This document shows, piece by piece, positions 1-64,000 of a stretch of 64,000 nt of DNA. The DNA is from Candidatus Marinacidobacterales bacterium (GTDB lineage Bacteria > Acidobacteriota > Vicinamibacteria > Marinacidobacterales > DATDRI01). Positions within the stretch are counted from its first letter, which is position 1. The number at the start of each line of letters is the position of its first letter. Position numbers and translations under genes: made by a program. The stretch spans positions 2,752,001-2,816,000 of the forward strand of contig OZ245365.1 of assembly GCA_965226495.1 (NCBI GenBank), in the 5' to 3' direction. The notes under the pieces are model-generated. The model worked only from the letters and a program-made list of their open reading frames with translations, ran no database searches and had not been told where the DNA came from.

Positions 1-505
1 TGTCCATGACCTCGGAGATCATGAGCATCCCGTTCTCATCCGCCGCTTCCCGTAGGTACTTCAAACCCTCTTCCCCGAGGCCCTGAAAGCTATAAGGCGA
101 CGTCCGAGGCTTGAAGGCTCCCCCGCGGAGGAAGGTCGCTCCCATCTCCCGCACGCTCGCCGCGATCTCCCTGATCTGTTCGCGACTCTCGACCGCGCAC
201 GGGCCAGCCATTGCCACCACCTCCGAGCCGCCGATGCTCACGTCCCCGATGCGAACGACAGTGTCTTCGCGTTTAAAGGTTCGGCCAGCGAGCTTGTAAG
301 GCTCGCTAATCCGCACCACCTCCCGCACTCCCACCAGCACTTCGAGATCGCGAGGATCCGCCGCGGTTTTCGGAATGCCGACCGCCCCGATGACCGTTCG
401 GGTCTCACCCGTTGAGCGATGAATGTCGTAGCCCCATTCGGTCAGACGCTCGATCACTTCTTGGATCTCCGTCTCTTTGGCTGTGTGCTCCATTATGATG
501 ACCAT
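1..505 (-). CDS. aroF: DAHP synthase class I-beta with N-terminal regulatory domain (3' part runs off the window)
   Basis: Manual translation from ATG at 505: MVIIMEHTAKETEIQEVIERLTEWGYDIHRSTG...PYKLAGR...AGPCAVES...LRGGAFKPRTSPYSFQGLG; GGAGG upstream; missing from the ORF track because truncated. Confidence 0.92.
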   Translation of the reverse strand, partial: MVIIMEHTAKETEIQEVIERLTEWGYDIHRSTGETRTVIGAVGIPKTAADPRDLEVLVGVREVVRISEPYKLAGRTFKREDTVVRIGDVSIGGSEVVAMAGPCAVESREQIREIAASVREMGATFLRGGAFKPRTSPYSFQGLGEEGLKYLREAADENGMLMISEVMD

Positions 506-519
506 GCTCTTCCTACCTC

Positions 520-894
520 CTACTTTTTCACTGTTTTGCGACTGGGCTTTTTCTTTTTTCGGGCACCGGACGATGTCTTCCTCGGCTTGGCACTTTCCAG
601 CTTAGGGCCCTCACTGCAAACAACTCGCTCCGTGCTTCTCGACTCGTCGATGATGCGCTCGAAGAGGCGGCGAACCGACTCTTCGTTTAACGGCCCCTCG
701 TTCGCGTTCGTGACCCGCTTGAGGATCAGAACCTCGCGGCTCGGCACGTAGATCTCCATGTTGTTCGCCCGCTTAATCCAACCGATCTCGATCGAGCACT
801 TCGCCCGCTGGTTCAACAACACCAACAGTCGATCGTCGACGGCGTCGATCTTCCGGCGCCAGCCGTTGACCGCACTTTTTACTTTGCTTCCCAT
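520..894 (-). CDS. Chorismate mutase (AroQ type) with basic C-terminal tail
   Basis: RRKIDAVDDRLLVLLNQRA...PSREVLIL...LFERIIDESR pattern; adjacent to DAHP synthase. Confidence 0.88.
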   Translation of the reverse strand: MGSKVKSAVNGWRRKIDAVDDRLLVLLNQRAKCSIEIGWIKRANNMEIYVPSREVLILKRVTNANEGPLNEESVRRLFERIIDESRSTERVVCSEGPKLESAKPRKTSSGARKKKKPSRKTVKK

Positions 895-895
895 T

Positions 896-1522
896 TCAAC
901 GCCTTCGTCTCTTCAGCTCCTCGCCTACTGCGGCCGGGGACACCCCCGCTTGTTCCCACAGCACGAGCAGGTGATAAAGAAGATCGGCAGACTCCCGGCA
1001 AAGTTCGTCGGCGTCGTTGTTCTTCGCCGCGATGATCACTTCGGCGGCTTCTTCCCCCACCTTCTTCGCGATGCGGTCCACACCCCCATCGAAGAGGCGG
1101 GCAGTATACGAGCCCTTGGGCCGTGTTTGGTGTCGGTCGCGAATGAGCTCCGACAGCTCGCCTATCGTTTCAGAAAACACGGTTTCACCGGGATTGTCAG
1201 CATCGGACAGTAATGGAGTGAAGAAGCAACTGGTTTGCCCAGTGTGACACGCCGGCCCCTCTGGTTGGACACGCACGAGCAAACAGTCTTGATCGCAATC
1301 GGCTATCACTTCGACGACCTTCATCACGTGGCCCGACGTCGCTCCTTTTCGCCACAACTCGTTGCGGCTTCTTGACCAAAAGTGAACGGCACCGGTCTCG
1401 AGCGTCTTGTCGAGGCTCTCTTGGTTCATGAAGGCGACCATCAACACGCGGCCACTCGTCGCATTCTGAACCACGGCGGGTATGAGGCCCCGGTCATCGA
1501 ACTGGACGGTCTTTTTTGACAT
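896..1522 (-). CDS. hisIE: Bifunctional phosphoribosyl-AMP cyclohydrolase / phosphoribosyl-ATP pyrophosphatase
   Basis: WSRSRNELWRKGATSG, DCDQD, GPACHTG, KKVGEEAAE, ESADLLYH. Confidence 0.96.
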   Translation of the reverse strand: MSKKTVQFDDRGLIPAVVQNATSGRVLMVAFMNQESLDKTLETGAVHFWSRSRNELWRKGATSGHVMKVVEVIADCDQDCLLVRVQPEGPACHTGQTSCFFTPLLSDADNPGETVFSETIGELSELIRDRHQTRPKGSYTARLFDGGVDRIAKKVGEEAAEVIIAAKNNDADELCRESADLLYHLLVLWEQAGVSPAAVGEELKRRRR

Positions 1523-1529
1523 CGGCTGC

Positions 1530-2312
1530 TCAGTTCCTTAGAGATCTGGACGATTGGGTTAGGCGGACTGGAACTCCGCGCTCAGCCAAGAATTTTTTAG
1601 CCTCGCGGACGCGATAGGTCCCGAAGTGAAAGACGGAAGCGGCAAGGACCGCGCTAGCCCTGCCTTCGGTCAACGCCTCCTCGAGGTGTTCGAGCGTTCC
1701 GCAGCCTCCGGAGGCAATGACCGGAACGGAGACTCCTTCGGCGATGGCGCGCGTGAGCCCTATGTCATAGCCCTCCTGCGTGCCGTCACGATCCATGCTC
1801 GTCAACAGAATCTCTCCCGCCCCCAGTTCCTCCGCCCGTTTCGCCCAGTCAACGGCATCGATCCCGGTCGGCGTCCGGCCACCGTGAATGAACACTTCGA
1901 ATCCATCGTTTCTCCGTTTTGCATCGATGGCAAGCACTATGCATTGTTTCCCGAACCTCTGGGCGCCCTCGTTGAGTAGCTCAGGCTCTTTCACCGCCGC
2001 CGTATTGATGGCGACCTTATCCGCCCCCGCTTCCAGAATGGATTTCATGTCATCCACCGTTCGAATACCACCCCCCACGGTAAAGGGGATGGTCAGAGTG
2101 TCGGCGACCCGCTCCACCATGCGACGCTGGATGGCTCGCTTCTCGTGTGAGGCGGTGATGTCCAAGAAGACGAGCTCGTCTGCTTCTTCTTCGTCGTAAC
2201 GCGATCCCGCCTCCACGGGATCTCCAGCGTCCACGATATCAACAAAACGCACGCCCTTGACCACGCGTCCCTGGTCGACGTCCAAGCAAGGAATGATCCG
2301 CTTGGCCAACAT
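1530..2312 (-). CDS. hisF: Imidazole glycerol phosphate synthase cyclase subunit
   Basis: [32 protein letters not shown]; true start taken as ATG 2312. Confidence 0.97.
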
Positions 2313-2313
2313 C

Positions 2314-3045
2314 TCAACCCGAACCCGTTCCTGCGGCGATGGCGTCTGCGAGCGTAAAGACCTTGTCATAGAGCGCACGACCGACGATGACCGCTTCCAC
2401 GCCGTCTGTCCGTGCCGGCCCAAGGCGAAGAAGATCTTCCAGCGACCCGATTCCACCCGAAGCGATGACGCGCGCTCCGGTTTCCTTAGCGAAGTGCCTT
2501 ACGCCGTCGACGTTGGGCCCAGTGAGAACGCCGTCCCGTGAGATGTCGGTGTAGATGAAACGGCGAGCACCTTCTTCCACCCATCGCTTCCCGAGCTCGA
2601 CGGGTCCGAGCGCCGAATCCTGCTCCCAACCGCGAATCGATACTTTGCCTTTCCTCACGTCGACCCCGATAGCGACCGCGTGAGGAGCGATCGTGAGCGC
2701 CTGTTTCACGACCGAAGGACTCTCGACTGCCGCAGTGCCGAACACCACACGCGTCGCTCCCGCTTTCATCAGCCACTCGAAGTCCGCTATGTCCCGAACT
2801 CCACCTCCAACCTGTACGGGGGTTTGGACCGCGCCGAGTATTTCTCGAATGGCGGAGCGATTCCCTCCCGGGCCATCGAATGCGGCATCGAGATCGACGA
2901 TGTGGAGGAGCTCCGCTCCTTGAGCCTGCCAAGCCAGGGCGACTTCCGTTGGATCGTCACCGTACACAGTTTCGGTTCCGCGCTCGCCCCGCACCAGCCG
3001 TACGCAGCGTCCCCCTTCGATGTCGATCGCCGGAATGATGGTCAT
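2314..3045 (-). CDS. hisA: ProFAR isomerase
   Basis: [38 protein letters not shown]; start could be upstream at 3081. Confidence 0.95.
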
Positions 3046-3077
3046 CGCGTCACCAGGTGTCGCCACTTGCCATGATT

Positions 3078-3689
3078 TCAAAGCGCCCGCCAGTAATTCG
3101 TCAGCACTCTTAGCCCAAGCTGCTGACTCTTCTCGGGATGGAACTGGATCCCTGCCACTCGATCTCTACTGGCCACCGAACAAAACGATACTTCGTAGTC
3201 GGTCTTCGCCTTGACCGCATCGCCTCCGTCTGGCTCAACGTAGTACGAGTGCAGGAAGTAAAAATAGTCGCCGGTCTCGACTCCCTCGAGAAGTGGGGCC
3301 GCCCCGTGGAGCTCGAGCTGGTTCCAACCAATATGGGGGACGGGACGTTGGGTCGAGAAGCGACGGACCTGTCCGGGAAGCAGGCCGAGCCCCGACACGC
3401 CGGGGGCTTCCTCGCTGCCGTCGAAAAGCAATTGGAACCCGACACAGATGCCTAGGAGTGTCGCGCCCTCCTCGAGGGCTTCCCTCAGGGGAGCCTCGAG
3501 TCCTCGGTCTCGAAGGTTTCGCATCGCCTCTCCGAAGTGTCCGACCCCGGGGAGGACCAGTTGCTTGGCGAGGCGGATCTCCTCGCGATCGGCGGAGAGC
3601 TTGCTCGGTGCACCGATGCGCTCAAAGGCACGCGCGACGCTCCCCAAATTACCGACGCCGTAGTCGACGACGATCAGATTCTCCGGCAT
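3078..3689 (-). CDS. hisH: Imidazole glycerol phosphate synthase glutaminase subunit
   Basis: DYGVGN, LPGVG, GICVG, VPHIGWN, QFHPEKS. Confidence 0.97.
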   Translation of the reverse strand: MPENLIVVDYGVGNLGSVARAFERIGAPSKLSADREEIRLAKQLVLPGVGHFGEAMRNLRDRGLEAPLREALEEGATLLGICVGFQLLFDGSEEAPGVSGLGLLPGQVRRFSTQRPVPHIGWNQLELHGAAPLLEGVETGDYFYFLHSYYVEPDGGDAVKAKTDYEVSFCSVASRDRVAGIQFHPEKSQQLGLRVLTNYWRAL

Positions 3690-3702
3690 GTGCTAGTCCC
3701 TG

Positions 3703-4293
3703 CTAATCTTGGAGTGTTCCTTTGGTCGACGGAACCGAGGAGCCTCCCGTTCGGCGGACCGCTTCGCGAAGTGACCGAGCGAAACCCTTGAAGACGGTTT
3801 CTATGATGTGGTGGTTGTTGTCCCCGTGAAGCGATTCGACGTGGAGAGTCAATCGAGCGCGCTCGGACAAAGCCCGAAAAAAATCCTGGAAGAGCTCGGT
3901 TGGAAAGTCTCCCACCCGATCAGAAGTGAAACGCACTCTCCAGCTCAGGTAGGGACGGCCCGAAAGATCCACCACGACTCGGGCGAGCGCCTCGTCAAGA
4001 GGAACGAATGCGGATCCAAAACGGTTGACTCCCGTTTTGTCACCGAGCGCTTCCTCCAAGCAATCACCGAGGACCAGCCCAACATCTTCCACCGTATGGT
4101 GGAAGTCCACGCGCAGATCGCCTTTCGCTTGCACTGACAGATCGAGGCTTCCGTGGTGAGCCAGCAGCTCCAGCATGTGATCGAGAAAACCGATCCCGGT
4201 ATCCACATCGGCCTTGCCGCTACCGTCCACGGTCAGCTGAACTGCGACCTGGGTCTCTTTGGTCGAGCGTTTCTTCTGGGCGGTTCGATTCAT
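3703..4293 (-). CDS. hisB: Imidazoleglycerol-phosphate dehydratase
   Basis: TGIGFLDHML, DFHHTVED, GDNNHHIIE, VPSTKG. Confidence 0.97.
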   Translation of the reverse strand: MNRTAQKKRSTKETQVAVQLTVDGSGKADVDTGIGFLDHMLELLAHHGSLDLSVQAKGDLRVDFHHTVEDVGLVLGDCLEEALGDKTGVNRFGSAFVPLDEALARVVVDLSGRPYLSWRVRFTSDRVGDFPTELFQDFFRALSERARLTLHVESLHGDNNHHIIETVFKGFARSLREAVRRTGGSSVPSTKGTLQD

Positions 4294-5396
4294 CGAAGCT
4301 CCTCCACCGTTTCGCAAAGAGCGTTTAGGAATTTTTGGTTCTCATCGGGCCGACCCACTGTCACCCTGAGCGCCCGGCTCAGGCTTGGGCTTGGGCTCGA
4401 GCTCAAGTTACGAACCAAGACGCCTCGGGCCAGCAAACCGTCGAACACCCGTGTCGCGCCGGCGTCGCAATCGAATAAGATGAAGTTGGCCTCCGACGGA
4501 TAGGGGTGAACGCCGTCCAGGTCGCCCAGCTTGCTATAGAGCGCATCCCTTTCTTCCACGATCACCTTGGCTTGCTTCCGGATGAGTCCGTAATGATCAC
4601 AGACCGCGAGGGCCACGGCGCGTGAGAAACCGTTCAGCGCATACGGCAGTTGTGCTTTCTCGACCTCTTCCGCGAGCTCCGGCGCCGCGAGCAAGTAGCC
4701 AATCCGGAGGCCCGCCAGTCCCATGGCCTTAGAAAAGGTGCGCGACAAGACCATGTGCGGATACCGGGGCAGCAGCTCCCTCGCGGCCGAGCCGCCGAAC
4801 TCGAAGTACGCCTCGTCCACGACCAAGATGCCTAAACATTCCTTGGCGATTCGCTCGATTTCCACTGTGCTGAGTGAGGAACCGGTGGGATTGTTGGGAG
4901 AGCACAAGAACACTAGTGAAGGCTTCGTCTCTCTCATCGCCCGGAGGAAAGCGTCAACGTCGTAGGTGTGATCCGCCCTCAAAGGAACTTCGACCATATC
5001 CGCACCCAGCATTCGACTGACGTAGCTGTACACGATGAAGGACGGAGTCGGGAAGACAACGCTTCGACCCCGCTCGAGCGTCGAGAGGGCTAGCATATGG
5101 AGTAGCTCGTTCGATCCATTCCCCACCAATACTCCATCGACCGGCCAGTCATTGAGCTTGCCCAGGGCGCTTTTGAGGTCGGCCGCTTGTACGGGTGGGT
5201 ATCGGTTGAGAGCTAGTCGAGATAGCGCGTCTCGAATGGCTCTTCCGATCGCCTCCGGCGGCTCATAGCTGTTTTCGTTCTGGTCGAGCTTGACCAATGC
5301 CGCGTGTGGCTCGAGTCGGTAGGCCCGGATCGATCGGACCTCGGGTCGCAAACGGCCCAGAAGCGGTCCCGCCAGATCTTTTTCGCCGCTTATCAT
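4290..5396 (-). CDS. hisC: Histidinol-phosphate aminotransferase
   Basis: KLDQNEN, GNGSNE, SPNNPTG, DEAY, RTFSKAMGLAGLRIG. Confidence 0.96.
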   Translation of the reverse strand: MISGEKDLAGPLLGRLRPEVRSIRAYRLEPHAALVKLDQNENSYEPPEAIGRAIRDALSRLALNRYPPVQAADLKSALGKLNDWPVDGVLVGNGSNELLHMLALSTLERGRSVVFPTPSFIVYSYVSRMLGADMVEVPLRADHTYDVDAFLRAMRETKPSLVFLCSPNNPTGSSLSTVEIERIAKECLGILVVDEAYFEFGGSAARELLPRYPHMVLSRTFSKAMGLAGLRIGYLLAAPELAEEVEKAQLPYALNGFSRAVALAVCDHYGLIRKQAKVIVEERDALYSKLGDLDGVHPYPSEANFILFDCDAGATRVFDGLLARGVLVRNLSSSPSPSLSRALRVTVGRPDENQKFLNALCETVEELR

Positions 5397-6685
5397 TCGG
5401 AGAACCTCGTGGCGATCGATCGAGCGTGGGCCTCGAACCCCTCAGCGCGAGCAAAGGCTTCGATGTCGTTTCGGTCACGCGACAATTTCTCGCGACTATA
5501 ACGAATCAGACTCGATCGCTTGATGAAATCATAGACACCCAGCGGCGACGCGAACCGCGCCGTACCCCCGGTCGGTAGAACATGGTTTGGACCCGCGTAG
5601 AAGTCACCAACCGGGACCGGCGAGCTCGCCCCGATGAAGATGGCTCCTGCGTTTTTGACGCGTTGCGCTAGCGCTTCTGCGCCGTCGGCCATAATCTCGA
5701 GGTGCTCAGGGGCCAATTTGTCGACCAAACCCAATCCCTGTTCCAGATCGGCAACCAATACCGCGGCCCCGTGTTTCTCGAGCACGGTGCGGATCATCGC
5801 AGCGCGAGGGAGGTCTTCCATCTGCTTGGTCATCTCGTCTCTCACGGCGTCGATCAGCTCGCGGGACGTGGTGACCAGAATGGCTCGCTCGTCTCCCGAA
5901 CCGTGCTCGGCCTGAGAAAGTAGATCGGCGGCGACGTAGCTTGGATCGGCCCCGCTGTCCGCAAGAACGATGATCTCGCTCGGTCCGGCGAGAGAATCGA
6001 TTCCTACCACGCCGTAGAGGAGCCTTTTCGCGGTCGTGACGTAGGCATTGCCGGGCCCGACGATCTTATCCACGCGCGGGACCGACGACGTGCCGTAGGC
6101 CATGGCGGCCACAGCCTGTGCGCCACCGATGCGAAACACCTCGTTCAGTCCAAGATATTCGATCGCTGCGGCAAGCGCAGGTGAACGCTCGATCGTACCT
6201 GGCGGCGTGCAGACGATGATTCTTCGCACACCGGCGATCTGCGCTGGTACCGTATTCATAATGAGAGTCGAGGGGTAGACCGCCTCCCCTCCCGGCACGT
6301 AAACGCCGACCGTATCGAGGGCACCGATCTTTTGCCCCAGGAGGCTGCCGTCTTCGAGCTCGACGCTCCAGCTCGCTTCCTTTTGCCGCTCGTGGAAGCT
6401 ACGGATGTTCTTCGCGGCATTTGCCAATACCGACCGAATCCCATCAGTAGCCTTGGCAGCTTCGGCGGAGATCTGCCGCGCATCCACTCGCAGTTCGGTT
6501 GGGGTCAAGCGAGCGCCGTCCAGCCGCTCGGCAAGCTCGACCAGCGCGTCATCCCCCTCGGATCGTACGAGTCGTATGATCTCTTCGACACGTGTGAGAA
6601 CCTCAGGGGACGCCACGCCCGCAACCGAGAGGTCGTCTCCACGTTCGGCGAGGAAGGCGTCCTGATTCTCGAACACCCGAATCAT
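5393..6685 (-). CDS. hisD: Histidinol dehydrogenase
   Basis: GVYVPGG, GPGNAYV, AGPSE, DLLSQAEH, APEHL, GPNHVLPT. Confidence 0.97.
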   Translation of the reverse strand: MIRVFENQDAFLAERGDDLSVAGVASPEVLTRVEEIIRLVRSEGDDALVELAERLDGARLTPTELRVDARQISAEAAKATDGIRSVLANAAKNIRSFHERQKEASWSVELEDGSLLGQKIGALDTVGVYVPGGEAVYPSTLIMNTVPAQIAGVRRIIVCTPPGTIERSPALAAAIEYLGLNEVFRIGGAQAVAAMAYGTSSVPRVDKIVGPGNAYVTTAKRLLYGVVGIDSLAGPSEIIVLADSGADPSYVAADLLSQAEHGSGDERAILVTTSRELIDAVRDEMTKQMEDLPRAAMIRTVLEKHGAAVLVADLEQGLGLVDKLAPEHLEIMADGAEALAQRVKNAGAIFIGASSPVPVGDFYAGPNHVLPTGGTARFASPLGVYDFIKRSSLIRYSREKLSRDRNDIEAFARAEGFEAHARSIATRFSE

Positions 6686-7320
6686 TACTCCACCTCGCTG
6701 GCCAAAGACGAAACGAATTCTCCCAAGACCCGCCCCTTGAGCCGAAAGCTGGCCCGATTGATGATGAGCCTCGCCGTGCTCTCGAAGAGCACTTCATCGA
6801 TCTCCAGTCCGTTGGCCGCCATGGTCTTCCCGGTTTGTACGAGGTCGACGATGCAGTCCGCCAATCCCAAAACCGGGGCGAGCTCGACCGAGCCGGAAAG
6901 GATAATCACTTCTACCGGAATTCCTTGACCATGGAAGTAGCGAGAAGCGACTTCGGGATACTTCGTCGCGACTCTCACCAACGGTAGATCCCGGTAGCCC
7001 CCGGGTCGCTGATTCTGGTGACGCGCCACGACCATCTGACAACGACCAATTCTCAGGTCGAGCGGCTGATAAACATCCGGGTTGGTCTCGGCCAACACAT
7101 CGTTCCCGACGATGCCGGCATCGACCACACCGTGCTCGACGTAAGTCGGAACGTCGCGATCCTTGACGAGCACCGACGACTGATCCCGTCCGTTTGAAAC
7201 GTGTAACTTCCTGGCCTCCCGCACGTCGTCCGGAAGTGCGAAGCCAGAGCGCGTAAGAAGCTCGACGGTTTCGTCAAAGATCCTGCCGGTGGGAAGCGCG
7301 AGGCGTATTGCGGTCGTCAA
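6685..7320 (-). CDS. hisG: ATP phosphoribosyltransferase, short form
   Basis: DVPTYVEHG, VATKYP, GSVELAP, DLVQTGKT; 211 aa, paired with hisZ. Confidence 0.96.
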   Translation of the reverse strand: MTTAIRLALPTGRIFDETVELLTRSGFALPDDVREARKLHVSNGRDQSSVLVKDRDVPTYVEHGVVDAGIVGNDVLAETNPDVYQPLDLRIGRCQMVVARHQNQRPGGYRDLPLVRVATKYPEVASRYFHGQGIPVEVIILSGSVELAPVLGLADCIVDLVQTGKTMAANGLEIDEVLFESTARLIINRASFRLKGRVLGEFVSSLASEVE

Positions 7321-8396
7321 CCTAACCTCACCTTCTCTCCCTTTTGTCTGAGTTCCATCGCTTCCCCGAGGGCTCGCGCTGGTTCTTTCTCGAGCGTGAT
7401 GGTCCTCGGTGTTTGTTCGGGCGAAAGTCTTTCTTCGTCGACCTTGTGCGCCAGGCGATCGAGAGACAGGGAAAAGCCAACCGCTGGATGCGCTACACCG
7501 AACTTCGTCAGGAGGGAGTCGTAACGACCGCCTCCTCCGAGCTCCAGTCCAGTGCCCGGGGCATGGAGCTCGAAAATCATTCCCGTGTAGTAATCAAAAT
7601 CTCGAACCTCGCCGAGATCAAATTGGATCCGCTCTCCGAAGCCAAGAGTGTACAGCTCCTTGGAGATGGCCTCGAGCCGCTCCAAAGCGGCTTGGCTCTC
7701 CGGCCGAGTGGCAACGGACTGTGCGCGTTCGAGGATCTCGGGTCCGCCGAACAGACGCATCGCTTCTAAGACCGCGGCCGGCACCTCTTTTCCCAGAACG
7801 CTACCGGCGCGATCGGCGTTTCGAGCTCGCATGGCCTCTAGGAGCTCCGGCTGAAGGTCGGGTGGCACCTCCGAATCCTCGAGCACACCGACCAAGAAGC
7901 CTGCATGCCCGAGCGTCAGAACGGCGTCGTTCACACCCAGTCGCCCCAGCGCCTCGAAGGCCACGAGCAGCACTTCCAAATCGGCGGCCAATCCATTGCC
8001 GATGTGCTCTAGACCGATTTGGAAGAGCTCCTTTTGCTGTCCCGCCTTGGGAGGTTGGTACCTGAGGACTTCGCCACTGTAGAAGAGTCGCAATGGCAAG
8101 GAACGGTCTTGCATCCGAGATGCAACGACTTTGGCCACCAGTGCCGTGAAATCGGGCCGGAGCGCCAACAACTCCCCTTCCCGCCCGATGAAACGGTAAA
8201 TGTGCTCGGCGAAACTCGGCCCCCCGGCGCGAGCAAAGACTTCGTAGTAATCGAAGAGCGGAACGATCACCTCTTCGTACGACCAGCCGGAAAAAACGTC
8301 ACCTACCACCCGCTCCACTTGCTTGCGAAGCCGCGCCTCACGCCCGTAGAAGCACTGCACTCCTGAGGGTATTTGTAAATTTGAACGCTGATTCAT
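7317..8396 (-). CDS. hisZ: ATP phosphoribosyltransferase regulatory subunit
   Basis: HisRS-like LALRPDFT, FQIGLE, FDYYTG, GGGRYD; directly upstream of short hisG. Confidence 0.93.
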   Translation of the reverse strand: MNQRSNLQIPSGVQCFYGREARLRKQVERVVGDVFSGWSYEEVIVPLFDYYEVFARAGGPSFAEHIYRFIGREGELLALRPDFTALVAKVVASRMQDRSLPLRLFYSGEVLRYQPPKAGQQKELFQIGLEHIGNGLAADLEVLLVAFEALGRLGVNDAVLTLGHAGFLVGVLEDSEVPPDLQPELLEAMRARNADRAGSVLGKEVPAAVLEAMRLFGGPEILERAQSVATRPESQAALERLEAISKELYTLGFGERIQFDLGEVRDFDYYTGMIFELHAPGTGLELGGGGRYDSLLTKFGVAHPAVGFSLSLDRLAHKVDEERLSPEQTPRTITLEKEPARALGEAMELRQKGEKVRLG

Positions 8397-8446
8397 ATTG
8401 CCTGCCGCATTAGCATATGGCCTTATTGGGGGTCAGATCCGGCGTC

Positions 8447-9922
8447 TCATCTCTTTTTCCGCCGGTGCATCTCGGCGCGGGCCGCGCCCTCCATCACGTC
8501 CGCGTTTCCCGCGCTTCCAGTCCATAGGTCCGACTGCCGCACCGCCTGCGCCACCAGCATCTCGAGACCTGGCACCGCGAAAGCCTTTCTCTCTCGGGCC
8601 AACTCGAGGATCTCGGTTTTCTCCGGGTGGTAGATCATATCCAGAACGAGAGCTCCGGGCCGGAACGCCTCCACCTGCTCCACGGAGCCGGCGTCGACGA
8701 GTCCTTCGTGCAAGGGAGTGGCGTTGACCAAGATATCCCATCGGTGAGCGGCAAGGTCGCCGATGTCGCCCGCATCCCCTCCCGCGAGTTCGGCGACGGC
8801 TCGCGCTCGCTCCAACCTACGCGCGAGAACGACGACCGCAGCACCCGCCTGTCCTAATCCAACCGCGGCGGCGCGCGCCGCGCCACCCGCGCCAAGAATT
8901 ACCGCGCGCTTACCCTCGATACCTAGACGACGTGACACCGGACCCACGACCCCATCCACGTCCGTGTTGAACCCGCACCACCGTCCGTCTCGAGCTACGA
9001 CGGTGTTGACCGCTCCCACTTGTTGAGCGGGCCCATCGATGTCATCTAGAAACGGCAGGATAGATTCCTTGAACGGCCGGGTCACCGAAAAGCCTGCGAC
9101 ACCAATCTCCTTGGCTGCCGGAACGAAGGAAGCCAGGCCCTCTTCTTCGAACGGAACGTAGACCGCATTCAATCCCTTGTGGACGAACACGGCGTTGTGC
9201 ATCGCCGGAGAGAGGCTACCGAGCGCCGGCCGCCCGAGAATCCCGTAAATCCTCGTCGCGTCGTCGACAACCCGAAAGCGATACGTGCCCAAGAGCTGAT
9301 CGAGATCGAGCTGCCCTGGTCCCGTGGCAGGCAACCCTCGGGCTGCGGCATAAGTGAGGTCAGCGCCAAACCGCTGTGCTAGCACGCGGCCCGCCGTACC
9401 GGCGGGTCCCATTGGGATCGGAGCGAATCCAACGCCACGATCTCGAGCGAGCCGACCCGCCTCACCGAGCCGAACCACATCGGCAAGAGAGTCTGCCCGC
9501 GCCGCAACCTTGACGATATCGGCACCCGCTGTCGTGGCCCGCTCCACGATCTCCGACAAATCGTCCGGGATACGATCGAATTTGTGGTGGGACAGAATCA
9601 GCCGCGAAGACGTTTTAACCGTGCGAAGCTCGTCGGAGAAGGAATCCAATTCGATGTCGACGAAGTCGAACCCGAGAACCAAGGCTCGTCGGAGAATCTC
9701 GAGGCGCTCGGACTCCGAACCCTCAAACACTCCTCCTTCTCTCTGCATTCGGCAGGTAAGGATGAGAGGCTTGGTGCCCGCTTTCCGGAGTCGCTCCAAA
9801 TCGAGGTCTCTGAGTCCGTCAACGCGGAGCTCCACGAGGTCGGCACCCTCGCACGCGTCGCCGGCCGCCCGGACCATCGCCTCGGTGGAAGGCGCCATCA
9901 CCGCGGCGACCACACGAGTCAC
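8447..9922 (-). CDS. aroE: Type I 3-dehydroquinate dehydratase / shikimate dehydrogenase fusion (AroD-AroE)
   Basis: N-half ADLVELRVD, ILTCR, LSHH, DIVK; C-half SLSPAMHN, SVTRPFK, GAVNT, NTD, GAGGAA; GTG 9922 after GGGAGGG. Confidence 0.92.
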   Translation of the reverse strand: MTRVVAAVMAPSTEAMVRAAGDACEGADLVELRVDGLRDLDLERLRKAGTKPLILTCRMQREGGVFEGSESERLEILRRALVLGFDFVDIELDSFSDELRTVKTSSRLILSHHKFDRIPDDLSEIVERATTAGADIVKVAARADSLADVVRLGEAGRLARDRGVGFAPIPMGPAGTAGRVLAQRFGADLTYAAARGLPATGPGQLDLDQLLGTYRFRVVDDATRIYGILGRPALGSLSPAMHNAVFVHKGLNAVYVPFEEEGLASFVPAAKEIGVAGFSVTRPFKESILPFLDDIDGPAQQVGAVNTVVARDGRWCGFNTDVDGVVGPVSRRLGIEGKRAVILGAGGAARAAAVGLGQAGAAVVVLARRLERARAVAELAGGDAGDIGDLAAHRWDILVNATPLHEGLVDAGSVEQVEAFRPGALVLDMIYHPEKTEILELARERKAFAVPGLEMLVAQAVRQSDLWTGSAGNADVMEGAARAEMHRRKKR

Positions 9923-9965
9923 TACCCTCCCTGCATTGGGATCGACGGTTGTTTTCCTCTTGTCC

Positions 9966-9997
9966 AAAAAAAAACCTCTTCAGGAAACCTGAAGAGG
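9966..9997 (-). terminator. Intrinsic terminator in the operon leader (attenuator)
   Basis: Minus strand CCTCTTCAGG-TTT-CCTGAAGAGG-T9, 44 nt before the first gene. Confidence 0.88.
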
Positions 9998-10071
9998 AAA
10001 ACACCGTCCGGCATCTTACATCCCCAGGCTCCCTATGCTGTGGCTAGCGTCGCCGCCGGCCAGGTGCCCAG

Positions 10072-10230
10072 CTAGGCCCCGTAATGGTACCGATGGTACG
10101 TAAGATGCCCGAAATTACCGTGTTGCCCCGTGTTCGATGCCAGGCATGACACGGCCACGCAAATACGAGCCCCGAGACACGGGGACGCCTCCAACCGCAA
10201 CATCAATAGGATCGTCACTCGTAGGCTCAT
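10072..10230 (-). CDS. Putative attenuator leader peptide, 52 aa, His/Tyr-rich C-terminus
   Basis: MSLRVTILLMLRLEASPCLGARICVAVSCLASNTGQHGNFGHLTYHRYHYGA*, located between promoter and terminator. Confidence 0.65.
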   Translation of the reverse strand: MSLRVTILLMLRLEASPCLGARICVAVSCLASNTGQHGNFGHLTYHRYHYGA

Positions 10231-10249
10231 GCTTACCCTTGCGCCTCAA

Positions 10250-10278
10250 ACGCTACACCCCCCACTTTTTCATGTCAA
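10250..10278 (-). promoter_or_regulatory. Sigma70-type promoter for the leader/his-aro operon
   Basis: TTGACA-17 nt-TAGCGT. Confidence 0.6.
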
Positions 10279-10303
10279 GTGACATCCGACCGAAGAGTTT
10301 TTT

Positions 10304-10319
10304 TGTGATTTTGATCACT
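10304..10319. promoter_or_regulatory. Crp/Fnr-like (or Rex-like) box
   Basis: TGTGA-TTTTGA-TCACT upstream of a cNMP-binding protein gene. Confidence 0.4.
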
Positions 10320-10398
10320 TCTTTTCTTGTATCGTCACCCATCGGATGCTATATAAAAAAGGTTCTCGATTTTATCGTGGACCGAATCGAGGCGCGCC

Positions 10399-10926
10399 GT
10401 GAATATAAAACGGATCTTGAGATCCGTCGTTTTCTTCGAATACGTCACCGAGCACCATGTCCAACAACTGGTGGACCTGGCGCGGTCGCAAACCGTGGAA
10501 ACCGGAGAGGTTGTCTTCTCCGAAGGTGAGGCAGAGAACCACCTCTACCTGATCGAGAGCGGCCGTATTCAGATCTCTCGGGAGGGGCCTCACTTCGGCC
10601 GCCAAGCCTTCGCGCTCCTCGGCCCGGGCGATCACTTCGGCGCGTTGTCGCTCTTTTACGCTGATCCCCACTTCGCGTCGGCCACCGCCGTCGAGACGAC
10701 GCGCCTTTGGATGATCCGCCACGACGACTTCCAGGCTTGCCTGCAGAAACAACCGAAACTAGCCTTCGCGGTTCTCAAGGGAATGGTGCTCGGCATCCGC
10801 ACCGCGAACGGCGAGATCCGAAAGCTGACGACACTTTTCGATCAACGATCTCGCTCGGAGATCGAGCTACCCGCAAAAAAAGATTCAACTCGCCCATCGC
10901 GGCCGCTCGCTCCACCGGCAACTTGA
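10399..10926 (+). CDS. Cyclic-nucleotide-binding domain protein (Crp/Fnr-like)
   Basis: GEVVFSEGE, LYLIESGRI, LGPGDHFGALSL, ASATA. Confidence 0.85.
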   Translation: MNIKRILRSVVFFEYVTEHHVQQLVDLARSQTVETGEVVFSEGEAENHLYLIESGRIQISREGPHFGRQAFALLGPGDHFGALSLFYADPHFASATAVETTRLWMIRHDDFQACLQKQPKLAFAVLKGMVLGIRTANGEIRKLTTLFDQRSRSEIELPAKKDSTRPSRPLAPPAT

Positions 10927-11009
10927 TCCGCCGGGACGGCCGGCTTCAGAGCCGGCATCAGAGTAATACAGACGCCGGAAGGCCTTGATTCGCCTCCGCT
11001 TAAAGGATC

Positions 11010-11034
11010 CCGTCAAAAGGGAGGCTTTTGACGG
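11010..11034. terminator. Intergenic hairpin, possible terminator
   Basis: CCGTCAAAAG-GGAGG-CTTTTGACGG; no clear T tail. Confidence 0.35.
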
Positions 11035-11127
11035 TACCCTCCCTTTGAACTATCATTGAGGTTGGTGATTCATTCACCCTCAAATTCTTCCGTGTTGCCG
11101 ACGCGGACTCTCGAGGTTCACTTAGGA

Positions 11128-13014
11128 ATGCCCATATCCGAAAGTCGGGCGGTAAAGAAGCTTCTGCCGGTCATTCTGTGGCTTTTCAGCGTTTCCGTCC
11201 TTCCCACGCTCGCCTCCGCCTCTCAAGGTGTCGAGATCATATCGGTCGATGCGGTCGAGCCCGGAATGGTGGGTGAAGGTCACACCGTCTTTTCCGCCGA
11301 GAAGATCGAAACGTTCAAAGTCACGATCATGGGCGTGCTACGAAACTATGGCCCCAACCAGAACATGATCTTGGCCAAGCTGGAAGGCGGTCCGCTCGCC
11401 GACACTGGCGTGATTGCCGGAATGAGCGGCAGCCCGGTCTACATCGACGGGAAATTACTCGGAGCGGTGGCCTACTCCTTCCCGTTCTCCAAAGAACCCA
11501 TCGCGGGAATCACCCCCATCGAAGAGATGATCGATGGAACCGCCACACCCATTTCACGACGTAAGGTGGCGAAGCTCGACTTTCCACTCACACCCGAGCG
11601 ACTGGAAGCCGTCGCCCCCCAACGGGTGCGGCCGGTAGCCATCCAGGGTGCGTCGCTCAGCGGAGCCGACCAACTCCGGCCCTATCTGGGAAAACTCCTT
11701 TCTCCCATTGCCACGCCCGCGTCACTCAACGGCTTTCTCCCGGAGACTTACGACATTGCCGCTCCGTTGCTGCGGGCGCTGGGGATGGAACCCCTGCTCG
11801 GTGGCGCGATGGTCCCAAGACTCCAGTCCGGCACCGAGATCGCGGAGATCACAACGCCTAACTCAGAGCTCACGTTGCGGCCGGGTGACGCGGTCGGAGT
11901 AGGACTCATTACGGGAGACATGGACTTGAGCGCCACTGGCACCGTGACCCATGTCGATCCCCTGACCGGAAGCGTCTACGCATTCGGCCATCCTCTTTTC
12001 AACCTCGGCCCCATCGAATACCCGATGACGAGAGCCAACGTGCATTTGGTCCTACCGAGCGTTTACAGCTCCTTCAAGTTATCGAGCTCCGGACCTACCG
12101 TGGGGACCTGGCTGCAGGATCGACACACGGCTATCAAGGGAAAACTGCGTAGCCGGCCAAAGATGATTCCCCTGTCCGTCCAGGTGAAGACCAGTCGAGA
12201 CCTGGAGAAATCCTACAATCTCGAGATCGTCAACGATGAGCTTTTCTCACCGGTGCTGGCATACGTGGCGCTGATGTCCATTCTCCAGTCCACCGAAAGA
12301 CAGTTCGGAACCGCGACCTTCAAGGTCTCGTCCTGGATCTCCTTGGCGGGCGAGCGACGCGTCCACATCGAGGACATCTTCGCGGACCAGCAACCGGCGC
12401 TGTCTGCATCCGCCATGGCGGCAGCCCCCCTATCTTTCCTCATGACCAACGACTTCGAGAAGGTCAAGGTGGAATCGATGAAAGTCTCGATCGAGGCCAC
12501 CGAGAGTCCACAAACCGCACGCTTGGTTCGGGCGTGGCTGGACACCGATCGCGTCGCCCCCGGCGGCACCGTCCCATTGAAGCTTCTACTGCGTTCCTAC
12601 CGCGGTGAGGATATTCTGAAGACGGTCAATGTGGACATTCCGGCCAACGTCGCGGAAGGTAAACTCAAGCTCCTGGTGGCCGATGCAACCACCATGTCGG
12701 CTTTGGAACGTCGCGAATCACACGATCGCTTCGAGCCGCGCAATCTAGATCAGCTCATTCGAGCACTCAACGCGCTGCGCAAAAACAACCGCCTGTACGT
12801 GAAGTTGACCAGCCCCGGTTACGGGGCCATCGTCGCGGGAGAGTATCTCTCTTCCCTTCCCCCCAGCGTGATGGACGTCCTGAAAGCAGATCGCTCAAGC
12901 GCAAGCTATATTCCTATCAATAGCGCGACCCTATGGGAGCACGAGCTGGTGACCGATTACAGCCTCAGCGGCGCGCGCGTTCTCGAGATCACGGTGGGCA
13001 ACTTCCTAAACTAG
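11128..13014 (+). CDS. SpoIVB/peptidase S55 domain protein
   Basis: GVIAGMSGSPVYIDGKLLGAVAY, AFGHP; signal peptide; start uncertain. Confidence 0.88.
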   Translation: MPISESRAVKKLLPVILWLFSVSVLPTLASASQGVEIISVDAVEPGMVGEGHTVFSAEKIETFKVTIMGVLRNYGPNQNMILAKLEGGPLADTGVIAGMSGSPVYIDGKLLGAVAYSFPFSKEPIAGITPIEEMIDGTATPISRRKVAKLDFPLTPERLEAVAPQRVRPVAIQGASLSGADQLRPYLGKLLSPIATPASLNGFLPETYDIAAPLLRALGMEPLLGGAMVPRLQSGTEIAEITTPNSELTLRPGDAVGVGLITGDMDLSATGTVTHVDPLTGSVYAFGHPLFNLGPIEYPMTRANVHLVLPSVYSSFKLSSSGPTVGTWLQDRHTAIKGKLRSRPKMIPLSVQVKTSRDLEKSYNLEIVNDELFSPVLAYVALMSILQSTERQFGTATFKVSSWISLAGERRVHIEDIFADQQPALSASAMAAAPLSFLMTNDFEKVKVESMKVSIEATESPQTARLVRAWLDTDRVAPGGTVPLKLLLRSYRGEDILKTVNVDIPANVAEGKLKLLVADATTMSALERRESHDRFEPRNLDQLIRALNALRKNNRLYVKLTSPGYGAIVAGEYLSSLPPSVMDVLKADRSSASYIPINSATLWEHELVTDYSLSGARVLEITVGNFLN

Positions 13015-13168
13015 TGCCGTTCCATCTATTTGGACCGAGAATTCCGTGCATTACTGTGGCTACGGCGGTGCCAGTATGCAACGCTATCGTTAGGACCAAC
13101 AAGTTGGAACGGCACTAGCGTCGTCCCGAGCTCGCACTCGAACCCCTCAGTCGAAAGGATAGAGATAG

Positions 13169-15412
13169 ATGCACCACCGGTACCGTTCCCCAGTTGTTGC
13201 TTTCTTGTCGGTATTCGCACTCGCGACTTGGGTAATGGCAGGTCTGCCGACTTTCTGGACGACGGAAGGCCAACCCGAGTTCCTGACTGGAGAGGTGGAC
13301 GGGTTATCGATCGCCAGCGACGGCGTTATGAGCCTTGCCCCAGCGACCCAAAACCTCTATGAATCAACCGACCCCTTCTTTTGGAGCTTGGTCTCCGATC
13401 GAGAGGGCAATCTCTACGCCGGCAGCGGCAACGACGGGAAAGTCTACAAGGTTGACCGCGAAGGAAAGGCCACGGTGCTGGTGGACACCAGCGAGCTGGA
13501 GGTCCATGGCTTGGCTGTGGACCGCCAAGGACAAGTGTACGCCGCCACGTCACCGCGCGGCCGCGTCTACAAGGTGAGCCCGGACGGTAAGCAGCAGGTT
13601 TTCTTCGATCCTGACGATCGCTACATTTGGGCGCTCGCTTTCGACCCGGTCGGCAACCTTCTGGTCGCTACCGGTGACAAAGGCAATCTCTATCGCGTCA
13701 GCCCCTCCGGTGACAGCGAGGTCTTGTTTGCCAGCCGGGAAACGCATCTCATCTGTTTGACTATCGATGCCGACGGAAATATTTACGCGGGGAGCGACTC
13801 CAATGGTCTGGTCTTCAAGATCGACTCCGGCGATCGCGTGTCTGTTCTTTTCGACACTCCGTTCCGAGAGGTGCGTGCACTCGTCACAGATACGGCGGGT
13901 AACGTCTTTGCTGCCACCATCAACGATGCCAAGGGACCGGTAACGCCGGCCCCCGACTCGCCGGCAAACCCAGCCCTGACGTCTTCTCAAATCGCACCCG
14001 CGGAGGGCATAACCGAGTCAGTTACGGTCACGGTGTCCGCGTCTCCGATGCCAACCATCACTCCGTCCGTCGGAGTCGCCGGGTTACGAGGGGCGGTTTA
14101 TCGCATCAGTCCCGAGGGCTCTGCCGAGAGACTTTGGGGCTCCGCTGAAGACCTCCCGCTTTCGATCAAGCTCGAGCGAGACGACCGCGTCATGGTCGGA
14201 ACAGGGAGAAAAGGTCGCATTTTTCTAGTGCGGCAAGACAAGACCAGCTCCTTGCTCCTGCGAGCCGAAGCCGATCAGGTGACGTCCATTTATTCCACCG
14301 ATGGGCGGAACGTTTTCTTTGCAACCTCGAACCCCGCGAAGATCTATCGATTCGGAACCCGTCGGCGCTCAGAAGGCGAGTATCGCTCGTCCATCAAAGA
14401 CACGGAGACCGTTTCTTCATGGGGAATGGTCCAGTGGGAAAGCCGGTCGCCCACCGGCACCGGGTTGGTCGTTCAAACGAGAACGGGCAACTCTTCGAAG
14501 CCAGACAACACGTGGAGCGACTGGTCCGGGCCTTACACCATCTCCGATGGCGAGCAGATAAAAAGCCCCAGGGGCCGCTTTCTTCAATGGCGGGCGATCA
14601 TGAAGACATCTGATAGTGGTGCAACGCCGGAGTTACTGAAGCTCACCGCGGTGTACCTGCAGCAGAACTTGAGTCCCGAGGTAGCGGACATCACCGTCCA
14701 TACGTCGGGCCTAACGTTCCAGAAGCCTCTGCTCACCAACGGCGACATCGAAATTCTGGGCCTCAACACCCCCCTCGATACGCAAGGGACGTCGGAGACG
14801 AGAGTCCCTGGTACCAACCCCTTTGGCGCTTCCAATCTTCCTCTGACCGCATATAGTCGGAACTTCTATCGAAAGGGATACCAGACCGTGGTCTGGACCG
14901 CCACCGATCCCAACAACGATACGATGAGATACGACGTTTCTTACCGTGCGGAAGGCGACAGCTTGTGGAAGCCCCTTCGCAAGAACCTACGCGAAGCGGT
15001 GATCGCATGGGACACAGTGGCCATGCCGGACGGACGATACGTGCTGAAGGTCGTCGCCAGCGACGCCCCCAGCAACCCGCAAACCTCTTCTCTCAGCGGA
15101 GAACGAGAGAGCAAGCCCTTCGACGTCGATAACACGCCCCCAACCGTTTCCGATCTGGTAGTGGCGCCTGCCGCAGGTGGACATCGCCTGACGTTCGTGA
15201 CTCTCGACGGTTCCAGCGCGGTGCGGAAAGTCGAGTATGCCGTGGACTCCGGCGAGTGGCAGATGATCTATCCAGTCGACGGCATCTCGGACTCCAAGCG
15301 GGAAGGGTTCGACGTTACCGTCATGGGTTATTCCGGGGGGGTACACACCCTGGTCCTCAAGGTGACCGACCTACTTGGGAACGTGGTAACCGCGCGAGCC
15401 GAGCTGAGGTGA
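13169..15412 (+). CDS. Secreted beta-propeller plus FN3-like domain protein
   Basis: Repeated D-x-x-GN(L/I)YAG blades; RTGNSSKPDNTWSDWS; WDTVAMPDGRY. Confidence 0.75.
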   Translation: MHHRYRSPVVAFLSVFALATWVMAGLPTFWTTEGQPEFLTGEVDGLSIASDGVMSLAPATQNLYESTDPFFWSLVSDREGNLYAGSGNDGKVYKVDREGKATVLVDTSELEVHGLAVDRQGQVYAATSPRGRVYKVSPDGKQQVFFDPDDRYIWALAFDPVGNLLVATGDKGNLYRVSPSGDSEVLFASRETHLICLTIDADGNIYAGSDSNGLVFKIDSGDRVSVLFDTPFREVRALVTDTAGNVFAATINDAKGPVTPAPDSPANPALTSSQIAPAEGITESVTVTVSASPMPTITPSVGVAGLRGAVYRISPEGSAERLWGSAEDLPLSIKLERDDRVMVGTGRKGRIFLVRQDKTSSLLLRAEADQVTSIYSTDGRNVFFATSNPAKIYRFGTRRRSEGEYRSSIKDTETVSSWGMVQWESRSPTGTGLVVQTRTGNSSKPDNTWSDWSGPYTISDGEQIKSPRGRFLQWRAIMKTSDSGATPELLKLTAVYLQQNLSPEVADITVHTSGLTFQKPLLTNGDIEILGLNTPLDTQGTSETRVPGTNPFGASNLPLTAYSRNFYRKGYQTVVWTATDPNNDTMRYDVSYRAEGDSLWKPLRKNLREAVIAWDTVAMPDGRYVLKVVASDAPSNPQTSSLSGERESKPFDVDNTPPTVSDLVVAPAAGGHRLTFVTLDGSSAVRKVEYAVDSGEWQMIYPVDGISDSKREGFDVTVMGYSGGVHTLVLKVTDLLGNVVTARAELR

Positions 15413-15547
15413 GCCCTCAGCTGTCCCGAAGCCGCCGCCGGCCGCAGCGAGCCTGTCGAGCGGAGGCCAAGCGACCGCACGCAGCCGTGAGCCCATGCGG
15501 AGTCGCCAGTCGACGGAGCATGAGGCGTGGGGGTGGGGCCCCGCGCC
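15410..15547 (+). repeat. Dispersed ~135-bp GC-rich modular repeat, copy A
   Basis: Shares CGCCGGCCGC.GCGAGCCTG.CGAGCGGAGGCCA, TGAGCCCA.GCGGAGTCGCC and the terminal hairpin with 61907-62037. Confidence 0.8.
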
Positions 15548-15672
15548 ATTTATTGCAGAGTGAGGCCGCGGCTGCTATATGCCGGCGAAGGGACCAAGCC
15601 GTGTCGGCCGCCAAAAGAGGTCGGTGCTACTGATCGGCTGCGGGAGGCGGCGGGGCCCCGCCGCACTAATGG

Positions 15673-16392
15673 CTAAATATTGCGCTTAGACCTTACTTCT
15701 TTGGTCGTGAAAAGATAGAGGAAGTGTACGGCGACCGCCTGGCCGCCCAAGCGCGCCGGTTCGAAACCGGAGGTCCGGACGACCTCCAACGTTCTTGCCA
15801 ACATTCTTTCATCGCCACTCCGGTGGATCACCTGCAAATCCCGCACGTCTCCGTTTTGATCAATCGACGCCAACGTGAGGAGAGTACCTTCCTTGCCCCG
15901 CTCCACTTCTGTGAACGGAAGCATATTCACCGAACGGTCGCGGAGTCGAGGAGATGTCATATGCGTGTGCAAGGACACCGCTGGTAGCGGACCGGGATCC
16001 CAACGGGACATCAAAGTGCTTTGCGCTGATCCTCTCGACAAATCGAAAAAAAGGACCAACGCTATCAAGCTCAATACGGCTCCCAAACTCACCGCCGGAA
16101 AGAGAATCGGCCGTCGACGACAGCTCAAGAGCCCGTCGCGGAGGATAGGGACCATCCCGCGCAGCTCTTCGTCGACCCTTCGGCGAATCACTCGGGCGAG
16201 AGACGCTGGAGCCTCGATGCGGGGAAAGTGTCGTACCGCGTTGGCGACGTTGGCCAAACGTCCATACTCGTCTCGGCATCGAGCGCATTCGCCCAAGTGC
16301 TGTTCGACAAGCTGGCTGTTTTCAGCGGAGATCTCACCGTCGTGGTAGGCCGAAAGCGTTTTGCGATTTGGGGTGTGAAACATTGGGAACAT
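15673..16392 (-). CDS. Anti-sigma factor: zf-HC2 domain, TM helix, TonB-C-like domain
   Basis: LSAYHDGE...HLGECARC; hydrophobic helix; IDQNGDV...SGDERM...FEPARLGGQAVAV. Confidence 0.78.
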   Translation of the reverse strand: MFPMFHTPNRKTLSAYHDGEISAENSQLVEQHLGECARCRDEYGRLANVANAVRHFPRIEAPASLARVIRRRVDEELRGMVPILRDGLLSCRRRPILFPAVSLGAVLSLIALVLFFDLSRGSAQSTLMSRWDPGPLPAVSLHTHMTSPRLRDRSVNMLPFTEVERGKEGTLLTLASIDQNGDVRDLQVIHRSGDERMLARTLEVVRTSGFEPARLGGQAVAVHFLYLFTTKEVRSKRNI

Positions 16393-16396
16393 GGGT

Positions 16397-17092
16397 TTAC
16401 TCTTTCGAGAGCTCTCGAACCTCAGGGTCCAACCTGCCGCGTAGGGTTGCGCGAGCCCGCGCCAAACGGGACTTCACCGTTCCGATAGCAAGATTCAAGG
16501 TTCGGGAGATCTCTTCGTAGGAGAGGCCCTCGATTTCTTTCAACAAAAGTACCGTCCTTTGCTCGAACGGCAAGGTGGCGATGGCCTCCTGCAAGATCCT
16601 CCCGAGCTCTTTCCGCTCGAGTGCGCGGTCCGGCAAGAGTGCGGCACTCACTCCCACCGACGTACTCAACTCCATAAAACCTTGCCGCTCAGCATCCTCT
16701 ACCGTCACCGCGGTCATTTCACCTTCTCTACGGCGCCACCATCGCTGTTGGTTCTTGGCGCGGTTCAAGACGATTCGGTAAATCCAGGTGCGGAGCGAGG
16801 CCTCGCGGCGGAATGTCACCAACTTCTTGTAGACCTGAAGGAAAACTTCCTGGGACAAGTCATGCGCTTCGTCGCGGCCGCCCAGCAGTCGCAAGGACAA
16901 GTTGAACACCAAATCCTGGAACCGCTCTACGATCTGGTCGAAAGCCGTCTCGTCGCCCGACAAGAAGCGCTCGATGAGCGCGGTCTCGTCCAAACTGAGA
17001 CTGGCCGCTTCCCGCTCGACCTTGAGCCCAAAGAGCTCTTCAACCCGAACCACGGACGTGGGGTTGTTACTCGTGCTTCCCCCAGTATGCAT
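16397..17092 (-). CDS. ECF RNA polymerase sigma factor
   Basis: DLSQEVFLQVY, TWIYRI, EGLSYEEI, GTVKSRLARAR; start uncertain. Confidence 0.92.
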   Translation of the reverse strand: MHTGGSTSNNPTSVVRVEELFGLKVEREAASLSLDETALIERFLSGDETAFDQIVERFQDLVFNLSLRLLGGRDEAHDLSQEVFLQVYKKLVTFRREASLRTWIYRIVLNRAKNQQRWWRRREGEMTAVTVEDAERQGFMELSTSVGVSAALLPDRALERKELGRILQEAIATLPFEQRTVLLLKEIEGLSYEEISRTLNLAIGTVKSRLARARATLRGRLDPEVRELSKE

Positions 17093-17290
17093 GTATGTCC
17101 GGCGCATTTGTCCCGAGGCCCTTTTCGCCCATCGTAGCACAAGCCTTCGCGGCTTGGCTCGGGACGGTAACAAGCGGCCCCTACGCTCTCCATTCGTTAG
17201 ACACCGCGAGTGGGCCTCAGGTTCCATTGTGCATTGACTTGCCGGGCCCGGTTTGCTAACCTACTGCTAGCGAGGTACTTAGAGCACTCG

Positions 17291-18688
17291 ATGAGGAATC
17301 TGGTCTTACCCATCGTGGTCTTGATGGCCACGGTCGGCTTTTTCGTAGCCGCCTTCCAGGTCTTCTCCCGCGACTATCAGTATGTCCAGCTCGTTAAGCT
17401 CGGGGACAGGCTGATGGATGAGGAGCTTCCGTATCAAGCGTCGCGCACGTACGGCTCGGCCATCGGTCTGCGCCCCGACAAGCCTCTAGCCTATGTGAAA
17501 CGGGCGGAGGCGCTGCAGAAGCAGGGCAACCTGGCTAGCGCGCTCGAGGATCTTTCCGAAGCCTCGGGGCGGGGCGCCGACCCATTGACCGTCTCTCTGC
17601 ACCAAGCGAACATTTATTATGACCGGGGCAACTTCGACGAGGCGGTCGCCTACTATTCCGAGGTCCTAGAGCTCGATCCGAGATCTCCTTCCGTCTTGTA
17701 CAAGCTCGGTCTGGCCAGTTTTCGCGCCGGCCGAGAAGACGCGGCCATCGACGTGCTGACCCATGCGATAGAAACACAAGACGGATTTGCCGAGGCGTAC
17801 TATTTGCGGGCAGCCGTTTTTCACGCGCTCGGACGCGATGCCGAGACGGAGACGGATCTCCTGAAGACGCTGACACTACGGCCCGACGCTGGCGCGGCGC
17901 GTCTGGCCATTATCGAGTTTTATTTGGACACCGGTAAGACGACTAGGGCCCTCCGCGTGGCGAGGGAAGAGATCGACCGGCAACCGCAGGCCCCCTCCTC
18001 TTACCTCCTCCTCGCGGAGGTCCACCGAAGGCGCGGTCGCCACGACCAAGCCATCGCGGCCGTCGGGCTAGCCCTCGAGCAGGATCCGAACCTCCCCGAT
18101 GCTTATTTGCGATTAGGGCAGTTGTGGTTAGAGGACGGGGTCTCGCGCAACGACAAGGTAGCGTTGGAGAAGGCGGTCGTAGCGCTCGAGTCCGTCTCGC
18201 AACTGGAGAATGAGAACGGCCCCGCTTCCTTGGCGTTGGGACAAGCCTATCTAGCCATCGGTGACGAGGACAGGGCCTTCGACGAGCTGCAGCGTGCGGC
18301 GGAAGCAACCCCTATCCAAGCGGAGGCGCACCGGGAGTTAGGGGATCTTTACCTCGGCCGCGAGAACTTTGCCGACGCGGCGACCGCGTATCACGTGTAC
18401 CTCAAGCTCGGCGAACAAAGCCCGAGGGTGCTGGAACGGCTGGGAGATGCCTATGCCGGCATGGACAACCAGTCCGCGGCGGCGGAGACCTACCTGCAGT
18501 TGGCAACCCATAGCCCGAACCGCATGGGACCTTTGGTCAAGGCGGCTCGCGCCTATTTGGCTGCGGGAGAACCCCGTCTGGCCGCTCGGGTTTGCGAGCA
18601 GGGACTGGCCACCGATGCACAAAACGAAACACTGCGCGATTTGTTGGCGAGAGCGAGCGACACGGTTCCTGCCGTCGCGAATCCGTAG
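17291..18688 (+). CDS. Membrane-anchored TPR protein
   Basis: N-terminal TM followed by many TPR-like repeats. Confidence 0.85.
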   Translation: MRNLVLPIVVLMATVGFFVAAFQVFSRDYQYVQLVKLGDRLMDEELPYQASRTYGSAIGLRPDKPLAYVKRAEALQKQGNLASALEDLSEASGRGADPLTVSLHQANIYYDRGNFDEAVAYYSEVLELDPRSPSVLYKLGLASFRAGREDAAIDVLTHAIETQDGFAEAYYLRAAVFHALGRDAETETDLLKTLTLRPDAGAARLAIIEFYLDTGKTTRALRVAREEIDRQPQAPSSYLLLAEVHRRRGRHDQAIAAVGLALEQDPNLPDAYLRLGQLWLEDGVSRNDKVALEKAVVALESVSQLENENGPASLALGQAYLAIGDEDRAFDELQRAAEATPIQAEAHRELGDLYLGRENFADAATAYHVYLKLGEQSPRVLERLGDAYAGMDNQSAAAETYLQLATHSPNRMGPLVKAARAYLAAGEPRLAARVCEQGLATDAQNETLRDLLARASDTVPAVANP

Positions 18689-18846
18689 TGTCCTGTATCA
18701 GTGGATCGTTGCCTAAAGCTCGAGGCCATTTTGTGTGCTGGCGAGGCGTGACGACGAAGTCATATCTGGATATTTCGAGGAGGCACAACGAAGCCAGCGC
18801 GCAAAAGGGACCGAGATTTAGGTATCGAATCACTGATACAGGACAC
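18688..18846. mobile_element. MITE (~159 bp) flanked by TA
   Basis: TAGTGTCCTGTATCAGTG (18686-18703) is the exact reverse complement of CACTGATACAGGACACTA (18831-18848); imperfect IR continues inward. Confidence 0.8.
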
Positions 18847-18890
18847 TAGCCCACGGCGGGAATCGAAGTGAACTCTGGAGAGACAAACTC

Positions 18891-19199
18891 ATGAACCGAT
18901 TACTTAGGACGACGCTTCTCGTTTTGCTGGGGTCGGCAGTCGTTTCCTTGATGATTCCCCAGCTTTTGGATAGCGGGCGCGCTCGAACGGCGACCGCACT
19001 GAAAATTGTCCGGGTTGCATGCACCGACAACGTTTGCGGTGGTTGCGACGGTCGGTGTCATGACCGCGAGGGTGTGCAATACGATCACCTAACGGTGCGC
19101 AAGAACGGACATTGTACCTGCACTCCGAAGAAGGGGGGCGAGTTGGATCGCGTCACGAGTGAGGCATACAACCGTTGGGTAGGCTCGAACACCCGCTGA
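18891..19199 (+). CDS. Small exported Cys-rich hypothetical protein
   Basis: GGAGAG before ATG, hydrophobic N-terminus, CTDNVCGGCDGRCH and HCTC. Confidence 0.65.
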   Translation: MNRLLRTTLLVLLGSAVVSLMIPQLLDSGRARTATALKIVRVACTDNVCGGCDGRCHDREGVQYDHLTVRKNGHCTCTPKKGGELDRVTSEAYNRWVGSNTR

Positions 19200-19219
19200 G
19201 ACGGCGAAGGATCTAACCC

Positions 19220-19876
19220 TTGTCGCGGGACCGACTCGTCGTCTTCGCCCGCGCTCCAATGTTGGGCGCCGTCAAGACGCGGCTCGTTCCGCCTTTGTCC
19301 AACGAACAAGCACTCGCCTTGCACCGCGCTCTGGTCGAGGACACCCTAGAGAGACTCGCGCGGGTAGGCGGAAACGCTCTCGAACGCTGGCTCTATGTGA
19401 GCGAACCCTTGGCCGGTCAAGACGCGTTGGAAATCCCCTCCGCTTGGACGCTGGCGCTTCAAAACGGCGACGACCTCGGTATTCGGATGGAGAGCGCTTT
19501 TCGCGACGCATTCCACGAGGAGCCGGGGAGAATGCTCCTCTTGGGAAGCGACAGTCCAACGCTACCCCTGGAATACGTGGGACAGGCATTCAAGGAGCTC
19601 GTCGACCGAGACGTAGTCCTCGGTCCGGCCGAAGATGGGGGCTATTATCTCGTCGGGTGCTCCACCTTTGTACCCGAGCTCTTCCGGAGCATCGATTGGG
19701 GCACCGACCGAGTGTTGTCTCAGTCGAAAGAAGCCCTTTCGCTAGCGGAGCGCGAGTTTACGCTTCTTCCCACTTGGTACGACGTGGATTCTCAAGAGGA
19801 CCTGGCGCGACTTCGAAGTGAATTGAAGTCGAACGTGCTGCCGCACATCGCGTCCGCTCTCGCGGAGATCCCCTGA
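19220..19876 (+). CDS. DUF2064/TIGR04282-family nucleotidyl/glycosyltransferase-like protein
   Basis: VFARAP..G.VKTRL, Q.GDDLG.RM, GSDSP, LGPAEDGGYYLVG, WYDVD. Confidence 0.88.
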   Translation: MSRDRLVVFARAPMLGAVKTRLVPPLSNEQALALHRALVEDTLERLARVGGNALERWLYVSEPLAGQDALEIPSAWTLALQNGDDLGIRMESAFRDAFHEEPGRMLLLGSDSPTLPLEYVGQAFKELVDRDVVLGPAEDGGYYLVGCSTFVPELFRSIDWGTDRVLSQSKEALSLAEREFTLLPTWYDVDSQEDLARLRSELKSNVLPHIASALAEIP

Positions 19877-19913
19877 AGGGCCTGAAAGGTCTTGAAAGGC
19901 CTAAAAGGAAAGA

Positions 19914-21245
19914 TCAGCCAAACGGTTCTTCAATAGACGGACTCTGTGGTGTGAAGAGTCTTGCGCCATCCTCGGTGATGTACATGCAGTCCTCGAGACG
20001 AACACCGAACTCGCCGTACAGATAAATGCCAGGCTCGTCGCTGAAACACATGCCCGGTCGAAGCGGCGTCTTGTTTCCTCTGACCAAGTAGGTCCACTCG
20101 TGGCCGTCCAGCCCGATTCCATGTCCAACCCGATGAGTGAAGTAGTCATAGTCGGGACCAAAACCCCCGTCGGTGATGACGCGCCGCGCCGCCTCGTCCA
20201 CCGCATCGCAGGTGGTGCCGGGTTTAGCGGCGGCGAGGGCTGCGTCTTGGGCTTTCCTTTCGAGGTTCCACAGATCTCTTTGGCGATCACTCGGCTTGCC
20301 GAAGACCAGGGTACGAGTGATGTCGGAACGATATCCCTCGACACCACAGCCGCCATCGATCATCACGATCTCCCCTTCTTTCAATTTCTGCGACTGATTG
20401 CTACCGTGTGGAAAGGCCGAGTACTTGCCGAACTGAACGCCCGCACCGCCCTGCACTCCTAGAGCTTCAAAGGCCGCTGCGCAATGGGCCGCGAACTCGA
20501 ACTGCGTCATACCTTCGTTGAGGGTCTCGAGCGCGGCTCGATAGGCAGCGATCGTGATGTCGTTCGCGCGTTGCATCAAGGCGAGCTCAGCGGGAGACTT
20601 CGTCACCCGGCAGCCGACCGTTACGGAGTCGGCGCTGGCCAGCTCGACACCTGCAGACTCTCTTCGGATCCCATCGAAAAGAAAAAACCGGACCTTCTCC
20701 TCGATTCCTATTCTTCCGCTCGCGATGCCGCGGTCTTTCAAAATCTCTGCGACTCTCCGATAAGGGCTTTCGTCCTCCTGCCAGGTCCGGATGTCGTAAC
20801 CGAAGCGGATCAACTCGCGCGCCCGTTCCTCTTCGAACGCCGGGCAAACATACGCCGGCTCGCCGCGGGCGGGAAGGATCATCCCGAACATTCTTTCGCT
20901 GCGCCCCCAACGAATCCCGGTGAAGTAAAAAAGGCTCGAGCCGGACTCGACATAGATCGCATCGAGGTGGTTCTCGGTCATGAGGCGCCGCGCGTTTTCT
21001 ATGCGAGACTGCCGCTCCTCGTCCGAAATCGGCGAGATGCCCGCGGTCATGGGCTTCAACTGTCGGATCGACTCTGGAACATCCGTAGGCGCCGGTCTTC
21101 CTTGGCCGGCTTGGCCGGCTTGGCTGGCTTGGCCGGCTTGGCCGGCTTGGCTGGCCTCTTTGGCAAAGCCGAGAGTTGGCGCGAGCAGCGCGGCGCCCGC
21201 CACGCTCGCGGCGGACTGAAAGAAACCTCTCCTATCGACGCACAC
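19914..21245 (-). CDS. Tat-exported Xaa-Pro peptidase (M24)
   Basis: DRRGFF Tat motif; DGG...SDITRT, HRVGHGIG, EPGIY, GVRLED. Confidence 0.92.
   Translation of the reverse strand: MCVDRRGFFQSAASVAGAALLAPTLGFAKEASQAGQAGQASQAGQAGQGRPAPTDVPESIRQLKPMTAGISPISDEERQSRIENARRLMTENHLDAIYVESGSSLFYFTGIRWGRSERMFGMILPARGEPAYVCPAFEEERARELIRFGYDIRTWQEDESPYRRVAEILKDRGIASGRIGIEEKVRFFLFDGIRRESAGVELASADSVTVGCRVTKSPAELALMQRANDITIAAYRAALETLNEGMTQFEFAAHCAAAFEALGVQGGAGVQFGKYSAFPHGSNQSQKLKEGEIVMIDGGCGVEGYRSDITRTLVFGKPSDRQRDLWNLERKAQDAALAAAKPGTTCDAVDEAARRVITDGGFGPDYDYFTHRVGHGIGLDGHEWTYLVRGNKTPLRPGMCFSDEPGIYLYGEFGVRLEDCMYITEDGARLFTPQSPSIEEPFG
21101..21154. repeat. 9-bp tandem repeat x6 (CTTGGCYGG) in the M24 gene
   Basis: Encodes ASQAGQAGQASQAGQAGQ after the signal peptide. 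Confidence 0.9.
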
Positions 21246-21449
21246 TTTTTATGCCTCCGTCCCAGTGCCCTGTATGGCGCAGCACATTCTAAGCCGGAAC
21301 GGTGGTCCAGTCGAGATGTGGTGAGATCGGCCTTTTGGCGAGACTCAGGGGCCGGGAGGAAGGCGGAAAAAAAGGTCGTTTTTAGGAATTTTACCCCTTG
21401 ACGAGGACGGGGTACTTGTCATACCTTGTACGTACCGCACAGCCAATAG

Positions 21450-21620
21450 GCGATCCTGAAGGCCACGGCTGAGCTTTCAAGTTTCGACCCTGCATTTATG
21501 TAGCGGGGACGGAATCGGGAAGGAGCCGTGCGCCATGTTTCCTTCTCCAGGTTGGGATTCCGTCCCCGCTGCTCCACTATTCCATATCCTTTTCGCCGTG
21601 GACTATGTGCCAGAGATCAC
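21450..21620 (+). ncRNA. Rod-shaped ncRNA with central bubble, 6S RNA candidate
   Basis: Stem 21500-21516/21556-21572, outer stems 21463-21469/21595-21601 and GATC/GATC; G-U pairs favour + strand; TTGACG promoter element near 21398. Confidence 0.5.
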
Positions 21621-21937
21621 GGAATTGCAAGTGGACTCCGGATTGAAGGGTTGAGGCAAGGCGTCGGGTCTTTTTTCCTACGCCCCCCCGTCGAGTTTTA
21701 CCCCCACTTTCGGGAACGTTATGCCTCGGGACGTAACGCGGTCTGTGTTAAGTAGCTGCACCCAAAGAGGATACGGAAAGTTCTTCGGCGGGCCCAAACT
21801 GGTCCAGAAATTGCCCTTATTAACCCGAGCGGGGAGGGGGCAGCGTGGAAGGGCCCCCCGATAAGACGCACTCTGGTCGGGGAGTTGTCCACCCTTTGGT
21901 TGGGGCTCCTTCTCCGCTCATCGAAACTTATTCGACC

Positions 21938-22603
21938 TTAGTCGGTCTTAGTCGGCAGGGGGAGCGACACGACATCCCCGGGATGTTCCAGCCAATAGTC
22001 CGGTTCGTAAAGCTCCAGGACGTGCCTCTCGATCGGTCCCCAAAGTGCCGCCGCGGTGGAAACACCTGCGGCTCTGCCGGCAGCCATATCGTGGGCCGAG
22101 TCACCAATAAACAACGTCTCCGAGGGCGCTGCACCCAGTTGCTCGATGGCGTGAAGGACGGGTGACGGATCAGGCTTGGGGCGCTCCACGTCATCGGCTC
22201 CCACCAAGACCGGGAACAGGTCACTGAAGCCACATACCCTTAGGCCCCGTTGGGCGCCGGATCTCATCTTGCTAGTAACGACCCCCAGCTTCACGCCCCA
22301 GGAGCTCAAGGTCCTAACCGCTTCGATGGCTCCGGGAAATACCGTCACCATGTCATCGTGATACTGGTTGTTGTACTCGCGGTAGGTCACGATCATCGCC
22401 TCGACCACCTCCGGGTCGTCGGAGAACTCGCTGAGTTGCTTGCGGAGCGGCGTCCCCATGCCCGCAAGCCACAGCTCGTCCGGTGACACCTTGCCGAGAT
22501 GCGTCTTAACCGTGTGGCGGTACGACTGAAGAATCAACTCCACCGAATCGATGAGCGTTCCATCGAGGTCGAAGAGATAAGCCTTGAAGGGCGGGTTAGC
22601 CAC
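21938..22603 (-). CDS. HAD-family hydrolase (PpaX/phosphoglycolate phosphatase-like)
   Basis: FDLDGTLIDS, VVTSK, KPDP, IGDSAHD; GTG overlaps pheT stop. Confidence 0.9.
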   Translation of the reverse strand: MANPPFKAYLFDLDGTLIDSVELILQSYRHTVKTHLGKVSPDELWLAGMGTPLRKQLSEFSDDPEVVEAMIVTYREYNNQYHDDMVTVFPGAIEAVRTLSSWGVKLGVVTSKMRSGAQRGLRVCGFSDLFPVLVGADDVERPKPDPSPVLHAIEQLGAAPSETLFIGDSAHDMAAGRAAGVSTAAALWGPIERHVLELYEPDYWLEHPGDVVSLPLPTKTD

Positions 22604-25001
22604 GAAGCTCGGCACCCAGGTCCTTTTGGAGAAGCCCGAGGATTCGGCCACGAGCCTTTGCCACATCCTTCTCCGTCAAGGTCCGGTCGCGGGCTTGGTA
22701 GGAGACCGAAAAGGCCAGGGACTTCTTCCCTTCCGAAACCTGTTCCCCCGCGTACTCATCGAACAGCTCGACCGAGGAGACGAGAGGGTGGCCCCGGATG
22801 ACATCGCGCACCCGCGACGCAGGTAGCTCCGCATCGACGACCACCGCCAGATCCTCCACTACGGGCGGGAACCGCGGTATAGGCTGGTAATGCGGGACCG
22901 GCGTCACTAGCGGCAATAGATCATCGAGCGCGACCTCGAAAAGGTAGACGTCCCGTTCCACACCAAAGTAAGCGGCAGTGGTGGGGTGAACCTGTCCGAG
23001 ATAGCCGACCTCCTTCTCTTCTGCACGCATCCGGCTGGCTCGGCCCGGAATCATCCCGTACTCCTCGACCGCCTCATACTCAACGGAAACCCCCAGACGG
23101 TCGAACAATCGCTCCACGCTCGCCTTCGCTTCAAAGAAGCCAATACCCTCTTCGGTCGCCCGGCCCCAACGATCCACACGCCGACCCGTTATCGCGCCCA
23201 CTAAATGCTCGACCTCGTTCGGCAGCTTCTCTTTGCTGGGAAGGTAGACCCTAGACGTCTCGAAGACGCCGAAAACCTCGTTTTGCACGCGCTGATTAGA
23301 TGCCACCGTGCTGAGCACGGAGCCACGGAGGCTGGTCCGCAACCGTTCTTGGCCCACGTTGAGCGGATTCAGGACGGCCAGGGGCTCCTCGCGAGCAAAT
23401 CGCTCCGGAGGGACAACCCGCTCCAGAGCCTCGCGACTCGTCAAGGGGTAGGTCACGATTTCTTGCATTCCGGCACTCGCGAGCACGTCGCGCACCCTCT
23501 CTCGTAACTCGCGCCTCGGCTGGGGTACGCGGGGAGGCACGCGCCCGGCGAGCGGTTCGATAGGAATCTGCTCGTAGCCAACGATTCGCGCCACTTCCTC
23601 CGCCACGTCGTCAGGGATACGAACATCCCGTCGCCAGTACGGTGGCTCCACTTCCCAACCGTCCGGCTTTGATGTGACCTCGAACCCAAGCAAACCGAGC
23701 GTGCTCTCAACCTGGTCGTCGGGAACATCAATACCGAGGACTTGAGCTAACCGCTGACGCTTTACCACGATGCGAGTCTTCGTCGGCTTGCCAGGGTACG
23801 CATCGACAACTCCCGCGGCGGCCTTACCACCGCCGAGCTCGACCAGCAGCTTGGTCGCGCGCTGAGAAGCAAGGAGCGCCAGCTCGGTGGGGAGACCCCA
23901 GGCGAACCTCCTCGACGCCTCACTCGGTACCTTGAGAGCCAGAGCGGTTCGTCGGATGCTGAGCTGGTTGAACGTCGCGACCTCCAAAAGGATGGTCTTG
24001 GTTTTCTCGGTGACTTCCGTGTCCAAGCCACCCATTACCCCCGCCACCGCGACCGGCCCCTTGGGATCGGTAATGAGCAAGTGCTCGGGTCCCAAAGTGT
24101 GGGCGACGCCGTCCAGCGTGGTCAGCTTCTCTCCTTTTCGTGCCCGACGAACAATGATGGTGTGCTCGGCCAAGGTGTCATAGTCGAAAGCGTGGATCGG
24201 CTGACCTGTCTCGAGCATCACGTAGTTCGTAATGTCCACGACGTTGTTGATCGGGCGCATCCCCGCAGCGGTCAATCGTCCCTGCATCCAAGGTGGAGAA
24301 GGACCGATCTTGACCTCTTCGATTACGGTCGCCGTGTACCGTGGGCACAGGTCGGCGTCGGCGTCCTCAATGACGACCTTCGCGAGTTTGTCGACTGGCC
24401 CGCCTTCGGCCTGGTAGGTCAGATCGGGCTCCCGCACCGTCTCTCCGGTCAAAGCGGCGACGTCCCGCGCCACTCCAAGCACCGAGAGACCGTCCGCCCG
24501 GTTGGGCTTCATATCGATCTCGAGCACCGTCTCCCCGTAGTAGTCCGCGAACGGCGTTCCGAGCGGCGCATCGTCTGAAAGAACCAGTATTCCCTCGTGC
24601 TCCTCCGAAAGACCCAACTCCCTCTCGGAGCACACCATGCCCGCCGATTCCACCCCACGAATTTTCGCCGCCTTCAGCTTCATTGGCTTGCCAGTGTGCC
24701 CATCGGCGAGCTGGGCGCCAAGCGTTGCGAAAGCGATCTTTTGGCCCGCCGCCACGTTCGGCGCTCCACAGACGACGGTATGCTGCTCGTCCCCGAGCGT
24801 GACCGTCGCGAGGCGCAGGCGATCCGCGTTTGGATGCGGAGCTACCTCAAGCACTTCCCCGACGAAGACGTTTTCCCAAGACTCACCGATCTGTTCGATC
24901 GACGTTACCTCGAGTCCGGCCATCGTCAGACGGTGGGCGAGGTCTTTCGGTGGCAAACGTAGAGTGACGTAGTCACTCAGCCACTTCAAAGGTACGCGCA
25001 T
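22596..25001 (-). CDS. pheT: Phenylalanine--tRNA ligase beta subunit
   Basis: HPNADRL, VVCGAPN, PNRAD, RPINNVVDITNYVM, C-terminal KKSLAF...RTLT. Confidence 0.98.
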   Translation of the reverse strand: MRVPLKWLSDYVTLRLPPKDLAHRLTMAGLEVTSIEQIGESWENVFVGEVLEVAPHPNADRLRLATVTLGDEQHTVVCGAPNVAAGQKIAFATLGAQLADGHTGKPMKLKAAKIRGVESAGMVCSERELGLSEEHEGILVLSDDAPLGTPFADYYGETVLEIDMKPNRADGLSVLGVARDVAALTGETVREPDLTYQAEGGPVDKLAKVVIEDADADLCPRYTATVIEEVKIGPSPPWMQGRLTAAGMRPINNVVDITNYVMLETGQPIHAFDYDTLAEHTIIVRRARKGEKLTTLDGVAHTLGPEHLLITDPKGPVAVAGVMGGLDTEVTEKTKTILLEVATFNQLSIRRTALALKVPSEASRRFAWGLPTELALLASQRATKLLVELGGGKAAAGVVDAYPGKPTKTRIVVKRQRLAQVLGIDVPDDQVESTLGLLGFEVTSKPDGWEVEPPYWRRDVRIPDDVAEEVARIVGYEQIPIEPLAGRVPPRVPQPRRELRERVRDVLASAGMQEIVTYPLTSREALERVVPPERFAREEPLAVLNPLNVGQERLRTSLRGSVLSTVASNQRVQNEVFGVFETSRVYLPSKEKLPNEVEHLVGAITGRRVDRWGRATEEGIGFFEAKASVERLFDRLGVSVEYEAVEEYGMIPGRASRMRAEEKEVGYLGQVHPTTAAYFGVERDVYLFEVALDDLLPLVTPVPHYQPIPRFPPVVEDLAVVVDAELPASRVRDVIRGHPLVSSVELFDEYAGEQVSEGKKSLAFSVSYQARDRTLTEKDVAKARGRILGLLQKDLGAELRG

Positions 25002-25006
25002 GGGGA

Positions 25007-26050
25007 TTAGAACTGCCTCAGAAAACGCAGGTCGTTGCTGTAGAAGTGACGAATGTCATCGACCCCATAGCGAAGCATCGCGATCCGCTCCACACCGAGG
25101 CCGGCCGCGAAACCGGTGTAGATGTCGGCGTCGTAGCCCATTTTCGTCAAGATCTCGGGATGCACCATCCCCGCACCCAGAATTTCGATCCAACCCTCGT
25201 TCTTACAGATGCGACAGCCCTTGCCCCCACACAAGAAGCAATCGATGGCCATATCGACGCCGGGCTCGACGAACGGGAAGTAATCGCATCGGAACCGAAT
25301 CTTTCGTTCCTGTCCGAACAGGCGCTTGGCAAACTCGAAAAGCGTTCCTTTCAGATGTGCCAAGGTGATGCCCGTGTCCACGGCCAACACCTCGACCTGC
25401 GTGATCATCCACTCGTGCGTCGGGTCGGTCGCCTCGTTCCGATACGTCTTGCCGGGTACCACAATACGGATCGGCGGCTGGTTCTTCTCCATGAAGCGCA
25501 CCTGGTTTGGCGACGTGTGGGTGCGAAGCAGGAGTTTCGCATCCGAACCATCGGCGCGATCGATGTAAAACGTGTCCATTAACTCACGGGCCGGATGTTC
25601 CTTGGGAATACGCAAGGCCTCGAAGTTGTAGTAGTCGAGCTCTACCTCCGGTCCTTCGACCACTGAAAAACCCTGAGACTCGAAGGCATTGAGAATGTCC
25701 CGCAGAGTTTGCGTGATGGGGTGAAGCCGCCCATAAGGGAGCGGGTAGCCCGGGAGGCTCACATCGACCCCTCCAGTCTCTACTGTTTTCTCGATGCGCG
25801 CCGTCTGGAGGGCGGCACGTCGCTCGGACAACGCCTCGTCGAGCTCCTTCTTGAGACGGTTGGCTGCTTCCCCAGCAGTACGTCTCTCATCCGACGGCAA
25901 CTCGCCCAACGAGCGCAGGAACGCTGTGAGTGTCGCCTTGCGCCCGAGGTGAGCAATACGCCAAGACTCGAGCGAGGACTCGTCCGACGCAGCGGCCAAA
26001 TCGCGGCGCGCATCATCGGCGATTTCTTGTATGTTCTTGCTATCCGTCAT
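25007..26050 (-). CDS. pheS: Phenylalanine--tRNA ligase alpha subunit
   Basis: HPIT, HPARELMDTF, LLRTHTS, YFPFVEPG, GAGMVHP, GVERIAM. Confidence 0.98.
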   Translation of the reverse strand: MTDSKNIQEIADDARRDLAAASDESSLESWRIAHLGRKATLTAFLRSLGELPSDERRTAGEAANRLKKELDEALSERRAALQTARIEKTVETGGVDVSLPGYPLPYGRLHPITQTLRDILNAFESQGFSVVEGPEVELDYYNFEALRIPKEHPARELMDTFYIDRADGSDAKLLLRTHTSPNQVRFMEKNQPPIRIVVPGKTYRNEATDPTHEWMITQVEVLAVDTGITLAHLKGTLFEFAKRLFGQERKIRFRCDYFPFVEPGVDMAIDCFLCGGKGCRICKNEGWIEILGAGMVHPEILTKMGYDADIYTGFAAGLGVERIAMLRYGVDDIRHFYSNDLRFLRQF

Positions 26051-26399
26051 AACCGAAAACGAAACACGGCCGGGCTCCCGCCTTTCCGGCCCCGGCCGCT
26101 CAGAAAAGTGCGTAGCAATTATATAGCCGCCTGGCCAGGTTTCGTACTAGCACTTACCTAGTTTGACGGCCAACAGGGTCCAGCAGCCAGAACCGCTAGA
26201 TCCTGCATTGCCATCTGAACCCCACAGGGCGCGGCGAGGCCCAGATGGCCAGAGGGTCGCATTCGGGGGCAAAAAAAGATCGAAAAATACTTGACAGATT
26301 CTCCGGAGCAATTTCGAAGTGTGACTAGTCACTAACGTAAACACCTGCCGGAAACGCACCCACGCTTTCTCGCATCCTCTCTCCAAGATTGAGACGTTT

Positions 26400-27470
26400 T
26401 CTTGATCCAATCCGTTTAACCCCGTCTGGTGGCGGCAGAGGCGTCAGAAAAACCCGTTGCTATCTATCGCTGAGATGTCGAGAAGAAAGGGCCATCTCGA
26501 GTGTGGCTACAAGAATCTCTTCGACTACTGCGTGAGGCGACTCCACTTGAGTGAAGGCTCGGTCGCCTTGCGGATCCAGGTCGCCAATGTGTCGAGGCGT
26601 TTTCCCCAGCTCCTCATTGCGTTGGCAGAAAACCGATTGAGTCTCACAGTGGCCGGTCTCTTGGCGCCCGTTCTCACGGAGAGCAACGTCGAGAGGCTCC
26701 TCGTGGATTGCGTCGGTATGACCAAGCGCGAGGCCGAGGAGTGCCTCGTCGCACTCCAGCCGAAGCCGGTCTTTGCCCCCTCGATTCGCAAATTGCCGTC
26801 TCCGGCCTCCCAGCGCCAGGCCACGTCACCCTCTCCGGCTCCGCTGCCGCAGGAGACACGCTCAACTCCGCGAGTGTCGCTGAGCATCCTCCAGCCGGCG
26901 AGGCCGGAGCTCTTCAATTTTCGTTTCGCTGCCGATCGGAAATTCAAAGACAAATTCGAGCGGCTCGCAGAAGTCCTCGATGTCCAGAACCCTCAACATC
27001 ACATGGCCGAGATCATGGAGCAAGCCTTGGACGTTGCTCTGGATAAGAAGGACGTGCAGAGGAAGCGTGCACGCCGACTACAGAGGGTGTCGAAAGGTAA
27101 CAAGAAATCTCGTCCAGACAAGGTTTTCGCGAAGTCTCGCTACATCCCGTCAGAGGTCCGAGAGCGCGTCCAAGAGCGGGCTGGATACCAGTGCCAATAC
27201 CGAGCTCCCGATGGAACCCGGTGTCGGTCAAGAACGGGACTTCAGGTTGAGCACCTGCGACCCTTTGCTTTGCATCGCAGCCACGACGAGAAGTATCTGC
27301 GGCTCTACTGCGACCCTCACAATCGTTTGAGCGCCGAGCGGGTCTACGGTGCCGCATTCATCCGGGGGAAGGTCGATGCCTCCCGGCGCAGACACTCCGA
27401 GCGGCAGAGTGGCAGCAAAACGCCTGAAGCTCAATCCGAGGATGGGGTACCACCCGGACCTCAGGCGTGA
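26400..27470 (+). pseudogene. HNH endonuclease with helical (DUF222-like) N-terminus, 5' end frameshifted
   Basis: ORF 26457-27470 has C..C..EH...C..HN; upstream bases encode RLVAAE/RQK out of frame; homologous to 30822-31910. Confidence 0.7.
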
Positions 27471-27666
27471 CAGGCCGGGGAAGGCGTTCAAGCCGAGAAA
27501 TCAACCAGTTAGGCTCTCGGGTTTATGCTCCTTTGGTACCCGTTAGGACCGCTTCACTGCACAATTACCGCACAGAGCGAAGACCCTAGGCCTTTCCCTT
27601 GGACAGTTTGGCTTTGCCCGAATAGAATGTCCTCCTTGGCTGGTGGTGACTCCCGAAAGCCAGACG

Positions 27667-30315
27667 ATGCCCCTACAATCTGGAACCAAGCTTGGGCCAT
27701 ATGAGATTGTTGCGCCCATCGGCGCGGGTGGAATGGGTGAAGTCTACAAAGCCAAGGACACTCGCCTTGATCGCACCGTCGCCATCAAGGTTCTTCCTTC
27801 TCACCTTTCCGATAACGCCCGGCTCAAAGAACGCTTCGAGCGCGAGGCGCGGGCTGTCTCCAGCTTGAATCATCCTCACATCTGCACGCTCTACGACATC
27901 GGCAGCGAGAACGGCGTGGACTTCATGGTGATGGAGCACATCGAAGGCGAGACACTGGCTGACCGTTTGAAGAAAGGTGCATTGCCTCTCGACCAAGCGC
28001 TTCGCCATGCCATCGAGATCGCCGACGCTCTGGACAAGGCCCACCGGCAAGGTGTGGTGCATCGGGATCTGAAGCCCGGCAACATCATGCTCACCAAGTC
28101 GGGAGCGAAGCTATTGGACTTCGGGCTGGCGAAGATGGCCGGAACTGGCGCTGGCGCGAGTGACTCAGCTCTGCCGACCGAAGCGAAGTCGCTCACCGCG
28201 GAAGGCTCCATCCTGGGCACGTTTCAATACATGGCCCCCGAGCAACTCGAAGGGAAAGAAGCTGACGCTCGGACGGACATCTTCGCCTTTGGTGCCGTGC
28301 TGTACGAGATGGTGACAGGGCGAAAGGCGTTCGAGGGCAAGAGCCAGGCGAGCTTGATTAGCGCCATCATGAAAGACGAGCCGCAGCCGATTTCCCAACT
28401 TCAGTCCATGTCGCCTCCGGCTCTGGACCATGTCGTCAAGACGTGCCTCGCCAAAGAAGCGGACAAGCGCTGGCAGAGTGCTGGTGATCTGGAGCGTGAG
28501 TTGAACTGGATCGCCGAGGTCGGTTCAGAGTCGGGCATGTCCATGCCGGTGGGGGCAAGGCCGAGAAGCCGTGACCTCGCCTGGGGGCTGTCGCTGTTGC
28601 TCGCGGTGATCGTCACTGGCGTCGCGGTTTGGCAAGTGACGCGTCCCGCGGAAACGCCACGACCCGTCGTACGGTCTTCGCTTCCGTTGCCCTCGGGCGT
28701 CACGCTGACGGGTTGGGTTCGTCACGCCGTGGCTCTCTCTTCGGACGGCACCCGCCTCGTGTACAATGCCAACCAGCAGCTCTACTTCCGTGCCATGGAC
28801 CAAACGGAGGCGACTCCCATCCGGGGCACCGAGAATGCTCTAAGTCCCTTCTTCTCTCCCGACGGTGAGTGGGTAGGATTCTGGGCAGAGGGCCAGCTCA
28901 AGAAGGTCGCCATCAGCGGTGGCGCATCCGTGCGCCTATGTGACGCTGGAGGTATGGGGGGCGCGGGCGTTCCGCGCCCTCGGTGGGGAGCCGACGACAC
29001 CATTGTTTTCGGGCAACGTGGGGCTGGCATCATGCAGGTGTCCGCCGGTGGAGGCACGCCCGAGGTTCTCATCCCGCTGGACACAACGGAAGAGGTCGGC
29101 CATGGCCCGCAGGTCTTGCCGGGCGAAAAAGCCGTGCTCTTTACCCTCGAGGACGGTTCGAGATGGGACGACGCCCAGATCGTGGTGCATTCTCTCGAGA
29201 CCGGTGAGAGAAAGGTTCTGATCGAAAGCGGCAAAGACGCCCGCTACGTACCCACGGGGCACCTCGTCTACGTCTTGGATGGAACGCTTTTGGCCGTGCC
29301 GTTTGATGTGGACAAGCTCGAGGTGACGGGCGGTCCCATACCCATGGCCGAGGGCGTCATAACCGCTGGGCCTGCCGCACAGTTCAGCGTTTCGGACACC
29401 GGTGCCTTGGTCTATGTGACCGGCAGTGCTCTAGCGGTCCGCACGCTTGTCTGGGTGGATCGGGACGGAAGAGAAGAGGCACTGGCAGCCGAGCCGCGTG
29501 CCTATGTGTATCCACGTATCTCTCCGGATGGGGGCCGTCTCGCCGTCTTTCTGGCCGCCCCGGATGACGACATCTGGATTTGGGACTTCGCCCACGAGAC
29601 ACTGACCCCGCTCACGTTCGGCTCGGACCTCAACCCAGTTTGGACGCCGGACGGGAGACAGGTGGCGTTCGCCTCTCGCCGTGACGGAACAGCGAACCTT
29701 TACTTGAAAGCGGCCGACGGCACGGGCGCGGTCGAGCGACTGACCGAAAGCGAGAACCCGCAATTTCCATACGCCTTCACCCCGGACGGGAGGCAGTTGG
29801 TGTTTCTCGAAATAGATGAGCCAAACTTAGACCTCGTAGTGCTTTCCCTCGAGGGCTCTCCGGAGCCCCTTCTGGCGACTGAGTTCTCAGAACGGAACGG
29901 GGAGATCTCTCCCGACGGCCTGTGGCTGGCCTACGAGTCGAACGCCTCGGGCCAATACGAGATCTACGTGCGGCCGTTCCCGAACGTCGAGGATGGACAG
30001 TGGCTGATCTCGAGGGGCGGTGGTGCGCGGCCTCTGTGGGCTCCGGACGGCCGCGAGTTGTTCTATCTGACTCCCGGCAGAAGACTGATGGCGGTCGGTG
30101 TTCAGACCGAGCCTAGCTTCGCTCCCGGTGCCGCCGAGGAGGTCTTCGGGGGGTACTACGCGGGAGCCGCATTCGGACGCACCTACGACATCTCCCCCGA
30201 TGGCGAGCGCTTCCTGATGATCAAGGAAAGCGGGAGCGACGAGACTTCCTCGACGGAGTTCATCCTCGTCCTCAATTGGTTCGAGGAATTGAAGCGGCTC
30301 GTCCCAACCAACTAA
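27667..30315 (+). CDS. Ser/Thr protein kinase with TM and TolB-like beta-propeller
   Basis: IGAGGMGEVY, VAIK, HRDLKPGN, DFG, YMAPE; SPDG/WTPDG repeats. Confidence 0.95.
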   Translation: MPLQSGTKLGPYEIVAPIGAGGMGEVYKAKDTRLDRTVAIKVLPSHLSDNARLKERFEREARAVSSLNHPHICTLYDIGSENGVDFMVMEHIEGETLADRLKKGALPLDQALRHAIEIADALDKAHRQGVVHRDLKPGNIMLTKSGAKLLDFGLAKMAGTGAGASDSALPTEAKSLTAEGSILGTFQYMAPEQLEGKEADARTDIFAFGAVLYEMVTGRKAFEGKSQASLISAIMKDEPQPISQLQSMSPPALDHVVKTCLAKEADKRWQSAGDLERELNWIAEVGSESGMSMPVGARPRSRDLAWGLSLLLAVIVTGVAVWQVTRPAETPRPVVRSSLPLPSGVTLTGWVRHAVALSSDGTRLVYNANQQLYFRAMDQTEATPIRGTENALSPFFSPDGEWVGFWAEGQLKKVAISGGASVRLCDAGGMGGAGVPRPRWGADDTIVFGQRGAGIMQVSAGGGTPEVLIPLDTTEEVGHGPQVLPGEKAVLFTLEDGSRWDDAQIVVHSLETGERKVLIESGKDARYVPTGHLVYVLDGTLLAVPFDVDKLEVTGGPIPMAEGVITAGPAAQFSVSDTGALVYVTGSALAVRTLVWVDRDGREEALAAEPRAYVYPRISPDGGRLAVFLAAPDDDIWIWDFAHETLTPLTFGSDLNPVWTPDGRQVAFASRRDGTANLYLKAADGTGAVERLTESENPQFPYAFTPDGRQLVFLEIDEPNLDLVVLSLEGSPEPLLATEFSERNGEISPDGLWLAYESNASGQYEIYVRPFPNVEDGQWLISRGGGARPLWAPDGRELFYLTPGRRLMAVGVQTEPSFAPGAAEEVFGGYYAGAAFGRTYDISPDGERFLMIKESGSDETSSTEFILVLNWFEELKRLVPTN

Positions 30316-30430
30316 GGACACGAACCCACCGGTTGGACCACCGGCCTAACGCACCAAAGCGGAATCACTAGTCGGGTGTATGACAGTCGATTAGAGCGGC
30401 TTGTGCATTTCCTGTACGAGTAGTCGCCAG

Positions 30431-30506
30431 GGGAGCTCGCCCAGCGAGCGTAAGAATGCCGTGAGGGGTGCCTTGCGCCCCGAGGTGGGCAATGCGCCAG
30501 GACTCG
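30431..30506 (-). pseudogene. Relic of pheS 5' region
   Basis: Aligns to 25896-25970 with 13 mismatches and 1 extra base; reads ESWRIAHLG/RKAPLTAFLRSLGELP. Confidence 0.88.
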
Positions 30507-30821
30507 CGGCGACGGTCGGTACTGGCGTCTGGCGCGCTTGGTGATTGGCACCGTCCTCGATTGATAGCGGACGCTTCGGACAAAGCGCACCGTAAATGTC
30601 TCTCCGCGAAAAAAAACTACGTTTTCTCTTGACAAGATCCCACAGCAAGGTTTTGAAAGTTTCCTAATGTTTTCGTAGTACTATCTCTAAAGCGTACGTT
30701 GGCGCCCTAGTCAACACCAAGAACCTTCGAGACAAAAACTTCATCGAAGCACATTCCTCCCGACTCGCGTCATCTCAAGGCCCAAAAAAGTGCGTTGTTA
30801 TATTAGTCGTGAGGAGGACTA

Positions 30822-31910
30822 GTGATGTTTAACAAGTTATTGAAATCGATTTCGGATGATGAGCTACTTCGCCGCTTGTCTGGGCTGGTAGAAAAATCGC
30901 GACGCGTCGAATCCGAGCTGGTCGCGCATGTTGCCGAAGTGGACGAGCGGCGTCTCTATGCACGGGAAGCTTGCTCCTCCATGTTTACTTATTGCACCGA
31001 GGTGTTACACATGTCGGAGGCCGAAGCGTATCTCCGGATTCGAGTCGCGCGCGCTTCGCGAAAACATCCCGAGCTTCTGAGGATGCTTCAAGACGGGCGT
31101 ATTCATTTGACCGGTGCGGCCAAGCTTTCGCCACACCTCACCGAGGCGAATCGGGACGCGGTTTTGCCGCGCGCGGCGCACAAGTCCAAGGCAAAGATCG
31201 AGGAGCTGGTGGCCGAGGTCGCGCCGAAGCCTGATGTTGCGCCCAAGATACGCAAGCTTCCCGCCCCCGCCCAACTGCGTCCGGACACAGTTGTGTTACC
31301 AAAGGCCACAGTGCCAAGGCCAGTAGAACCTCTGGCCCCTGAGCGTTACAAAGTCCAGTTCACGGCCAGCGCGGAGCTCAAAGACAAGATCGAGCGTCTG
31401 CGCGCACTCATGCCCGACAGAGATCTAGCTGTCATCATTGACGAAGCGGTGACGGAGAAGCTGGGGAGGTTAGAGTCGAGGCGCTACGGTAAGACGCGGG
31501 CGCCGAGACGGGATCTCAAAGACACCGACACATCGCCGTCGTCACGCTACATCCCCGCCCCGGTGAGGCGTGCCGTGAGCGAGCGGGACGGAAATCAATG
31601 CACTTTTGTGGACGGGCACGGTAGGCGTTGTCGGGAGCGCTCCCAACTGCAGTTTCACCATAAAGACCCCTTCGCCCGAGGGGGGGACCACAGCGTCGTC
31701 AACATCCAAATGATGTGTCCCATGCACAACCAGTACTTAGCGGAGTGCGACTACGGGAAGGGGGTGATGGACCGATACCGCCGCTCAGGCAGCCTCGCAC
31801 ACGAGCCAGGACCCGTCTACTCGTACTCTGGAGGCTCTGCTAATTCCGGCCGCTCGATTCCTTATCAACCATTATCCTCATCGCACGACATGATCTGGCG
31901 AAGCATGTGA
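30822..31910 (+). CDS. HNH endonuclease with helical (DUF222-like) N-terminus
   Basis: GAGGAGG RBS; SRYIPAPVRRAV.ERDG.QC...C...FHH..PFARGG...N...C..HN. Confidence 0.9.
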   Translation: MMFNKLLKSISDDELLRRLSGLVEKSRRVESELVAHVAEVDERRLYAREACSSMFTYCTEVLHMSEAEAYLRIRVARASRKHPELLRMLQDGRIHLTGAAKLSPHLTEANRDAVLPRAAHKSKAKIEELVAEVAPKPDVAPKIRKLPAPAQLRPDTVVLPKATVPRPVEPLAPERYKVQFTASAELKDKIERLRALMPDRDLAVIIDEAVTEKLGRLESRRYGKTRAPRRDLKDTDTSPSSRYIPAPVRRAVSERDGNQCTFVDGHGRRCRERSQLQFHHKDPFARGGDHSVVNIQMMCPMHNQYLAECDYGKGVMDRYRRSGSLAHEPGPVYSYSGGSANSGRSIPYQPLSSSHDMIWRSM

Positions 31911-32060
31911 GCCCGGCAATGTTTCTGAATGGCGGGGCCAGCGGCCAATTTGCTAGTCGTCGAGACCCCCGTTGCTGGAACCGTGAGCTGGTGCATTGCG
32001 ACGGCGGACTAGTCCCTGTACGATCGTGGCCAGATCTGCAGCAAGTAAGGAGCCAATCAA

Positions 32061-33077
32061 ATGCAGCTAGGAATGATCGGTCTTGGGAGGATGGGCGCCG
32101 GAATGGTCCGGCGCCTTATGAAGGATGGCCACGACTGCGTCGTCTATGACATCCACCCGGAAGCGGTGAAACAACTGGCCGCCGACGGCGCGAAGGGCGC
32201 GCTTTCGATGGAGGAGTTCGTCCAAAAGCTCGACAAGCCTCGTGCCGCTTGGATGATGGTACCGGCAGCGGTGGTGGACCAAACGATCGAATCCCTGGTT
32301 CCACATTTGGAAAAGGACGACATCGTTATCGATGGTGGGAATTCCTACTACCACGACGATATTCGCAGAGCCGCAGCGCTCAAGACAAAAGCCCTTCATT
32401 ACGTCGACGTCGGAACCAGTGGCGGGGTCTGGGGTTTCGAGCGTGGCTTTTGCCAGATGATCGGCGGTGAAAAGGACGTTGTCGAACACCTCGACCCGAT
32501 ATTCGCTTCCCTCTCACCTCCCATCGAGGCGGCACCACGGACCCCCGGTCGTCAAAAATTGGGCGGAACCGCCGAGCACGGCTATTTGCACTGTGGCCCC
32601 AGTGGAGCCGGCCACTTCGTCAAGATGGTTCACAACGGCATCGAGTACGGCGTCATGGCCGCGTACGCCGAAGGATTCAACATCCTCAAGAACGCCAACA
32701 TCGGGAAGGAGGAAAGAACCGTGGATGCCGAAACCACGCCGCTCCGGCACCCGGAACACTACCAGTACGATCTCAACCTGACCGACATCTCCGAGCTGTG
32801 GCGTCGTGGAAGTGTGATCACGTCCTGGCTGCTGGATCTCACCGCGAACGCGCTACTCGAAAACCCCGACCTGTCGAACTTCGCAGGCCGGGTCTCGGAT
32901 TCAGGCGAGGGGCGTTGGACGATCCAGGCCGCCGTCGATGAGGCGGTCCCCGCCCATGTCCTCACGGCATCGCTCTACGAGCGCTTCGGCTCGCGCGGAA
33001 AGGACGACTTCGCGAACAAAGTGCTTTCTGCCATGCGCTATGGGTTCGGTGGTCACCACGAGAAGAAAGCGGACTAG
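32061..33077 (+). CDS. gnd: Decarboxylating 6-phosphogluconate dehydrogenase (short type)
   Basis: [42 protein letters not shown]. Confidence 0.96.
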
Positions 33078-33130
33078 TGGACTGTAACAATGAAATCGAT
33101 ACGGGACTTCATCGCTGCAATCCACGACCA

Positions 33131-33249
33131 CCCTCACCCCGGCCCTCTCCCTGACGGAGAGGGAGTAACGGAAGGAAGCCATCTTTCAATACACCCTCAC
33201 CCGCCCGCCTTCGGCGGACGACCTCTCCCCCGTAATCGGAGGAGAGGTA
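33131..33249. repeat. REP-like palindromic cluster
   Basis: CCCTCACCCCGGCCCTCTCC-CTGAC-GGAGAGGG and a second CCCTCACCC..CCTCTCC..GGAGAGG unit. Confidence 0.75.
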
Positions 33250-33296
33250 AAAGAGGTAGTACCAACTTCGTTGATACAGCCTACTAATCGGTTGCG

Positions 33297-33986
33297 ATGG
33301 TGATCGAGATCCTCCAGGATGCCGACGCAGTCGCGAAACGGGCCGCAAGCCTCATTGCCGCCGCGGCCCGTCAATGCGTTGGCGAGCGAGACCGTTTCGT
33401 TTTCGCGGTCAGCGGGGGGCGGACACCGTGGAAGATGCTCCGGGCACTCGCCGGCGAAGACGTTCCTTGGGAGCACGTCCGTGTCGTACAAGTTGATGAA
33501 CGCGTCGCACCGGAGGGACACTCCGATCGCAATCTGACCCATTTGCGGGAGAGTCTTCTCCCCCACGCTCCCCTATTGCCGGATCACATCTACCCCATGC
33601 CGGTTGGCGAAGCCGACTTGACCACGGCGGCCTCTAGCTACGCCCAGGTTCTCGCAGACCTGGCCGGTTCACCCCCGGTGGTGGACTTGATCCATCTCGG
33701 TCTCGGACCCGATGGTCACACGGCCTCCTTGGTACCTGGAGACCCGGCACTCGAGGTTCATGACCGAGAGGTTGCGGTGACGGAGGTTTACCAAGGCCGG
33801 CGGCGCATGACGCTCACTTACCCGGCGCTCAACCGAGCTCGACAATTGCTTTGGCTCGTGACCGGAGCGAACAAAGCGGACATGCTTCCTCGCTTGCGCG
33901 ATGGTGACGAAGGGATTCCGGCCGGTCACGTGGCGAGCAAGAACGCGATGGTGGTCGCCGATCGATCGGCAGCCGACCGGCTCTAG
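33297..33986 (+). CDS. pgl: 6-phosphogluconolactonase
   Basis: SGGRTP, VDERV, LGLGPDGHTASL, RMTLT. Confidence 0.94.
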   Translation: MVIEILQDADAVAKRAASLIAAAARQCVGERDRFVFAVSGGRTPWKMLRALAGEDVPWEHVRVVQVDERVAPEGHSDRNLTHLRESLLPHAPLLPDHIYPMPVGEADLTTAASSYAQVLADLAGSPPVVDLIHLGLGPDGHTASLVPGDPALEVHDREVAVTEVYQGRRRMTLTYPALNRARQLLWLVTGANKADMLPRLRDGDEGIPAGHVASKNAMVVADRSAADRL

Positions 33987-33996
33987 GACGCGAACA

Positions 33997-34028
33997 AAGA
34001 GCGGGTGACCCCTCGGCCACCCGCTCTT
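33997..34028. terminator. Terminator hairpin between convergent genes
   Basis: AAGAGCGGGTG-N10-CACCCGCTCTT. Confidence 0.7.
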
Positions 34029-34044
34029 AAGACGTCGTCCTAGT

Positions 34045-34647
34045 CTAGTTTAAACTGATAGAAGCTGGACAAGGAGAACCTGCGGCGAGACTAGAAGTAA
34101 TGCAGGGTGCCGGCTTCTTGTCGGGAGGGTCGGCCGGCGGAGGAGCGACCGTGATGTGTCGCACCCGCGCACAGTGAGTCCCGTCCCCTGCGACGATGAG
34201 CTCGGCTCTAATCGTGCGTGCGGTCTCCCCGGTCAAGTTCTTGTACTTGTGCTCCGCCAAGAGCTCGACGTTGATCGTCCCATCCTCGTTCTCGGTGACG
34301 TCGAGATCGTCCAAATCGTAATCCTCTCCGCTACCGTCTCCGTAGTTCCACCAAACCCGAAGGATCGTCGCATCGGCTGGAGCGCCGACCAGCTTGATCC
34401 ACGCCTTGACCACGTTGTCCTCAATCGACCCCGGGTGGCTCGTTCGGAAATGGAACTCCAAGATTCCGGGACAGTCCGTTTCCTCGGTGGCCACCGGCGC
34501 TATCGGCGCGCTCAACCCATCGCCGGCGGCGGTCGAGTTAAGCGTGCTCGCTCCCGTGGGCAGGTTGCTCTCAACGTTGCATCCCGCAACCGCGAGCCCG
34601 GCACCTACGAACAAAGTCAATATGAGACCTACATGCTTGAGCTTCAT
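34045..34647 (-). CDS. Hypothetical lipoprotein
   Basis: AAGGAGG RBS, MKLKH..., lipobox VAGC, PKD-like WNYGDG. Confidence 0.75.
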   Translation of the reverse strand: MKLKHVGLILTLFVGAGLAVAGCNVESNLPTGASTLNSTAAGDGLSAPIAPVATEETDCPGILEFHFRTSHPGSIEDNVVKAWIKLVGAPADATILRVWWNYGDGSGEDYDLDDLDVTENEDGTINVELLAEHKYKNLTGETARTIRAELIVAGDGTHCARVRHITVAPPPADPPDKKPAPCITSSLAAGSPCPASISLN

Positions 34648-34725
34648 GCTCCTCCTTCGCAGTGAAGTTTCTGGAATGTTGCTCGGGCTGGGCAGAAGAT
34701 CGCCGGCCGGAGTCAGACTCATGGG

Positions 34726-34741
34726 TGCAAGAAGTGGACCA
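34726..34741 (-). promoter_or_regulatory. Possible sigma54 promoter
   Basis: TGGTCC-ACTTC-TTGCA (GG-N10-GC) ~80 nt upstream of the lipoprotein start. Confidence 0.35.
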
Positions 34742-34885
34742 CTAACGCAGTTAGTCGCGGCCGGGAGCCTACCTAGACAAGCCGGCCTGCAGTCAAGACT
34801 TAGGGGTGCAGGAGAGAAAAACGTGGGGTTCGGTGATGGCGTTTGTGTGGGGAGATTCCTCCAGTCGATTCCCCCCTTCCCACAG

Positions 34886-36232
34886 TCACCGCGAAACGGC
34901 AGTCAGGTGCCCGCGCGTACGGAAGAAGAGAACCCCTTCGGAGATGGCCGGTGTCGCCATGGCAGTCTCCCCCATCGAGTTCATCGCCAGAACGTCGAAG
35001 TCCGGGGCCGCTTTCAGGACGTAAACGTCGCCGTCCTCACTGGTGAAGTAGAGCTTGCCGTCCGCGAACACGGGTGAGGCGCTGAACCCTCCTCCTTTGC
35101 CCAGTCGCTTGCGTTCTACGATCTCACCCGTCTTCGTCTGGTAGACGGTCATGACACCGCCATCCTGGCAGGTGATGAGGTATTCCTGATGGACAAGCAC
35201 CGTTTGCATGTAGTTGCCGCGATTTCGACGACTCCAAGCAATATAGCGATTCGAGCTCTCCCCCTCCGCCAGTGAAATATCACCTGCGGCGTCGGTCTTT
35301 ATCGCGTAGATGGGGGCGGCGGGTCCGTGCGCGTTGGTGATGAAGATGAGCCCGTCCGACACGACAGGTGTCGGCACCGGAATGTCGCCCCCGCCGGCCA
35401 TTCTCCAGAGCTCTTCGCCGGTAGCCAGATCGTAGGCTCCAATGTGCTTGTACCCGTTCACGATCACTTGTTGGCGTCCATCCTCCTCATGTACGGTCGG
35501 GGTGCTCCAGGTTGGTACGTCCTCGCGAGGCGTGCGCCAAACCTCTTCGCCGTCTCGGATCCGGAAGGCGGCGATGAAGGAATTCTCCCGAACGTCACAC
35601 TGCACGATGACCAGATCGCCATGAATTACCGGAGAGCTGGCAAAACCCCATTGCGCCTCGGGAACCAGGAAGAAGTTGGAGTCGAGAACGCCCAGATCCT
35701 TCTTCCAAACGAGGTTTCCTTCGAAGTCGTAGCAGTAGAGCCCCTCCGAGCCGAAAAAGGCGATGACATGTTTGCCGTCGGTTGCCGGCGTCGAATTAGC
35801 GTGCGTCGACTTCGGATGTCGTTTCGTCCGCGGCACACCACGGTGAGAGGTTCGCTCCCAGAGAATCTCGCCGGTGGTCTTGTCGATACTGTAAATCTTC
35901 CAACTATGGACTCCCTCGTCCTCGACGGGAGTGATGTCTCCGTAGAGACCAACCTTCAGCTCCGCCTCGTCCTTATCCCGCACCGCGGTGGTGACGAAGA
36001 GTCGATCCCCCCAAACGACCGGGCTCGAATGGCCAAGACCGGGGATGACGGTTTTCCATTTGATATTGGTTCCGCGCTCGACATCCCATTCGGTTGCGGT
36101 CGCGTACCCTTCGGCGATACCGCGCGCCTCGGCTCCTCTGAAAGAAGGCCAATGGATGTCGCGCTGTGACTGCCCACTGGGTTCGATTGGGGCGATGAGA
36201 AGACCGAAAGCGACTATTGCATGCCGGATCAT
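34886..36232 (-). CDS. PQQ-like beta-propeller repeat protein
   Basis: WPSFRG, GHSSPVVWG, ANSTPATDG, WSTP, ASPV repeats. Confidence 0.9.
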   Translation of the reverse strand: MIRHAIVAFGLLIAPIEPSGQSQRDIHWPSFRGAEARGIAEGYATATEWDVERGTNIKWKTVIPGLGHSSPVVWGDRLFVTTAVRDKDEAELKVGLYGDITPVEDEGVHSWKIYSIDKTTGEILWERTSHRGVPRTKRHPKSTHANSTPATDGKHVIAFFGSEGLYCYDFEGNLVWKKDLGVLDSNFFLVPEAQWGFASSPVIHGDLVIVQCDVRENSFIAAFRIRDGEEVWRTPREDVPTWSTPTVHEEDGRQQVIVNGYKHIGAYDLATGEELWRMAGGGDIPVPTPVVSDGLIFITNAHGPAAPIYAIKTDAAGDISLAEGESSNRYIAWSRRNRGNYMQTVLVHQEYLITCQDGGVMTVYQTKTGEIVERKRLGKGGGFSASPVFADGKLYFTSEDGDVYVLKAAPDFDVLAMNSMGETAMATPAISEGVLFFRTRGHLTAVSR

Positions 36233-36304
36233 CGAGAGCCTCCGCGCGAAACATTACGTCCGAGACCCGCGTTTTGCAAACTGACGGCTATAATGGAGTC
36301 CGCC

Positions 36305-36817
36305 ATGAAGTGGTTCGATCGCAAGTTCGCATTTCAAGCACCGGTGGAGCTGTACCCTCAGTTCGTCATCCGGCTGCGGGGCACCGCCGCTCGTCTGGAC
36401 GAGCTGACACGCTATCTCTCCCAACCCGCCCTAGCGGGGAAGCCCGAGGGCAAGTGGTCGGCCCAGGAAAACGTCGGGCATTTGCTGGATCTGGAGGAGC
36501 TCTGGAGCGCGCGCCTAACGGATTTCCTCGAAGGAAAGGATGTTTTGACCCCGGCGGATCTAGAGAACCGCAAGACCCACGAGGCGCGCCACAACGACAC
36601 GCCGCCCGGCATACTCTTGAAGGAATTCCGGAAGGCACGGGACGGTTTCCTCGAACGGATCGACGCGCTCGCGCCCGACGATTTCGCGAAGACTTCTCGC
36701 CACCCACGACTCGACACACCCATGCGACTCATCGACATGCTGGAGTTTATTGCCGAACACGACGATCACCACCTGGCGAGAATCTGGGAGCTCTGCCGCG
36801 AAGCCCACGCCCGCTAG
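36305..36817 (+). CDS. DinB/YfiT family protein
   Basis: WSAQENVGHLLD...EHDDHH. Confidence 0.88.
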   Translation: MKWFDRKFAFQAPVELYPQFVIRLRGTAARLDELTRYLSQPALAGKPEGKWSAQENVGHLLDLEELWSARLTDFLEGKDVLTPADLENRKTHEARHNDTPPGILLKEFRKARDGFLERIDALAPDDFAKTSRHPRLDTPMRLIDMLEFIAEHDDHHLARIWELCREAHAR

Positions 36818-36906
36818 TGGAATTCTCCATCCTCCCGAGCGCTCATCTGCGTTGAGCGCGAACGGGTTTACACTCGATCTCACGCTGTGACATCATCGTC
36901 GACTCT

Positions 36907-37833
36907 ATGGCGGCCGCCCCCCCTATCCAAGTACGTGGACTCGTAAAGAGCTACGGCAGCTTTCAAGCCGTACGCGGCATCGATTTCGACGTGCATGCAG
37001 GTGAGGTTTTCGCGCTTCTTGGTCCGAACGGAGCCGGGAAGACGACGACGGTCGAAGTCCTGGAGGGGCTCCGCTCCCGAAACGGAGGCGATGTTACGGT
37101 CCTAGGCTTCGACCCAGGTGAGCAGAGCAAGCCTCTCAAAGACCGCATCGGTGTCTGTCTGCAAGCTACCAACCTTCCCGACAGAATCAAAGTACGGGAA
37201 GCCCTCGAGCTATTTTCCGATCTCTACTCGCACCACCAGGATAGTAAGACCCTCCTCCAACGCCTCGAGCTACAGGACAAACGCAACAATTTCTACTCCG
37301 AGCTTTCGGGTGGACAAAAGCAACGTCTAGCCCTCGCCCTGGCCCTCATCAACGACCCCCAGGTTCTTTTCCTCGACGAGCCCACCGCCGGCTTGGATCC
37401 TCAGGCACGGCTCGAGATTCATGCGCTTATCCAGGACCTTCGCAGTGATAACCGAACCATTCTGCTCACCACGCATTACATCGAGGAAGCCGAAAAACTC
37501 TGCGATCGGGTCGCGATCATCGACGAGGGGCGCATCATCGCTATGGGGACACCCAAGGAGATCCGAAGTCAAACCATGGGGCACTCCTACATCGAGATCC
37601 ATAGCGCACGCGATCTGCCGGAGAACCTACCGAGTTTCGACTCGGCGGAGAAGATCAGTGTGGGCACCGACAGACGCAGTCTCACCGTTCACTCCACGCA
37701 GCCGGCGCGAGCCTTGGTGGAGCTCGTTAAATGGCTGGAGCAGCACGATGTGGAGCTCTCCGACGTCCATCTCAAGCAACCGACTTTGGAAGACGTCTTC
37801 ATCGAGATGACCGGCAGGAGACTTAGAGATTGA
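36907..37833 (+). CDS. ABC exporter ATP-binding subunit
   Basis: GPNGAGKTT, LSGGQ, FLDEPT, TTHY. Confidence 0.96.
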   Translation: MAAAPPIQVRGLVKSYGSFQAVRGIDFDVHAGEVFALLGPNGAGKTTTVEVLEGLRSRNGGDVTVLGFDPGEQSKPLKDRIGVCLQATNLPDRIKVREALELFSDLYSHHQDSKTLLQRLELQDKRNNFYSELSGGQKQRLALALALINDPQVLFLDEPTAGLDPQARLEIHALIQDLRSDNRTILLTTHYIEEAEKLCDRVAIIDEGRIIAMGTPKEIRSQTMGHSYIEIHSARDLPENLPSFDSAEKISVGTDRRSLTVHSTQPARALVELVKWLEQHDVELSDVHLKQPTLEDVFIEMTGRRLRD

Positions 37834-40019
37834 GACCGTACCTAGCCCTCATCAACATCGACCTCAAGCTCGCGCTGCGAAACAAGTCGGTCATCTTCTT
37901 CAACTACTTGTTTCCCCTCATCTTCTTCTTCGCGTTTGCCCAGTTCCTGGGCGATGGCTTGGGAGGCAGGATCTCGTACATCGTTAGCATAGTCCTGGTC
38001 CTTGGCATTCTCGGCAACGGCCTCTTCGGCGCCGGGATGCGAGCGGTTCAAGAGCGAGAGGCCAACATCCTCCGCCGATTCAAAGTCGCGCCGATCTCGC
38101 CCATTCCCATTCTCGTTGCCTCGATGGTTACCGGATGGGCGCTGTATCTACCGTCGGCACTATTGGTTCTCGGATTGGCTCACTTTTTCTACGGAATGGA
38201 GATCCCGGAGCGTTGGTTCGCTCTTTTTGCGTTGATTTCGATCGGTGTCGTCGCCTTCCGCGCCGTTGGTTTGATCCTGGCGGCGGTGGCGAACTCGATA
38301 CAAGAGAGCAACATTTTGATCCAGACGCTGTACATGCCGATGCTCTTCCTGAGCGGTGCGACATTCCCGATGACCATGCTTCCTGTTTGGGCCCAAGTCA
38401 CCGCGCAGTATCTTCCGGCAACGTACCTTGTCACAGGTTTCCAAGGGGTCTTCTATCGACAAGAAAGCTTGTTCGAAAACTGGCCGGCCGTCCTGGCCCT
38501 CACCGCCACCATCGTCCTTGCCACATTCGTCTCGGCAAAGCTCTTTCGCTGGGAGAAGGATGAGAAGATCGCTGGCTCGGCCAAACTCTGGGTCGTGGGA
38601 GTGCTCCTACCGTTCTTCGCGCTCGGCAGCTACGAACTATGGAGTCGAGACAACATAAATAAGGCGGAAGCGTTGTGGCGCGATCTGGACCGCCGGGAGC
38701 TCCTCCTCATACAAAATGCTCGAGTCTTTATCGGCGACGGACGCGTAATCGAGTCGGGAACGGTCCTGGTCGAAGACGGCAAGATTCAGGGCGTGTTCGA
38801 TTCCAACCCTCCGGATTCCTCTCGATGGCGGGGAGAAGTCATCGACGCGGCCGGCAAAACCCTTCTCCCCGGCCTGATCGACGTTCACGTCCACCTCGCC
38901 GCACCGGGAGGGGTTGTCGCATCGGAGACCGAGTACGACTTCGAAGGCGCGATGGAGCGGGCACTCGCCGCGTACCTCTATAGTGGTGTCACCACCGTCA
39001 AGAGCGTCGGTGACCCTGTTCAGGCCACGCTTCGTCTGCGAGATCGCGAGCGTTCCCGAGAAGTTCAAGGAGCGGAGCTCTTCGTGTGCGGTCCCATGTT
39101 TACCACCGAGGGTGGCCACGGAACCGAGTATTTCGAGACGCTTCCACTAGCAATCCGAGAATTGGTCGCCCAGCAGTGGGTTCGAACGCCTTCGTCGCGC
39201 GAGGAAGCCGGCCAGCAAGTCCGGGAGCTCAAAGCCGCGGGTGTCGATAGCATCAAAGCCATTCTAGAGGCGGGGCGGGCGGGAATGCTCTTCAACCGCA
39301 TGGATACGTCCATCCTCGAAGGCATCGCGGAGGAAGCGCGCGCCCTGGAGCTTCCACTGACCGTGCATACCGGCAACAGCCAGGACATGGAAGCCGCCAT
39401 CGAGGCTCAAGCGACCAGCATCGAGCACGGTTCATCCCTCGACGAAATACCGCTCGCAACGTTTCGACGCATGGCGAACGACGGCATCACCTACGACCCG
39501 ACGCTCGGCGTCCGCGAGGCCCTCGTTGATCTGTCCAAGGGTGACACGAAACCTTTCGAACGCTCGTTGCTCCAGCAAGTAGGGCCACTCGAGCTCTTGC
39601 GACAAACTCGGGAAGCCCTCGAGTCGGGGCAGATGCGACAACGCCTGAGCCAAAGGAGTCTCGAAGATGAGCTCGTCCGGGCGCAGGCCAACCTCCTTGC
39701 CGCTCATCGCGTCGGGGTGACCCTTGTGACCGGAACCGATTCCGGCAATCCACTCGTTTTCCATGGACCCGCCATACACAGAGAGTTGCAGCTCTGGGTC
39801 GAAGCGGGACTTCCGCCCGCAGTCGCCCTCCAAGCCGCGACCAGAAACGCGGCCGCCCTTCTCGGAGCGGGCGATCGTCTGGGTCTCATCCAGGCCGGTT
39901 ATGACGCCAACCTGCTGCTGGTCGACGGGAACCCGCTAGAGGACATCGCCAGCACGGAGAGGATCTCACTGATTGTTTACAAAGGTGGGAGAGTAGAGCG
40001 AAGTCGATTGTTCGAGTAG
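37830..40019 (+). CDS. ABC-2 permease fused to metal-dependent amidohydrolase
   Basis: ~240 aa ABC-2 TM region ending FRWE, one extra TM, then PGLIDVHVH, IK, VHT, IEHG, GTDSG, G..ANLLLVDGNPL. Confidence 0.88.
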   Translation: MRPYLALINIDLKLALRNKSVIFFNYLFPLIFFFAFAQFLGDGLGGRISYIVSIVLVLGILGNGLFGAGMRAVQEREANILRRFKVAPISPIPILVASMVTGWALYLPSALLVLGLAHFFYGMEIPERWFALFALISIGVVAFRAVGLILAAVANSIQESNILIQTLYMPMLFLSGATFPMTMLPVWAQVTAQYLPATYLVTGFQGVFYRQESLFENWPAVLALTATIVLATFVSAKLFRWEKDEKIAGSAKLWVVGVLLPFFALGSYELWSRDNINKAEALWRDLDRRELLLIQNARVFIGDGRVIESGTVLVEDGKIQGVFDSNPPDSSRWRGEVIDAAGKTLLPGLIDVHVHLAAPGGVVASETEYDFEGAMERALAAYLYSGVTTVKSVGDPVQATLRLRDRERSREVQGAELFVCGPMFTTEGGHGTEYFETLPLAIRELVAQQWVRTPSSREEAGQQVRELKAAGVDSIKAILEAGRAGMLFNRMDTSILEGIAEEARALELPLTVHTGNSQDMEAAIEAQATSIEHGSSLDEIPLATFRRMANDGITYDPTLGVREALVDLSKGDTKPFERSLLQQVGPLELLRQTREALESGQMRQRLSQRSLEDELVRAQANLLAAHRVGVTLVTGTDSGNPLVFHGPAIHRELQLWVEAGLPPAVALQAATRNAAALLGAGDRLGLIQAGYDANLLLVDGNPLEDIASTERISLIVYKGGRVERSRLFE

Positions 40020-40065
40020 TATGCGACAGCTTGCATCGGAACAGGACAAAAGGGGAACTCTGAAG

Positions 40066-40962
40066 ATGTTGAAACCAGTCTTGAGCAACTTACTCGTGTT
40101 TGCCTTGGCCGCAGGAGCCGCGAGCGCCCAGGAGTCTCTGAAGGTCTACATCTCGGCGGACATGGAAGGTGTGGTCGGCGCGGTGACCGACGCGCAACTA
40201 GGGCCGTCGGGGTTCGAGTACCAGAGATTCCGCGAGTTCATGACCAACGAGGTTCTTGCGGCGATCGAGGGCGCTCGTGCCGCCGGAGCCACCGAATTCC
40301 TCGTCAGTGACTCTCACGGCAATGGTCAAAACTTGCTCATCGAGAAATTCCCCAAAGACATTCAAATCGTGCGCTCGTGGCCTCGACATTTGGGCATGAT
40401 GACCGGGATCGACGAAAGCTTCGACGCGGCCTTTTTTATTGGCTACCACTCGGCGACTTCGAACCTGGAAGGGGTCCGCGCCCACACGATGTCCAGCGCC
40501 CGGCTAACGGATATTCGACTTAACGGTATCTCGATGCCCGAAGCGGGAATCAATGCGGCGATCGCTGGAGAGGTTGGCGTCCCGATCGCGATGATCTCGG
40601 GCGACGACGCCATCGTAGCGGAGGCAGGAGCACTTCTAGGCCACATCGAAGGGGCAACCGTTAAGTGGGCCTACAGCTTTCATTCCGCGCGCACCCTGAC
40701 GCCGGAAGCGAGTTACGACCTCATTCGTGAAACGGCCCGCAAGGCTCTCTCCGACCTCGGCGCGTTCAAGCCGTACCGCCTGTCCAACCCCATCACGACC
40801 GAGGTCGCGTTCAAGGACTATCGTCCACCTCAGCTTTTGGAGTATCTCCCTAACGTGGCGCGGGTCGACTCACACACCATCCGGTTCCGCGGACAGAATA
40901 TGCGAGAGGTCTCGGACATGATGGTTTTCATCAACAGCTACAGTACTTCTCTGACGCCCTGA
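40066..40962 (+). CDS. M55 family D-aminopeptidase (DppA-like) with signal peptide
   Basis: ISADMEG, DSHG, IGYH, AHT, SGDD; ASA-Q cleavage site. Confidence 0.92.
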   Translation: MLKPVLSNLLVFALAAGAASAQESLKVYISADMEGVVGAVTDAQLGPSGFEYQRFREFMTNEVLAAIEGARAAGATEFLVSDSHGNGQNLLIEKFPKDIQIVRSWPRHLGMMTGIDESFDAAFFIGYHSATSNLEGVRAHTMSSARLTDIRLNGISMPEAGINAAIAGEVGVPIAMISGDDAIVAEAGALLGHIEGATVKWAYSFHSARTLTPEASYDLIRETARKALSDLGAFKPYRLSNPITTEVAFKDYRPPQLLEYLPNVARVDSHTIRFRGQNMREVSDMMVFINSYSTSLTP

Positions 40963-40966
40963 CAAT

Positions 40967-41305
40967 CTATTTGGGTTTTCGCAAGCCCTTCGGCATCACT
41001 TCCTGTAGCTTTTCCTCGAGCTCGTCGGCCATTGCGAAGTGGTTGTGGGCGCGAGCCGCTTCGGCACCCTGCCGGAACGCCCAGCGAGCCTCTTTCTTCC
41101 TTCCCAGCTGAACCAGAGCGTCCCCGAGCGTACGATAGGCGGCTCCCTCATCCTCCTTGAGTTTCAAGTAGGCCTCGAGCTCCTTCACGGTCGCCTCGTG
41201 ATCGCCCGCCTCGTAGAGCTCATTGGCCAACATAAAGCGAGCCAATGCATCCTTCGGATCTTTCTCGATCATGTTGCGAAGTGCTTCGATTCGGCTGTCA
41301 CTCAT
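40967..41305 (-). CDS. Small TPR protein
   Basis: RIEAL...DP.D.LARFMLANE, AAYRTLG. Confidence 0.8.
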   Translation of the reverse strand: MSDSRIEALRNMIEKDPKDALARFMLANELYEAGDHEATVKELEAYLKLKEDEGAAYRTLGDALVQLGRKKEARWAFRQGAEAARAHNHFAMADELEEKLQEVMPKGLRKPK

Positions 41306-41997
41306 GGGTTCTCTCCGACGTTCCCAATCCACGCATCCAGCACATCGAGGATCTCTTGCGTTACTTCGCCCTCAGTCCGGCCGACCCGCTTGGGAACCTT
41401 GAAGGAATGATCTCCTTCGGCAATGACGTGCAACGTCGCTCCACCGCCCATCTCATCCACGACCTCCTGGAGTAGATTGAGCTTGGCGAAAGAGTCCCGT
41501 CCCCCCTGAATAAAAAGCGTGGGGACCGGGATGCTGGGCAAGTGATCTCTTCTTTGTTTGTCGGTCTTTCCCGGAGGATGAAGTGGGTAGCCGAGAAAGA
41601 ACACGCCGCTGCAAGGATAACCCTCTGCCGCTACGTAGGAAGCCATCCGTCCCCCCATCGACTTCCCCCCAAGGAAAATGGCGTCCGATTTCAGCTCTTT
41701 TCGCGACCAGTCGGCGACTGAGCGCCAGGCGGCTTCGAGCTGCGGCCGCCGATCGGGTGCCCTTTTCCTTCTTTCGCTGTAAAGAAAGTTGAACCGCACT
41801 ACGGCCACCGACCGCGCGGTGAGACCATTTTGCAGCTGCACGAGAAGCTTCGCGTTCATGTCTCCGCCGGCGCCGTGGGCCATGATCGCCACGGCCCGGA
41901 TTTTCTTGGGGTGGGCGACCGCAACCGACACCTGCCCGAGAACGTCGCCCTCGTGAAGGACGTCTACCTTGTAATAGGTCTCTTCGAAATCCGCCAT
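41302..41997 (-). CDS. Alpha/beta hydrolase (KANL3/Tex30-like)
   Basis: AHGAGG, GGKSMGGR, GYPLHPPGK, GDHSF. Confidence 0.88.
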   Translation of the reverse strand: MADFEETYYKVDVLHEGDVLGQVSVAVAHPKKIRAVAIMAHGAGGDMNAKLLVQLQNGLTARSVAVVRFNFLYSERRKRAPDRRPQLEAAWRSVADWSRKELKSDAIFLGGKSMGGRMASYVAAEGYPCSGVFFLGYPLHPPGKTDKQRRDHLPSIPVPTLFIQGGRDSFAKLNLLQEVVDEMGGGATLHVIAEGDHSFKVPKRVGRTEGEVTQEILDVLDAWIGNVGENP

Positions 41998-42109
41998 GAG
42001 TTTCGGTGACAGGTGATTTATCCACGCCATTTTGTCACGGAAGGTAACAATTAAAAAACCTGTCCCGGAAATAGGAGTTATTCTACGCCCCGTCGAAAGG
42101 AGACGAGCA

Positions 42110-43955
42110 ATGCTCCGAAATTCTCCAATGGTGATGGGGGCGATGATCGTCGTCGTGTTGCTGTCTGGTTGTGAGGCCGCAGTACCCAGCGATCCCCTAC
42201 TCACGGAGCACGAAGCAGTCTTCGGTGCCTTCAACAACTACACGCCCCCACAATACGACGCACTCACCAATGAGGCAGTCTACATCACGATGCGAGACGG
42301 CGTCCGCATCGCAATCGATGTGACACTGCCGTCACCGCTCGCGCCGAACGCAAAGCTCCCCGCCATCCTAATGACGACTCGATACTGGCGCGCCCGCCAG
42401 GGACAGGAGCCGCGTGACTACGACCGTTTCTTCGCCGGGCACGGCTACGCGTTGATTCGAGCCGACGAGCGCGGGACCGGCGCTTCGTTCGGTATCTGGC
42501 AACACTTGTGGCCCCCCGATGCCGTCGCCGACTATGGAGAGACCGCCGAATGGATCGCGTCCCAACCATGGTCCAACGGCACGGTCGGCGGCATTGGCGT
42601 CTCCTACGTGGGTACGACGGCGCAGCTCCTCGCCGTTTCCAATCATCCCGCGGTGAAAGCCGTTGTCCCGAAGTTCATGGAGTTCGACGCCTATACCGAC
42701 ATCGGTCTTCCCGGGGGAATTCCACTCGAATGGCTGATCGGCACTTGGCTCAACGTGGTGCGGCAGCTGGATCGAAACGAAGCCCCCGGGGGCGGCAATC
42801 GCAAAGTGAGGCCGGTCGACGCGGACACCGACAGGGCTCTTCTGGCGGAAGCCATTGCCGAGCACGGAAACAGCCCCGACATTCGTCCACTGATGGAAGT
42901 CTCTTTCCGGGATGAGCCCGGCCCGGGGTTGGAGACGACGTGGGACGACATGAGTGTCCACACCTACTTGGATGAAATCGAGCGCTCCGGCGCTGCCATT
43001 TACGGTTGGGGAAGCTGGAACGATGCCGGAACCGCAGACTCGGTCATCAGGCGCTTCATGACCTTGAGCAATCCTCAGCGTGGAGTCATCGGCCCCTGGA
43101 ATCACGGAGGAGGTCTCCACACCAGTCAATACCTAGCCGATGATGCGACCACCGTTCCTAGTCGGAAGGCGCAGTGGCTCGAGGATCTTCGGTTTTTCGA
43201 CTACTACCTAAAGGGGGTCGACACCGGGATCATGAACGAGAAGGTGATCATCTACTACACGATGGGCGAGGCGAAATGGAAGCGGACCACGACGTGGCCG
43301 GTTTCCGGGGTCACACGCCAACGTTGGTACTTAGGTGAAGACCAAAACCTGGTAACCGAGGCGCCGAGCGCCCCCACCGGTAGCGATCGCTACGAGATCG
43401 ACTTTGATGCGACGACCGGGCCCGCGAGTCGCTGGCATACCGAGATGGCAGGCGGGGATGTCGTCTACGGTGATCGCGCCGATGACGATGAGAGACTTCT
43501 GACCTACACCAGCCCTCCGCTCGAGACGGACCTCGAAGTCACCGGTTATCCCCTGGTCCTGCTCCACGTTGCTTCCACCCACGAAGACGGGGCGTTTTAT
43601 GCCTATCTGGAGGACGTCCACCCGGACGGAAGGGTCACTTATGTCACCGAGGGACAGCTTCGCGCCCTAACCCGCAAAATCTCCAGCGAAGAGCCCCCGT
43701 ACCGAGTCTTCGGCCCCTACCACACCTTCAAAACCGCAGACGCCGCCGCCCTCGTCCCGGGCGAGGTCGCGGAGTTCAGAATCGGCCTCCAACCCACCTC
43801 CGTTGTGTTCAAGCAGGGGCACAGGGTTCCGACTCGCGCTCGCCGGTAACGATGCCGGCCTGTTCGCCCGGGTCCCGAAGAATGGAGATCCAGCAATCAC
43901 GGTGGAACGAAATGCAAATCACCCGTCGTTAATAGAGCTTCCTGTGGTAAAATAA
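42110..43955 (+). CDS. CocE/NonD family hydrolase lipoprotein, frameshift near C-terminus
   Basis: LSGC lipobox, MRDGVRI, ERGTGASFG, GVSY, GPWNH; tail RLALAGND...IELPVVK* in shifted frame. Confidence 0.85.
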
Positions 43956-44192
43956 CCCCATACCCGCTCCAAACTATAGTCACGATTCAGATTAGGACCG
44001 CCGGTTTCTGGTGGTTCAAAAGGCTTAAGGTTTTACTTGAGGACTTGGTTCCAAGTATTTAAAAACATTTGCCTTTCTCCTTGTTGCCAGTGTATTATCA
44101 GTCCGCTCTCATCACCCCTGGACGATAGAGATTTGCCAACATCTGCCGATGGAACCCCGTTAGAGGGCTCAGACAGAGACGAAGGAGCGTGA

Positions 44193-45278
44193 ATGTACCC
44201 CAACCGACATAAGCAGTGGTACTTAGCCGGCGCCGTTCTCGGGCTAGTCGTTCTTTTCGGAGCTTGCGCACTGGAGGAAGGAAGCTCGCCCACCTCGAAC
44301 ACTCCCCCAGTGGTTGGCAGCAGTGAGGGCCAGCCCGCTCCGACTGCCCCACCTGCCGCACCCGGCACAGCGCCGCCGACAATTGTCAGCCCCGAGGGGG
44401 GCGAAGAGGTCGGCAGCCAATCACCGACGCTCACGGTTAGAAACGCCACCACTACGGACGGGCCCCCGACCTACACCTTCCAAGTCGCGACAGACCGCAG
44501 CTTCAATGACATCGTGGCGAGAGAAGGGGGCGTGCGTGAAGGTTCCGACGGGAAGACCGCCTGGCAAGTCGAAAAGTCGCTGGAAGCTCGCAAGCATTTT
44601 TGGCGAGCCTATGCAGACTTGGGCACGAGTCGGCTTACGTCGGAAGTCGCCGATTTTACCGTCCCCGAAGAATCCGAACCCAGTCTTCCCGGCGTTGGCG
44701 GTGGCGGTCAGGTCATCCTTACCGATTCCCTCACCAATGGCGGCTCGGTAGGCCAGGTCTCGGGCGGTGCGTTTACGTCCCGCGGTTGGGAAGTGAGAGC
44801 AAAGAATAACTTCATTCGCTATAACATCCCCCCGCTCGCGGCAGGATACGTCGAATTCGACACCTGGGGGCTTCAACGCTCCAATCCCAGCCTCGATCAG
44901 TTCATGCTGTTCGGAATGTGGGATCCCAACCGAGGAGATTACCGGGCGAATCCGTTCCGGGTGCATCTCCAAAAGCTCGATCCGAGGCACAACGGTCCCT
45001 ACTTACGCTTGCGCTGGATTGCGCAGGGCGAGCAACACGACGAAGGTAACGGCTTCCTCAATTGGGAACCGTTCAAGGTCTATACGTGGCGCATCCAGTG
45101 GGGTCCCGCCGGCGCCCGGAACACGGCCGACGTTTTTATGAACGGCAACCACATGATTACGGTGAGCTATAGCCGAGCCTACAATCCAAGCAAACATTAT
45201 GTGGAGCTCGGGATCGCAGAGCGGGCGGAATCCATCCAGGGAGTGGTTTACTCGAACGTCGAAATTGGGCGCCGGTAG
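44193..45278 (+). CDS. Hypothetical lipoprotein with Ig/FN3-like and beta-sandwich regions
   Basis: FGAC lipobox, Pro-rich linker, YTFQVATD, FWRA. Confidence 0.72.
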   Translation: MYPNRHKQWYLAGAVLGLVVLFGACALEEGSSPTSNTPPVVGSSEGQPAPTAPPAAPGTAPPTIVSPEGGEEVGSQSPTLTVRNATTTDGPPTYTFQVATDRSFNDIVAREGGVREGSDGKTAWQVEKSLEARKHFWRAYADLGTSRLTSEVADFTVPEESEPSLPGVGGGGQVILTDSLTNGGSVGQVSGGAFTSRGWEVRAKNNFIRYNIPPLAAGYVEFDTWGLQRSNPSLDQFMLFGMWDPNRGDYRANPFRVHLQKLDPRHNGPYLRLRWIAQGEQHDEGNGFLNWEPFKVYTWRIQWGPAGARNTADVFMNGNHMITVSYSRAYNPSKHYVELGIAERAESIQGVVYSNVEIGRR

Positions 45279-45377
45279 ACCTTAGCACTACTCTAAATCG
45301 GGCCTCGCGACACTTCGTTACAGTTGATGCGAGGGGCATCGAAACGGTAGAGTTTCTTCTCTTTCAGGAGAAACTCA

Positions 45378-47009
45378 ATGCCCCTCGCATCTTCTCTCTT
45401 TGCCGTCCTCGCTTTCGTTATCGCGGGCTCGACGTATAGCCAAAGCGATACGCCGGTCGCTCCCCTGCTCGAGGACCTCGGGACGCTCCATCATCCCATC
45501 ACGACTAACTCGGAGCGTGCTCAGATCTTCTTCGATCAGGGCCTAAGACTCACGTACGCGTTCAACCATGCCGAGGCGGCCCGCGCTTTCAGAGAGGCCG
45601 CTCGACTCGACCCAGATTGCGCTATGGCGTACTGGGGACTCGGTCTCGCGCTGGGGCCCAATATCAACGACCCCATGCCCCATGCACGGGAGCTAGAGGC
45701 TTACGCAGCGGTACAGAAAGCGCTGGCATTGAAATCGAATGCCAGCGAGAACGAGCGCGCCTACATTGACGCGCTCGCAACCCGGTACTACAACAAAGAG
45801 GACGCCGACCGCTCGACCCTCGACGCCACCTACGCCAAGGCGATGGGCGGGCTCGCCGAAAAATATCCGGACGATCCCGATGCCGGGACGCTCTATGCGG
45901 CGGCGATCATGAATACGATGCCTTGGGACTATTGGACTGCCGATCTGAACCCCAAACCGGACACGGAGATAGTTATTTCTATGCTGGAATCGGTTATCGC
46001 CAACCACCCGGACCATCCCGGCGCCCATCATTACTACATTCATATCATCGAGCCATCGACCGAGCCCGGTCGTGCGGTGCCAAGTGCAGAACGCCTGGCG
46101 AATCTCATGCCAGGTGCAGGGCACTTGGTGCACATGCCCGCACACATCTACATTCGCGTAGGCCGCTATGCCGACGCATCGGAGGCCAACGTTCGCGCCA
46201 TCGCCGCCGATGAAGCCTACATCGCTCAGTGCCAGGCCCAGGGTCTATATCCGATTGGTTACTACCCGCACAACATTCACTTTCTGTGGGCCGCAGCTAC
46301 TGCGGAAGGAAACAGTGAGGTGGCCATCGACTCGGCACGCAAACTCGCCGACAAGGTGCCCCGCGGCGACTTGACGGACTTCCTGTCTCTCCAAGACTTT
46401 TTAGTGACGCCGTACTACGCGTTCACTCGATTCGGAAGGTGGGAAGAAATGCTGAGCGAGCCGCCTCCACCAAGCGATCTCGTCTTCACCAAGGGTGTTT
46501 GGCATTACGGGCGTGGAGTGGCCTTCACGGCGACCGGCCAGATCGACCGCGCCGAGCATGAGCTTTCCGAGCTGTCGAAGCTCATCGGAAATTCGACCCT
46601 GAAAGAACTGCTCATCAACCAGAGCCCGGCCCGCGACATTCTTGGCATTGCGGCCAAGACGCTGTCGGGGGAGCTCGCAGCTAAAAAAGGCGAGTTCGAA
46701 GAGGCGATTCGCTTCCTCGAAGAGGCTGCTGCGATTCAAGACGGACTGCGCTACTCGGAGCCATCGCCGTGGCATCAACCGGTGCGGCAGGTTTTGGGTG
46801 CGGTGCTGCTAGAGGCGGGCCGCCCCGCGGAAGCGGAGACCGTCTACCACAAGGATCTCGATTGGAATCTCCATAACGGCTGGTCGCTCTACGGCCTTTT
46901 GCAGGCCCAGCGAGCGCAAGGGAAAACGACGGAAGCGGCTGAAACGCAGGAGGAATTCGAAGACGCGTGGGCGCGAGCCGACGTGGCACTCACCGCTTCG
47001 CGCTTCTAG
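45378..47009 (+). CDS. Secreted TPR-repeat protein
   Basis: FDQGL..YAFNH.EA, HPGAHHYYIH, HLVHMPAHIY. Confidence 0.85.
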   Translation: MPLASSLFAVLAFVIAGSTYSQSDTPVAPLLEDLGTLHHPITTNSERAQIFFDQGLRLTYAFNHAEAARAFREAARLDPDCAMAYWGLGLALGPNINDPMPHARELEAYAAVQKALALKSNASENERAYIDALATRYYNKEDADRSTLDATYAKAMGGLAEKYPDDPDAGTLYAAAIMNTMPWDYWTADLNPKPDTEIVISMLESVIANHPDHPGAHHYYIHIIEPSTEPGRAVPSAERLANLMPGAGHLVHMPAHIYIRVGRYADASEANVRAIAADEAYIAQCQAQGLYPIGYYPHNIHFLWAAATAEGNSEVAIDSARKLADKVPRGDLTDFLSLQDFLVTPYYAFTRFGRWEEMLSEPPPPSDLVFTKGVWHYGRGVAFTATGQIDRAEHELSELSKLIGNSTLKELLINQSPARDILGIAAKTLSGELAAKKGEFEEAIRFLEEAAAIQDGLRYSEPSPWHQPVRQVLGAVLLEAGRPAEAETVYHKDLDWNLHNGWSLYGLLQAQRAQGKTTEAAETQEEFEDAWARADVALTASRF

Positions 47010-47021
47010 GCACTGGGCCCG

Positions 47022-47945
47022 TCAGATAATCCGTTTCCCCAACGCGGAAGCCATCATCTCGACGGCCACCTCAGCGGTGGAGTTCCGGATATCGAGAACT
47101 GGATTGACTTCCGCCAGTTCGAACGAGCACAGCTTTCCGCTTTCCGCCACGAGCTCCATCGCGGTGTGCGCTTCGCGATAGGTCAGCCCGCCTCTCGCCG
47201 GAGTCCCCACTCCCGCGGCCACCGCTGGATCCAACGAATCGACGTCGAAGCTCACGTGGAAGGCTTCGGTCCCGGCGCTAGCGATGGCGATGGCGTCCTT
47301 GGTCACGGCGTGAATCCCCCTTCGGTCGATGTTCTCCATCGTGAAGACCGTGATGCCGAGCTCTTTCAGCACTCCTCTTTCGCACTCGTCGACGCTTCGC
47401 ACGCCGATCAACGCGGCATGTGCGGGATCGACCCGCCCTTCATCCGGTCCAAAGCCGCCGACCTCGACGAGTTCTCTGGCCCCCCTGCCTAGCACGACCG
47501 CCAGCGGCATGCCGTGGATGTTGCCGGAGGGCGATGTTTCCGGGGTGTTCGCATCACCGTGGGCATCGAACCAAAGAAGCCCCATTTTTTTTCCCTCGCT
47601 GCGGTAATGAGCGGCGACACCGGAAATCGTGCCGATGGCCATGGAGTGGTCGCCCCCGAGGACGACGGGAAACTCACCCCGACCCATCGTCCGCTCTACC
47701 TTCCCGCAGAGATTGTCGACGGTCCGCACGATTTCCGGGAGGTACCGCAGCTTCGGATCGCTTACTTCCTGCACTTCGGGGCAGACGACCACGATATCGC
47801 CGCCATCGACAACCTCATAACCCAAGCGCTCCAGGGTCTTCCTGGCACCGGCAATGCGGATTGCCGACGGCCCCATGTCTACACCACGGCGGCCCGCACC
47901 GAGATCGAGCGGTACACCGATGAGCCGAACGAGCGAGCTGGCCAT
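47022..47945 (-). CDS. rocF: Arginase
   Basis: GVDMGP, GGDHS, DAHGD, SGNIHGMP, SFDVD. Confidence 0.95.
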   Translation of the reverse strand: MASSLVRLIGVPLDLGAGRRGVDMGPSAIRIAGARKTLERLGYEVVDGGDIVVVCPEVQEVSDPKLRYLPEIVRTVDNLCGKVERTMGRGEFPVVLGGDHSMAIGTISGVAAHYRSEGKKMGLLWFDAHGDANTPETSPSGNIHGMPLAVVLGRGARELVEVGGFGPDEGRVDPAHAALIGVRSVDECERGVLKELGITVFTMENIDRRGIHAVTKDAIAIASAGTEAFHVSFDVDSLDPAVAAGVGTPARGGLTYREAHTAMELVAESGKLCSFELAEVNPVLDIRNSTAEVAVEMMASALGKRII

Positions 47946-48153
47946 GACGTAGTCTAAAGTCATTATATGGGATCCGCTCCCCGTCCCGTTCCAACTTGGC
48001 TCGCCTAGAAAGTTGATCGCCAAGGTCACTCTTGGCGCGGCCAGGCACCGCCGTCGTGCTCGGCTAGGTTAGTTGGAGCGGCACCAGCTAGCCCCCCAAG
48101 CGCTTCTCCTGCTTGTGGTAAGCTGCCGCCAACGGGAAAACTCGAGACGAACA

Positions 48154-49107
48154 ATGAGAGACAGACCGCGGATATCCGGCGTGCAGGTTCTCCGGATAGG
48201 AATCCTCGGGTTACTGCTCGGAGTTTCTGCTAGCTTCGGACGAAGCTCCCCCTCGTTCACTCCGCTTCCGGGCGGATCGAGGGTAGAGTCTTCCAGCCTC
48301 GATAGCCAAGCACTCCATGGGCAAGGGCAGTACTCCATTTTCTTCCCACCCTCCTACGACAGCAGCAAGGACACTTATCCGGTGATCTACTTCCTCCACG
48401 GGTTGTTCAACGACCACACGAGCTGGACCGATACCGAGCACGGCAATATGCCCGCGAAGATCGAACGGCTCATGTTGGAAAAAAAGATACCGGAAATGCT
48501 TCTAGTCCATCCCAACGGGGGTCGCAGCTTCTACACCAACTATTACGACGGACGCGTTAAATACGAAGACTTCGTGGTGAAGGAGCTAGTGGAACACGTA
48601 GAAACCACCTATCGCGCGAGAAAGGGGCGGCAGAATCGAAGCATCGCCGGAACCTCGATGGGGGGCTTCGGTGCCTTGAAGATCGCGATGAGATATCCGG
48701 ACATCTACGGGGCCGTTGCCGCGCATTCGCCGATTGTGTTCATCAACCGGAACCCGCTCGATGTTCCCCCAGAAGTGAAGTCGAGCCGGCGCTTCAGCTT
48801 CTTCAATGAGGTCTTCACTACGGTCTACGGTGACCCTCTGAACCAAGAGTACTACGATTCTAACAACCCCTTGGTTCTCGCGACTTCCGCAGATCTCAAT
48901 GGGCTGCCGATTTACTTCGACTACGGCACCGCCGACCGCTACAACCGGATCATCCAGCTCGGCCGAGGGCTGGAAGCTCTGGACCGAGCTCTCACGCAAG
49001 CCGGAGTGCCCCATGAATTCAAAGCGCATCCCGGCGAGCCACACGGGTGGGCGCTCGTCATGGCACACCTCGAGGAATCACTCGGCTTCGTGTCCCAATC
49101 CTTTTGA
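48154..49107 (+). CDS. Secreted putative esterase (alpha/beta hydrolase)
   Basis: YPVIYFLHG, GTSMGG, C-terminal HGW. Confidence 0.88.
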   Translation: MRDRPRISGVQVLRIGILGLLLGVSASFGRSSPSFTPLPGGSRVESSSLDSQALHGQGQYSIFFPPSYDSSKDTYPVIYFLHGLFNDHTSWTDTEHGNMPAKIERLMLEKKIPEMLLVHPNGGRSFYTNYYDGRVKYEDFVVKELVEHVETTYRARKGRQNRSIAGTSMGGFGALKIAMRYPDIYGAVAAHSPIVFINRNPLDVPPEVKSSRRFSFFNEVFTTVYGDPLNQEYYDSNNPLVLATSADLNGLPIYFDYGTADRYNRIIQLGRGLEALDRALTQAGVPHEFKAHPGEPHGWALVMAHLEESLGFVSQSF

Positions 49108-49177
49108 GGCGGCGTTGTGTTCACCCCCGACCATGCTAACCAAAGGTACCGTTCGCTTCGGGAGCATCTTCGTAACC

Positions 49178-50296
49178 ATGTTGCATCGATCGTTCCTGCT
49201 GGCCCTGGCGGCGCCGCTGCTCCTTTCCCCCTCCGCCTCGTCGTGCAGAGACGCCGGGGTCACGCAACCCCCCAAGCTTTCACAGAGCGAGTTCGGCCGT
49301 CTCGTCAACGAGCTCTCCGAGGAGGGCGGTTATTTCTGGAGCAACAATTTCATCTCCAATGAAACATCTTACCTTCATGCACTTCAGGCACTTGACGCGA
49401 TGGCACTATCCGGCGGCGTCTACCTCGGTGTGGGACCCAACCAAAACTTCACCTACATCGCCGAGCTACGGCCCCGCATGGCCTTCGTTGTCGACATCCG
49501 ACGCCAAAACATGCTGGAGCACCTTATTTTCAAGTTCCTAACCGAAAAGGCCAAGACTAGGCTCGAATATCTTTCGTTTCTCACCGGCAGACCAATCCAT
49601 GGGCCACCTCCTTCCCGAGATCTCTCCCTCGTCGAACTGGTCGAGATCATAGAAAACACCGCCCCCGATCCGGAGTTCACCCGCCAACTTTCGTCCCAGA
49701 TGACGGCAACCCTTCGTGCCTGGCCCGAACTCAGCCTGACTCCAAGTGACTTCCAGGATATCGAACGCATCTATCTGGAGTTTTCCAGACAGGGACTGGA
49801 CATAAAGTACGATAGCTGGCGCTCGTTCTTTTTCCCTACTCTTAAGCAATTCCTGCTGGAGACCGACCTGGAGGGTGTGCAGCGAAACTGGCTCGCGACC
49901 GCGGAAAGCTACGAGCTCGTGCGGAGCATGCAACTGGCTAACCTGATCGTTCCGCTGGTCGGAGACTTCGCCGGCAAGGGAGTTTTCCGGCGTCTGGGGA
50001 AGCTTCTTCGAGGAAGCGGGGATACCGTCTCGGCCTTCTATGTCTCGAACGTGGAGTTCTATCTATTCCGACAACGCAAATGGCAGCATTTCGTGAACAA
50101 CGTGAAGCAACTGCCAATGGACGACCGAAGCATCTTTATCCGTGCCTACGCGAACCTGCATCGCCCCCACCCGCAGATGGTCGGTGACCACATCACCGTA
50201 ACGCTGATCCAAAACGTGGAGACGTTCTTGAACAACGCAGACGAGGGTCGCTATCGAAGTCTGTGGGATGTCGTGACGCTCGACTACGCCCACTAA
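49178..50296 (+). CDS. Conserved-looking secreted hypothetical protein
   Basis: Signal peptide; LSEEGGYF...NFISNE, GVYLGVGPNQNFTYI, VGDFAG, FYVSNVEFYL. Confidence 0.75.
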   Translation: MLHRSFLLALAAPLLLSPSASSCRDAGVTQPPKLSQSEFGRLVNELSEEGGYFWSNNFISNETSYLHALQALDAMALSGGVYLGVGPNQNFTYIAELRPRMAFVVDIRRQNMLEHLIFKFLTEKAKTRLEYLSFLTGRPIHGPPPSRDLSLVELVEIIENTAPDPEFTRQLSSQMTATLRAWPELSLTPSDFQDIERIYLEFSRQGLDIKYDSWRSFFFPTLKQFLLETDLEGVQRNWLATAESYELVRSMQLANLIVPLVGDFAGKGVFRRLGKLLRGSGDTVSAFYVSNVEFYLFRQRKWQHFVNNVKQLPMDDRSIFIRAYANLHRPHPQMVGDHITVTLIQNVETFLNNADEGRYRSLWDVVTLDYAH

Positions 50297-50300
50297 ATCT

Positions 50301-50421
50301 ATGCTGGCTTCCTTCCCGTTACTCCCTCTCCCTGAGGGAGAGGGAGTAACGGAGGAAGAGACTCTACCCTCACCCAGGCCCTCTCCCAAAGGGAGAGGGA
50401 TTAAGGGAAGGAAGCCAGCAT
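50301..50421. repeat. Nested palindromic REP-like element between convergent genes
   Basis: Outer 17-bp IR 50301-50317/50405-50421, 17-bp hairpin 50316-50352, CCCTCTCCC-AAA-GGGAGAGGG. Confidence 0.85.
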
Positions 50422-50424
50422 TAA

Positions 50425-52140
50425 TCAGCGGGAATTCTCGCGCACCCAAGCGGAAAAGATCTTGGTCAAGTGCCCAGCCTTCTCCGCTGGTGCGACCACC
50501 TCGAGCTGGAGCAACCCGTCTCCGAAGGACACGAAGTTCCCCTGAACCGTGTACCGGATACCGAGCCAATCTGCACCGAATGTGTATGAAGTTTCGCCCA
50601 GGCTCCCACGGCGATTGGAACAGCTAGCGGCCGCCGTCTCAGGCGTGTCCTTTCCTGCTGGCCACCAAGCCGAACGAAGCGAGACCGTGAAGTCGCCGGG
50701 CGGCGACGCCGCCAAAGCCGCTTCCAAAGGTGGCGCTCCCGGGCACGGGAAGGGCGCCCCCGGTTCTAGAATCCATTCGGTTGGCATCGTGACCTGCACT
50801 GGGCTGCGCGAGCGGGCGCCGGGCAAGGACACGGCCTCCCACACGACCTGCGGTACGGCTTTGACTTCGTTCACCAGGAGCCGCTGCGCTTCCATACTGG
50901 CAAGTGACTTCTGAAACACGCCTCGATTGAAAGCAATGTGTTCTGCGTCGCCCAAATAGCGCGCCACCAACTTCTCTTTAGCCCCGAGATCGAAGACGGC
51001 GTACGCCATCTTCCACGTCCCCTCTCGATTGGGAACGCGGCCGGTCACCTCACCATACTCGACTCCATCAGAGCTCTTACGAGCCGGGTCTCGACCCGCC
51101 GAGACCGCTGAGCCGGCTGAAAAAGACTCGAAGGCTTGGCCGGAGAGAAGTAACCCCGCGAGCTCGCTGATGCCCCACGGCGAGAACACGCGGTCTAGGC
51201 GGAATCTCACCCCTTCGAGGCTTTCCCCGCTGTCAGCCAATAACCGCTGCGGAGAAATATCCTCTAGCCCCTGGGCTAACTGCAAATGCACTCCCTTCCC
51301 TTCTAGCCGCTGAGCGGGCCCCAACCGCAACCTCTTGACGGGGAGAAGTGAATCCAGCCCGTGCGACTCGAGAAAGTCCTTCACCACATCGATGGAGATG
51401 GCGAATCCCACGTCTTCCGCTTCTGTTAATTTCATGCGGACCACGCCGAGAGCGTAGCCTTCCTCATCGACCAACGGACCCCCGCTGTTGCCAGGGTTCA
51501 TCGTCGCGTTGGTCTGGATGTAGCGCCCGCGACCCTCTTCATCGGCCCTCAGCGCCGATACCGTCCCCTTACTCGCACTAACGCGGGGGACGATCTCTGG
51601 AATCTTCACCTTCGCGACTTCCACCTCTTTACCGAAGGGATAACCGAAGACTTGGACCGGCTCATTGGGGCCAATCGCGGTGGAGTCCCCGAAGGGAACG
51701 TAAGTGAGATCGGCACCATTGATGGACAACACGGCGAGGTCGAGGGCAGGGTCGACGGCGTCTATCGATGCGATGAATCGGCGGGCGCCATCCCCATCCG
51801 GGCCGCCGGGCCCACCGGGCCCGCCAGGGAAGACGACCTCGACCTGCTCGACCTCCACCTTGATGGTCACTTCGGTGTCCCCCTCCTGCCGCGTGAGCTC
51901 GCGGTCACCGATCACGTGGTAATTCGTGAGCACGTGTCCGTATGGCGATATGACGAAGCCGCTCCCCGTCGCCAGCTCCACCTCCCTGCGCTCGATAGAC
52001 TCTTCCCAGGTCTTTCGATACTCGGCGCGAATCTGCCCGATCACCCGGATGAAAACGGTGGCTGCGGCCGGTGAGCTAGGCTGGGCCACGAGCGGTGCCC
52101 CCCAGAGGCACACCAGGAGCCCGAAGGCGAGCTTTCTCAT
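50425..52140 (-). CDS. Secreted trypsin-like (S1C) serine protease with C-terminal extension
   Basis: GSGF, TNYHV, DLAVL, NPGNSGGPL. Confidence 0.88.
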   Translation of the reverse strand: MRKLAFGLLVCLWGAPLVAQPSSPAAATVFIRVIGQIRAEYRKTWEESIERREVELATGSGFVISPYGHVLTNYHVIGDRELTRQEGDTEVTIKVEVEQVEVVFPGGPGGPGGPDGDGARRFIASIDAVDPALDLAVLSINGADLTYVPFGDSTAIGPNEPVQVFGYPFGKEVEVAKVKIPEIVPRVSASKGTVSALRADEEGRGRYIQTNATMNPGNSGGPLVDEEGYALGVVRMKLTEAEDVGFAISIDVVKDFLESHGLDSLLPVKRLRLGPAQRLEGKGVHLQLAQGLEDISPQRLLADSGESLEGVRFRLDRVFSPWGISELAGLLLSGQAFESFSAGSAVSAGRDPARKSSDGVEYGEVTGRVPNREGTWKMAYAVFDLGAKEKLVARYLGDAEHIAFNRGVFQKSLASMEAQRLLVNEVKAVPQVVWEAVSLPGARSRSPVQVTMPTEWILEPGAPFPCPGAPPLEAALAASPPGDFTVSLRSAWWPAGKDTPETAAASCSNRRGSLGETSYTFGADWLGIRYTVQGNFVSFGDGLLQLEVVAPAEKAGHLTKIFSAWVRENSR

Positions 52141-52486
52141 GCCCTCCAGAATAGCAGCTGTCGGGCACTGGGGTCAGATCGCCGCCTGGCCACCGTGTAG
52201 TAAAGCACTTCCCTGTTTTGGCGGCCGACAGCGTACGACTGCCGCGTCTGACCCGTTCCAGATAGGTTCGACCGGGTAGTGCGGACCCGGAGCCGGGAAG
52301 CGTCGATGTCTTCGAGACCGTGACGCCTCCACGGCTTGCCGGTAGATGTGCGAAAGCAGTCCGGCGGCCGCGACGTCGGTGTGGGAAATCGACTCCAGGG
52401 TGAGGGAAAAGGCGCTTCGGCATGGGCCACCGCCCACACCCGCGGGAAAAAATGTAGCAATGACGCGGCGAAACCATCCCTCAAGC

Positions 52487-52502
52487 TGGCGTGAACTTTG
52501 CA
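52487..52502 (+). promoter_or_regulatory. Sigma54-type promoter
   Basis: TGGCGT-GAACT-TTGCA (GG-N10-GC). Confidence 0.55.
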
Positions 52503-52572
52503 ACTTTTCACACTTGACGCTTGACACCGAGACATCATCCGTAGTTTTGTGAGCCCCCGGACTGGGGGAGAT

Positions 52573-52655
52573 AGGGCAGCACCCCACGCTGGTCCTTTAT
52601 TTGTGGGACAGAACCCCCTTTCTGTTCCGTTAGCGGACAGTACCCCACGCTGTTC
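52573..52655 (+). repeat. Three tandem hairpins with C-rich loops
   Basis: AGGGCAGC-ACCCCAC-GCTGGTCCT; GGGACAGAA-CCCCCT-TTCTGTTCC; GGACAGT-ACCCCAC-GCTGTTC. Confidence 0.65.
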
Positions 52656-52686
52656 TTCCGCCTAAGAGTCCGTCTGCGACTCCTCG

Positions 52687-55600
52687 ATGGAGGAAGTGCA
52701 AGTGATGGCGAAGAAGCTCGAACGAATCCGGAAGCTGCTCAGTCTCTTCATCCTCGTCACCTTCTTTTTGGAGACGACGGTGTTCGCTCAAGTCGCCCTG
52801 GTGCGCTCGGCGTTACCGGTGCGTTCAGTAAGCACCAAACCGATCTATTCGCCAGCCTCTTCGATCCCAACGGTGACGACAGCTCCCTCGACCCTAAGCG
52901 CCAGCACGCTCCCGCCTGCTGCTGCGACACCTGCCGCTCCGTCGACGGTCGTTGCGAGTAGCGCAACACAGCTGACCCTGCCCCCGATCGCCATCGTACG
53001 GCTCAGCCTCTCGAGCGACGACGAGCAAGGCGATCGCGATAGCCAGGCGGCATCAAGCAACGCCGACGGCCGTCGGGTCGCTTTTCAATCCAAGGCCAGC
53101 AACTTGGTGCCGGGCGACACCAACCACAAGCTCGACGTCTTCGTCAGAGACGAGCTGTCCGGCGAAACCTTCCGCGTGAGCGTGGCGAGTGACGGCACCG
53201 AAGCCAATAACGACAGCGAAGCACCCTCCATCAGCGCCGATGGGCGCTATGTGGCTTTCGAATCCAAGGCGTCGAACTTAGTTGCCGGTGACACCCGCGA
53301 CAAGCGGGACATCCATCAGCGCCGACGGCCGCTTCGTGTCGTTCGAATCGAGAGCCACGAATCTCGTTCCCGGCCCGACCAACTCGAAGCAACAGATTTT
53401 CGTCCACGATCGAGACACCGGTGAGACGACCGTGGTTAGTGTCTCCACCGATGGAGTCCTAGGGAACAAAACCAGCAGCGACCCGGCCATCAGCGGAGAC
53501 GGTCGATTCGTAGCCTTTCAATCGAAGGCGAAGAACCTCGTTCTCTTCGATACCAACGACAAACAGGATGTGTTCGTCCACGACCGGCAAATCGGGGAGA
53601 CGACACGGGTAAGCGTCGCCAGCGACGGCAGCGAGGGTGATCGCGGCGGCGAATCCCCGTCCATCAGTTTCGATGGGCGCTTCGTTGCCTTCGCCTCCGA
53701 TTCTAGAAATCTCGTCTTGGGCGACACGAACAAGAAAGACGACGTCTTCGTACACGATCGCGAGACGGGAGAAACGACCCGAGTCAGCATCCATACCGAC
53801 GGCACTGAAGGCAACCGCAATAGCGGGGCGCCGTCTATCAATGCCAGTGGTCGTTTCGTGGCCTTCGAGTCGGACGCCACCAACCTCGTAGACGACGATA
53901 CCAACAAAGACAAAGACGTCTTCGTTCACGATCGAAGCCGTGAGCTGACCATCCGGCTGAGCGTCGGCGAGCATGGTCCGGCCCGTCCGGGAAGCGACGA
54001 CGACAGTAGTGATGACAGCAAGAGTGGCAACAAGAGTCGTGACGGAAAGAGCAAAGATAGTAGCAGCGATGATAGTAGCAGCGGCGACAGCAGTAAGGAC
54101 GATAGCTCCAGCGGTGGTGACAAAAGCAGTGACGATAGCAGCAGCGACGACAGTGGCGATGACAGCAGTAGCGACGACAAGAATCGGGGTGACAGCAGCC
54201 GCCCCTCCATCAGCGCCGACGGCCGGTGCGTCGCATTTCAATCGAAATCCCCGCGGTTGGTGCCGGACGATACCAATCGGCGAGAAGATGTTTTCCAAGC
54301 CAAAGTGGAGCTGAATCGAGATCCGGAGGCCCTGGACGACTCCGTAACCACCGTCCAGGAGACACCGGTCGATATCAACGTCCTTGCGAACGACACCGAT
54401 CCCGACGGCGATACGCTCACCGTCTTGGACGTCAGCGTGCCCGCGAACGGCACGGCCAGTATCAACCCGGACGGCACGGTCCAGTACGTCCCGGACAACG
54501 ACTTTCGTGGCGTGGACACGTTTACCTACACGGTGGGTGATGGTCACGGAGGTACGGATGTCGCGACGGTGACCGTTGACGTGACGCCGCTGAATCAACC
54601 GCCTTCGGTGGATGCCGGGCCGGACCAAACGATCACCTTCCCCACGGATACCCTGACGCTGACGGGAACAGTTACAGACGACGGCCTACCGCCAGGAAGT
54701 GTTTTGACGATTTCATGGACTCAGGTGGACGGGCCGGTGGCCGTCGATTTCGGGAGCCCCGACCAGGCTCAAACCACGGCTCGCTTCAGCGTGGCCGGCG
54801 ACTACATCTTGCGGCTCAGTGGCAGCGACAGTGAGTTCACCGTGAGTGACGACGTCAACGTCCAGGTGCTGCCTCCCGCCACCGTGGAGCTATCGGTGAG
54901 CGATGCCGTCATCGTGGAAGGCAGCGGCGGGATGGCCGAAGCGGTCGTACAGGTCAGCCTTTCGAGCGCCAGCACGTCGATAGTGTCGGTCGATTTCAGC
55001 ACGTTCGACGGAACGGCCCGCTCGAGCTGCGACTACCTGACGCGGTTCGGCACTTTGGAGTTCGACCCGGGAGAAATGACCCAGACCGTCGAGGTGCCCG
55101 TCGTGGGCGACCTGGCGGGTGAGAACGACGAGAACTTCATGCTCGTCATCGGCAATCCGGTCGGAGCCCTCGTCATCGACGCCGAAGGAATCGTGACGGT
55201 CGAAGACGACGACGCGCCTAACAATCCGCCCGCCGCCCCTGCCGGCCGCTCTCCTCCCAATGGCGCGACCGGGATCGGGCTCGATCCGATCCTGTCCTGG
55301 ACTTCGAGCGATCCCGACGGCGACCCCGTGACCCACGACGTCTTCTTTGGAACCACCTTCGATACGGCTGGCCAGAGCTGGTCCGAGCTTTGCGCGGTCA
55401 ACGCCGGTCCGGGACCGCGAGCCGGTGCCGCTTCGGGCTTCGATGAGAACAACGATCGCCTCATCCTCTTTAGTGGTGAAGCGGGACCCAGCATCCATCC
55501 GGAGGACATTTGGATCCTTCAAAACGCCACCGCAACCGGCGGTCCTCCCACTTGGCTCACACTTGCCGCTACCAGCGGCCCGGTGGGAAGGGAGCAAGCG

Positions 55601-55771
55601 GCGAGCACCTACGATGCGGCGACGAATCGCCTCATCTTACACGGCGGATGCGCGGGAGACTGCAGCGTCGCACTTTCCGACACGTGGGTGCTCGAGAACG
55701 CCAACGGACTCGGAGGCGCCCCCGCTTGGGTTCGCCTTCCGGATGCTCCCGTTGCGAGAAGGGGTGCTGCT
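52687..55771 (+). pseudogene. Large surface protein (TolB-like repeats, Ser/Asp tract, cadherin-like, PKD-like, Calx-beta, Kelch-like), frameshifted and truncated
   Basis: SISADGR.VAF.S repeats; frame change near 53312; VLANDTDPDGD; VDAGPDQ; domain-like sequence stops at the mobile element. Confidence 0.82.
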
Positions 55772-55949
55772 GTAGGGGCGCAATGGGAGTTGGAGTGGCG
55801 AACGGGAATCGTTTTCCGGTTCATCCCGCCTTCGAGGACTCCTAAATTCTTCGTTTCCGGTACTGTCAACGCCGCACGGAGGGGATCAGGCACACGACAC
55901 CCGTCGAATTCGCCGCGACTCCGGCGAAAAAGCTAAGCAGCTTTGGGAA

Positions 55950-57191
55950 TTAGAACTGGCTGTCCCGATCGAGATAAGCGATCTCAAAAGGAGCACGGAC
56001 GGGTCCTTCTCGAGGCCGTGCTCGAGGAGGATGGACAGCGGTTAGGTGGGCCGGTTCTAGACGGAAGTAGACTTCAGCCGGAGTGGCGCCGGCCAACCCC
56101 TGGTGCGGTCGTAGGTGACTGTAGTAGTGAAGCCCTTGCTCGAGCCTTTGCTGAAGATTGGCTTTGACCAAGGGTTTGAAGGAACGAAGGCTCAAGGTCT
56201 CTTTAAGAGTTCTCCAGAGTCTTTCGATAATCGCGATGGAGCCGTACTGGCCTATGGCACCGAAGCGGTGCCGGATGCCGAGTCGGGGTAGCGTTTTGCG
56301 AAATCGCTTCGCAGTGAACTGCGTTCCTTTATCGGAAACGAAGTTTCTGGGAGTGCCGAACCGTTTCACCGCGGTTCGGAGCAATCGGGTCATGTGTCGA
56401 GCAGAGGGTTCTTTGCGAAAGACCCTGACAACGAGGGGCATGCGGGAGAAGACATCGAGGACAACGACCAGCTTGAAGGAGAAGAGTCGAAAGAGACTTG
56501 GGATGGTGGTGATGTCTGCCATCCAGATGTGGTTGGGGTGGCGAGCCCGGAGACGTGGGCCGCGCGTTGTTGCTGGGAGTGGGGACTTGGGCGGCTTTTC
56601 TTTCAGCATTCTCCCGACGGTTCTCTTGGAGATCTTCCAACCGACCCGAGCGAGGGTTTGGGCGATGGTTTCACAGCCACCGAAGCCGACGAGGCGCATG
56701 GTGTGGACGAGCTGGCGGACGACATCAGCAAAGCGCCGGACGGGAGGATTGGGTTTGACGAGCGAGCCCACCGTGTCGTCTCCGGGATTTGTCGCCACTT
56801 CCTGTTCCCATCGCGCCACGGTGTTTTTCGAGATGGCAAAGAGCTGGGCGGTTTCTTTCTGGGAAAGAGCCATCAGGGACTTGAGCTCGAGGATCTGAAA
56901 TCGCTGGTGGGGGGTGTAATGAGGACGGCGCCTTTCGGGAATCTTTTGCCAGCGCTTGGCCAGAAGCTGGGCGACGGCTTGGAAATGGCGCGCCTCCATG
57001 GCCAACACCCGCAAGTCGGCGAAGGCGATTTGAAGGGGCTCCCCGGAGTTTCTGTATTGGGCGAGCTGGGACCCACTGACGAGCCCAAAGAGTCGGGTGG
57101 CTTTGATCAGGGCGCGTAGGGCATCGGCGTCGCGATCGGAGTGATTCGCAAGCGAGACGAGAAGGCGTTCGGCGTCAGAGCTCCCCTTCAT
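55950..57191 (-). CDS. DDE (rve/integrase core) transposase with HTH; last codons frameshifted
   Basis: WMADIT, VSDKG, IERLWRTLK, RPHQGL; PVLIPKAA* (stop 55933) is out of frame relative to copy 2. Confidence 0.9.
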   Translation of the reverse strand: MKGSSDAERLLVSLANHSDRDADALRALIKATRLFGLVSGSQLAQYRNSGEPLQIAFADLRVLAMEARHFQAVAQLLAKRWQKIPERRRPHYTPHQRFQILELKSLMALSQKETAQLFAISKNTVARWEQEVATNPGDDTVGSLVKPNPPVRRFADVVRQLVHTMRLVGFGGCETIAQTLARVGWKISKRTVGRMLKEKPPKSPLPATTRGPRLRARHPNHIWMADITTIPSLFRLFSFKLVVVLDVFSRMPLVVRVFRKEPSARHMTRLLRTAVKRFGTPRNFVSDKGTQFTAKRFRKTLPRLGIRHRFGAIGQYGSIAIIERLWRTLKETLSLRSFKPLVKANLQQRLEQGLHYYSHLRPHQGLAGATPAEVYFRLEPAHLTAVHPPRARPREGPVRAPFEIAYLDRDSQF

Positions 57192-57371
57192 GGTGGACCT
57201 TTCTTCTAACAATGTTGGGGGAGTGGGACTGAGATCAGGATAACACAGGGTGGGCGAGAGACGACGGGCGTTCGAAAAAAGAAGGAGGAGAGCACCGAAG
57301 TCGAGTTTTGAAATGCGCCTTGCGTTACGAGAGGGCAGCCGGCGTGCTGGAAGCGTGGCGGGTTGGAGGAC

Positions 57372-57710
57372 TCAGCCGAGGATGGATTTCAGCGCACCCC
57401 GGAGTTTCTTTTGATCTGGCTCCTCTAGTCGTCCCAGCTTGCGGATGACCAAGCTTTTCTCGATGCTCGCCACCACGGGCTTTATGACCGAAGGCTTGAG
57501 TAGACCCGCCTTCTCCCAGTCGGCGACGGGGACCTCTCCGAAAAGGCCAGCAGGTTTCGCCTGTGAGGTGACGGCCATCAAGATGATATCGGGACGACTG
57601 CGTTGATAGGTTTCTGAGCTAATGACAATGGCGGGCCGCCTCTTTGAGGTCGTTTGGTCGGTAAATGGGAAGGGAACGAGAACTACGTCGCCGAAATCAT
57701 AGCTGATCAT
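57372..57710 (-). CDS. PemK/MazF family toxin
   Basis: GDVVLVPFPFTD...KRRPAIVIS, AVTS, GLLKPS. Confidence 0.92.
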   Translation of the reverse strand: MISYDFGDVVLVPFPFTDQTTSKRRPAIVISSETYQRSRPDIILMAVTSQAKPAGLFGEVPVADWEKAGLLKPSVIKPVVASIEKSLVIRKLGRLEEPDQKKLRGALKSILG

Positions 57711-57891
57711 AGTCAGCGTCGTCGGGGTTGTCCCAAACTCTTCGGAAGGACTCCTCGGAGAGTCTCGTTGCAGCTCGATTCAGCCGGCGATCTTCTTCCC
57801 GGTGCCGCAGAAAATCCACAAAATCCTCGACCTCGGCAACCTTCTCCGCGGGTAAGCTAAGGATCTTCTCGAGCAACGTTTGTTCAGCCAC
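57697..57891 (-). CDS. Putative antitoxin (DUF2281-like)
   Basis: LPAEKVAEVEDFVDFL...WDNPDDADYD; AAGGAGG RBS; overlaps toxin start by 14 nt. Confidence 0.82.
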   Translation of the reverse strand: MAEQTLLEKILSLPAEKVAEVEDFVDFLRHREEDRRLNRAATRLSEESFRRVWDNPDDADYDQL

Positions 57892-58005
57892 GACTTTCGT
57901 CTCCTCCTTCACCAATCCACCTTCAATGTATGTTCACACTCACATTTTACCTCGCTAGAGCGGCCTCAGTCGAGTGGCCGGGCAGGTGTTGGGAGGCCTC
58001 ACCCT

Positions 58006-58328
58006 TTCGACTTCGAAGCCGACGGGTTCTCGGAAGTGGTGTATGCGGATGAAAGAAGACTCCGGGTCTTCGACGGCACGAACGGGACGGTGGTCTTCGA
58101 AACAGAGATCGGAAGCGCGACGCGGCTCGAGTACCCGATCATCGCCGACGTGGACGTGGACGGCAAAGCGGAGATCGTGGTGGTGGCGAACGAGTTCAAT
58201 AATCCCACTCCCCTGGCGGGAATCTTCGTCTACGGAACACCTTCCGAAAGGTGGGTGCCCACCCGTAGCATCTGGAACCAACACACCTACCACATCACCA
58301 ACATCAATGAAGACGGAACGGTCCCTCG
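58006..58328 (+). pseudogene. FG-GAP/VCBS-like internal fragment of a large surface protein
   Basis: FDFEADGFSEVVYADE...PIIADVDVDGKAEIVV...WNQHTYHITNINEDGTVP without own start. Confidence 0.78.
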
Positions 58329-58493
58329 GTACGGGTGGCAATGGGAGTTGGAGCGGGCGGTTTGGGGTCTCACGGCAGAGGAAATGGCCCTTCGAGAGGT
58401 GCTGCGGGACGGCTTGGGAGCTGCTTCGGGCCGCGGTCGTTGGATCTGGACACACGACGACCGTCGAATTCGCACCGAGATTGAGCGGAGAAG

Positions 58494-59765
58494 CTAAGCG
58501 GCTTTGCGAACCAGCACCGGAAGCATCTTGCCTGGATCGAGATAAGCGATCTCAAAGGGTGAATCGACGGGTCCTTCTCGAGCCCGTGCTCGAAGAGGAT
58601 GGACGGCGGCGAGATGGGCAGGTTGTCGACCGAAGTAGATTTCATCGGGAGTGGCACCGCCCAGTCCCTGGTGGGGTCGAAGGTAAGTGTAGTAGTGAAA
58701 CACTTGGTCGAGCCGGCGTTCGAGGTCTCGTTTGGTGAGGGGTTTGAACGAACGTAGGCGCAAGGTGTCTTTGAGGGTTCTCCAGAATCTTTCGATGGTC
58801 GCAATGGAACCGTGCCGACCAATAGCACCGAAGCGCTGCCGGGTGCCGAACCGGCGAAGGGTTTTGCGAAACCGCTTCGCGGTGAACTGGGTCCCCTTGT
58901 CGGAGACGAAGTGTCGGGGCGGGCCGAAACGAAGCGCGGCCCGTTGAATGAGCCGGCCCATTTGGCGGGCAGAGGGTTCTTTCCAGAAGACTTTAGCGAC
59001 AAGGGGCATGCGGGAGAAGACATCGAGTACGACCACGAGCTTGAAGGAAAACAATCGAAAGAGACTCGGGATGGTGGTGATATCGGCCATCCAGATGTGA
59101 TTCGGACGACGAGCCCGAGGAGCTCGACCCGACTTGGCTGTTCTTTCGGGAACGGGGGTTTGGGGAGGTTTTTCTTTGAACATTCTCCCGACGGAGCGTT
59201 TGGAGATCTTCCAACCGGCCCGACCGAGCGTTTGCGCGATCTGCTGGCAGCCACCGAAACCGTTAAGGCGCATGGTGTGGACGAGATGGCGGACGACATC
59301 GGCGTAGCGCCGGACCGGAGGCTGGGGACGGACGAGCGAGCCCACGGTTTCTTGTCCCGGGTGGGCCGCGACTTCCTGCTCCCACCGGGCCACCGTGTTT
59401 CTCGAGATCGCAAAGAGCTGGGCGGTTTCCTTCTGGGAAAGGCCAAGGAGAGACTTGAGCTCGAGGATCTGGAATCGCAGGTGTGGGGTGTAATGAGGCC
59501 GACGTCTTTCCGGAATCTTTTGCCAGCGCTCGGACAGGATTCGGGAGACGGCTTCGTAACACCGTGTCAGGATGGCCAGCCTTCGCACGTCGGCAAAGGC
59601 GATTTGAAGGGGCTCGTCGGAGTTTCTGTACTGGGCGAGCTGGGCTCCACAGGCGAGGCCAAGAAGTCGCGTGGCCTTGATCAGAGCGCGCAGGGCGTCG
59701 GGGTTGAGCTCGGGGTGATTCGCTAGCGTGACGAGAAGGTGTTCGGCGTCAGAACTCCCCTTCAT
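58494..59765 (-). CDS. DDE (rve/integrase core) transposase with HTH
   Basis: WMADIT, VSDKG, IERFWRTLK; close paralogue of 55950-57191. Confidence 0.92.
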   Translation of the reverse strand: MKGSSDAEHLLVTLANHPELNPDALRALIKATRLLGLACGAQLAQYRNSDEPLQIAFADVRRLAILTRCYEAVSRILSERWQKIPERRRPHYTPHLRFQILELKSLLGLSQKETAQLFAISRNTVARWEQEVAAHPGQETVGSLVRPQPPVRRYADVVRHLVHTMRLNGFGGCQQIAQTLGRAGWKISKRSVGRMFKEKPPQTPVPERTAKSGRAPRARRPNHIWMADITTIPSLFRLFSFKLVVVLDVFSRMPLVAKVFWKEPSARQMGRLIQRAALRFGPPRHFVSDKGTQFTAKRFRKTLRRFGTRQRFGAIGRHGSIATIERFWRTLKDTLRLRSFKPLTKRDLERRLDQVFHYYTYLRPHQGLGGATPDEIYFGRQPAHLAAVHPLRARAREGPVDSPFEIAYLDPGKMLPVLVRKAA

Positions 59766-59934
59766 GGTGGACCTTTCCTTTAATAGTGTTGGGGGAGTGG
59801 ACTGAGATCAGGATAACACACGGCGAGTGAAGCCAGACGCCATCCGACGAAAGAAGGCGACAGCTAGGTCGAAGCGCTGTAATCCGCCCTCAGGTCAGGA
59901 GATGGCAACCGCCGGAGCCGTGGCGGTTAGATAC

Positions 59935-60077
59935 TCAGCCCAGGACGGGTTACGGCGCGCGCGGGGTTCTGCTGATCGTGCTCTTCACGTGCTTCCCAGT
60001 TTACGGGGAACCAAGGTTTTCTCGATGCTCGGCGAGAGGGCTGGTTGACGGAAGGCTTGAGCAACCCCTTCCCACTC
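59935..60077 (-). pseudogene. Degraded 3' half of pemK
   Basis: ACCAAG.TTTTCTCGATGCTCG and GAAGGCTTGAG match 57449-57499; stop context ACTCAGCC shared. Confidence 0.75.
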
Positions 60078-60383
60078 CTTGCCAAGACTTCATTCGTAAA
60101 GAGCTTGCCCAGGAAGTCAGGTTTTGACCGGTGAGGCGAGTTTGACTTTGAAGCTCCGAAAGTGCATACTTTCTTTGGAGGCTTTGGGGCGGCAACGTCT
60201 CATTGCCCTTTTTTATTAGGGCCTATCCTACCATCCTCTCAGATCGTCGATTACGGCGAAACTCCAGATTACGAAATCAGACGTACCTATCACCTACTGG
60301 CTCGGACCTCCGTGCATGGGTTACGCACGTTTCACTTCGCGCCTGGCCCACGGCGCGATAAAATAGGCTCTTTGGGGCAAGAA

Positions 60384-61979
60384 ATGGCTACGTTCTACCT
60401 GACCACCGCGATCGACTATGTCAACAGCCGCCCACACCTCGGGACGGCCTACGAGAAGATCACAGCCGACGTCATCGCACGTTACAAACGCCTCGCCGGG
60501 GTGGATACCCACTTTCTGATGGGCAACGACGAGCACTCCCTCAACGTATACAAAAAGGCAAGCGAGGAGGGCCTGGAACCCCTGGCCTACTGCGACAAAA
60601 TGGAAAAGGAATTCCGGGACGTTTGGAGGCGCCTGGACATCTCTTACGACGACTTCATTCGTACCACCGAGGAACGACACCGCATCGCGGTCACCACTCT
60701 TCTGGAGCGTATCCGTGACGCCGGGGACGTGTACGACGGGGAGTACGAAGGCTGGTATTGCGTTTCCTGCGAGAGCTTCAAGCAGGAAAAAGACCTAGTC
60801 GATGGAAAGTGTCCGATTCACAACACCGAGCCCAAGTGGATCAAGGAAAAGAACCACTTCTTTCGGCTCTCCAAGTACCAGGAGCCGCTCTTGAAGCACT
60901 ATGCGGAGCATCCCGAGGCCCTCGAGCCCGAGATTCGCCGCAACGAGATTCTTCGCGTCATCGAGGGTGGACTCGATGACATATCGATAAGCCGCGAAAG
61001 CCAGAAATGGGGTATCCCGGTGTCCTTCGACCCGGATAGCGTCGTCTACGTCTGGTTCGATGCGCTCATCAATTACATTTCTGCCGTCGGATTCGGACAA
61101 GACGACAACCTCTTCGCGCGGTGGTGGCCGGCCGATCTCCATGTCATCGGCAAGGACATCACTCGTTTTCACTCCATCATCTGGCCCGCGATGTTGATGA
61201 GCGCCGGTGTACCAGTCCCCAAGCAGGTCTTCGGCCATGGATTCGTTTACTTCAAGGGCGAAAAAATGAGTAAGTCCTTGGGCACCGTCGTCGATCCACT
61301 GGATGCGGCGGATCGGTTCGGGCCTGATCCCCTGAGGCTCTATCTGGTCCGCGAGATCGCGTATGGCCAAGATGGAGACTTTTCCTGGGAGCGGTTTGAA
61401 ACTCGTTACAATGCTGATCTCGCCAACAACCTGGGCAACCTCCTTAGTCGCATCGCCGCGATGTCGCAGAAATATCGCGACGGGGAGCTTGGCTCACCCA
61501 CCGGCTCGCCGGGGCGGCTGGCGAAGATCGCAGAGGAATCGCTTAAAAGTTACCGGGAGGCGATGGATCGCTTCGCTCTGCAGGACGGCGCGGCGGCCGC
61601 TTTCCGCCTCATCGACGCGACCAACGAGTTCATCACCGAACGTCAGCCGTGGACCCTAGCCAAGGAGTCGTCGAAGGAAGAAGAGCTTCGCCAGGTCCTT
61701 TACGCGTCCGCAGAGGCGCTTCGCATCGCAGCGACTCTGTTGTTCCCGGTGATGCCAACTTCGTGTGCGGCGATCTTGAGTAGATTGGGGATCGCCAAGC
61801 CTGCAGCCGAGCTACGCCTCGATACCGACGCCACCTGGGGCAGCGCCGGCACGCTTACGACCAGGAAGGGAGAACCGCTCTGGCCACGATTAGAAACCAG
61901 CAGCCCTGAGCCCACGCGGAGTCGCCCGCCGGCCGCGGCGAGCCTGCCGAGCGGAGGCCAGCGGCCGAACGAGGAGTGA
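60384..61979 (+). CDS. metG: Methionine--tRNA ligase, short form
   Basis: FYLTTAIDYVN..PHLG, YVWFDAL, GKDI.RFH, KMSKS, LANNLGNL. Confidence 0.97.
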   Translation: MATFYLTTAIDYVNSRPHLGTAYEKITADVIARYKRLAGVDTHFLMGNDEHSLNVYKKASEEGLEPLAYCDKMEKEFRDVWRRLDISYDDFIRTTEERHRIAVTTLLERIRDAGDVYDGEYEGWYCVSCESFKQEKDLVDGKCPIHNTEPKWIKEKNHFFRLSKYQEPLLKHYAEHPEALEPEIRRNEILRVIEGGLDDISISRESQKWGIPVSFDPDSVVYVWFDALINYISAVGFGQDDNLFARWWPADLHVIGKDITRFHSIIWPAMLMSAGVPVPKQVFGHGFVYFKGEKMSKSLGTVVDPLDAADRFGPDPLRLYLVREIAYGQDGDFSWERFETRYNADLANNLGNLLSRIAAMSQKYRDGELGSPTGSPGRLAKIAEESLKSYREAMDRFALQDGAAAAFRLIDATNEFITERQPWTLAKESSKEEELRQVLYASAEALRIAATLLFPVMPTSCAAILSRLGIAKPAAELRLDTDATWGSAGTLTTRKGEPLWPRLETSSPEPTRSRPPAAASLPSGGQRPNEE

Positions 61980-62037
61980 GGCCGCAAGTTAGCGTAGCCG
62001 ACGGAGCGTGAGGCGTTGGGGGTGGGGCCCCAACGCC
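61907..62037 (+). repeat. Dispersed modular repeat, copy B, overlapping the metG 3' end
   Basis: Homologous blocks to 15410-15547. Confidence 0.8.
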
Positions 62038-62066
62038 AGCAATGAAAGTCCCACAACAGGAGGACC

Positions 62067-63584
62067 ATGAAGACCAGAACTTTTTTCGCGGCACTCGCCG
62101 TGTTACTCCTAGGCACTGCCTCCCGGTTGGCCGCCCAGAGTCTCGACGAGTTCGAAAAATCGGTCACCGAGCATACGCTCGAGAATGGAATGAGATTCTT
62201 CATCGTGGAGCGGCGCGAGATCCCGGTGGTGTCTTTCCACATCTACGCCAACGTCGGCTCCGTCGACGAAGAAAACGGCATGAGCGGCATGGCTCACATG
62301 TTCGAGCATATGGCCTTCAAAGGCACCAAAGACATCGGCACCACCGACTACGTCGCGGAAAGAAGCGCGCTGGACAAAGTGGACGAGTTGGTCGCCGCGA
62401 TTCAAGAAGAGCGGTTAAAGGGTGATGGAGCCGACACCGAGCGCCTCAAGGGACTTGAAAGCGAATTCAAAGAAGCCCAACGCGCCGCCAACGACTTCGT
62501 CATCAACAACAAGTTCAGTGAGATCGTCGAGGAGAACGGTGCGGTGGGCCTCAATGCCACAACCTCGATGGACGCCACCCGTTACTTCTACAGCCTTCCC
62601 TCCAACAAGCTCGAGCTCTGGTTCTCGCTCGAGTCCGACCGCTTCTTGAATCCAGTCTTACGCGAGTTCTACAAGGAGAGGGACGTCGTCATCGAAGAAC
62701 GACGGATGCGAGTCGAGAGCCAGCCGGTCGGAAATCTTCTCGAGGACTTCTTGTCGGTCGCTTACAAAGCCCATCCCTATAGCCGGAACACGATCGGATG
62801 GTACTCTGATCTAGATAACCTCACACGACCAGCGGCGAGGGAGTTCTTTCGCCGCTTCTATACTCCTTCGAACTTGACGGCTTTCATCGTAGGGGATGTC
62901 GATCCCCAGGAGGTCATCCGCTTTGCGGAGCTCTATTTCGGTCGACTCCCCGAAGGTCCACCGCCACCGGGCTTATGGACACGTGAGCCTCCTCAAGAGG
63001 GTGAACGGCGGACCACCGTCTATGCGCAGTCTCAGCCTCTTGTCCTCATGGGTTACCACAAGCCCGACGTGACCCATCGCGACGACGCCGTTTTCGACGC
63101 CGTCCAAGACATCCTGTCCGGCGGGCGTACTTCTCGGCTATACCGAACCTTAGTTGAGGACAAAAAGATCGCGGTAGCCGCCGGCGGTTTTCCCGGGTTT
63201 CCAGGAAACAAGTACGCGAACCTATTCGTATTCTTCGCCTTTCCCACCCCTGGCCATACCAACGAAGAAAGCGAAAAAGCCATGCTAGCTGAGATCGAGC
63301 GGCTTAAGACCGAGCTCGTCACCGAAGACGAGATCGAGCGGCTCAAACACCGCGCCAGGGCTCGCCTCATTGCGCAGCTCGATTCCAACTCCGGCCTAGC
63401 GAGCCAGCTCGCCGCCTACCAAGTCCTTACCGGGGATTGGCGCAACCGTTTTCGCACGCTGGAAGACATCGATAACGTCACGCGAGAAGACATCCAGCGC
63501 ATCGCCCAAACCTATTTCACCGAGCGGAATCGGACCGTCGGCTATTTATTGACTGACCGGGCAGAACAGCCCACTGGCCGCTAG
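62067..63584 (+). CDS. M16 family zinc peptidase
   Basis: HMFEHMAFKGT (HxxEH), NATTS.D.T.Y; signal peptide. Confidence 0.94.
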   Translation: MKTRTFFAALAVLLLGTASRLAAQSLDEFEKSVTEHTLENGMRFFIVERREIPVVSFHIYANVGSVDEENGMSGMAHMFEHMAFKGTKDIGTTDYVAERSALDKVDELVAAIQEERLKGDGADTERLKGLESEFKEAQRAANDFVINNKFSEIVEENGAVGLNATTSMDATRYFYSLPSNKLELWFSLESDRFLNPVLREFYKERDVVIEERRMRVESQPVGNLLEDFLSVAYKAHPYSRNTIGWYSDLDNLTRPAAREFFRRFYTPSNLTAFIVGDVDPQEVIRFAELYFGRLPEGPPPPGLWTREPPQEGERRTTVYAQSQPLVLMGYHKPDVTHRDDAVFDAVQDILSGGRTSRLYRTLVEDKKIAVAAGGFPGFPGNKYANLFVFFAFPTPGHTNEESEKAMLAEIERLKTELVTEDEIERLKHRARARLIAQLDSNSGLASQLAAYQVLTGDWRNRFRTLEDIDNVTREDIQRIAQTYFTERNRTVGYLLTDRAEQPTGR

Positions 63585-63594
63585 GAGGGGTGTC

Positions 63595-64000
63595 ATGAGA
63601 AGACAAGCGCGACGAAACCACCGCCTCACCAGCCTTCTTTTAGCCATCGGCATCTTGCTCTGCTGGAGCGCGACTGCGGACGCTCAGAAACCCTACGATG
63701 AGCTGACGTATCCCGCCCTCCGCGACGTTCAGGTTCCCGACGTCGACCGGACCGAGCTTCCGAATGGGATGGTGCTTTATCTTCTCGAGGATCACACGCT
63801 ACCGAAGGTCCGCGGCTTCGCCCTCATACGAACCGGTGACCTCTGGGAGCCATCGGACAAGGTCGGTCTTGCCAGTATCGTCGGGCAAGTCATGAGAACG
63901 GGCGGAACGACAACTCGTAGCGGAGACGAGATCAACGAGATCCTGGAAGACGTCGGCGCCTCGGTCGAGACCGGTATTGGCGGAAGTTCTGGCTCCGCTT
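63595..64000 (+). CDS. M16 peptidase partner subunit (runs off the window)
   Basis: Manual translation: signal peptide, ELPNGMVLYLLEDHTLP...KVGLAS...MRTGGT; GGAGGG RBS. Confidence 0.85.
   Translation, partial: MRRQARRNHRLTSLLLAIGILLCWSATADAQKPYDELTYPALRDVQVPDVDRTELPNGMVLYLLEDHTLPKVRGFALIRTGDLWEPSDKVGLASIVGQVMRTGGTTTRSGDEINEILEDVGASVETGIGGSSGSA

Follow-up and report, generated by a model that had tools for sequence, protein, structure and literature searches.

Our question was whether a short open reading frame, ending in His and aromatic codons, controls the long biosynthetic gene cluster that follows it. Both lie in the window, by which we mean the whole 64-kb stretch of DNA analysed, and their features are listed in Table 1. 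Pfam matches identify the cluster as a mixture of histidine and aromatic biosynthesis genes, as an earlier, preliminary description of this DNA had it. Hence, by Pfam, the downstream genes make the amino acids specified by the regulatory codons of the leader. Genes of both pathways are present at both ends of the operon. Neighbouring genes overlap, or are no more than about 50 nt apart, and a terminator scan found no strong minus-strand terminators inside the cluster, which would be expressed as a single transcript. The element described here occupies the cluster's 5' leader, beyond which, on the upstream side, lies a divergent gene. In the window, 44-53 nt separate the T-run that ends the leader from the start of aroDE. 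In two related loci, L002 and L003, the T-run ends 13 nt before the aroDE GTG. This gap leaves no room for a separate promoter and so indicates that the operon is reached by read-through.

Table 1. Positions of the gene cluster and of the predicted leader elements in the window.
Feature	Position	Strand	Basis or remark
Regulated cluster (proposed), 12 genes	2..9922	-	ORFs and Pfam matches
aroD-aroE fusion, first gene	GTG 9922 or 9913 to 8447	-	DHquinase_I and shikimate dehydrogenase Pfam matches
hisZ, hisG, hisD, hisC, hisB, hisH, hisA, hisF, hisIE, after aroD-aroE		-	Pfam
Chorismate mutase	894-520	-	Pfam CM_2
DAHP synthase, running off the window	505-2	-	Pfam
Candidate -35 hexamer, TTGACA	10273..10278	-	Read in sequence
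Candidate -10 hexamer, TAGCGT, 17-nt spacer from -35	10250..10255	-	Invariant in 4/4 class-1 sequences
Shine-Dalgarno-like AAGGG, purine-rich, 5 nt 5' of leader ATG	10236..10240	-	Weak in the window
Leader ORF, 52 codons plus TAG	10072..10230	-	Translation; ATG and stop conserved
Predicted regulatory codon block, F-G-H-L-T-Y-H-R-Y-H-Y, codons -13 to -3 before the stop	10081..10113	-	3 His, 3 Tyr, 1 Phe
Region 1, 5' arm of P1 (anti-antiterminator), within the regulatory codons; core GGCATCTTAC at 10109-10100	10095..10112	-	Folding
Two P1-enclosed hairpins: last codons plus stop; variable-length stem-loop	10024..10091	-	MFE, approximate coordinates
Region 2, 3' arm of P1; core GTAAGATGCC at 10019-10010	10007..10023	-	Folding
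Antiterminator 5' arm, 14-nt overlap with region 2	10010..10031	-	Folding
Region 3, antiterminator 3' arm; spans the terminator 5' arm (all 10 nt) and loop	9985..10005	-	Folding
Intrinsic terminator, stem 9997-9988 with 9984-9975, 3-nt loop, T9 at 9974-9966	9966..9997	-	Terminator scan

Two groups of related leaders inform what follows: class 1, comprising the window, L001, L002 and L003, and class 2, comprising L006 and L053. The leader opens with a candidate promoter, whose hexamers and spacing on the minus strand are exactly those first reported. In an alignment of the class-1 sequences, TCACTTGACA forms an invariant block at the -35 position. Both class-2 leaders, inspected by eye, are likewise preceded by TTGACA. 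We suggest that TTGACA-17-TAGCGT functions as a promoter. Note that a promoter scan called no site in the leader, because the -10 hexamer agrees with TATAAT at just three of six positions, and that we retained the candidate solely because it is conserved. A caution about the ribosome binding site was justified, since the tract in the window is weak; relatives have AGGAG or AGGGA at the aligned position. All four class-1 sequences have an ATG (10230 in the window) with a purine-rich tract in the 5' leader.

The ORF itself is as originally read, with no His, Tyr or Phe in residues 1-36, and four His, three Tyr and one Phe among the last 16. While the count of four His is exact for the window, residue 37 is Leu, rather than His, in the 90%-identical peptide P0122. 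The conserved block is therefore three His, three Tyr and one Phe. A competing GGAGG-GTG start, once raised as an objection, sits in a non-conserved part of the leader and is missing from relatives. Other frames of these GC-rich leaders also hold open frames of 30-60 codons. Regulatory codons are concentrated at the end of the ORF throughout: H, Y, F or W accounts for eight of the last 16 residues in the window, eight or nine of the last 14-15 in class-1 relatives, and six of the last 12 in class 2. Across six frames of the 64 kb, at least eight such residues per 16 occur in 11 of 89,555 stop-free segments, which fall in four clusters. An H/Y/F/W-rich stretch at 49362 on the plus strand is out of frame within a 465-aa ORF and was treated as chance. 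Three features were counted against the leader: its length (41-52 codons in class 1) is great, its regulatory codons are interspersed instead of tandem, and the window has the weak ribosome binding site mentioned above.

Related loci were the best 80 of 598 stretches from a genome-contig scan, a set of DNA loci that lies outside the closest relatives, P0001-P0004 (AroDE 76-95% identical). Among these best 80 of 598, six have aroDE-hisZ-hisG-hisD synteny, and five of the six (L001, L002, L003, L006 and L053) have the leader. The sixth, L004, has only a weak His-containing short ORF, with no terminator, and we do not count it as a leader of this type. Terminator scans, codon scans and blastn found no leader in the other 74 of the best 80 loci. 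H/Y/F/W-rich ORFs upstream of aroDE in L046 and L066 were set aside: the former lies in another frame of a membrane-protein gene located upstream, and the latter has neither a start codon nor a terminator. In all three close relatives of the window, alignment of the orthologous leaders, as the preliminary description had recommended, shows preserved promoter, ATG, frame, stop and terminator alongside an N-terminal part of the peptide that has diverged. Between L003 and L002, the first 36 codons have 17 non-synonymous and two synonymous differences. Leader lengths are 52 codons in the window, 41 in L001 and L003, and 42 in L002, with ATG and stop in frame, so all differences are multiples of three. 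The stop is TAA in L003, in place of TAG, and the Leu, Thr and Arg codons of the tail, like the stop, undergo synonymous changes only. Class 2 leaders have 29 codons, end in F-H-Y-W-H-P, and stand ahead of the same operon type. Their ORFs differ, between L053 and L006, by six nucleotides; five of these are third codon positions and four are synonymous.

Searches for the peptide found the same family. Gene callers have annotated three such peptides, P0121, P0122 and P0126. P0122 has 52 aa, and its five substitutions all fall inside the first 37 residues. P0126 is a 40-aa peptide with the same tail. A word-index profile search recovered only P0121 and P0122, and P0126 was added by a full scan. 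Among 1.84 billion representatives, the leader peptide has no close or distant relatives outside the leader family. Long proteins P0123-P0125, which match via 8-11 repeated stretches, were treated as spurious.

We now turn to the RNA. A perfect 10-bp inverted repeat, noted early on, is exact: 10100-10109, within the His-Leu codons, is the reverse complement of 10010-10019. A general repeat scan does not list it, and we confirmed it by direct comparison; the 64-kb window contains 69 perfect 10-mer inverted pairs no more than 150 nt apart. This repeat is the core of helix P1, formed by regions 1 and 2, with an energy of -22.7 kcal/mol as an isolated duplex. P1 encloses two hairpins, the second of which folds in the same place in relatives despite length differences of 18-36 nt. 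The 10-bp-stem T9 terminator also proved to be as first described (10 pairs, 9997-9975, with a 3-nt loop). By itself, the stem is worth -15.3 kcal/mol, and both stem and T9 are invariant in the four class-1 sequences. Located downstream of the ORF and ahead of the first structural gene, it is the sole strong minus-strand terminator in positions 1-10400. Class-2 terminators have an 11-15-bp stem and a poor T-tract, and fail the strict terminator scan.

The preliminary description could not identify a helix that directly invades the terminator. Such a helix exists in all six sequences, where its formation and that of the His-Leu codon helix are in competition. In the window, this antiterminator has 20 pairs and an energy, as a hairpin, of -20.9 kcal/mol. 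It forms in the nascent RNA of the window when the regulatory codons are masked. With the same masking, the nascent-RNA helix takes 4-10 of the 10 nt of the terminator 5' arm in each of the six sequences, and so excludes the terminator. Free RNA, by comparison, folds into P1 and the terminator in six of six. Measured from the stop, region 1, the arm of P1 that holds regulatory codons, is at -38 to -21 nt, and the 3' arm shares 10-19 nt with the antiterminator 5' arm. Sequence analysis thus resolves three mutually exclusive helices: P1, the antiterminator and the terminator.

Shuffled sequences provided controls. Taken jointly, the P1 and antiterminator pairings were matched by 0 of 500 dinucleotide shuffles of region 2, for each of the six sequences, where the zone used for class 2 is the span of its own regulatory codons. 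When the zone was instead fixed at -40 to -18 nt, class-2 P1 did not outperform shuffles (402 and 317 of 500). In the four-sequence alignment, the antiterminator has 22 pairs, with 95.3% of cells paired and three pairs changed on both sides; the structure tested was taken from L003, and all three compensated pairs are in the window's own lineage. Just 3-4 of 500 shuffles equalled the alignment score, and slid controls were 43-70% paired. The terminated-state structure, including P1, did not show covariation above shuffles (297-382 of 500 reach the observed value). Note that the statistics are weak because the structural sample comprises six DNA sequences (window, L001, L002, L003, L006 and L053) in two closely knit groups. 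RNAalifold, applied to the four-sequence MAFFT alignment, gave a mixed consensus, because region 2 of the window was aligned one column out of register, and we did not rely on it. A joint MAFFT alignment of class 1 and class 2 was structurally meaningless, and the classes were analysed separately.

We also scanned ribosome positions. Sequestration of the terminator 5' arm climbs with the A site anywhere from codon -14 to codon -5; for the window, the rise is from 5.2 to 8.7-9.9 kcal/mol, with a drop back at codons -4 to 0. Some sequestration is present at baseline (1.6-6.6 kcal/mol). Even when the ribosome has reached the stop codon, L001 and L003 still favour the antiterminator; in L006, the response is confined to three positions. 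In whole-leader MFE predictions, with the ribosome footprint masked, the terminator mostly persists in L002 and both class-2 sequences.

A mechanism can be proposed from these features. RNA synthesis would start at the conserved TTGACA/TAGCGT promoter, and a ribosome would translate the 52 codons of the leader. With charged tRNAs in good supply, it would pass the His, Tyr and Phe codons and reach the stop. Region 1, once freed, would pair with region 2, some 90 nt downstream, to form P1. Region 3 would be left unpaired, the 10-bp terminator with its T9 would form, and transcription would stop about 45 nt short of aroD-aroE. If, instead, His-tRNA or an aromatic aminoacyl-tRNA ran low, the ribosome would stall on codons -13 to -5 and cover region 1. 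Region 2, and GCCUGG just upstream, would then pair with region 3 as the antiterminator, which would use up the terminator 5' arm. RNA polymerase would continue into aroDE, hisZGDCBHAF-IE, and the chorismate mutase and DAHP synthase genes.

Judged from its sequence, the element is most likely a transcription attenuator of the classical ribosome-mediated (leader-peptide) kind, whose codon set is unusual in crossing pathways. Attenuation by a leader peptide, the central claim of the preliminary description, came through every sequence-level test that was run. Single features do not exceed chance; the case is made by their combination, position and conservation in relatives. Leader translation, ribosome stalling and a response to each amino acid would follow from this reading. 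Most likely, a shortage of any of the His or aromatic amino acids would switch on the long His and aromatic operon.

Which amino acids are sensed is best judged from the tail. Its H/Y/F/W codons, as anticipated, are kept in relatives or exchanged for one another. Variation consists of Y/F, Y/F/L, Y/H and G/W swaps, plus insertion of one in-frame Tyr codon in L002, and Trp is thereby added in relatives of a window that has no Trp codon. Read across the sequences, the codon set of the leader family is His and all three aromatic amino acids. The same mechanism might nevertheless sense one amino acid, likeliest His, or Phe alone as in aroR, the remaining H/Y/F/W codons being passengers of the RNA structure. 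In keeping with this, only His is invariant at three class-1 tail positions, while aromatic positions drift (Y/F/L, Y/H, G/W), and several tail codons are within P1 or an enclosed hairpin, and so RNA-constrained anyway. Furthermore, according to one report, Corynebacterium glutamicum aroR has Phe-Tyr-Phe yet ignores Tyr supply (PMC11802643). However, at four of five variable tail positions the change either brings in H, Y, F or W or exchanges one of these for another, far above chance, and the Tyr codon gained by L002 arrived by in-frame insertion. Class 2, with different nucleotides, again mixes F, H, Y and W, and the operon has genes of both pathways at each end. We regard sensing of one amino acid as unlikely. 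A single leader that integrates His and aromatic tRNA charging, as first proposed, would fit the kept mixed codons and added Trp. The chances are about even, in our estimate, that the leader is a four-input OR gate: its inputs would be His, Tyr and Phe, joined by Trp in most relatives, and a lack of charged tRNA for any one of them would open the supra-operon. On the same reading, and with the same confidence, that supra-operon would unite the common shikimate pathway (DAHP synthase and dehydroquinase-shikimate dehydrogenase), chorismate mutase at the branch point for Phe and Tyr, and all of histidine synthesis.

A different possibility is that the ORF is untranslated and that the block is a ligand-, tRNA- or protein-binding switch (riboswitch, T-box-like or TRAP/PyrR-like) acting on the same terminator. 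The conserved block is indeed highly structured, the ribosome binding site in the window is weak, and the 30-60-codon frames elsewhere in the leaders make an open frame weak evidence. Known families argue otherwise. At gathering score, Rfam gave no matches in the whole 64-kb window, nor in L001, L002, L003, L006 and L053. Hence, neither His_leader (RF00514), nor any other Rfam amino-acid leader family, nor the T-box was matched. At E up to 10, positions 9850-10450 gave seven matches, none to a leader family or to the T-box riboswitch (RF00230). We consider these seven low-score matches to be noise (microRNA, CRISPR and lncRNA models, and a terminator-like match to anti-hemB). Conservation of ATG, stop and in-frame indels, the TAG to TAA change, synonymous changes at Leu, Thr and Arg, and the third-position bias of class 2 (five of six differences) all point to translation. 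Moreover, the two nucleotide-divergent classes have an amino-acid theme in common, and not an RNA motif. Such a switch is thus very improbable. Least credible of all is that the ORF encodes a small functional protein, with the T9 hairpin as its own terminator and aroDE-his served by a separate promoter: while 41-52 codons is long for a leader, gene callers annotated three of the peptides, and 44-53 nt lie between T-run and aroDE start in the window, the N-terminal three quarters are unconstrained, the gap is just 13 nt in L002 and L003, the antiterminator architecture would be purposeless, and the peptide has no relatives beyond the leader family among 1.84 billion representatives.

If the attenuator senses both pathways, a cross-pathway interlock has evolved in Vicinamibacteria (Acidobacteriota), and leader codon content follows operon content across unrelated pathways. 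This would be a simple, testable case of cross-pathway co-regulation. As far as the literature searched shows, no leader-peptide attenuator has been described for Acidobacteriota before, and this would be the first. That search, in which subscription journals were thinly covered, turned up neither a His-plus-aromatic leader nor leader peptides from Vicinamibacteria. To our knowledge, mixed-codon attenuators are known only inside one pathway family (Thr/Ile, Ile/Leu/Val or Phe/Tyr). A predicted attenuator in Acidobacteriota would be given a function, and three short 'hypothetical proteins' (P0121, P0122 and P0126) would be explained. HisC-type aminotransferases can serve His and aromatic pathways, and one that serves both could be the metabolic reason for co-regulation.

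The closest structural parallel is hisL of Escherichia coli and Salmonella (RF00514), where, likewise, the 5' leader of a his operon contains a short ORF with His codons. In both systems, a 1:2 helix, 2:3 antiterminator and 3:4 terminator are mutually exclusive, and in hisL, as it would here, ribosome position selects between them. Unlike the hisL type, with its tandem run of 3-7 His, the leader here intersperses 3-4 His with Tyr, Phe and Trp. It is also longer: hisL has 16 codons, the leader here 41-52, or 29 in class 2. In addition, the first regulated gene is aroD-aroE and not a his gene, the host phylum is Acidobacteriota, and there is no match to the Rfam model. Multivalent attenuators of E. 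coli include thrL (Thr and Ile) and ilvL / ivbL (Leu, Val and Ile). As in these, codons for several amino acids are mixed, and shortage of any would relieve termination. However, thrL and ilvL/ivbL each serve one branched pathway, whereas here the histidine and shikimate/aromatic pathways are joined in operon and leader. The Bacillus subtilis aromatic supraoperon, aroFBH-trpEDCFBA-hisC-tyrA-aroE, is under TRAP control. It carries His- and aromatic-pathway genes in one transcription unit, as the Acidobacteriota cluster would. Unlike that cluster, it uses TRAP protein and T-box elements in place of a leader peptide, and gene content and order differ. One paper also predicts His-leader attenuators (PMC9413887) for Peptostreptococcaceae, Erysipelotrichales and the Bacillus cereus group. 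The aroR leader, upstream of aroF in C. glutamicum, is described as responding to Phe and not Tyr (PMC11802643, PMC4046766). As presented there, aroR differs from the leader here in having neither His codons nor his genes downstream, and no similarity in sequence between the two would be expected. On the same accounts, the two are alike in that mixed aromatic codons, Phe-Tyr-Phe in aroR, control a gene of the common aromatic pathway by what, for the leader described here, would also be ribosome-mediated attenuation.

The preliminary description had placed a promoter, a 52-codon ORF with a His/Tyr/Phe-rich tail, a perfect 10-bp inverted repeat and a T9 terminator on the minus strand. All are present (listed below), and these observations are correct throughout. 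His, Tyr and Phe are absent from the first 36 residues of the leader peptide; its last 16 include four, three and one, respectively. Singly, such features are unremarkable and only the terminator stands out. Six-frame translation of the 64 kb yields four clusters of 16-residue windows with at least eight His, Tyr, Phe or Trp, and perfect inverted 10-mers no more than 150 nt apart occur 69 times in the window. The leader terminator is the sole strong minus-strand terminator in 1-10400. Note that a promoter scan made no call at the putative leader promoter, because the -10 element fits the consensus at only three of six positions. A 16-residue stretch at 49362-49409 (plus strand), with eight His, Tyr, Phe or Trp, resembles the leader tail (H-L-T-F...R-W-H-Y). 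It is out of frame within a 465-aa ORF (48899-50296) and was treated as chance, showing how little weight composition carries by itself.

Features of the leader and the genes around it (window coordinates)
Feature	Position	Strand	Basis or remark
-35 TTGACA	10278-10273	minus	sequence read
-10 TAGCGT	10255-10250	minus	17-nt spacer after -35
purine tract AAGGG	10240-10236	minus	weak
leader ORF, 52 codons	ATG 10230 to TAG 10074-10072	minus	sequence read
inverted repeat	10100-10109, exact reverse complement of 10010-10019	minus	direct comparison
P1 arms	10112-10095 and 10023-10007	minus	folding
antiterminator 5' arm	10031-10010	minus	overlaps P1 3' arm by 10-19 nt across six sequences
antiterminator 3' arm	10005-9985	minus	covers 4-10 of 10 nt of terminator 5' arm across six sequences
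terminator hairpin, 10-bp stem, 3-nt loop, then nine T	9997-9975	minus	terminator scan
aroD-aroE fusion (type I dehydroquinase, shikimate dehydrogenase)	GTG 9922 or 9913 to 8447	minus	ORF, Pfam
hisZ, hisG, hisD, hisC, hisB, hisH, hisA, hisF, hisIE	after aroD-aroE	minus	ORF, Pfam
type II chorismate mutase	894-520	minus	ORF, Pfam
DAHP synthase, N-terminal ferredoxin-like regulatory domain	505-2	minus	ORF, Pfam; runs off window, cluster continues past chorismate mutase
cNMP-binding protein, divergent, next gene upstream of leader	10399-10926	plus	Pfam

Genes of the same-strand cluster overlap or are separated by about 50 nt at most, and the gene on the 5' side is divergent. Hence, the element takes up the 5' leader region of an operon that mixes aromatic and histidine genes. 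By the names given to the closest AroDE homologues, the sequence belongs to Vicinamibacteria, phylum Acidobacteriota. Just within the 5' end of the cNMP-binding ORF, a 7-8-bp hairpin (10409-10428) with T-rich tails on both strands gave a terminator-like call on each. Further out, 11056-13014 (plus strand) encodes a SpoIVB-type S55 peptidase homologue, a conserved neighbour across the leader from the operon.

An alignment of 31 AroDE homologues with the window protein was used to scan species-representative genomes, and the best 80 of 598 stretches were examined. Six of these 80 loci share the aroDE-hisZ-hisG-hisD synteny (L001-L004, L006 and L053). In blastn searches with the leader, L001, L002 and L003 matched; L006 and L053 gave weaker matches, to the terminator only. 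Borderline hits at L046 and L066 were inspected and rejected. Among the 80 best-listed loci, a leader is present at five of six syntenic loci and at none of the other 74, an association that is not a set of independent events because the loci are close kin. The syntenic exception, without leader, is L004. Its AroD-AroE protein (3959-6460) carries a fused ThiF/MoeB-type adenylyltransferase domain (PF00899), with hisZGD still 3'. Such fusions, of about 830 residues, are found in many Vicinamibacteria homologues (P0006, P0013, P0019 and P0036-P0102 of the protein collection). Another SpoIVB-type S55 peptidase homologue (1839-3674) is directly divergent from aroDE in L004. Upstream of the fused gene, a short ORF (3835-3912) has three His in its last nine residues and no terminator after it; this could be a His leader that has decayed or is of another type.

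The window, L001, L002 and L003 form class 1. In the four-way alignment, the invariant features are the TCACTTGACA block, TAGCGT, the leader ATG, a 45-nt block (last 14 codons and stop) and the entire terminator with T9; the segment from the ATG to the 45-nt block is poorly conserved. All four ORFs are open from the conserved ATG, with lengths of 52 (window), 41 (L001 and L003) and 42 codons (L002). Hence, every length difference is a multiple of three, and a 3-nt insertion in L002 is an extra Tyr codon. Across the first 36 codons, L003 and L002 have 17 non-synonymous and two synonymous differences, with no third-position bias; the N-terminal part of the peptide is unconstrained. In the tail, by contrast, all changes to the Leu, Thr and Arg codons and to the stop are synonymous (CTT/CTG, ACG/ACC, CGG/AGG, TAG/TAA), and four of five variable residues are exchanges into or within the set of His, Tyr, Phe and Trp (F/Y, Y/F/L, Y/H, G/W). 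The alignment of related leaders proposed in the preliminary description finds His and Tyr codons kept or, mostly, exchanged within this set. Two further peptides come from the protein collections. P0122 is 90% identical to the window peptide, with five substitutions, all in the first 37 residues, one of which loses the first of four His. P0126 (40 residues, from a profile search of 1.84 billion representatives) has the same tail and yet another N-terminus. Both peptides came from gene predictions, so their open frames do not count as independent evidence. P0123-P0125, long proteins of 1074-3138 aa, hit the profile in its N-terminal part via 8-11 repeated stretches, most likely low-complexity or repeat similarity rather than kinship, and were set aside.

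L053 and L006 (class 2) have a different leader 5' of the same operon type, with 29 codons ending F-H-Y-W-H-P-stop. TTGACA, 17 nt and an AAAAT-type -10 stand before it, and after it comes an 11-15-bp hairpin with a stem like that of the class-1 terminator and a poor T-tract. The two ORFs differ at six nucleotides, five in third codon positions and four synonymous, as is typical of a translated frame.

The preliminary description had identified no helix that invades the terminator; folding predicts one in all six sequences. Free RNA forms P1, two enclosed hairpins and the terminator in each case. P1 pairs the regulatory codons (region 1) with a segment 85-110 nt downstream (region 2). Masking the initial 32 nt of the tail and cutting the RNA just 5' of the terminator 3' arm gave an alternative antiterminator helix in all six, between region 2 and region 3, which overlaps the terminator 5' arm. 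With the zone set as the span of regulatory codons, P1 and antiterminator were jointly matched in none of 500 dinucleotide shuffles of the middle segment of each sequence; in an earlier run with one fixed zone, class-2 P1 was not above shuffles (402 and 317 of 500). The proposed search for covarying helices gave a divided answer. Across the four aligned sequences, 22 pairs make up the antiterminator, with 95.3% of cells paired and three pairs changed on both sides (equally high in 3-4 of 500 shuffles); the terminated state is 89.2% paired, with covariation not above shuffles. These statistics are only indicative, coming from four sequences and a structure derived from one. In a ribosome-position scan, sequestration of the terminator 5' arm rose with the A site on codons -14 to -5, counted back from the leader stop (window, 5.2 to 8.7-9.9 kcal/mol), dropping back from codon -4 on. 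L002 and L053 follow the same course; in L001 and L003, sequestration subsides only once the ribosome is released, and the response of L006 is weak. A cruder whole-leader MFE calculation reproduced the switch for the window, L001 and L003, whereas L002 and class 2 mostly kept the terminator.

A 12-bp perfect inverted repeat in the window (17-18 bp with one mismatch) pairs the terminator left flank and 5' arm (9992-10008) with a segment 3' of the T-run (9944-9961, minus strand). This segment lies within an insertion of about 30 nt unique to the window and missing from L001-L003 in the alignment. Read-through RNA might be re-folded by this repeat close to the aroDE ribosome-binding site.

The leader has the anatomy of classical attenuation and is very probably a real, conserved attenuator of this mechanism class; at sequence level, it has every hallmark of a leader-peptide attenuator. 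We infer that the leader is translated, that ribosomes stall on it, and that individual amino acids elicit a response. In replete cells, the ribosome would clear the regulatory codons, P1 would form, and region 3 would be free for the terminator, ending transcription about 45 nt 5' of aroDE. In starved cells, a ribosome stalled on a His, Tyr, Phe or Trp codon would cover region 1; regions 2 and 3 would pair, blocking the terminator, and the operon would be read. The T-run of L002 and L003 stops just 13 nt short of the aroDE start, which leaves read-through as the sole route into the operon.

The same mechanism might respond effectively to just one amino acid. Among regulatory residues, only His is invariant (three positions), aromatic positions drift and the Corynebacterium aroR leader shows that presence of a codon does not prove response (PMC11802643). 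Conversely, exchanges remain within the His/Tyr/Phe/Trp set and class 2 rebuilds the same codon mix on a different sequence. We put at about even the chance that the leader really senses His together with one or more aromatic amino acids. An untranslated RNA switch is unlikely: the substitution pattern is coding-type and no Rfam family fits, the leader belonging to no amino-acid leader family and T-box giving no match. Three features speak against a small-protein gene that ends in its own terminator: an N-terminus free of constraint, the gap of 13 nt and the presence of the antiterminator.

We found no description of a His-plus-aromatic leader in the full-text literature searched, although one may exist in comparative papers in subscription journals. 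Likeness to hisL, thrL, ilvL and the aroR leader is in the mode of working. Unlike these, the attenuator described here has a cross-pathway codon set (His and aromatics), mirrored in a cross-pathway operon, and is long, with regulatory codons interspersed rather than tandem. It also belongs to a different phylum, the Acidobacteriota.

What the first reader, a model, noticed from the sequence alone, without database searches (positions are those of the whole stretch)
25896..31910. HNH nucleases paired with pheS and a synonymously recoded pheS relic: possible pheS-targeting homing/integration system
Seen: the arrangement [pheS 5' end (-), spacer, HNH gene (+)] occurs twice, with a kinase gene between. 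The second pheS piece (30431-30506) has 13 substitutions and one inserted base over ~76 nt but only one amino-acid change (T to P), so it diverged while still under selection as PheS. No integrase is visible. Known: free-standing homing endonucleases convert conserved genes to resistant alleles, and integrating elements often restore their target with a diverged copy. Inference: an HNH-associated element replaced the pheS 5' end and displaced the old allele, carrying the kinase as cargo, or this site is a recurrent HNH landing pad.
Basis: partly seen in the sequence, partly recalled or inferred. Interest (0 to 1): 0.75.

Follow-up and report, generated by a model that had tools for sequence, protein, structure and literature searches.

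The report
pheS scrap in HNH/kinase cassette hotspot
A 76-base leftover of a foreign but once-working pheS gene sits among copies of a many-copy HNH nuclease gene and a kinase gene in a spacer that varies between sister species, so it looks like a recombination scar and not a system aimed at pheS.

Summary
Window 30430-30505 is a second copy of pheS codons 28-52. It has 14 substitutions, one extra G and one amino-acid change against the resident gene. All 7 changes unique to the relic are synonymous, so it comes from a different, functional pheS allele. Contigs from four studies rule out misassembly.

The pheS-targeting reading is not supported.
- The two HNH genes (35% identical) belong to a dispersed family of 38 loci in this genome. 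The family is multi-copy in 24 of 41 genomes sampled from the order. It has a distant DUF222-like N-terminus and a C-terminal HNH domain.
- Only this locus touches pheS.
- HNH copies are enriched next to PD40 Ser/Thr-kinase paralogs.
- HNH1 is dead: it lost its ribosome site, start codon and about 37 codons, and the motif Asn is Tyr.
- The relic is an internal scrap. It abuts the kinase cassette's 3' flank and is separated from HNH2 by about 100 unique bases.
- Resident pheS shows no phylogenetic breakpoint.

The pheS-gnd spacer is empty in one congener, holds HNH plus kinase in another, and holds insertion sequences in a family member.

Best reading (0.55): two spacer haplotypes were joined by one homologous and one illegitimate crossover. 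Interest is modest.

The parts
22596..25001 (-). pheT
   Evidence: 801-aa ORF. It is 90-92% identical to the pheT of G001 and G002 by tblastn.
25007..26050 (-). Resident pheS, intact and the only full copy in the genome
   Evidence: Pfam tRNA-synt_2d matches profile positions 2-246 of 246, and Phe_tRNA-synt_N also matches. There is 1 match in G000. No identity breakpoint is seen against the congeners.
25895..25969 (-). Resident pheS codons 28-52, the counterpart of the relic
26051..26215 (.). pheS upstream region shared with G002 (92.7% identity); shared with G001 only as far as about 26153
26269..27470 (+). HNH1 cassette, an inactivated copy. It has an A-run and a CTTGACA box at 26290-26296, and a leader running to 26463. 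A deletion of about 160 nt at 26464/26466 removed the ribosome site, the ATG and about 37 codons. The ORF remnant is 26457-27470.
   Evidence: Alignment with four intact paralogs. DNA similarity to about 15 HNH1-type copies spans 26466-27388. The invariant Asn of the family (N294 in alignment A2) is Tyr here, read from the sequences.
27407..30428 (+). Kinase cassette. Upstream region 27407-27640; Ser/Thr kinase with PD40 propeller ORF 27643-30315; conserved 3' flank 30316 to about 30428.
   Evidence: Pfam Pkinase and PD40 matches. Both flanks are shared with paralogs at genome 2411852-2414730 and 1349443-1352482. The 3' flank motif has 3 copies in the genome.
30430..30505 (-). pheS relic: codons 28-52 of a different allele, with one inserted G
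   Evidence: It is closest to G002 pheS: 89% over 79 nt, with similarity possibly reaching 30514.
30506..30608 (.). Unique filler ('X') between the relic and HNH2; origin unknown
   Evidence: No significant similarity to the pheS N-terminus or upstream region of 4 genomes (z -0.9 to 2.7). No other match in the genome or in the fetched loci.
30609..31824 (+). HNH2 cassette as conserved among its paralogs. A-run 30609-30616, CTTGACA box 30628-30634, about 190-nt leader with the palindrome GTTGGC-N6-GTCAAC (GTTGAC in 8 of 11 copies aligned), then the ORF.
   Evidence: Alignment of 12 copies. DNA similarity to 11 or more copies spans 30595/30623-31822. Leader alignment.
30825..31910 (+). HNH2 ORF, 361 aa and intact. 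It has a helical N-terminal domain, a proline-rich linker and a C-terminal HNH domain. The last ~29 codons lie outside the repeated unit.
   Evidence: PHROGs 'HNH endonuclease' families match at E 6e-6.
31952..32060 (.). gnd upstream region shared with G002 (94% identity); shared with G001 only from 32046
32061..33077 (+). 6-phosphogluconate dehydrogenase-like gene (gnd), followed by pgl at 33297-33986
   Evidence: Synteny with G001, G002 and G003 is shown.

Best explanation
The spacer between the divergent pheST and gnd-pgl operons is a permissive, fast-changing site that collects selfish and paralogous gene cassettes. In this genome it holds a dead copy (HNH1) and an intact copy (HNH2) of a 38-locus dispersed gene family. 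Family members have a distant DUF222-like N-terminus and a C-terminal HNH nuclease domain. The spacer also holds one member of a family of about 90 Ser/Thr kinases with PD40 propellers.

The 76-nt pheS piece is a non-functional scar. Two different versions (haplotypes) of this spacer, from related lineages, were joined in tandem. One crossover was homologous, in the conserved flank. The other was an illegitimate join, between the end of the kinase cassette's 3' flank and pheS codon 52. That left one intact pheS and a stranded scrap of the other lineage's pheS. Later deletion or replacement trimmed the scrap to codons 28-52.

Shown: the structure, the foreign and functional origin of the scrap, the multi-copy nature of the HNH family, and the variability of the site.

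Inferred: the joining mechanism (of the homology-facilitated illegitimate recombination type), its direction (which allele is native), and any role of an HNH nuclease in making the break.
For: 1. Foreign, functional origin. All 7 relic-unique substitutions are synonymous, including two double-step Leu codon changes. The relic has 0 amino-acid differences from G001 PheS. Random substitution gives so few amino-acid changes in no more than 1.4e-4 of 100,000 trials.
2. Junctions. Similarity of the kinase 3' flank to its two paralogs runs to about 30428, and the relic begins at 30430.
3. Order and orientation. The relic stands to HNH2 as pheS stands to the HNH2-type gene in G002. In a tree of 19 copies, the G002 copy falls in the same 4-member clade as the window's HNH2 (support 94/97; the order inside the clade is unresolved).
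4. Variable site. It is empty in G001, holds HNH2-type plus kinase in G002, and holds 7.4 kb with four transposase genes in G003. G000 and G002 share the flanks up to 26215 and from 31952 at 93-94% identity.
5. The HNH family is not tied to pheS. There are 38 loci. The family matches in 24 of 41 genomes sampled from the order. More than 3000 homolog clusters exist in public data.
6. Cassettes come and go. Of 22 HNH loci of G001 and G002 compared with G000, 3 sites are occupied there and empty here (L083, L096, L108). Two sites hold a different HNH subfamily in the two species (L110, L086). At least 4 sites are shared.
7. A Ku gene is present, so end-joining is plausible.
8. A second gene-fragment duplicate flanks a truncated HNH elsewhere in the genome.
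9. Homology-facilitated illegitimate recombination is described as one homologous and one illegitimate end (abstract of PMC3240628, listed).
Against: - The model predicts that the stranded pheS piece ran on into codons 27-1 and its own upstream region. Instead, about 100 nt of unmatched DNA follow it, so a second event must be assumed.
- No donor allele was found. Two scans of genome contigs and two of metagenome contigs for relic-specific codon patterns gave 0 hits.
- With 75 nt, the relic's nearest allele (9, 12 and 14 differences to G002, G001 and resident) is not statistically resolved.
- No microhomology at the junction could be established.
- The window's HNH2 pairs with paralog c3820 (93/94), not with the G002 pheS-adjacent copy. 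A shared ancestry of the pheS-HNH2 adjacency is therefore not shown.
Confidence: 0.55

Rival explanations
1. HNH-driven cassette homing. The HNH genes act as free-standing homing endonuclease genes. A nuclease cut in or near the spacer was repaired by copying a cassette-bearing donor haplotype. Flanking DNA, including a stretch of donor or recipient pheS, was dragged along or displaced as a co-conversion footprint.
For: - Cassettes show presence/absence differences between congeners, and different subfamilies occupy the same site.
- HNH2 is intact and keeps the residues that are invariant in the family (H280, N294, H302, N303 and Cys260/270/299).
- 35 of 38 loci share one architecture: A-run, CTTGACA box and a ~200-nt leader.
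- 20 of 35 lie right after a co-oriented open frame, against 19.5% of random positions.
- 5 of 38 abut the stop codon of a kinase gene.
- Free-standing HNH homing endonucleases that mobilise flanking DNA are known in phage T4 (abstract of PMC2790892, listed).
Against: - No recognition site is known.
- Resident pheS has no co-conversion tract.
- The relic touches the kinase flank, not an HNH border.
- At the one precisely resolved empty site, 22 nt are replaced by 2262 nt with no shared target sequence.
- The family is absent from the phage and plasmid collections.
Confidence: 0.2
2. End-joining filler. A double-strand break in the spacer was sealed by Ku-dependent end joining. Short pieces of exogenous DNA were captured in the process: a 76-nt piece of a relative's pheS and an unrelated piece of about 100 nt.
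For: - Both ends of the relic are abrupt.
- The neighbouring ~100 nt match nothing.
- A Ku gene is present.
Against: - The relic's orientation and side relative to HNH2 copy the pheS-HNH2 arrangement of G002. Under this model that would be a coincidence, with a chance of about 1 in 4.
- From recall, capture of foreign fragments by bacterial end joining is poorly documented. I made no literature search for it.
Confidence: 0.1
3. One reading: an HNH-associated element that specifically targets or integrates at the pheS 5' end, brings a replacement 5' end, and carries the kinase as cargo.
For: - The direct repeat of pheS codons 28-52 brackets HNH1 and the kinase.
- pheS stays intact.
- G002 also has an HNH gene upstream of pheS.
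Against: - Only 1 of 38 HNH loci regions lies next to pheS.
- HNH1 is dead.
- No integrase was found.
- No breakpoint is seen in pheS.
- The left repeat lies 300 nt from the cassette's left end.
- G003 has insertion sequences at the same spot, so the site itself, not pheS, attracts insertions.
Confidence: 0.05
4. An old tandem duplication inside this genome, followed by neutral decay of the extra pheS piece.
For: - It is a direct repeat 4.5 kb apart on the same strand.
- Another HNH locus shows a local tandem duplication (near genome 4998187).
Against: - Neutral decay would give mostly non-synonymous changes, yet all 7 relic-unique changes are synonymous.
- The relic is nearer to G002 (9 differences) than to the resident copy (14 differences).
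Confidence: 0.05
5. Assembly artefact.
For: The region is rich in repeats.
Against: Independent contigs from 4 runs of 4 studies span the kinase end, relic, filler and HNH2 start with 0-1 differences. Contigs from 2 runs span pheS through HNH1 with 0 differences.
Confidence: 0.01

Closest known systems
REP13E12 / DUF222-HNH repeated elements of Mycobacterium tuberculosis. They are named as repetitive elements in a passage of PMC10589994, which cites Gordon et al. 1999; I did not read that paper.
   Same: - Dispersed, multi-copy chromosomal genes of about 1.1-1.3 kb.
- They encode a helical N-terminal domain and a C-terminal HNH domain.
- No transposase, no terminal repeats, and no known way of moving.
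   Different: - The DUF222 match is only sub-threshold here (E 1.8e-4 to 0.09, 14 matches; 13 of them lie in the N-termini of 13 of the 38 HNH loci).
- The host is an acidobacterium. One homolog is labelled Vicinamibacteria.
- All copies carry a conserved A-run, CTTGACA box and leader.
- Copies are enriched beside PD40 kinase genes.
Free-standing HNH homing endonuclease genes of T4-like phages, such as mobE (abstract of PMC2790892)
   Same: - A stand-alone HNH gene between host genes.
- Spread would drag flanking DNA along.
- Such genes could leave allele mosaics.
   Different: - These copies lie in a bacterial chromosome, not a phage, and number in the dozens.
- No target site and no co-conversion tract were found.
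- No similarity to phage records was found.
Homology-facilitated illegitimate recombination (abstract of PMC3240628) and the stacking of displaced gene remnants at Vibrio type VI effector loci (PMC5361080; title and start of abstract only). Both are listed.
   Same: - One homologous and one illegitimate join add foreign DNA.
- A displaced remnant of the resident or incoming allele is left beside the intact gene.
   Different: - Here it is inferred from one structure only.
- The donor is unknown.
- A further deletion must be assumed.
Integrating elements that restore the end of their target gene (phages and islands in tRNA or protein genes). This is established knowledge, recalled; no call was made.
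   Same: A diverged direct repeat of a gene segment brackets inserted DNA, and the gene stays intact.
   Different: - No integrase.
- The repeat is an internal gene piece.
- The left copy is 300 nt from the insert.
- The displaced piece does not continue into native upstream DNA.

Membership tests
Homing endonuclease gene targeting pheS | The nuclease gene is consistently found beside the target gene across copies and genomes | tested here: not met
   38 HNH loci were found in G000. The pheS fragment occurs only at this locus. G001 has 13-18 matches to the family but none at pheS.
Homing endonuclease gene targeting pheS | A co-conversion tract or phylogenetic breakpoint in the flanking target gene | tested here: not met
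   Identity of resident pheS to G002 is 0.91, 0.885 and 0.907 for codons 1-26, codons 27-52 and the rest of the gene. The three congeners are about equally distant throughout.
Homing endonuclease gene targeting pheS | The nuclease cleaves the element-free allele and spares the element-bearing allele | not testable with these tools
   This needs purified protein and DNA substrates.
DUF222-HNH (REP13E12-type) repeated element | N-terminal DUF222 domain (PF02720) | tested here: inconclusive
   No Pfam hit for the two window proteins even at E 10. 2 of 14 family members hit at E 0.0046 or weaker. A six-frame search gave 14 sub-threshold matches; 13 of them lie in the N-termini of HNH loci, all at profile positions 4-139. 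One unrelated true DUF222 gene scores 80 bits.
DUF222-HNH (REP13E12-type) repeated element | C-terminal HNH nuclease domain | tested here: met
   Pfam HNH matches 13 of 14 members, best E 1.3e-6. HNH2 itself scores 21.1 bits against a cut-off of 21.4. PHROGs HNH families match at E 6e-6 and 1.8e-7. The best fold matches are HNH nucleases, but weak (McrA, E 0.034).
DUF222-HNH (REP13E12-type) repeated element | Dispersed multi-copy repeat in the chromosome | tested here: met
   38 loci in three subfamilies.
Integrative element restoring its target | An integrase or recombinase gene in the insert | tested here: not met
   No such Pfam family was found in the insert genes or in 15 further ORFs of at least 220 aa between 11 and 47 kb.
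Integrative element restoring its target | The displaced target fragment continues into the native flank | tested here: not met
   The DNA beyond codon 28 of the relic matches no pheS N-terminus or upstream region.
Insertion sequence / transposon | Transposase, terminal inverted repeats and a target-site duplication | tested here: not met
   No transposase family was found. No terminal inverted repeat is among the 25 pairs listed. No duplication is seen at the resolved empty/occupied pair L096.

The most novel reading that the evidence does not exclude
The DUF222-like HNH cassettes are active free-standing homing-endonuclease genes of a bacterial chromosome. They spread between species and among paralogous sites, notably the conserved 3' ends of PD40 kinase genes, and swap cassettes at fixed sites. 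They may also help to seed the expansion of the kinase family. On this reading, the pheS scrap is a footprint of one such break-and-copy event.
Probability: 0.12. Interest if true: 0.7.

Novelty: new member of a known kind. Interest (0 to 1): 0.3.

Why it matters
As it stands, the finding is a clean natural example of recombination between lineages. The event left a datable scar: a stranded piece of a housekeeping gene that still shows the synonymous-only divergence of its working past. The scar marks a spacer that turns over quickly between sister species.

The wider point is the HNH family. It has dozens of copies per genome in two of the three families sampled in the order, a fixed promoter-leader-ORF layout, and no known way of moving. 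It is a distant relative of the mycobacterial REP13E12 genes, whose function and way of moving are, to my knowledge (recalled, not searched), still unknown. If its nuclease could be shown to cut empty sites, that question would become testable in a non-pathogen.

Tried and rejected
- **Donor allele.** An exact 29-mer of the relic and a codon-degenerate version were searched in genome contigs. Two codon-degenerate patterns were searched in metagenome contigs.
- **Origin of the ~100-nt filler.** Local alignment to the pheS 5' regions of G000-G003 gave z -0.9 to 2.7; the best hit was not collinear. Short-word BLAST against the genome and all fetched loci found nothing.
- **Known RNA families.** Rfam found none in 25800-32200 at E up to 1.
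- **Structured leader RNA.** The consensus fold of 11 HNH2-type leaders has 33 pairs, of which only 3 have a compensatory change, and a covariation term of -0.79 kcal/mol. This is not evidence for an RNA. The palindromes look more like DNA sites.
- **Promoter and terminator scan.** Nothing exceeded the shuffled controls.
- **Solved structures.** The profile search of PDB sequences gave 0 hits. Foldseek gave no hit at E 0.001 or better. The model has mean pLDDT 71.8 and pTM 0.37.
- **Defence systems.** PADLOC gave no hit for either HNH type. The kinase hits PD-T4-6 models only through its kinase domain.
- **Plasmids and phages.** tblastn found no match.
- **Literature.** A search for HNH endonuclease, Acidobacteria, protein kinase and paralogs found 27 papers; I saw the 15 listed, and none of those concerns this family (listing only). 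Five papers hold both DUF222 and HNH (listing only). Supplementary files were not opened.

Full report
**What is at the site.** The region reads, left to right on the + strand:
- pheT, 22596-25001, minus strand.
- pheS, 25007-26050, minus strand.
- A 165-nt pheS upstream region.
- An HNH gene (HNH1), ORF remnant 26457-27470, plus strand.
- A Ser/Thr kinase with PD40 propeller repeats, 27643-30315, plus strand.
- A 76-nt piece of pheS on the minus strand, 30430-30505.
- About 100 nt of unique DNA.
- A second HNH gene (HNH2), 30825-31910, plus strand.
- gnd and pgl, plus strand.

**The repeat is real.** It matches at 80% over 50 nt and 89% over 28 nt, with the register shifted by one base. In a search of the whole 6.34-Mb genome it has E 4.8e-13, and the next best hit has E 0.009. 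Beyond these 76 nt the two 'pheS-spacer-HNH' units share nothing. The two HNH proteins are only 35% identical.

**Not a misassembly.** Short-read contigs from four runs of four different studies cover the kinase end, the relic, the unique DNA and the start of HNH2. They span 30240/30243 to 31060/31190 with 0-1 differences. Contigs from two of the runs cover pheS through HNH1 (25500-27063) with 0 differences.

**The relic comes from a different, working pheS.** I aligned codons 28-52 of the relic with the resident gene, two congeners (G001, G002) and a family member (G003).
- The relic differs from the resident copy by 14 substitutions and one inserted G, with one amino-acid change.
- That change is at codon 40, which is T, P, A or G in the four genomes.
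- The relic's protein sequence is identical to that of G001.
- Seven substitutions are unique to the relic, and all are synonymous. They include two Leu codons changed at two positions each.
- When the same numbers of transitions and transversions are placed at random, so few amino-acid changes arise in 1.4e-4 of trials (from the inferred ancestor), 3.4e-4 (from G002), or none of 100,000 (from the resident allele or G001).

The piece therefore evolved under selection as PheS in a fourth lineage, roughly as distant as the congeners are from each other. It was stranded recently. It is nearest to G002 (9 differences, against 12 to G001 and 14 to the resident copy). With only 75 nt that ranking is not secure.

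**The relic is an internal scrap, and pheS itself shows no seam.** Upstream of codon 28 the relic runs into DNA that matches no pheS N-terminus or upstream region (z -0.9 to 2.7 against shuffles; the best hit is not collinear). That DNA matches nothing else in the genome or in the fetched loci. On the other side, the relic starts one or two bases after the end of the kinase gene's conserved 3' flank, which is shared with two paralogs. Resident pheS is about equally similar to G001 and G002 along its whole length. Identity to G002 is 0.91, 0.885 and 0.907 for codons 1-26, codons 27-52 and the rest. The three congeners are about equidistant in pheT as well. There is no sign that the resident 5' end was imported, and none that it was not. 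Which allele is native stays open.

**The HNH genes are members of a large dispersed family.**
- HNH2 finds 53 matches in the genome. These merge into 38 loci in three subfamilies.
- DNA similarity among HNH2-type copies runs from about 30595/30623 to 31822. Among HNH1-type copies it runs from 26269 to about 27390.
- 35 of the 38 loci share one layout: an A-run, a CTTGACA box 195-320 nt upstream of the first aligned residue, a conserved leader with short palindromes, then the ORF. The three loci without the box are truncated copies.
- The last ~29 codons of HNH2 lie outside the repeated unit.
- The protein has a well-predicted helical N-terminal domain, a disordered proline-rich linker and an HNH domain (model mean pLDDT 71.8).
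- Pfam HNH matches 13 of 14 aligned members.
- DUF222 matches only below threshold, but always at the N-terminus. The family is thus a distant relative of the DUF222-HNH genes known as REP13E12 repeats in M. tuberculosis (passage of PMC10589994).
- The family has more than 3000 homolog clusters in public data. Many sit on contigs of 1.3-2 kb, as repeats do, and one is labelled Vicinamibacteria.
- In 41 genomes sampled from the order it is found in 24: 7 of 7 in the window's family, 16 of 17 in a second family, and 0 of 16 in a third family with small genomes. Genomes have up to 45 matches.
- The family has no match in the plasmid or phage collections.

**HNH1 is dead.** Compared with four intact paralogs, it has a clean deletion of about 160 nt. 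The deletion removes the ribosome-binding site, the start codon and about 37 codons. The Asn that is invariant in the family alignment (N294) is Tyr in HNH1, as read from the sequences. HNH2 is intact and keeps all invariant residues.

**The association is with kinase genes, not pheS.** The genome has 92 kinase-domain loci.
- Eight of 38 HNH loci are followed within 1.5 kb by a kinase start on the same strand.
- Six of 38 are preceded by a kinase end.
- Random placement gives means of 0.44 and 0.18, and never more than 3 in 1000 trials.
- At five loci the cassette's A-run begins within about 15 nt of the stop codon of a kinase ending in NWFEELKRLVP.
- More generally, 20 of 35 cassettes lie just after a co-oriented open frame of at least 100 codons, against 19.5% of 3000 random positions.

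Most loci are still not next to a kinase. Kinase genes cluster, so the uniform random model overstates the enrichment.

**The spacer is a hotspot.**
- In congener G001, pheS and gnd are 249 nt apart with nothing between them.
- G002 has an HNH2-type gene, then a kinase, then the same kinase 3' flank. In that assembly the HNH gene is split into 2 pieces and the kinase into 3, either by decay or by indel errors.
- In G003 the gap holds 7.4 kb with two IS256-type transposases, one IS66-type, one IS3-type and a DruA-like gene.
- G000 and G002 share the flanks up to 26215 and from 31952 at 93-94% identity. That is higher than in the coding regions. G001 differs there. The two occupied spacers therefore seem to descend from one occupied haplotype.
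- In a tree of 19 HNH2-type copies, the window's HNH2 and the G002 pheS-adjacent copy fall in one 4-member clade (94/97). The window copy pairs with paralog c3820 (93/94). One G002 locus gave no DNA hit and was left out. Truncated copies were not included.

**Cassettes come and go elsewhere too.** I compared the flanks of 22 HNH loci of G001 and G002 with G000.
- Three are occupied there and empty here (L083, L096, L108).
- Two sites hold different HNH subfamilies in the two species (L110 against c3820; L086 against c1127).
- At least four are shared.
- The rest were ambiguous.
- I checked three in detail. At L096, 22 nt of the empty site are replaced by 2262 nt, with no target duplication.
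- A survey of the 6-kb flanks of all 38 loci found direct repeats that are not HNH or kinase sequence at five loci. Only two look like stranded gene fragments: the pheS relic, and a 253-nt copy of the 3' end of another gene (86.6% identical) beside a truncated HNH at genome 3795212/3800783.

Gene scraps are therefore occasional by-products, not a regular feature.

**How it most likely arose.** The relic sits on the same side of HNH2 and in the same orientation as pheS does in G002. On its other side, the left block (pheS, upstream region, HNH, kinase, 3' flank) has the same layout as the whole G002 spacer. The simplest account is that two haplotypes of this spacer from related lineages were joined in tandem. 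One crossover was in a conserved flank. One illegitimate join linked the end of the kinase flank to pheS codon 52. This is the pattern described for homology-facilitated illegitimate recombination (abstract of PMC3240628). A later deletion or replacement must be assumed to explain why codons 27-1 are missing.

A Ku gene is present, so plain end joining with captured filler is a variant I cannot exclude. An HNH nuclease may have made the break. Free-standing HNH homing endonucleases that move flanking DNA are known in phage T4 (abstract of PMC2790892). Nothing here shows it.

**Verdict.** The proposed pheS-targeting system is not supported. The finding is a recombination scar in a cassette hotspot. 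It is a member of known kinds of event, with a moderately interesting, poorly understood HNH gene family as its setting.

Noticed in passing
window 30628-30824 and 26290-26463; genome-wide at 35 of 38 HNH loci: Every intact HNH cassette starts with an A-run and a CTTGACA box, followed by a conserved ~200-nt leader. HNH2-type leaders hold the palindrome GTTGAC-N6-GTCAAC and the hairpin-like sequence CTTCGAGAC...GTCGAAG. HNH1-type leaders hold GTGAC-TA-GTCAC. Covariation support for an RNA is weak, so these may be protein-binding sites.
   Followed up: partly
genome C1:3795212-3795464 and 3800783-3801035 (outside the window): A second stranded gene fragment. It is a 253-nt direct repeat (86.6% identical) of the 3' end of a 376-codon ORF, with 10 of 84 amino acids changed. 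It brackets 5.3 kb that include a truncated HNH copy.
   Followed up: partly
window 27643-30315; genome-wide: The genome has 92 kinase-domain loci. They include tandem arrays, such as five kinase-domain matches between genome 4514798 and 4529058. The kinase domain matches PADLOC PD-T4-6 models (E 1.9e-95) at domain level only.
   Followed up: partly
window 30316-30428: The conserved 3' flank of the kinase gene contains the motif ACCACCGGCCTAACGCACCAAAGCG. It is shared by only three kinase paralogs in this genome and by the kinase in the pheS-gnd spacer of G002.
   Followed up: partly
genome C1:5194338-5195162 (outside the window): The one gene that passes the DUF222 threshold (80 bits) lies between matches to a kinase C-terminal end (5195788-5195915) and a kinase domain (5192490-5192908). 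This is another pairing of a DUF222-type gene with kinase genes.
   Followed up: no
L071 (G003) 3972-11413: In this family member the same pheS-gnd spacer holds two IS256-type, one IS66-type and one IS3-type transposase genes, and a DruA-like (Druantia) gene.
   Followed up: partly
window 30370 and 31969 (joint in run X13): One public run contains a contig that joins 30370 to 31969 through 20 other letters. This is the arrangement of congener G002, so a G002-like relative co-occurs with this organism's sequence in that sample.
   Followed up: no
window 21938-22666 and 22596-25001: The HAD-hydrolase ORF and the 3' end of pheT overlap by 71 nt on the same strand. The HAD start codon is probably further downstream than the first ATG listed.
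   Followed up: no
window 30316-30505, + strand: Read-through from the kinase gene would give an RNA that is antisense, at 83% complementarity, to codons 28-52 of pheS mRNA. There is no evidence that this matters.
   Followed up: no
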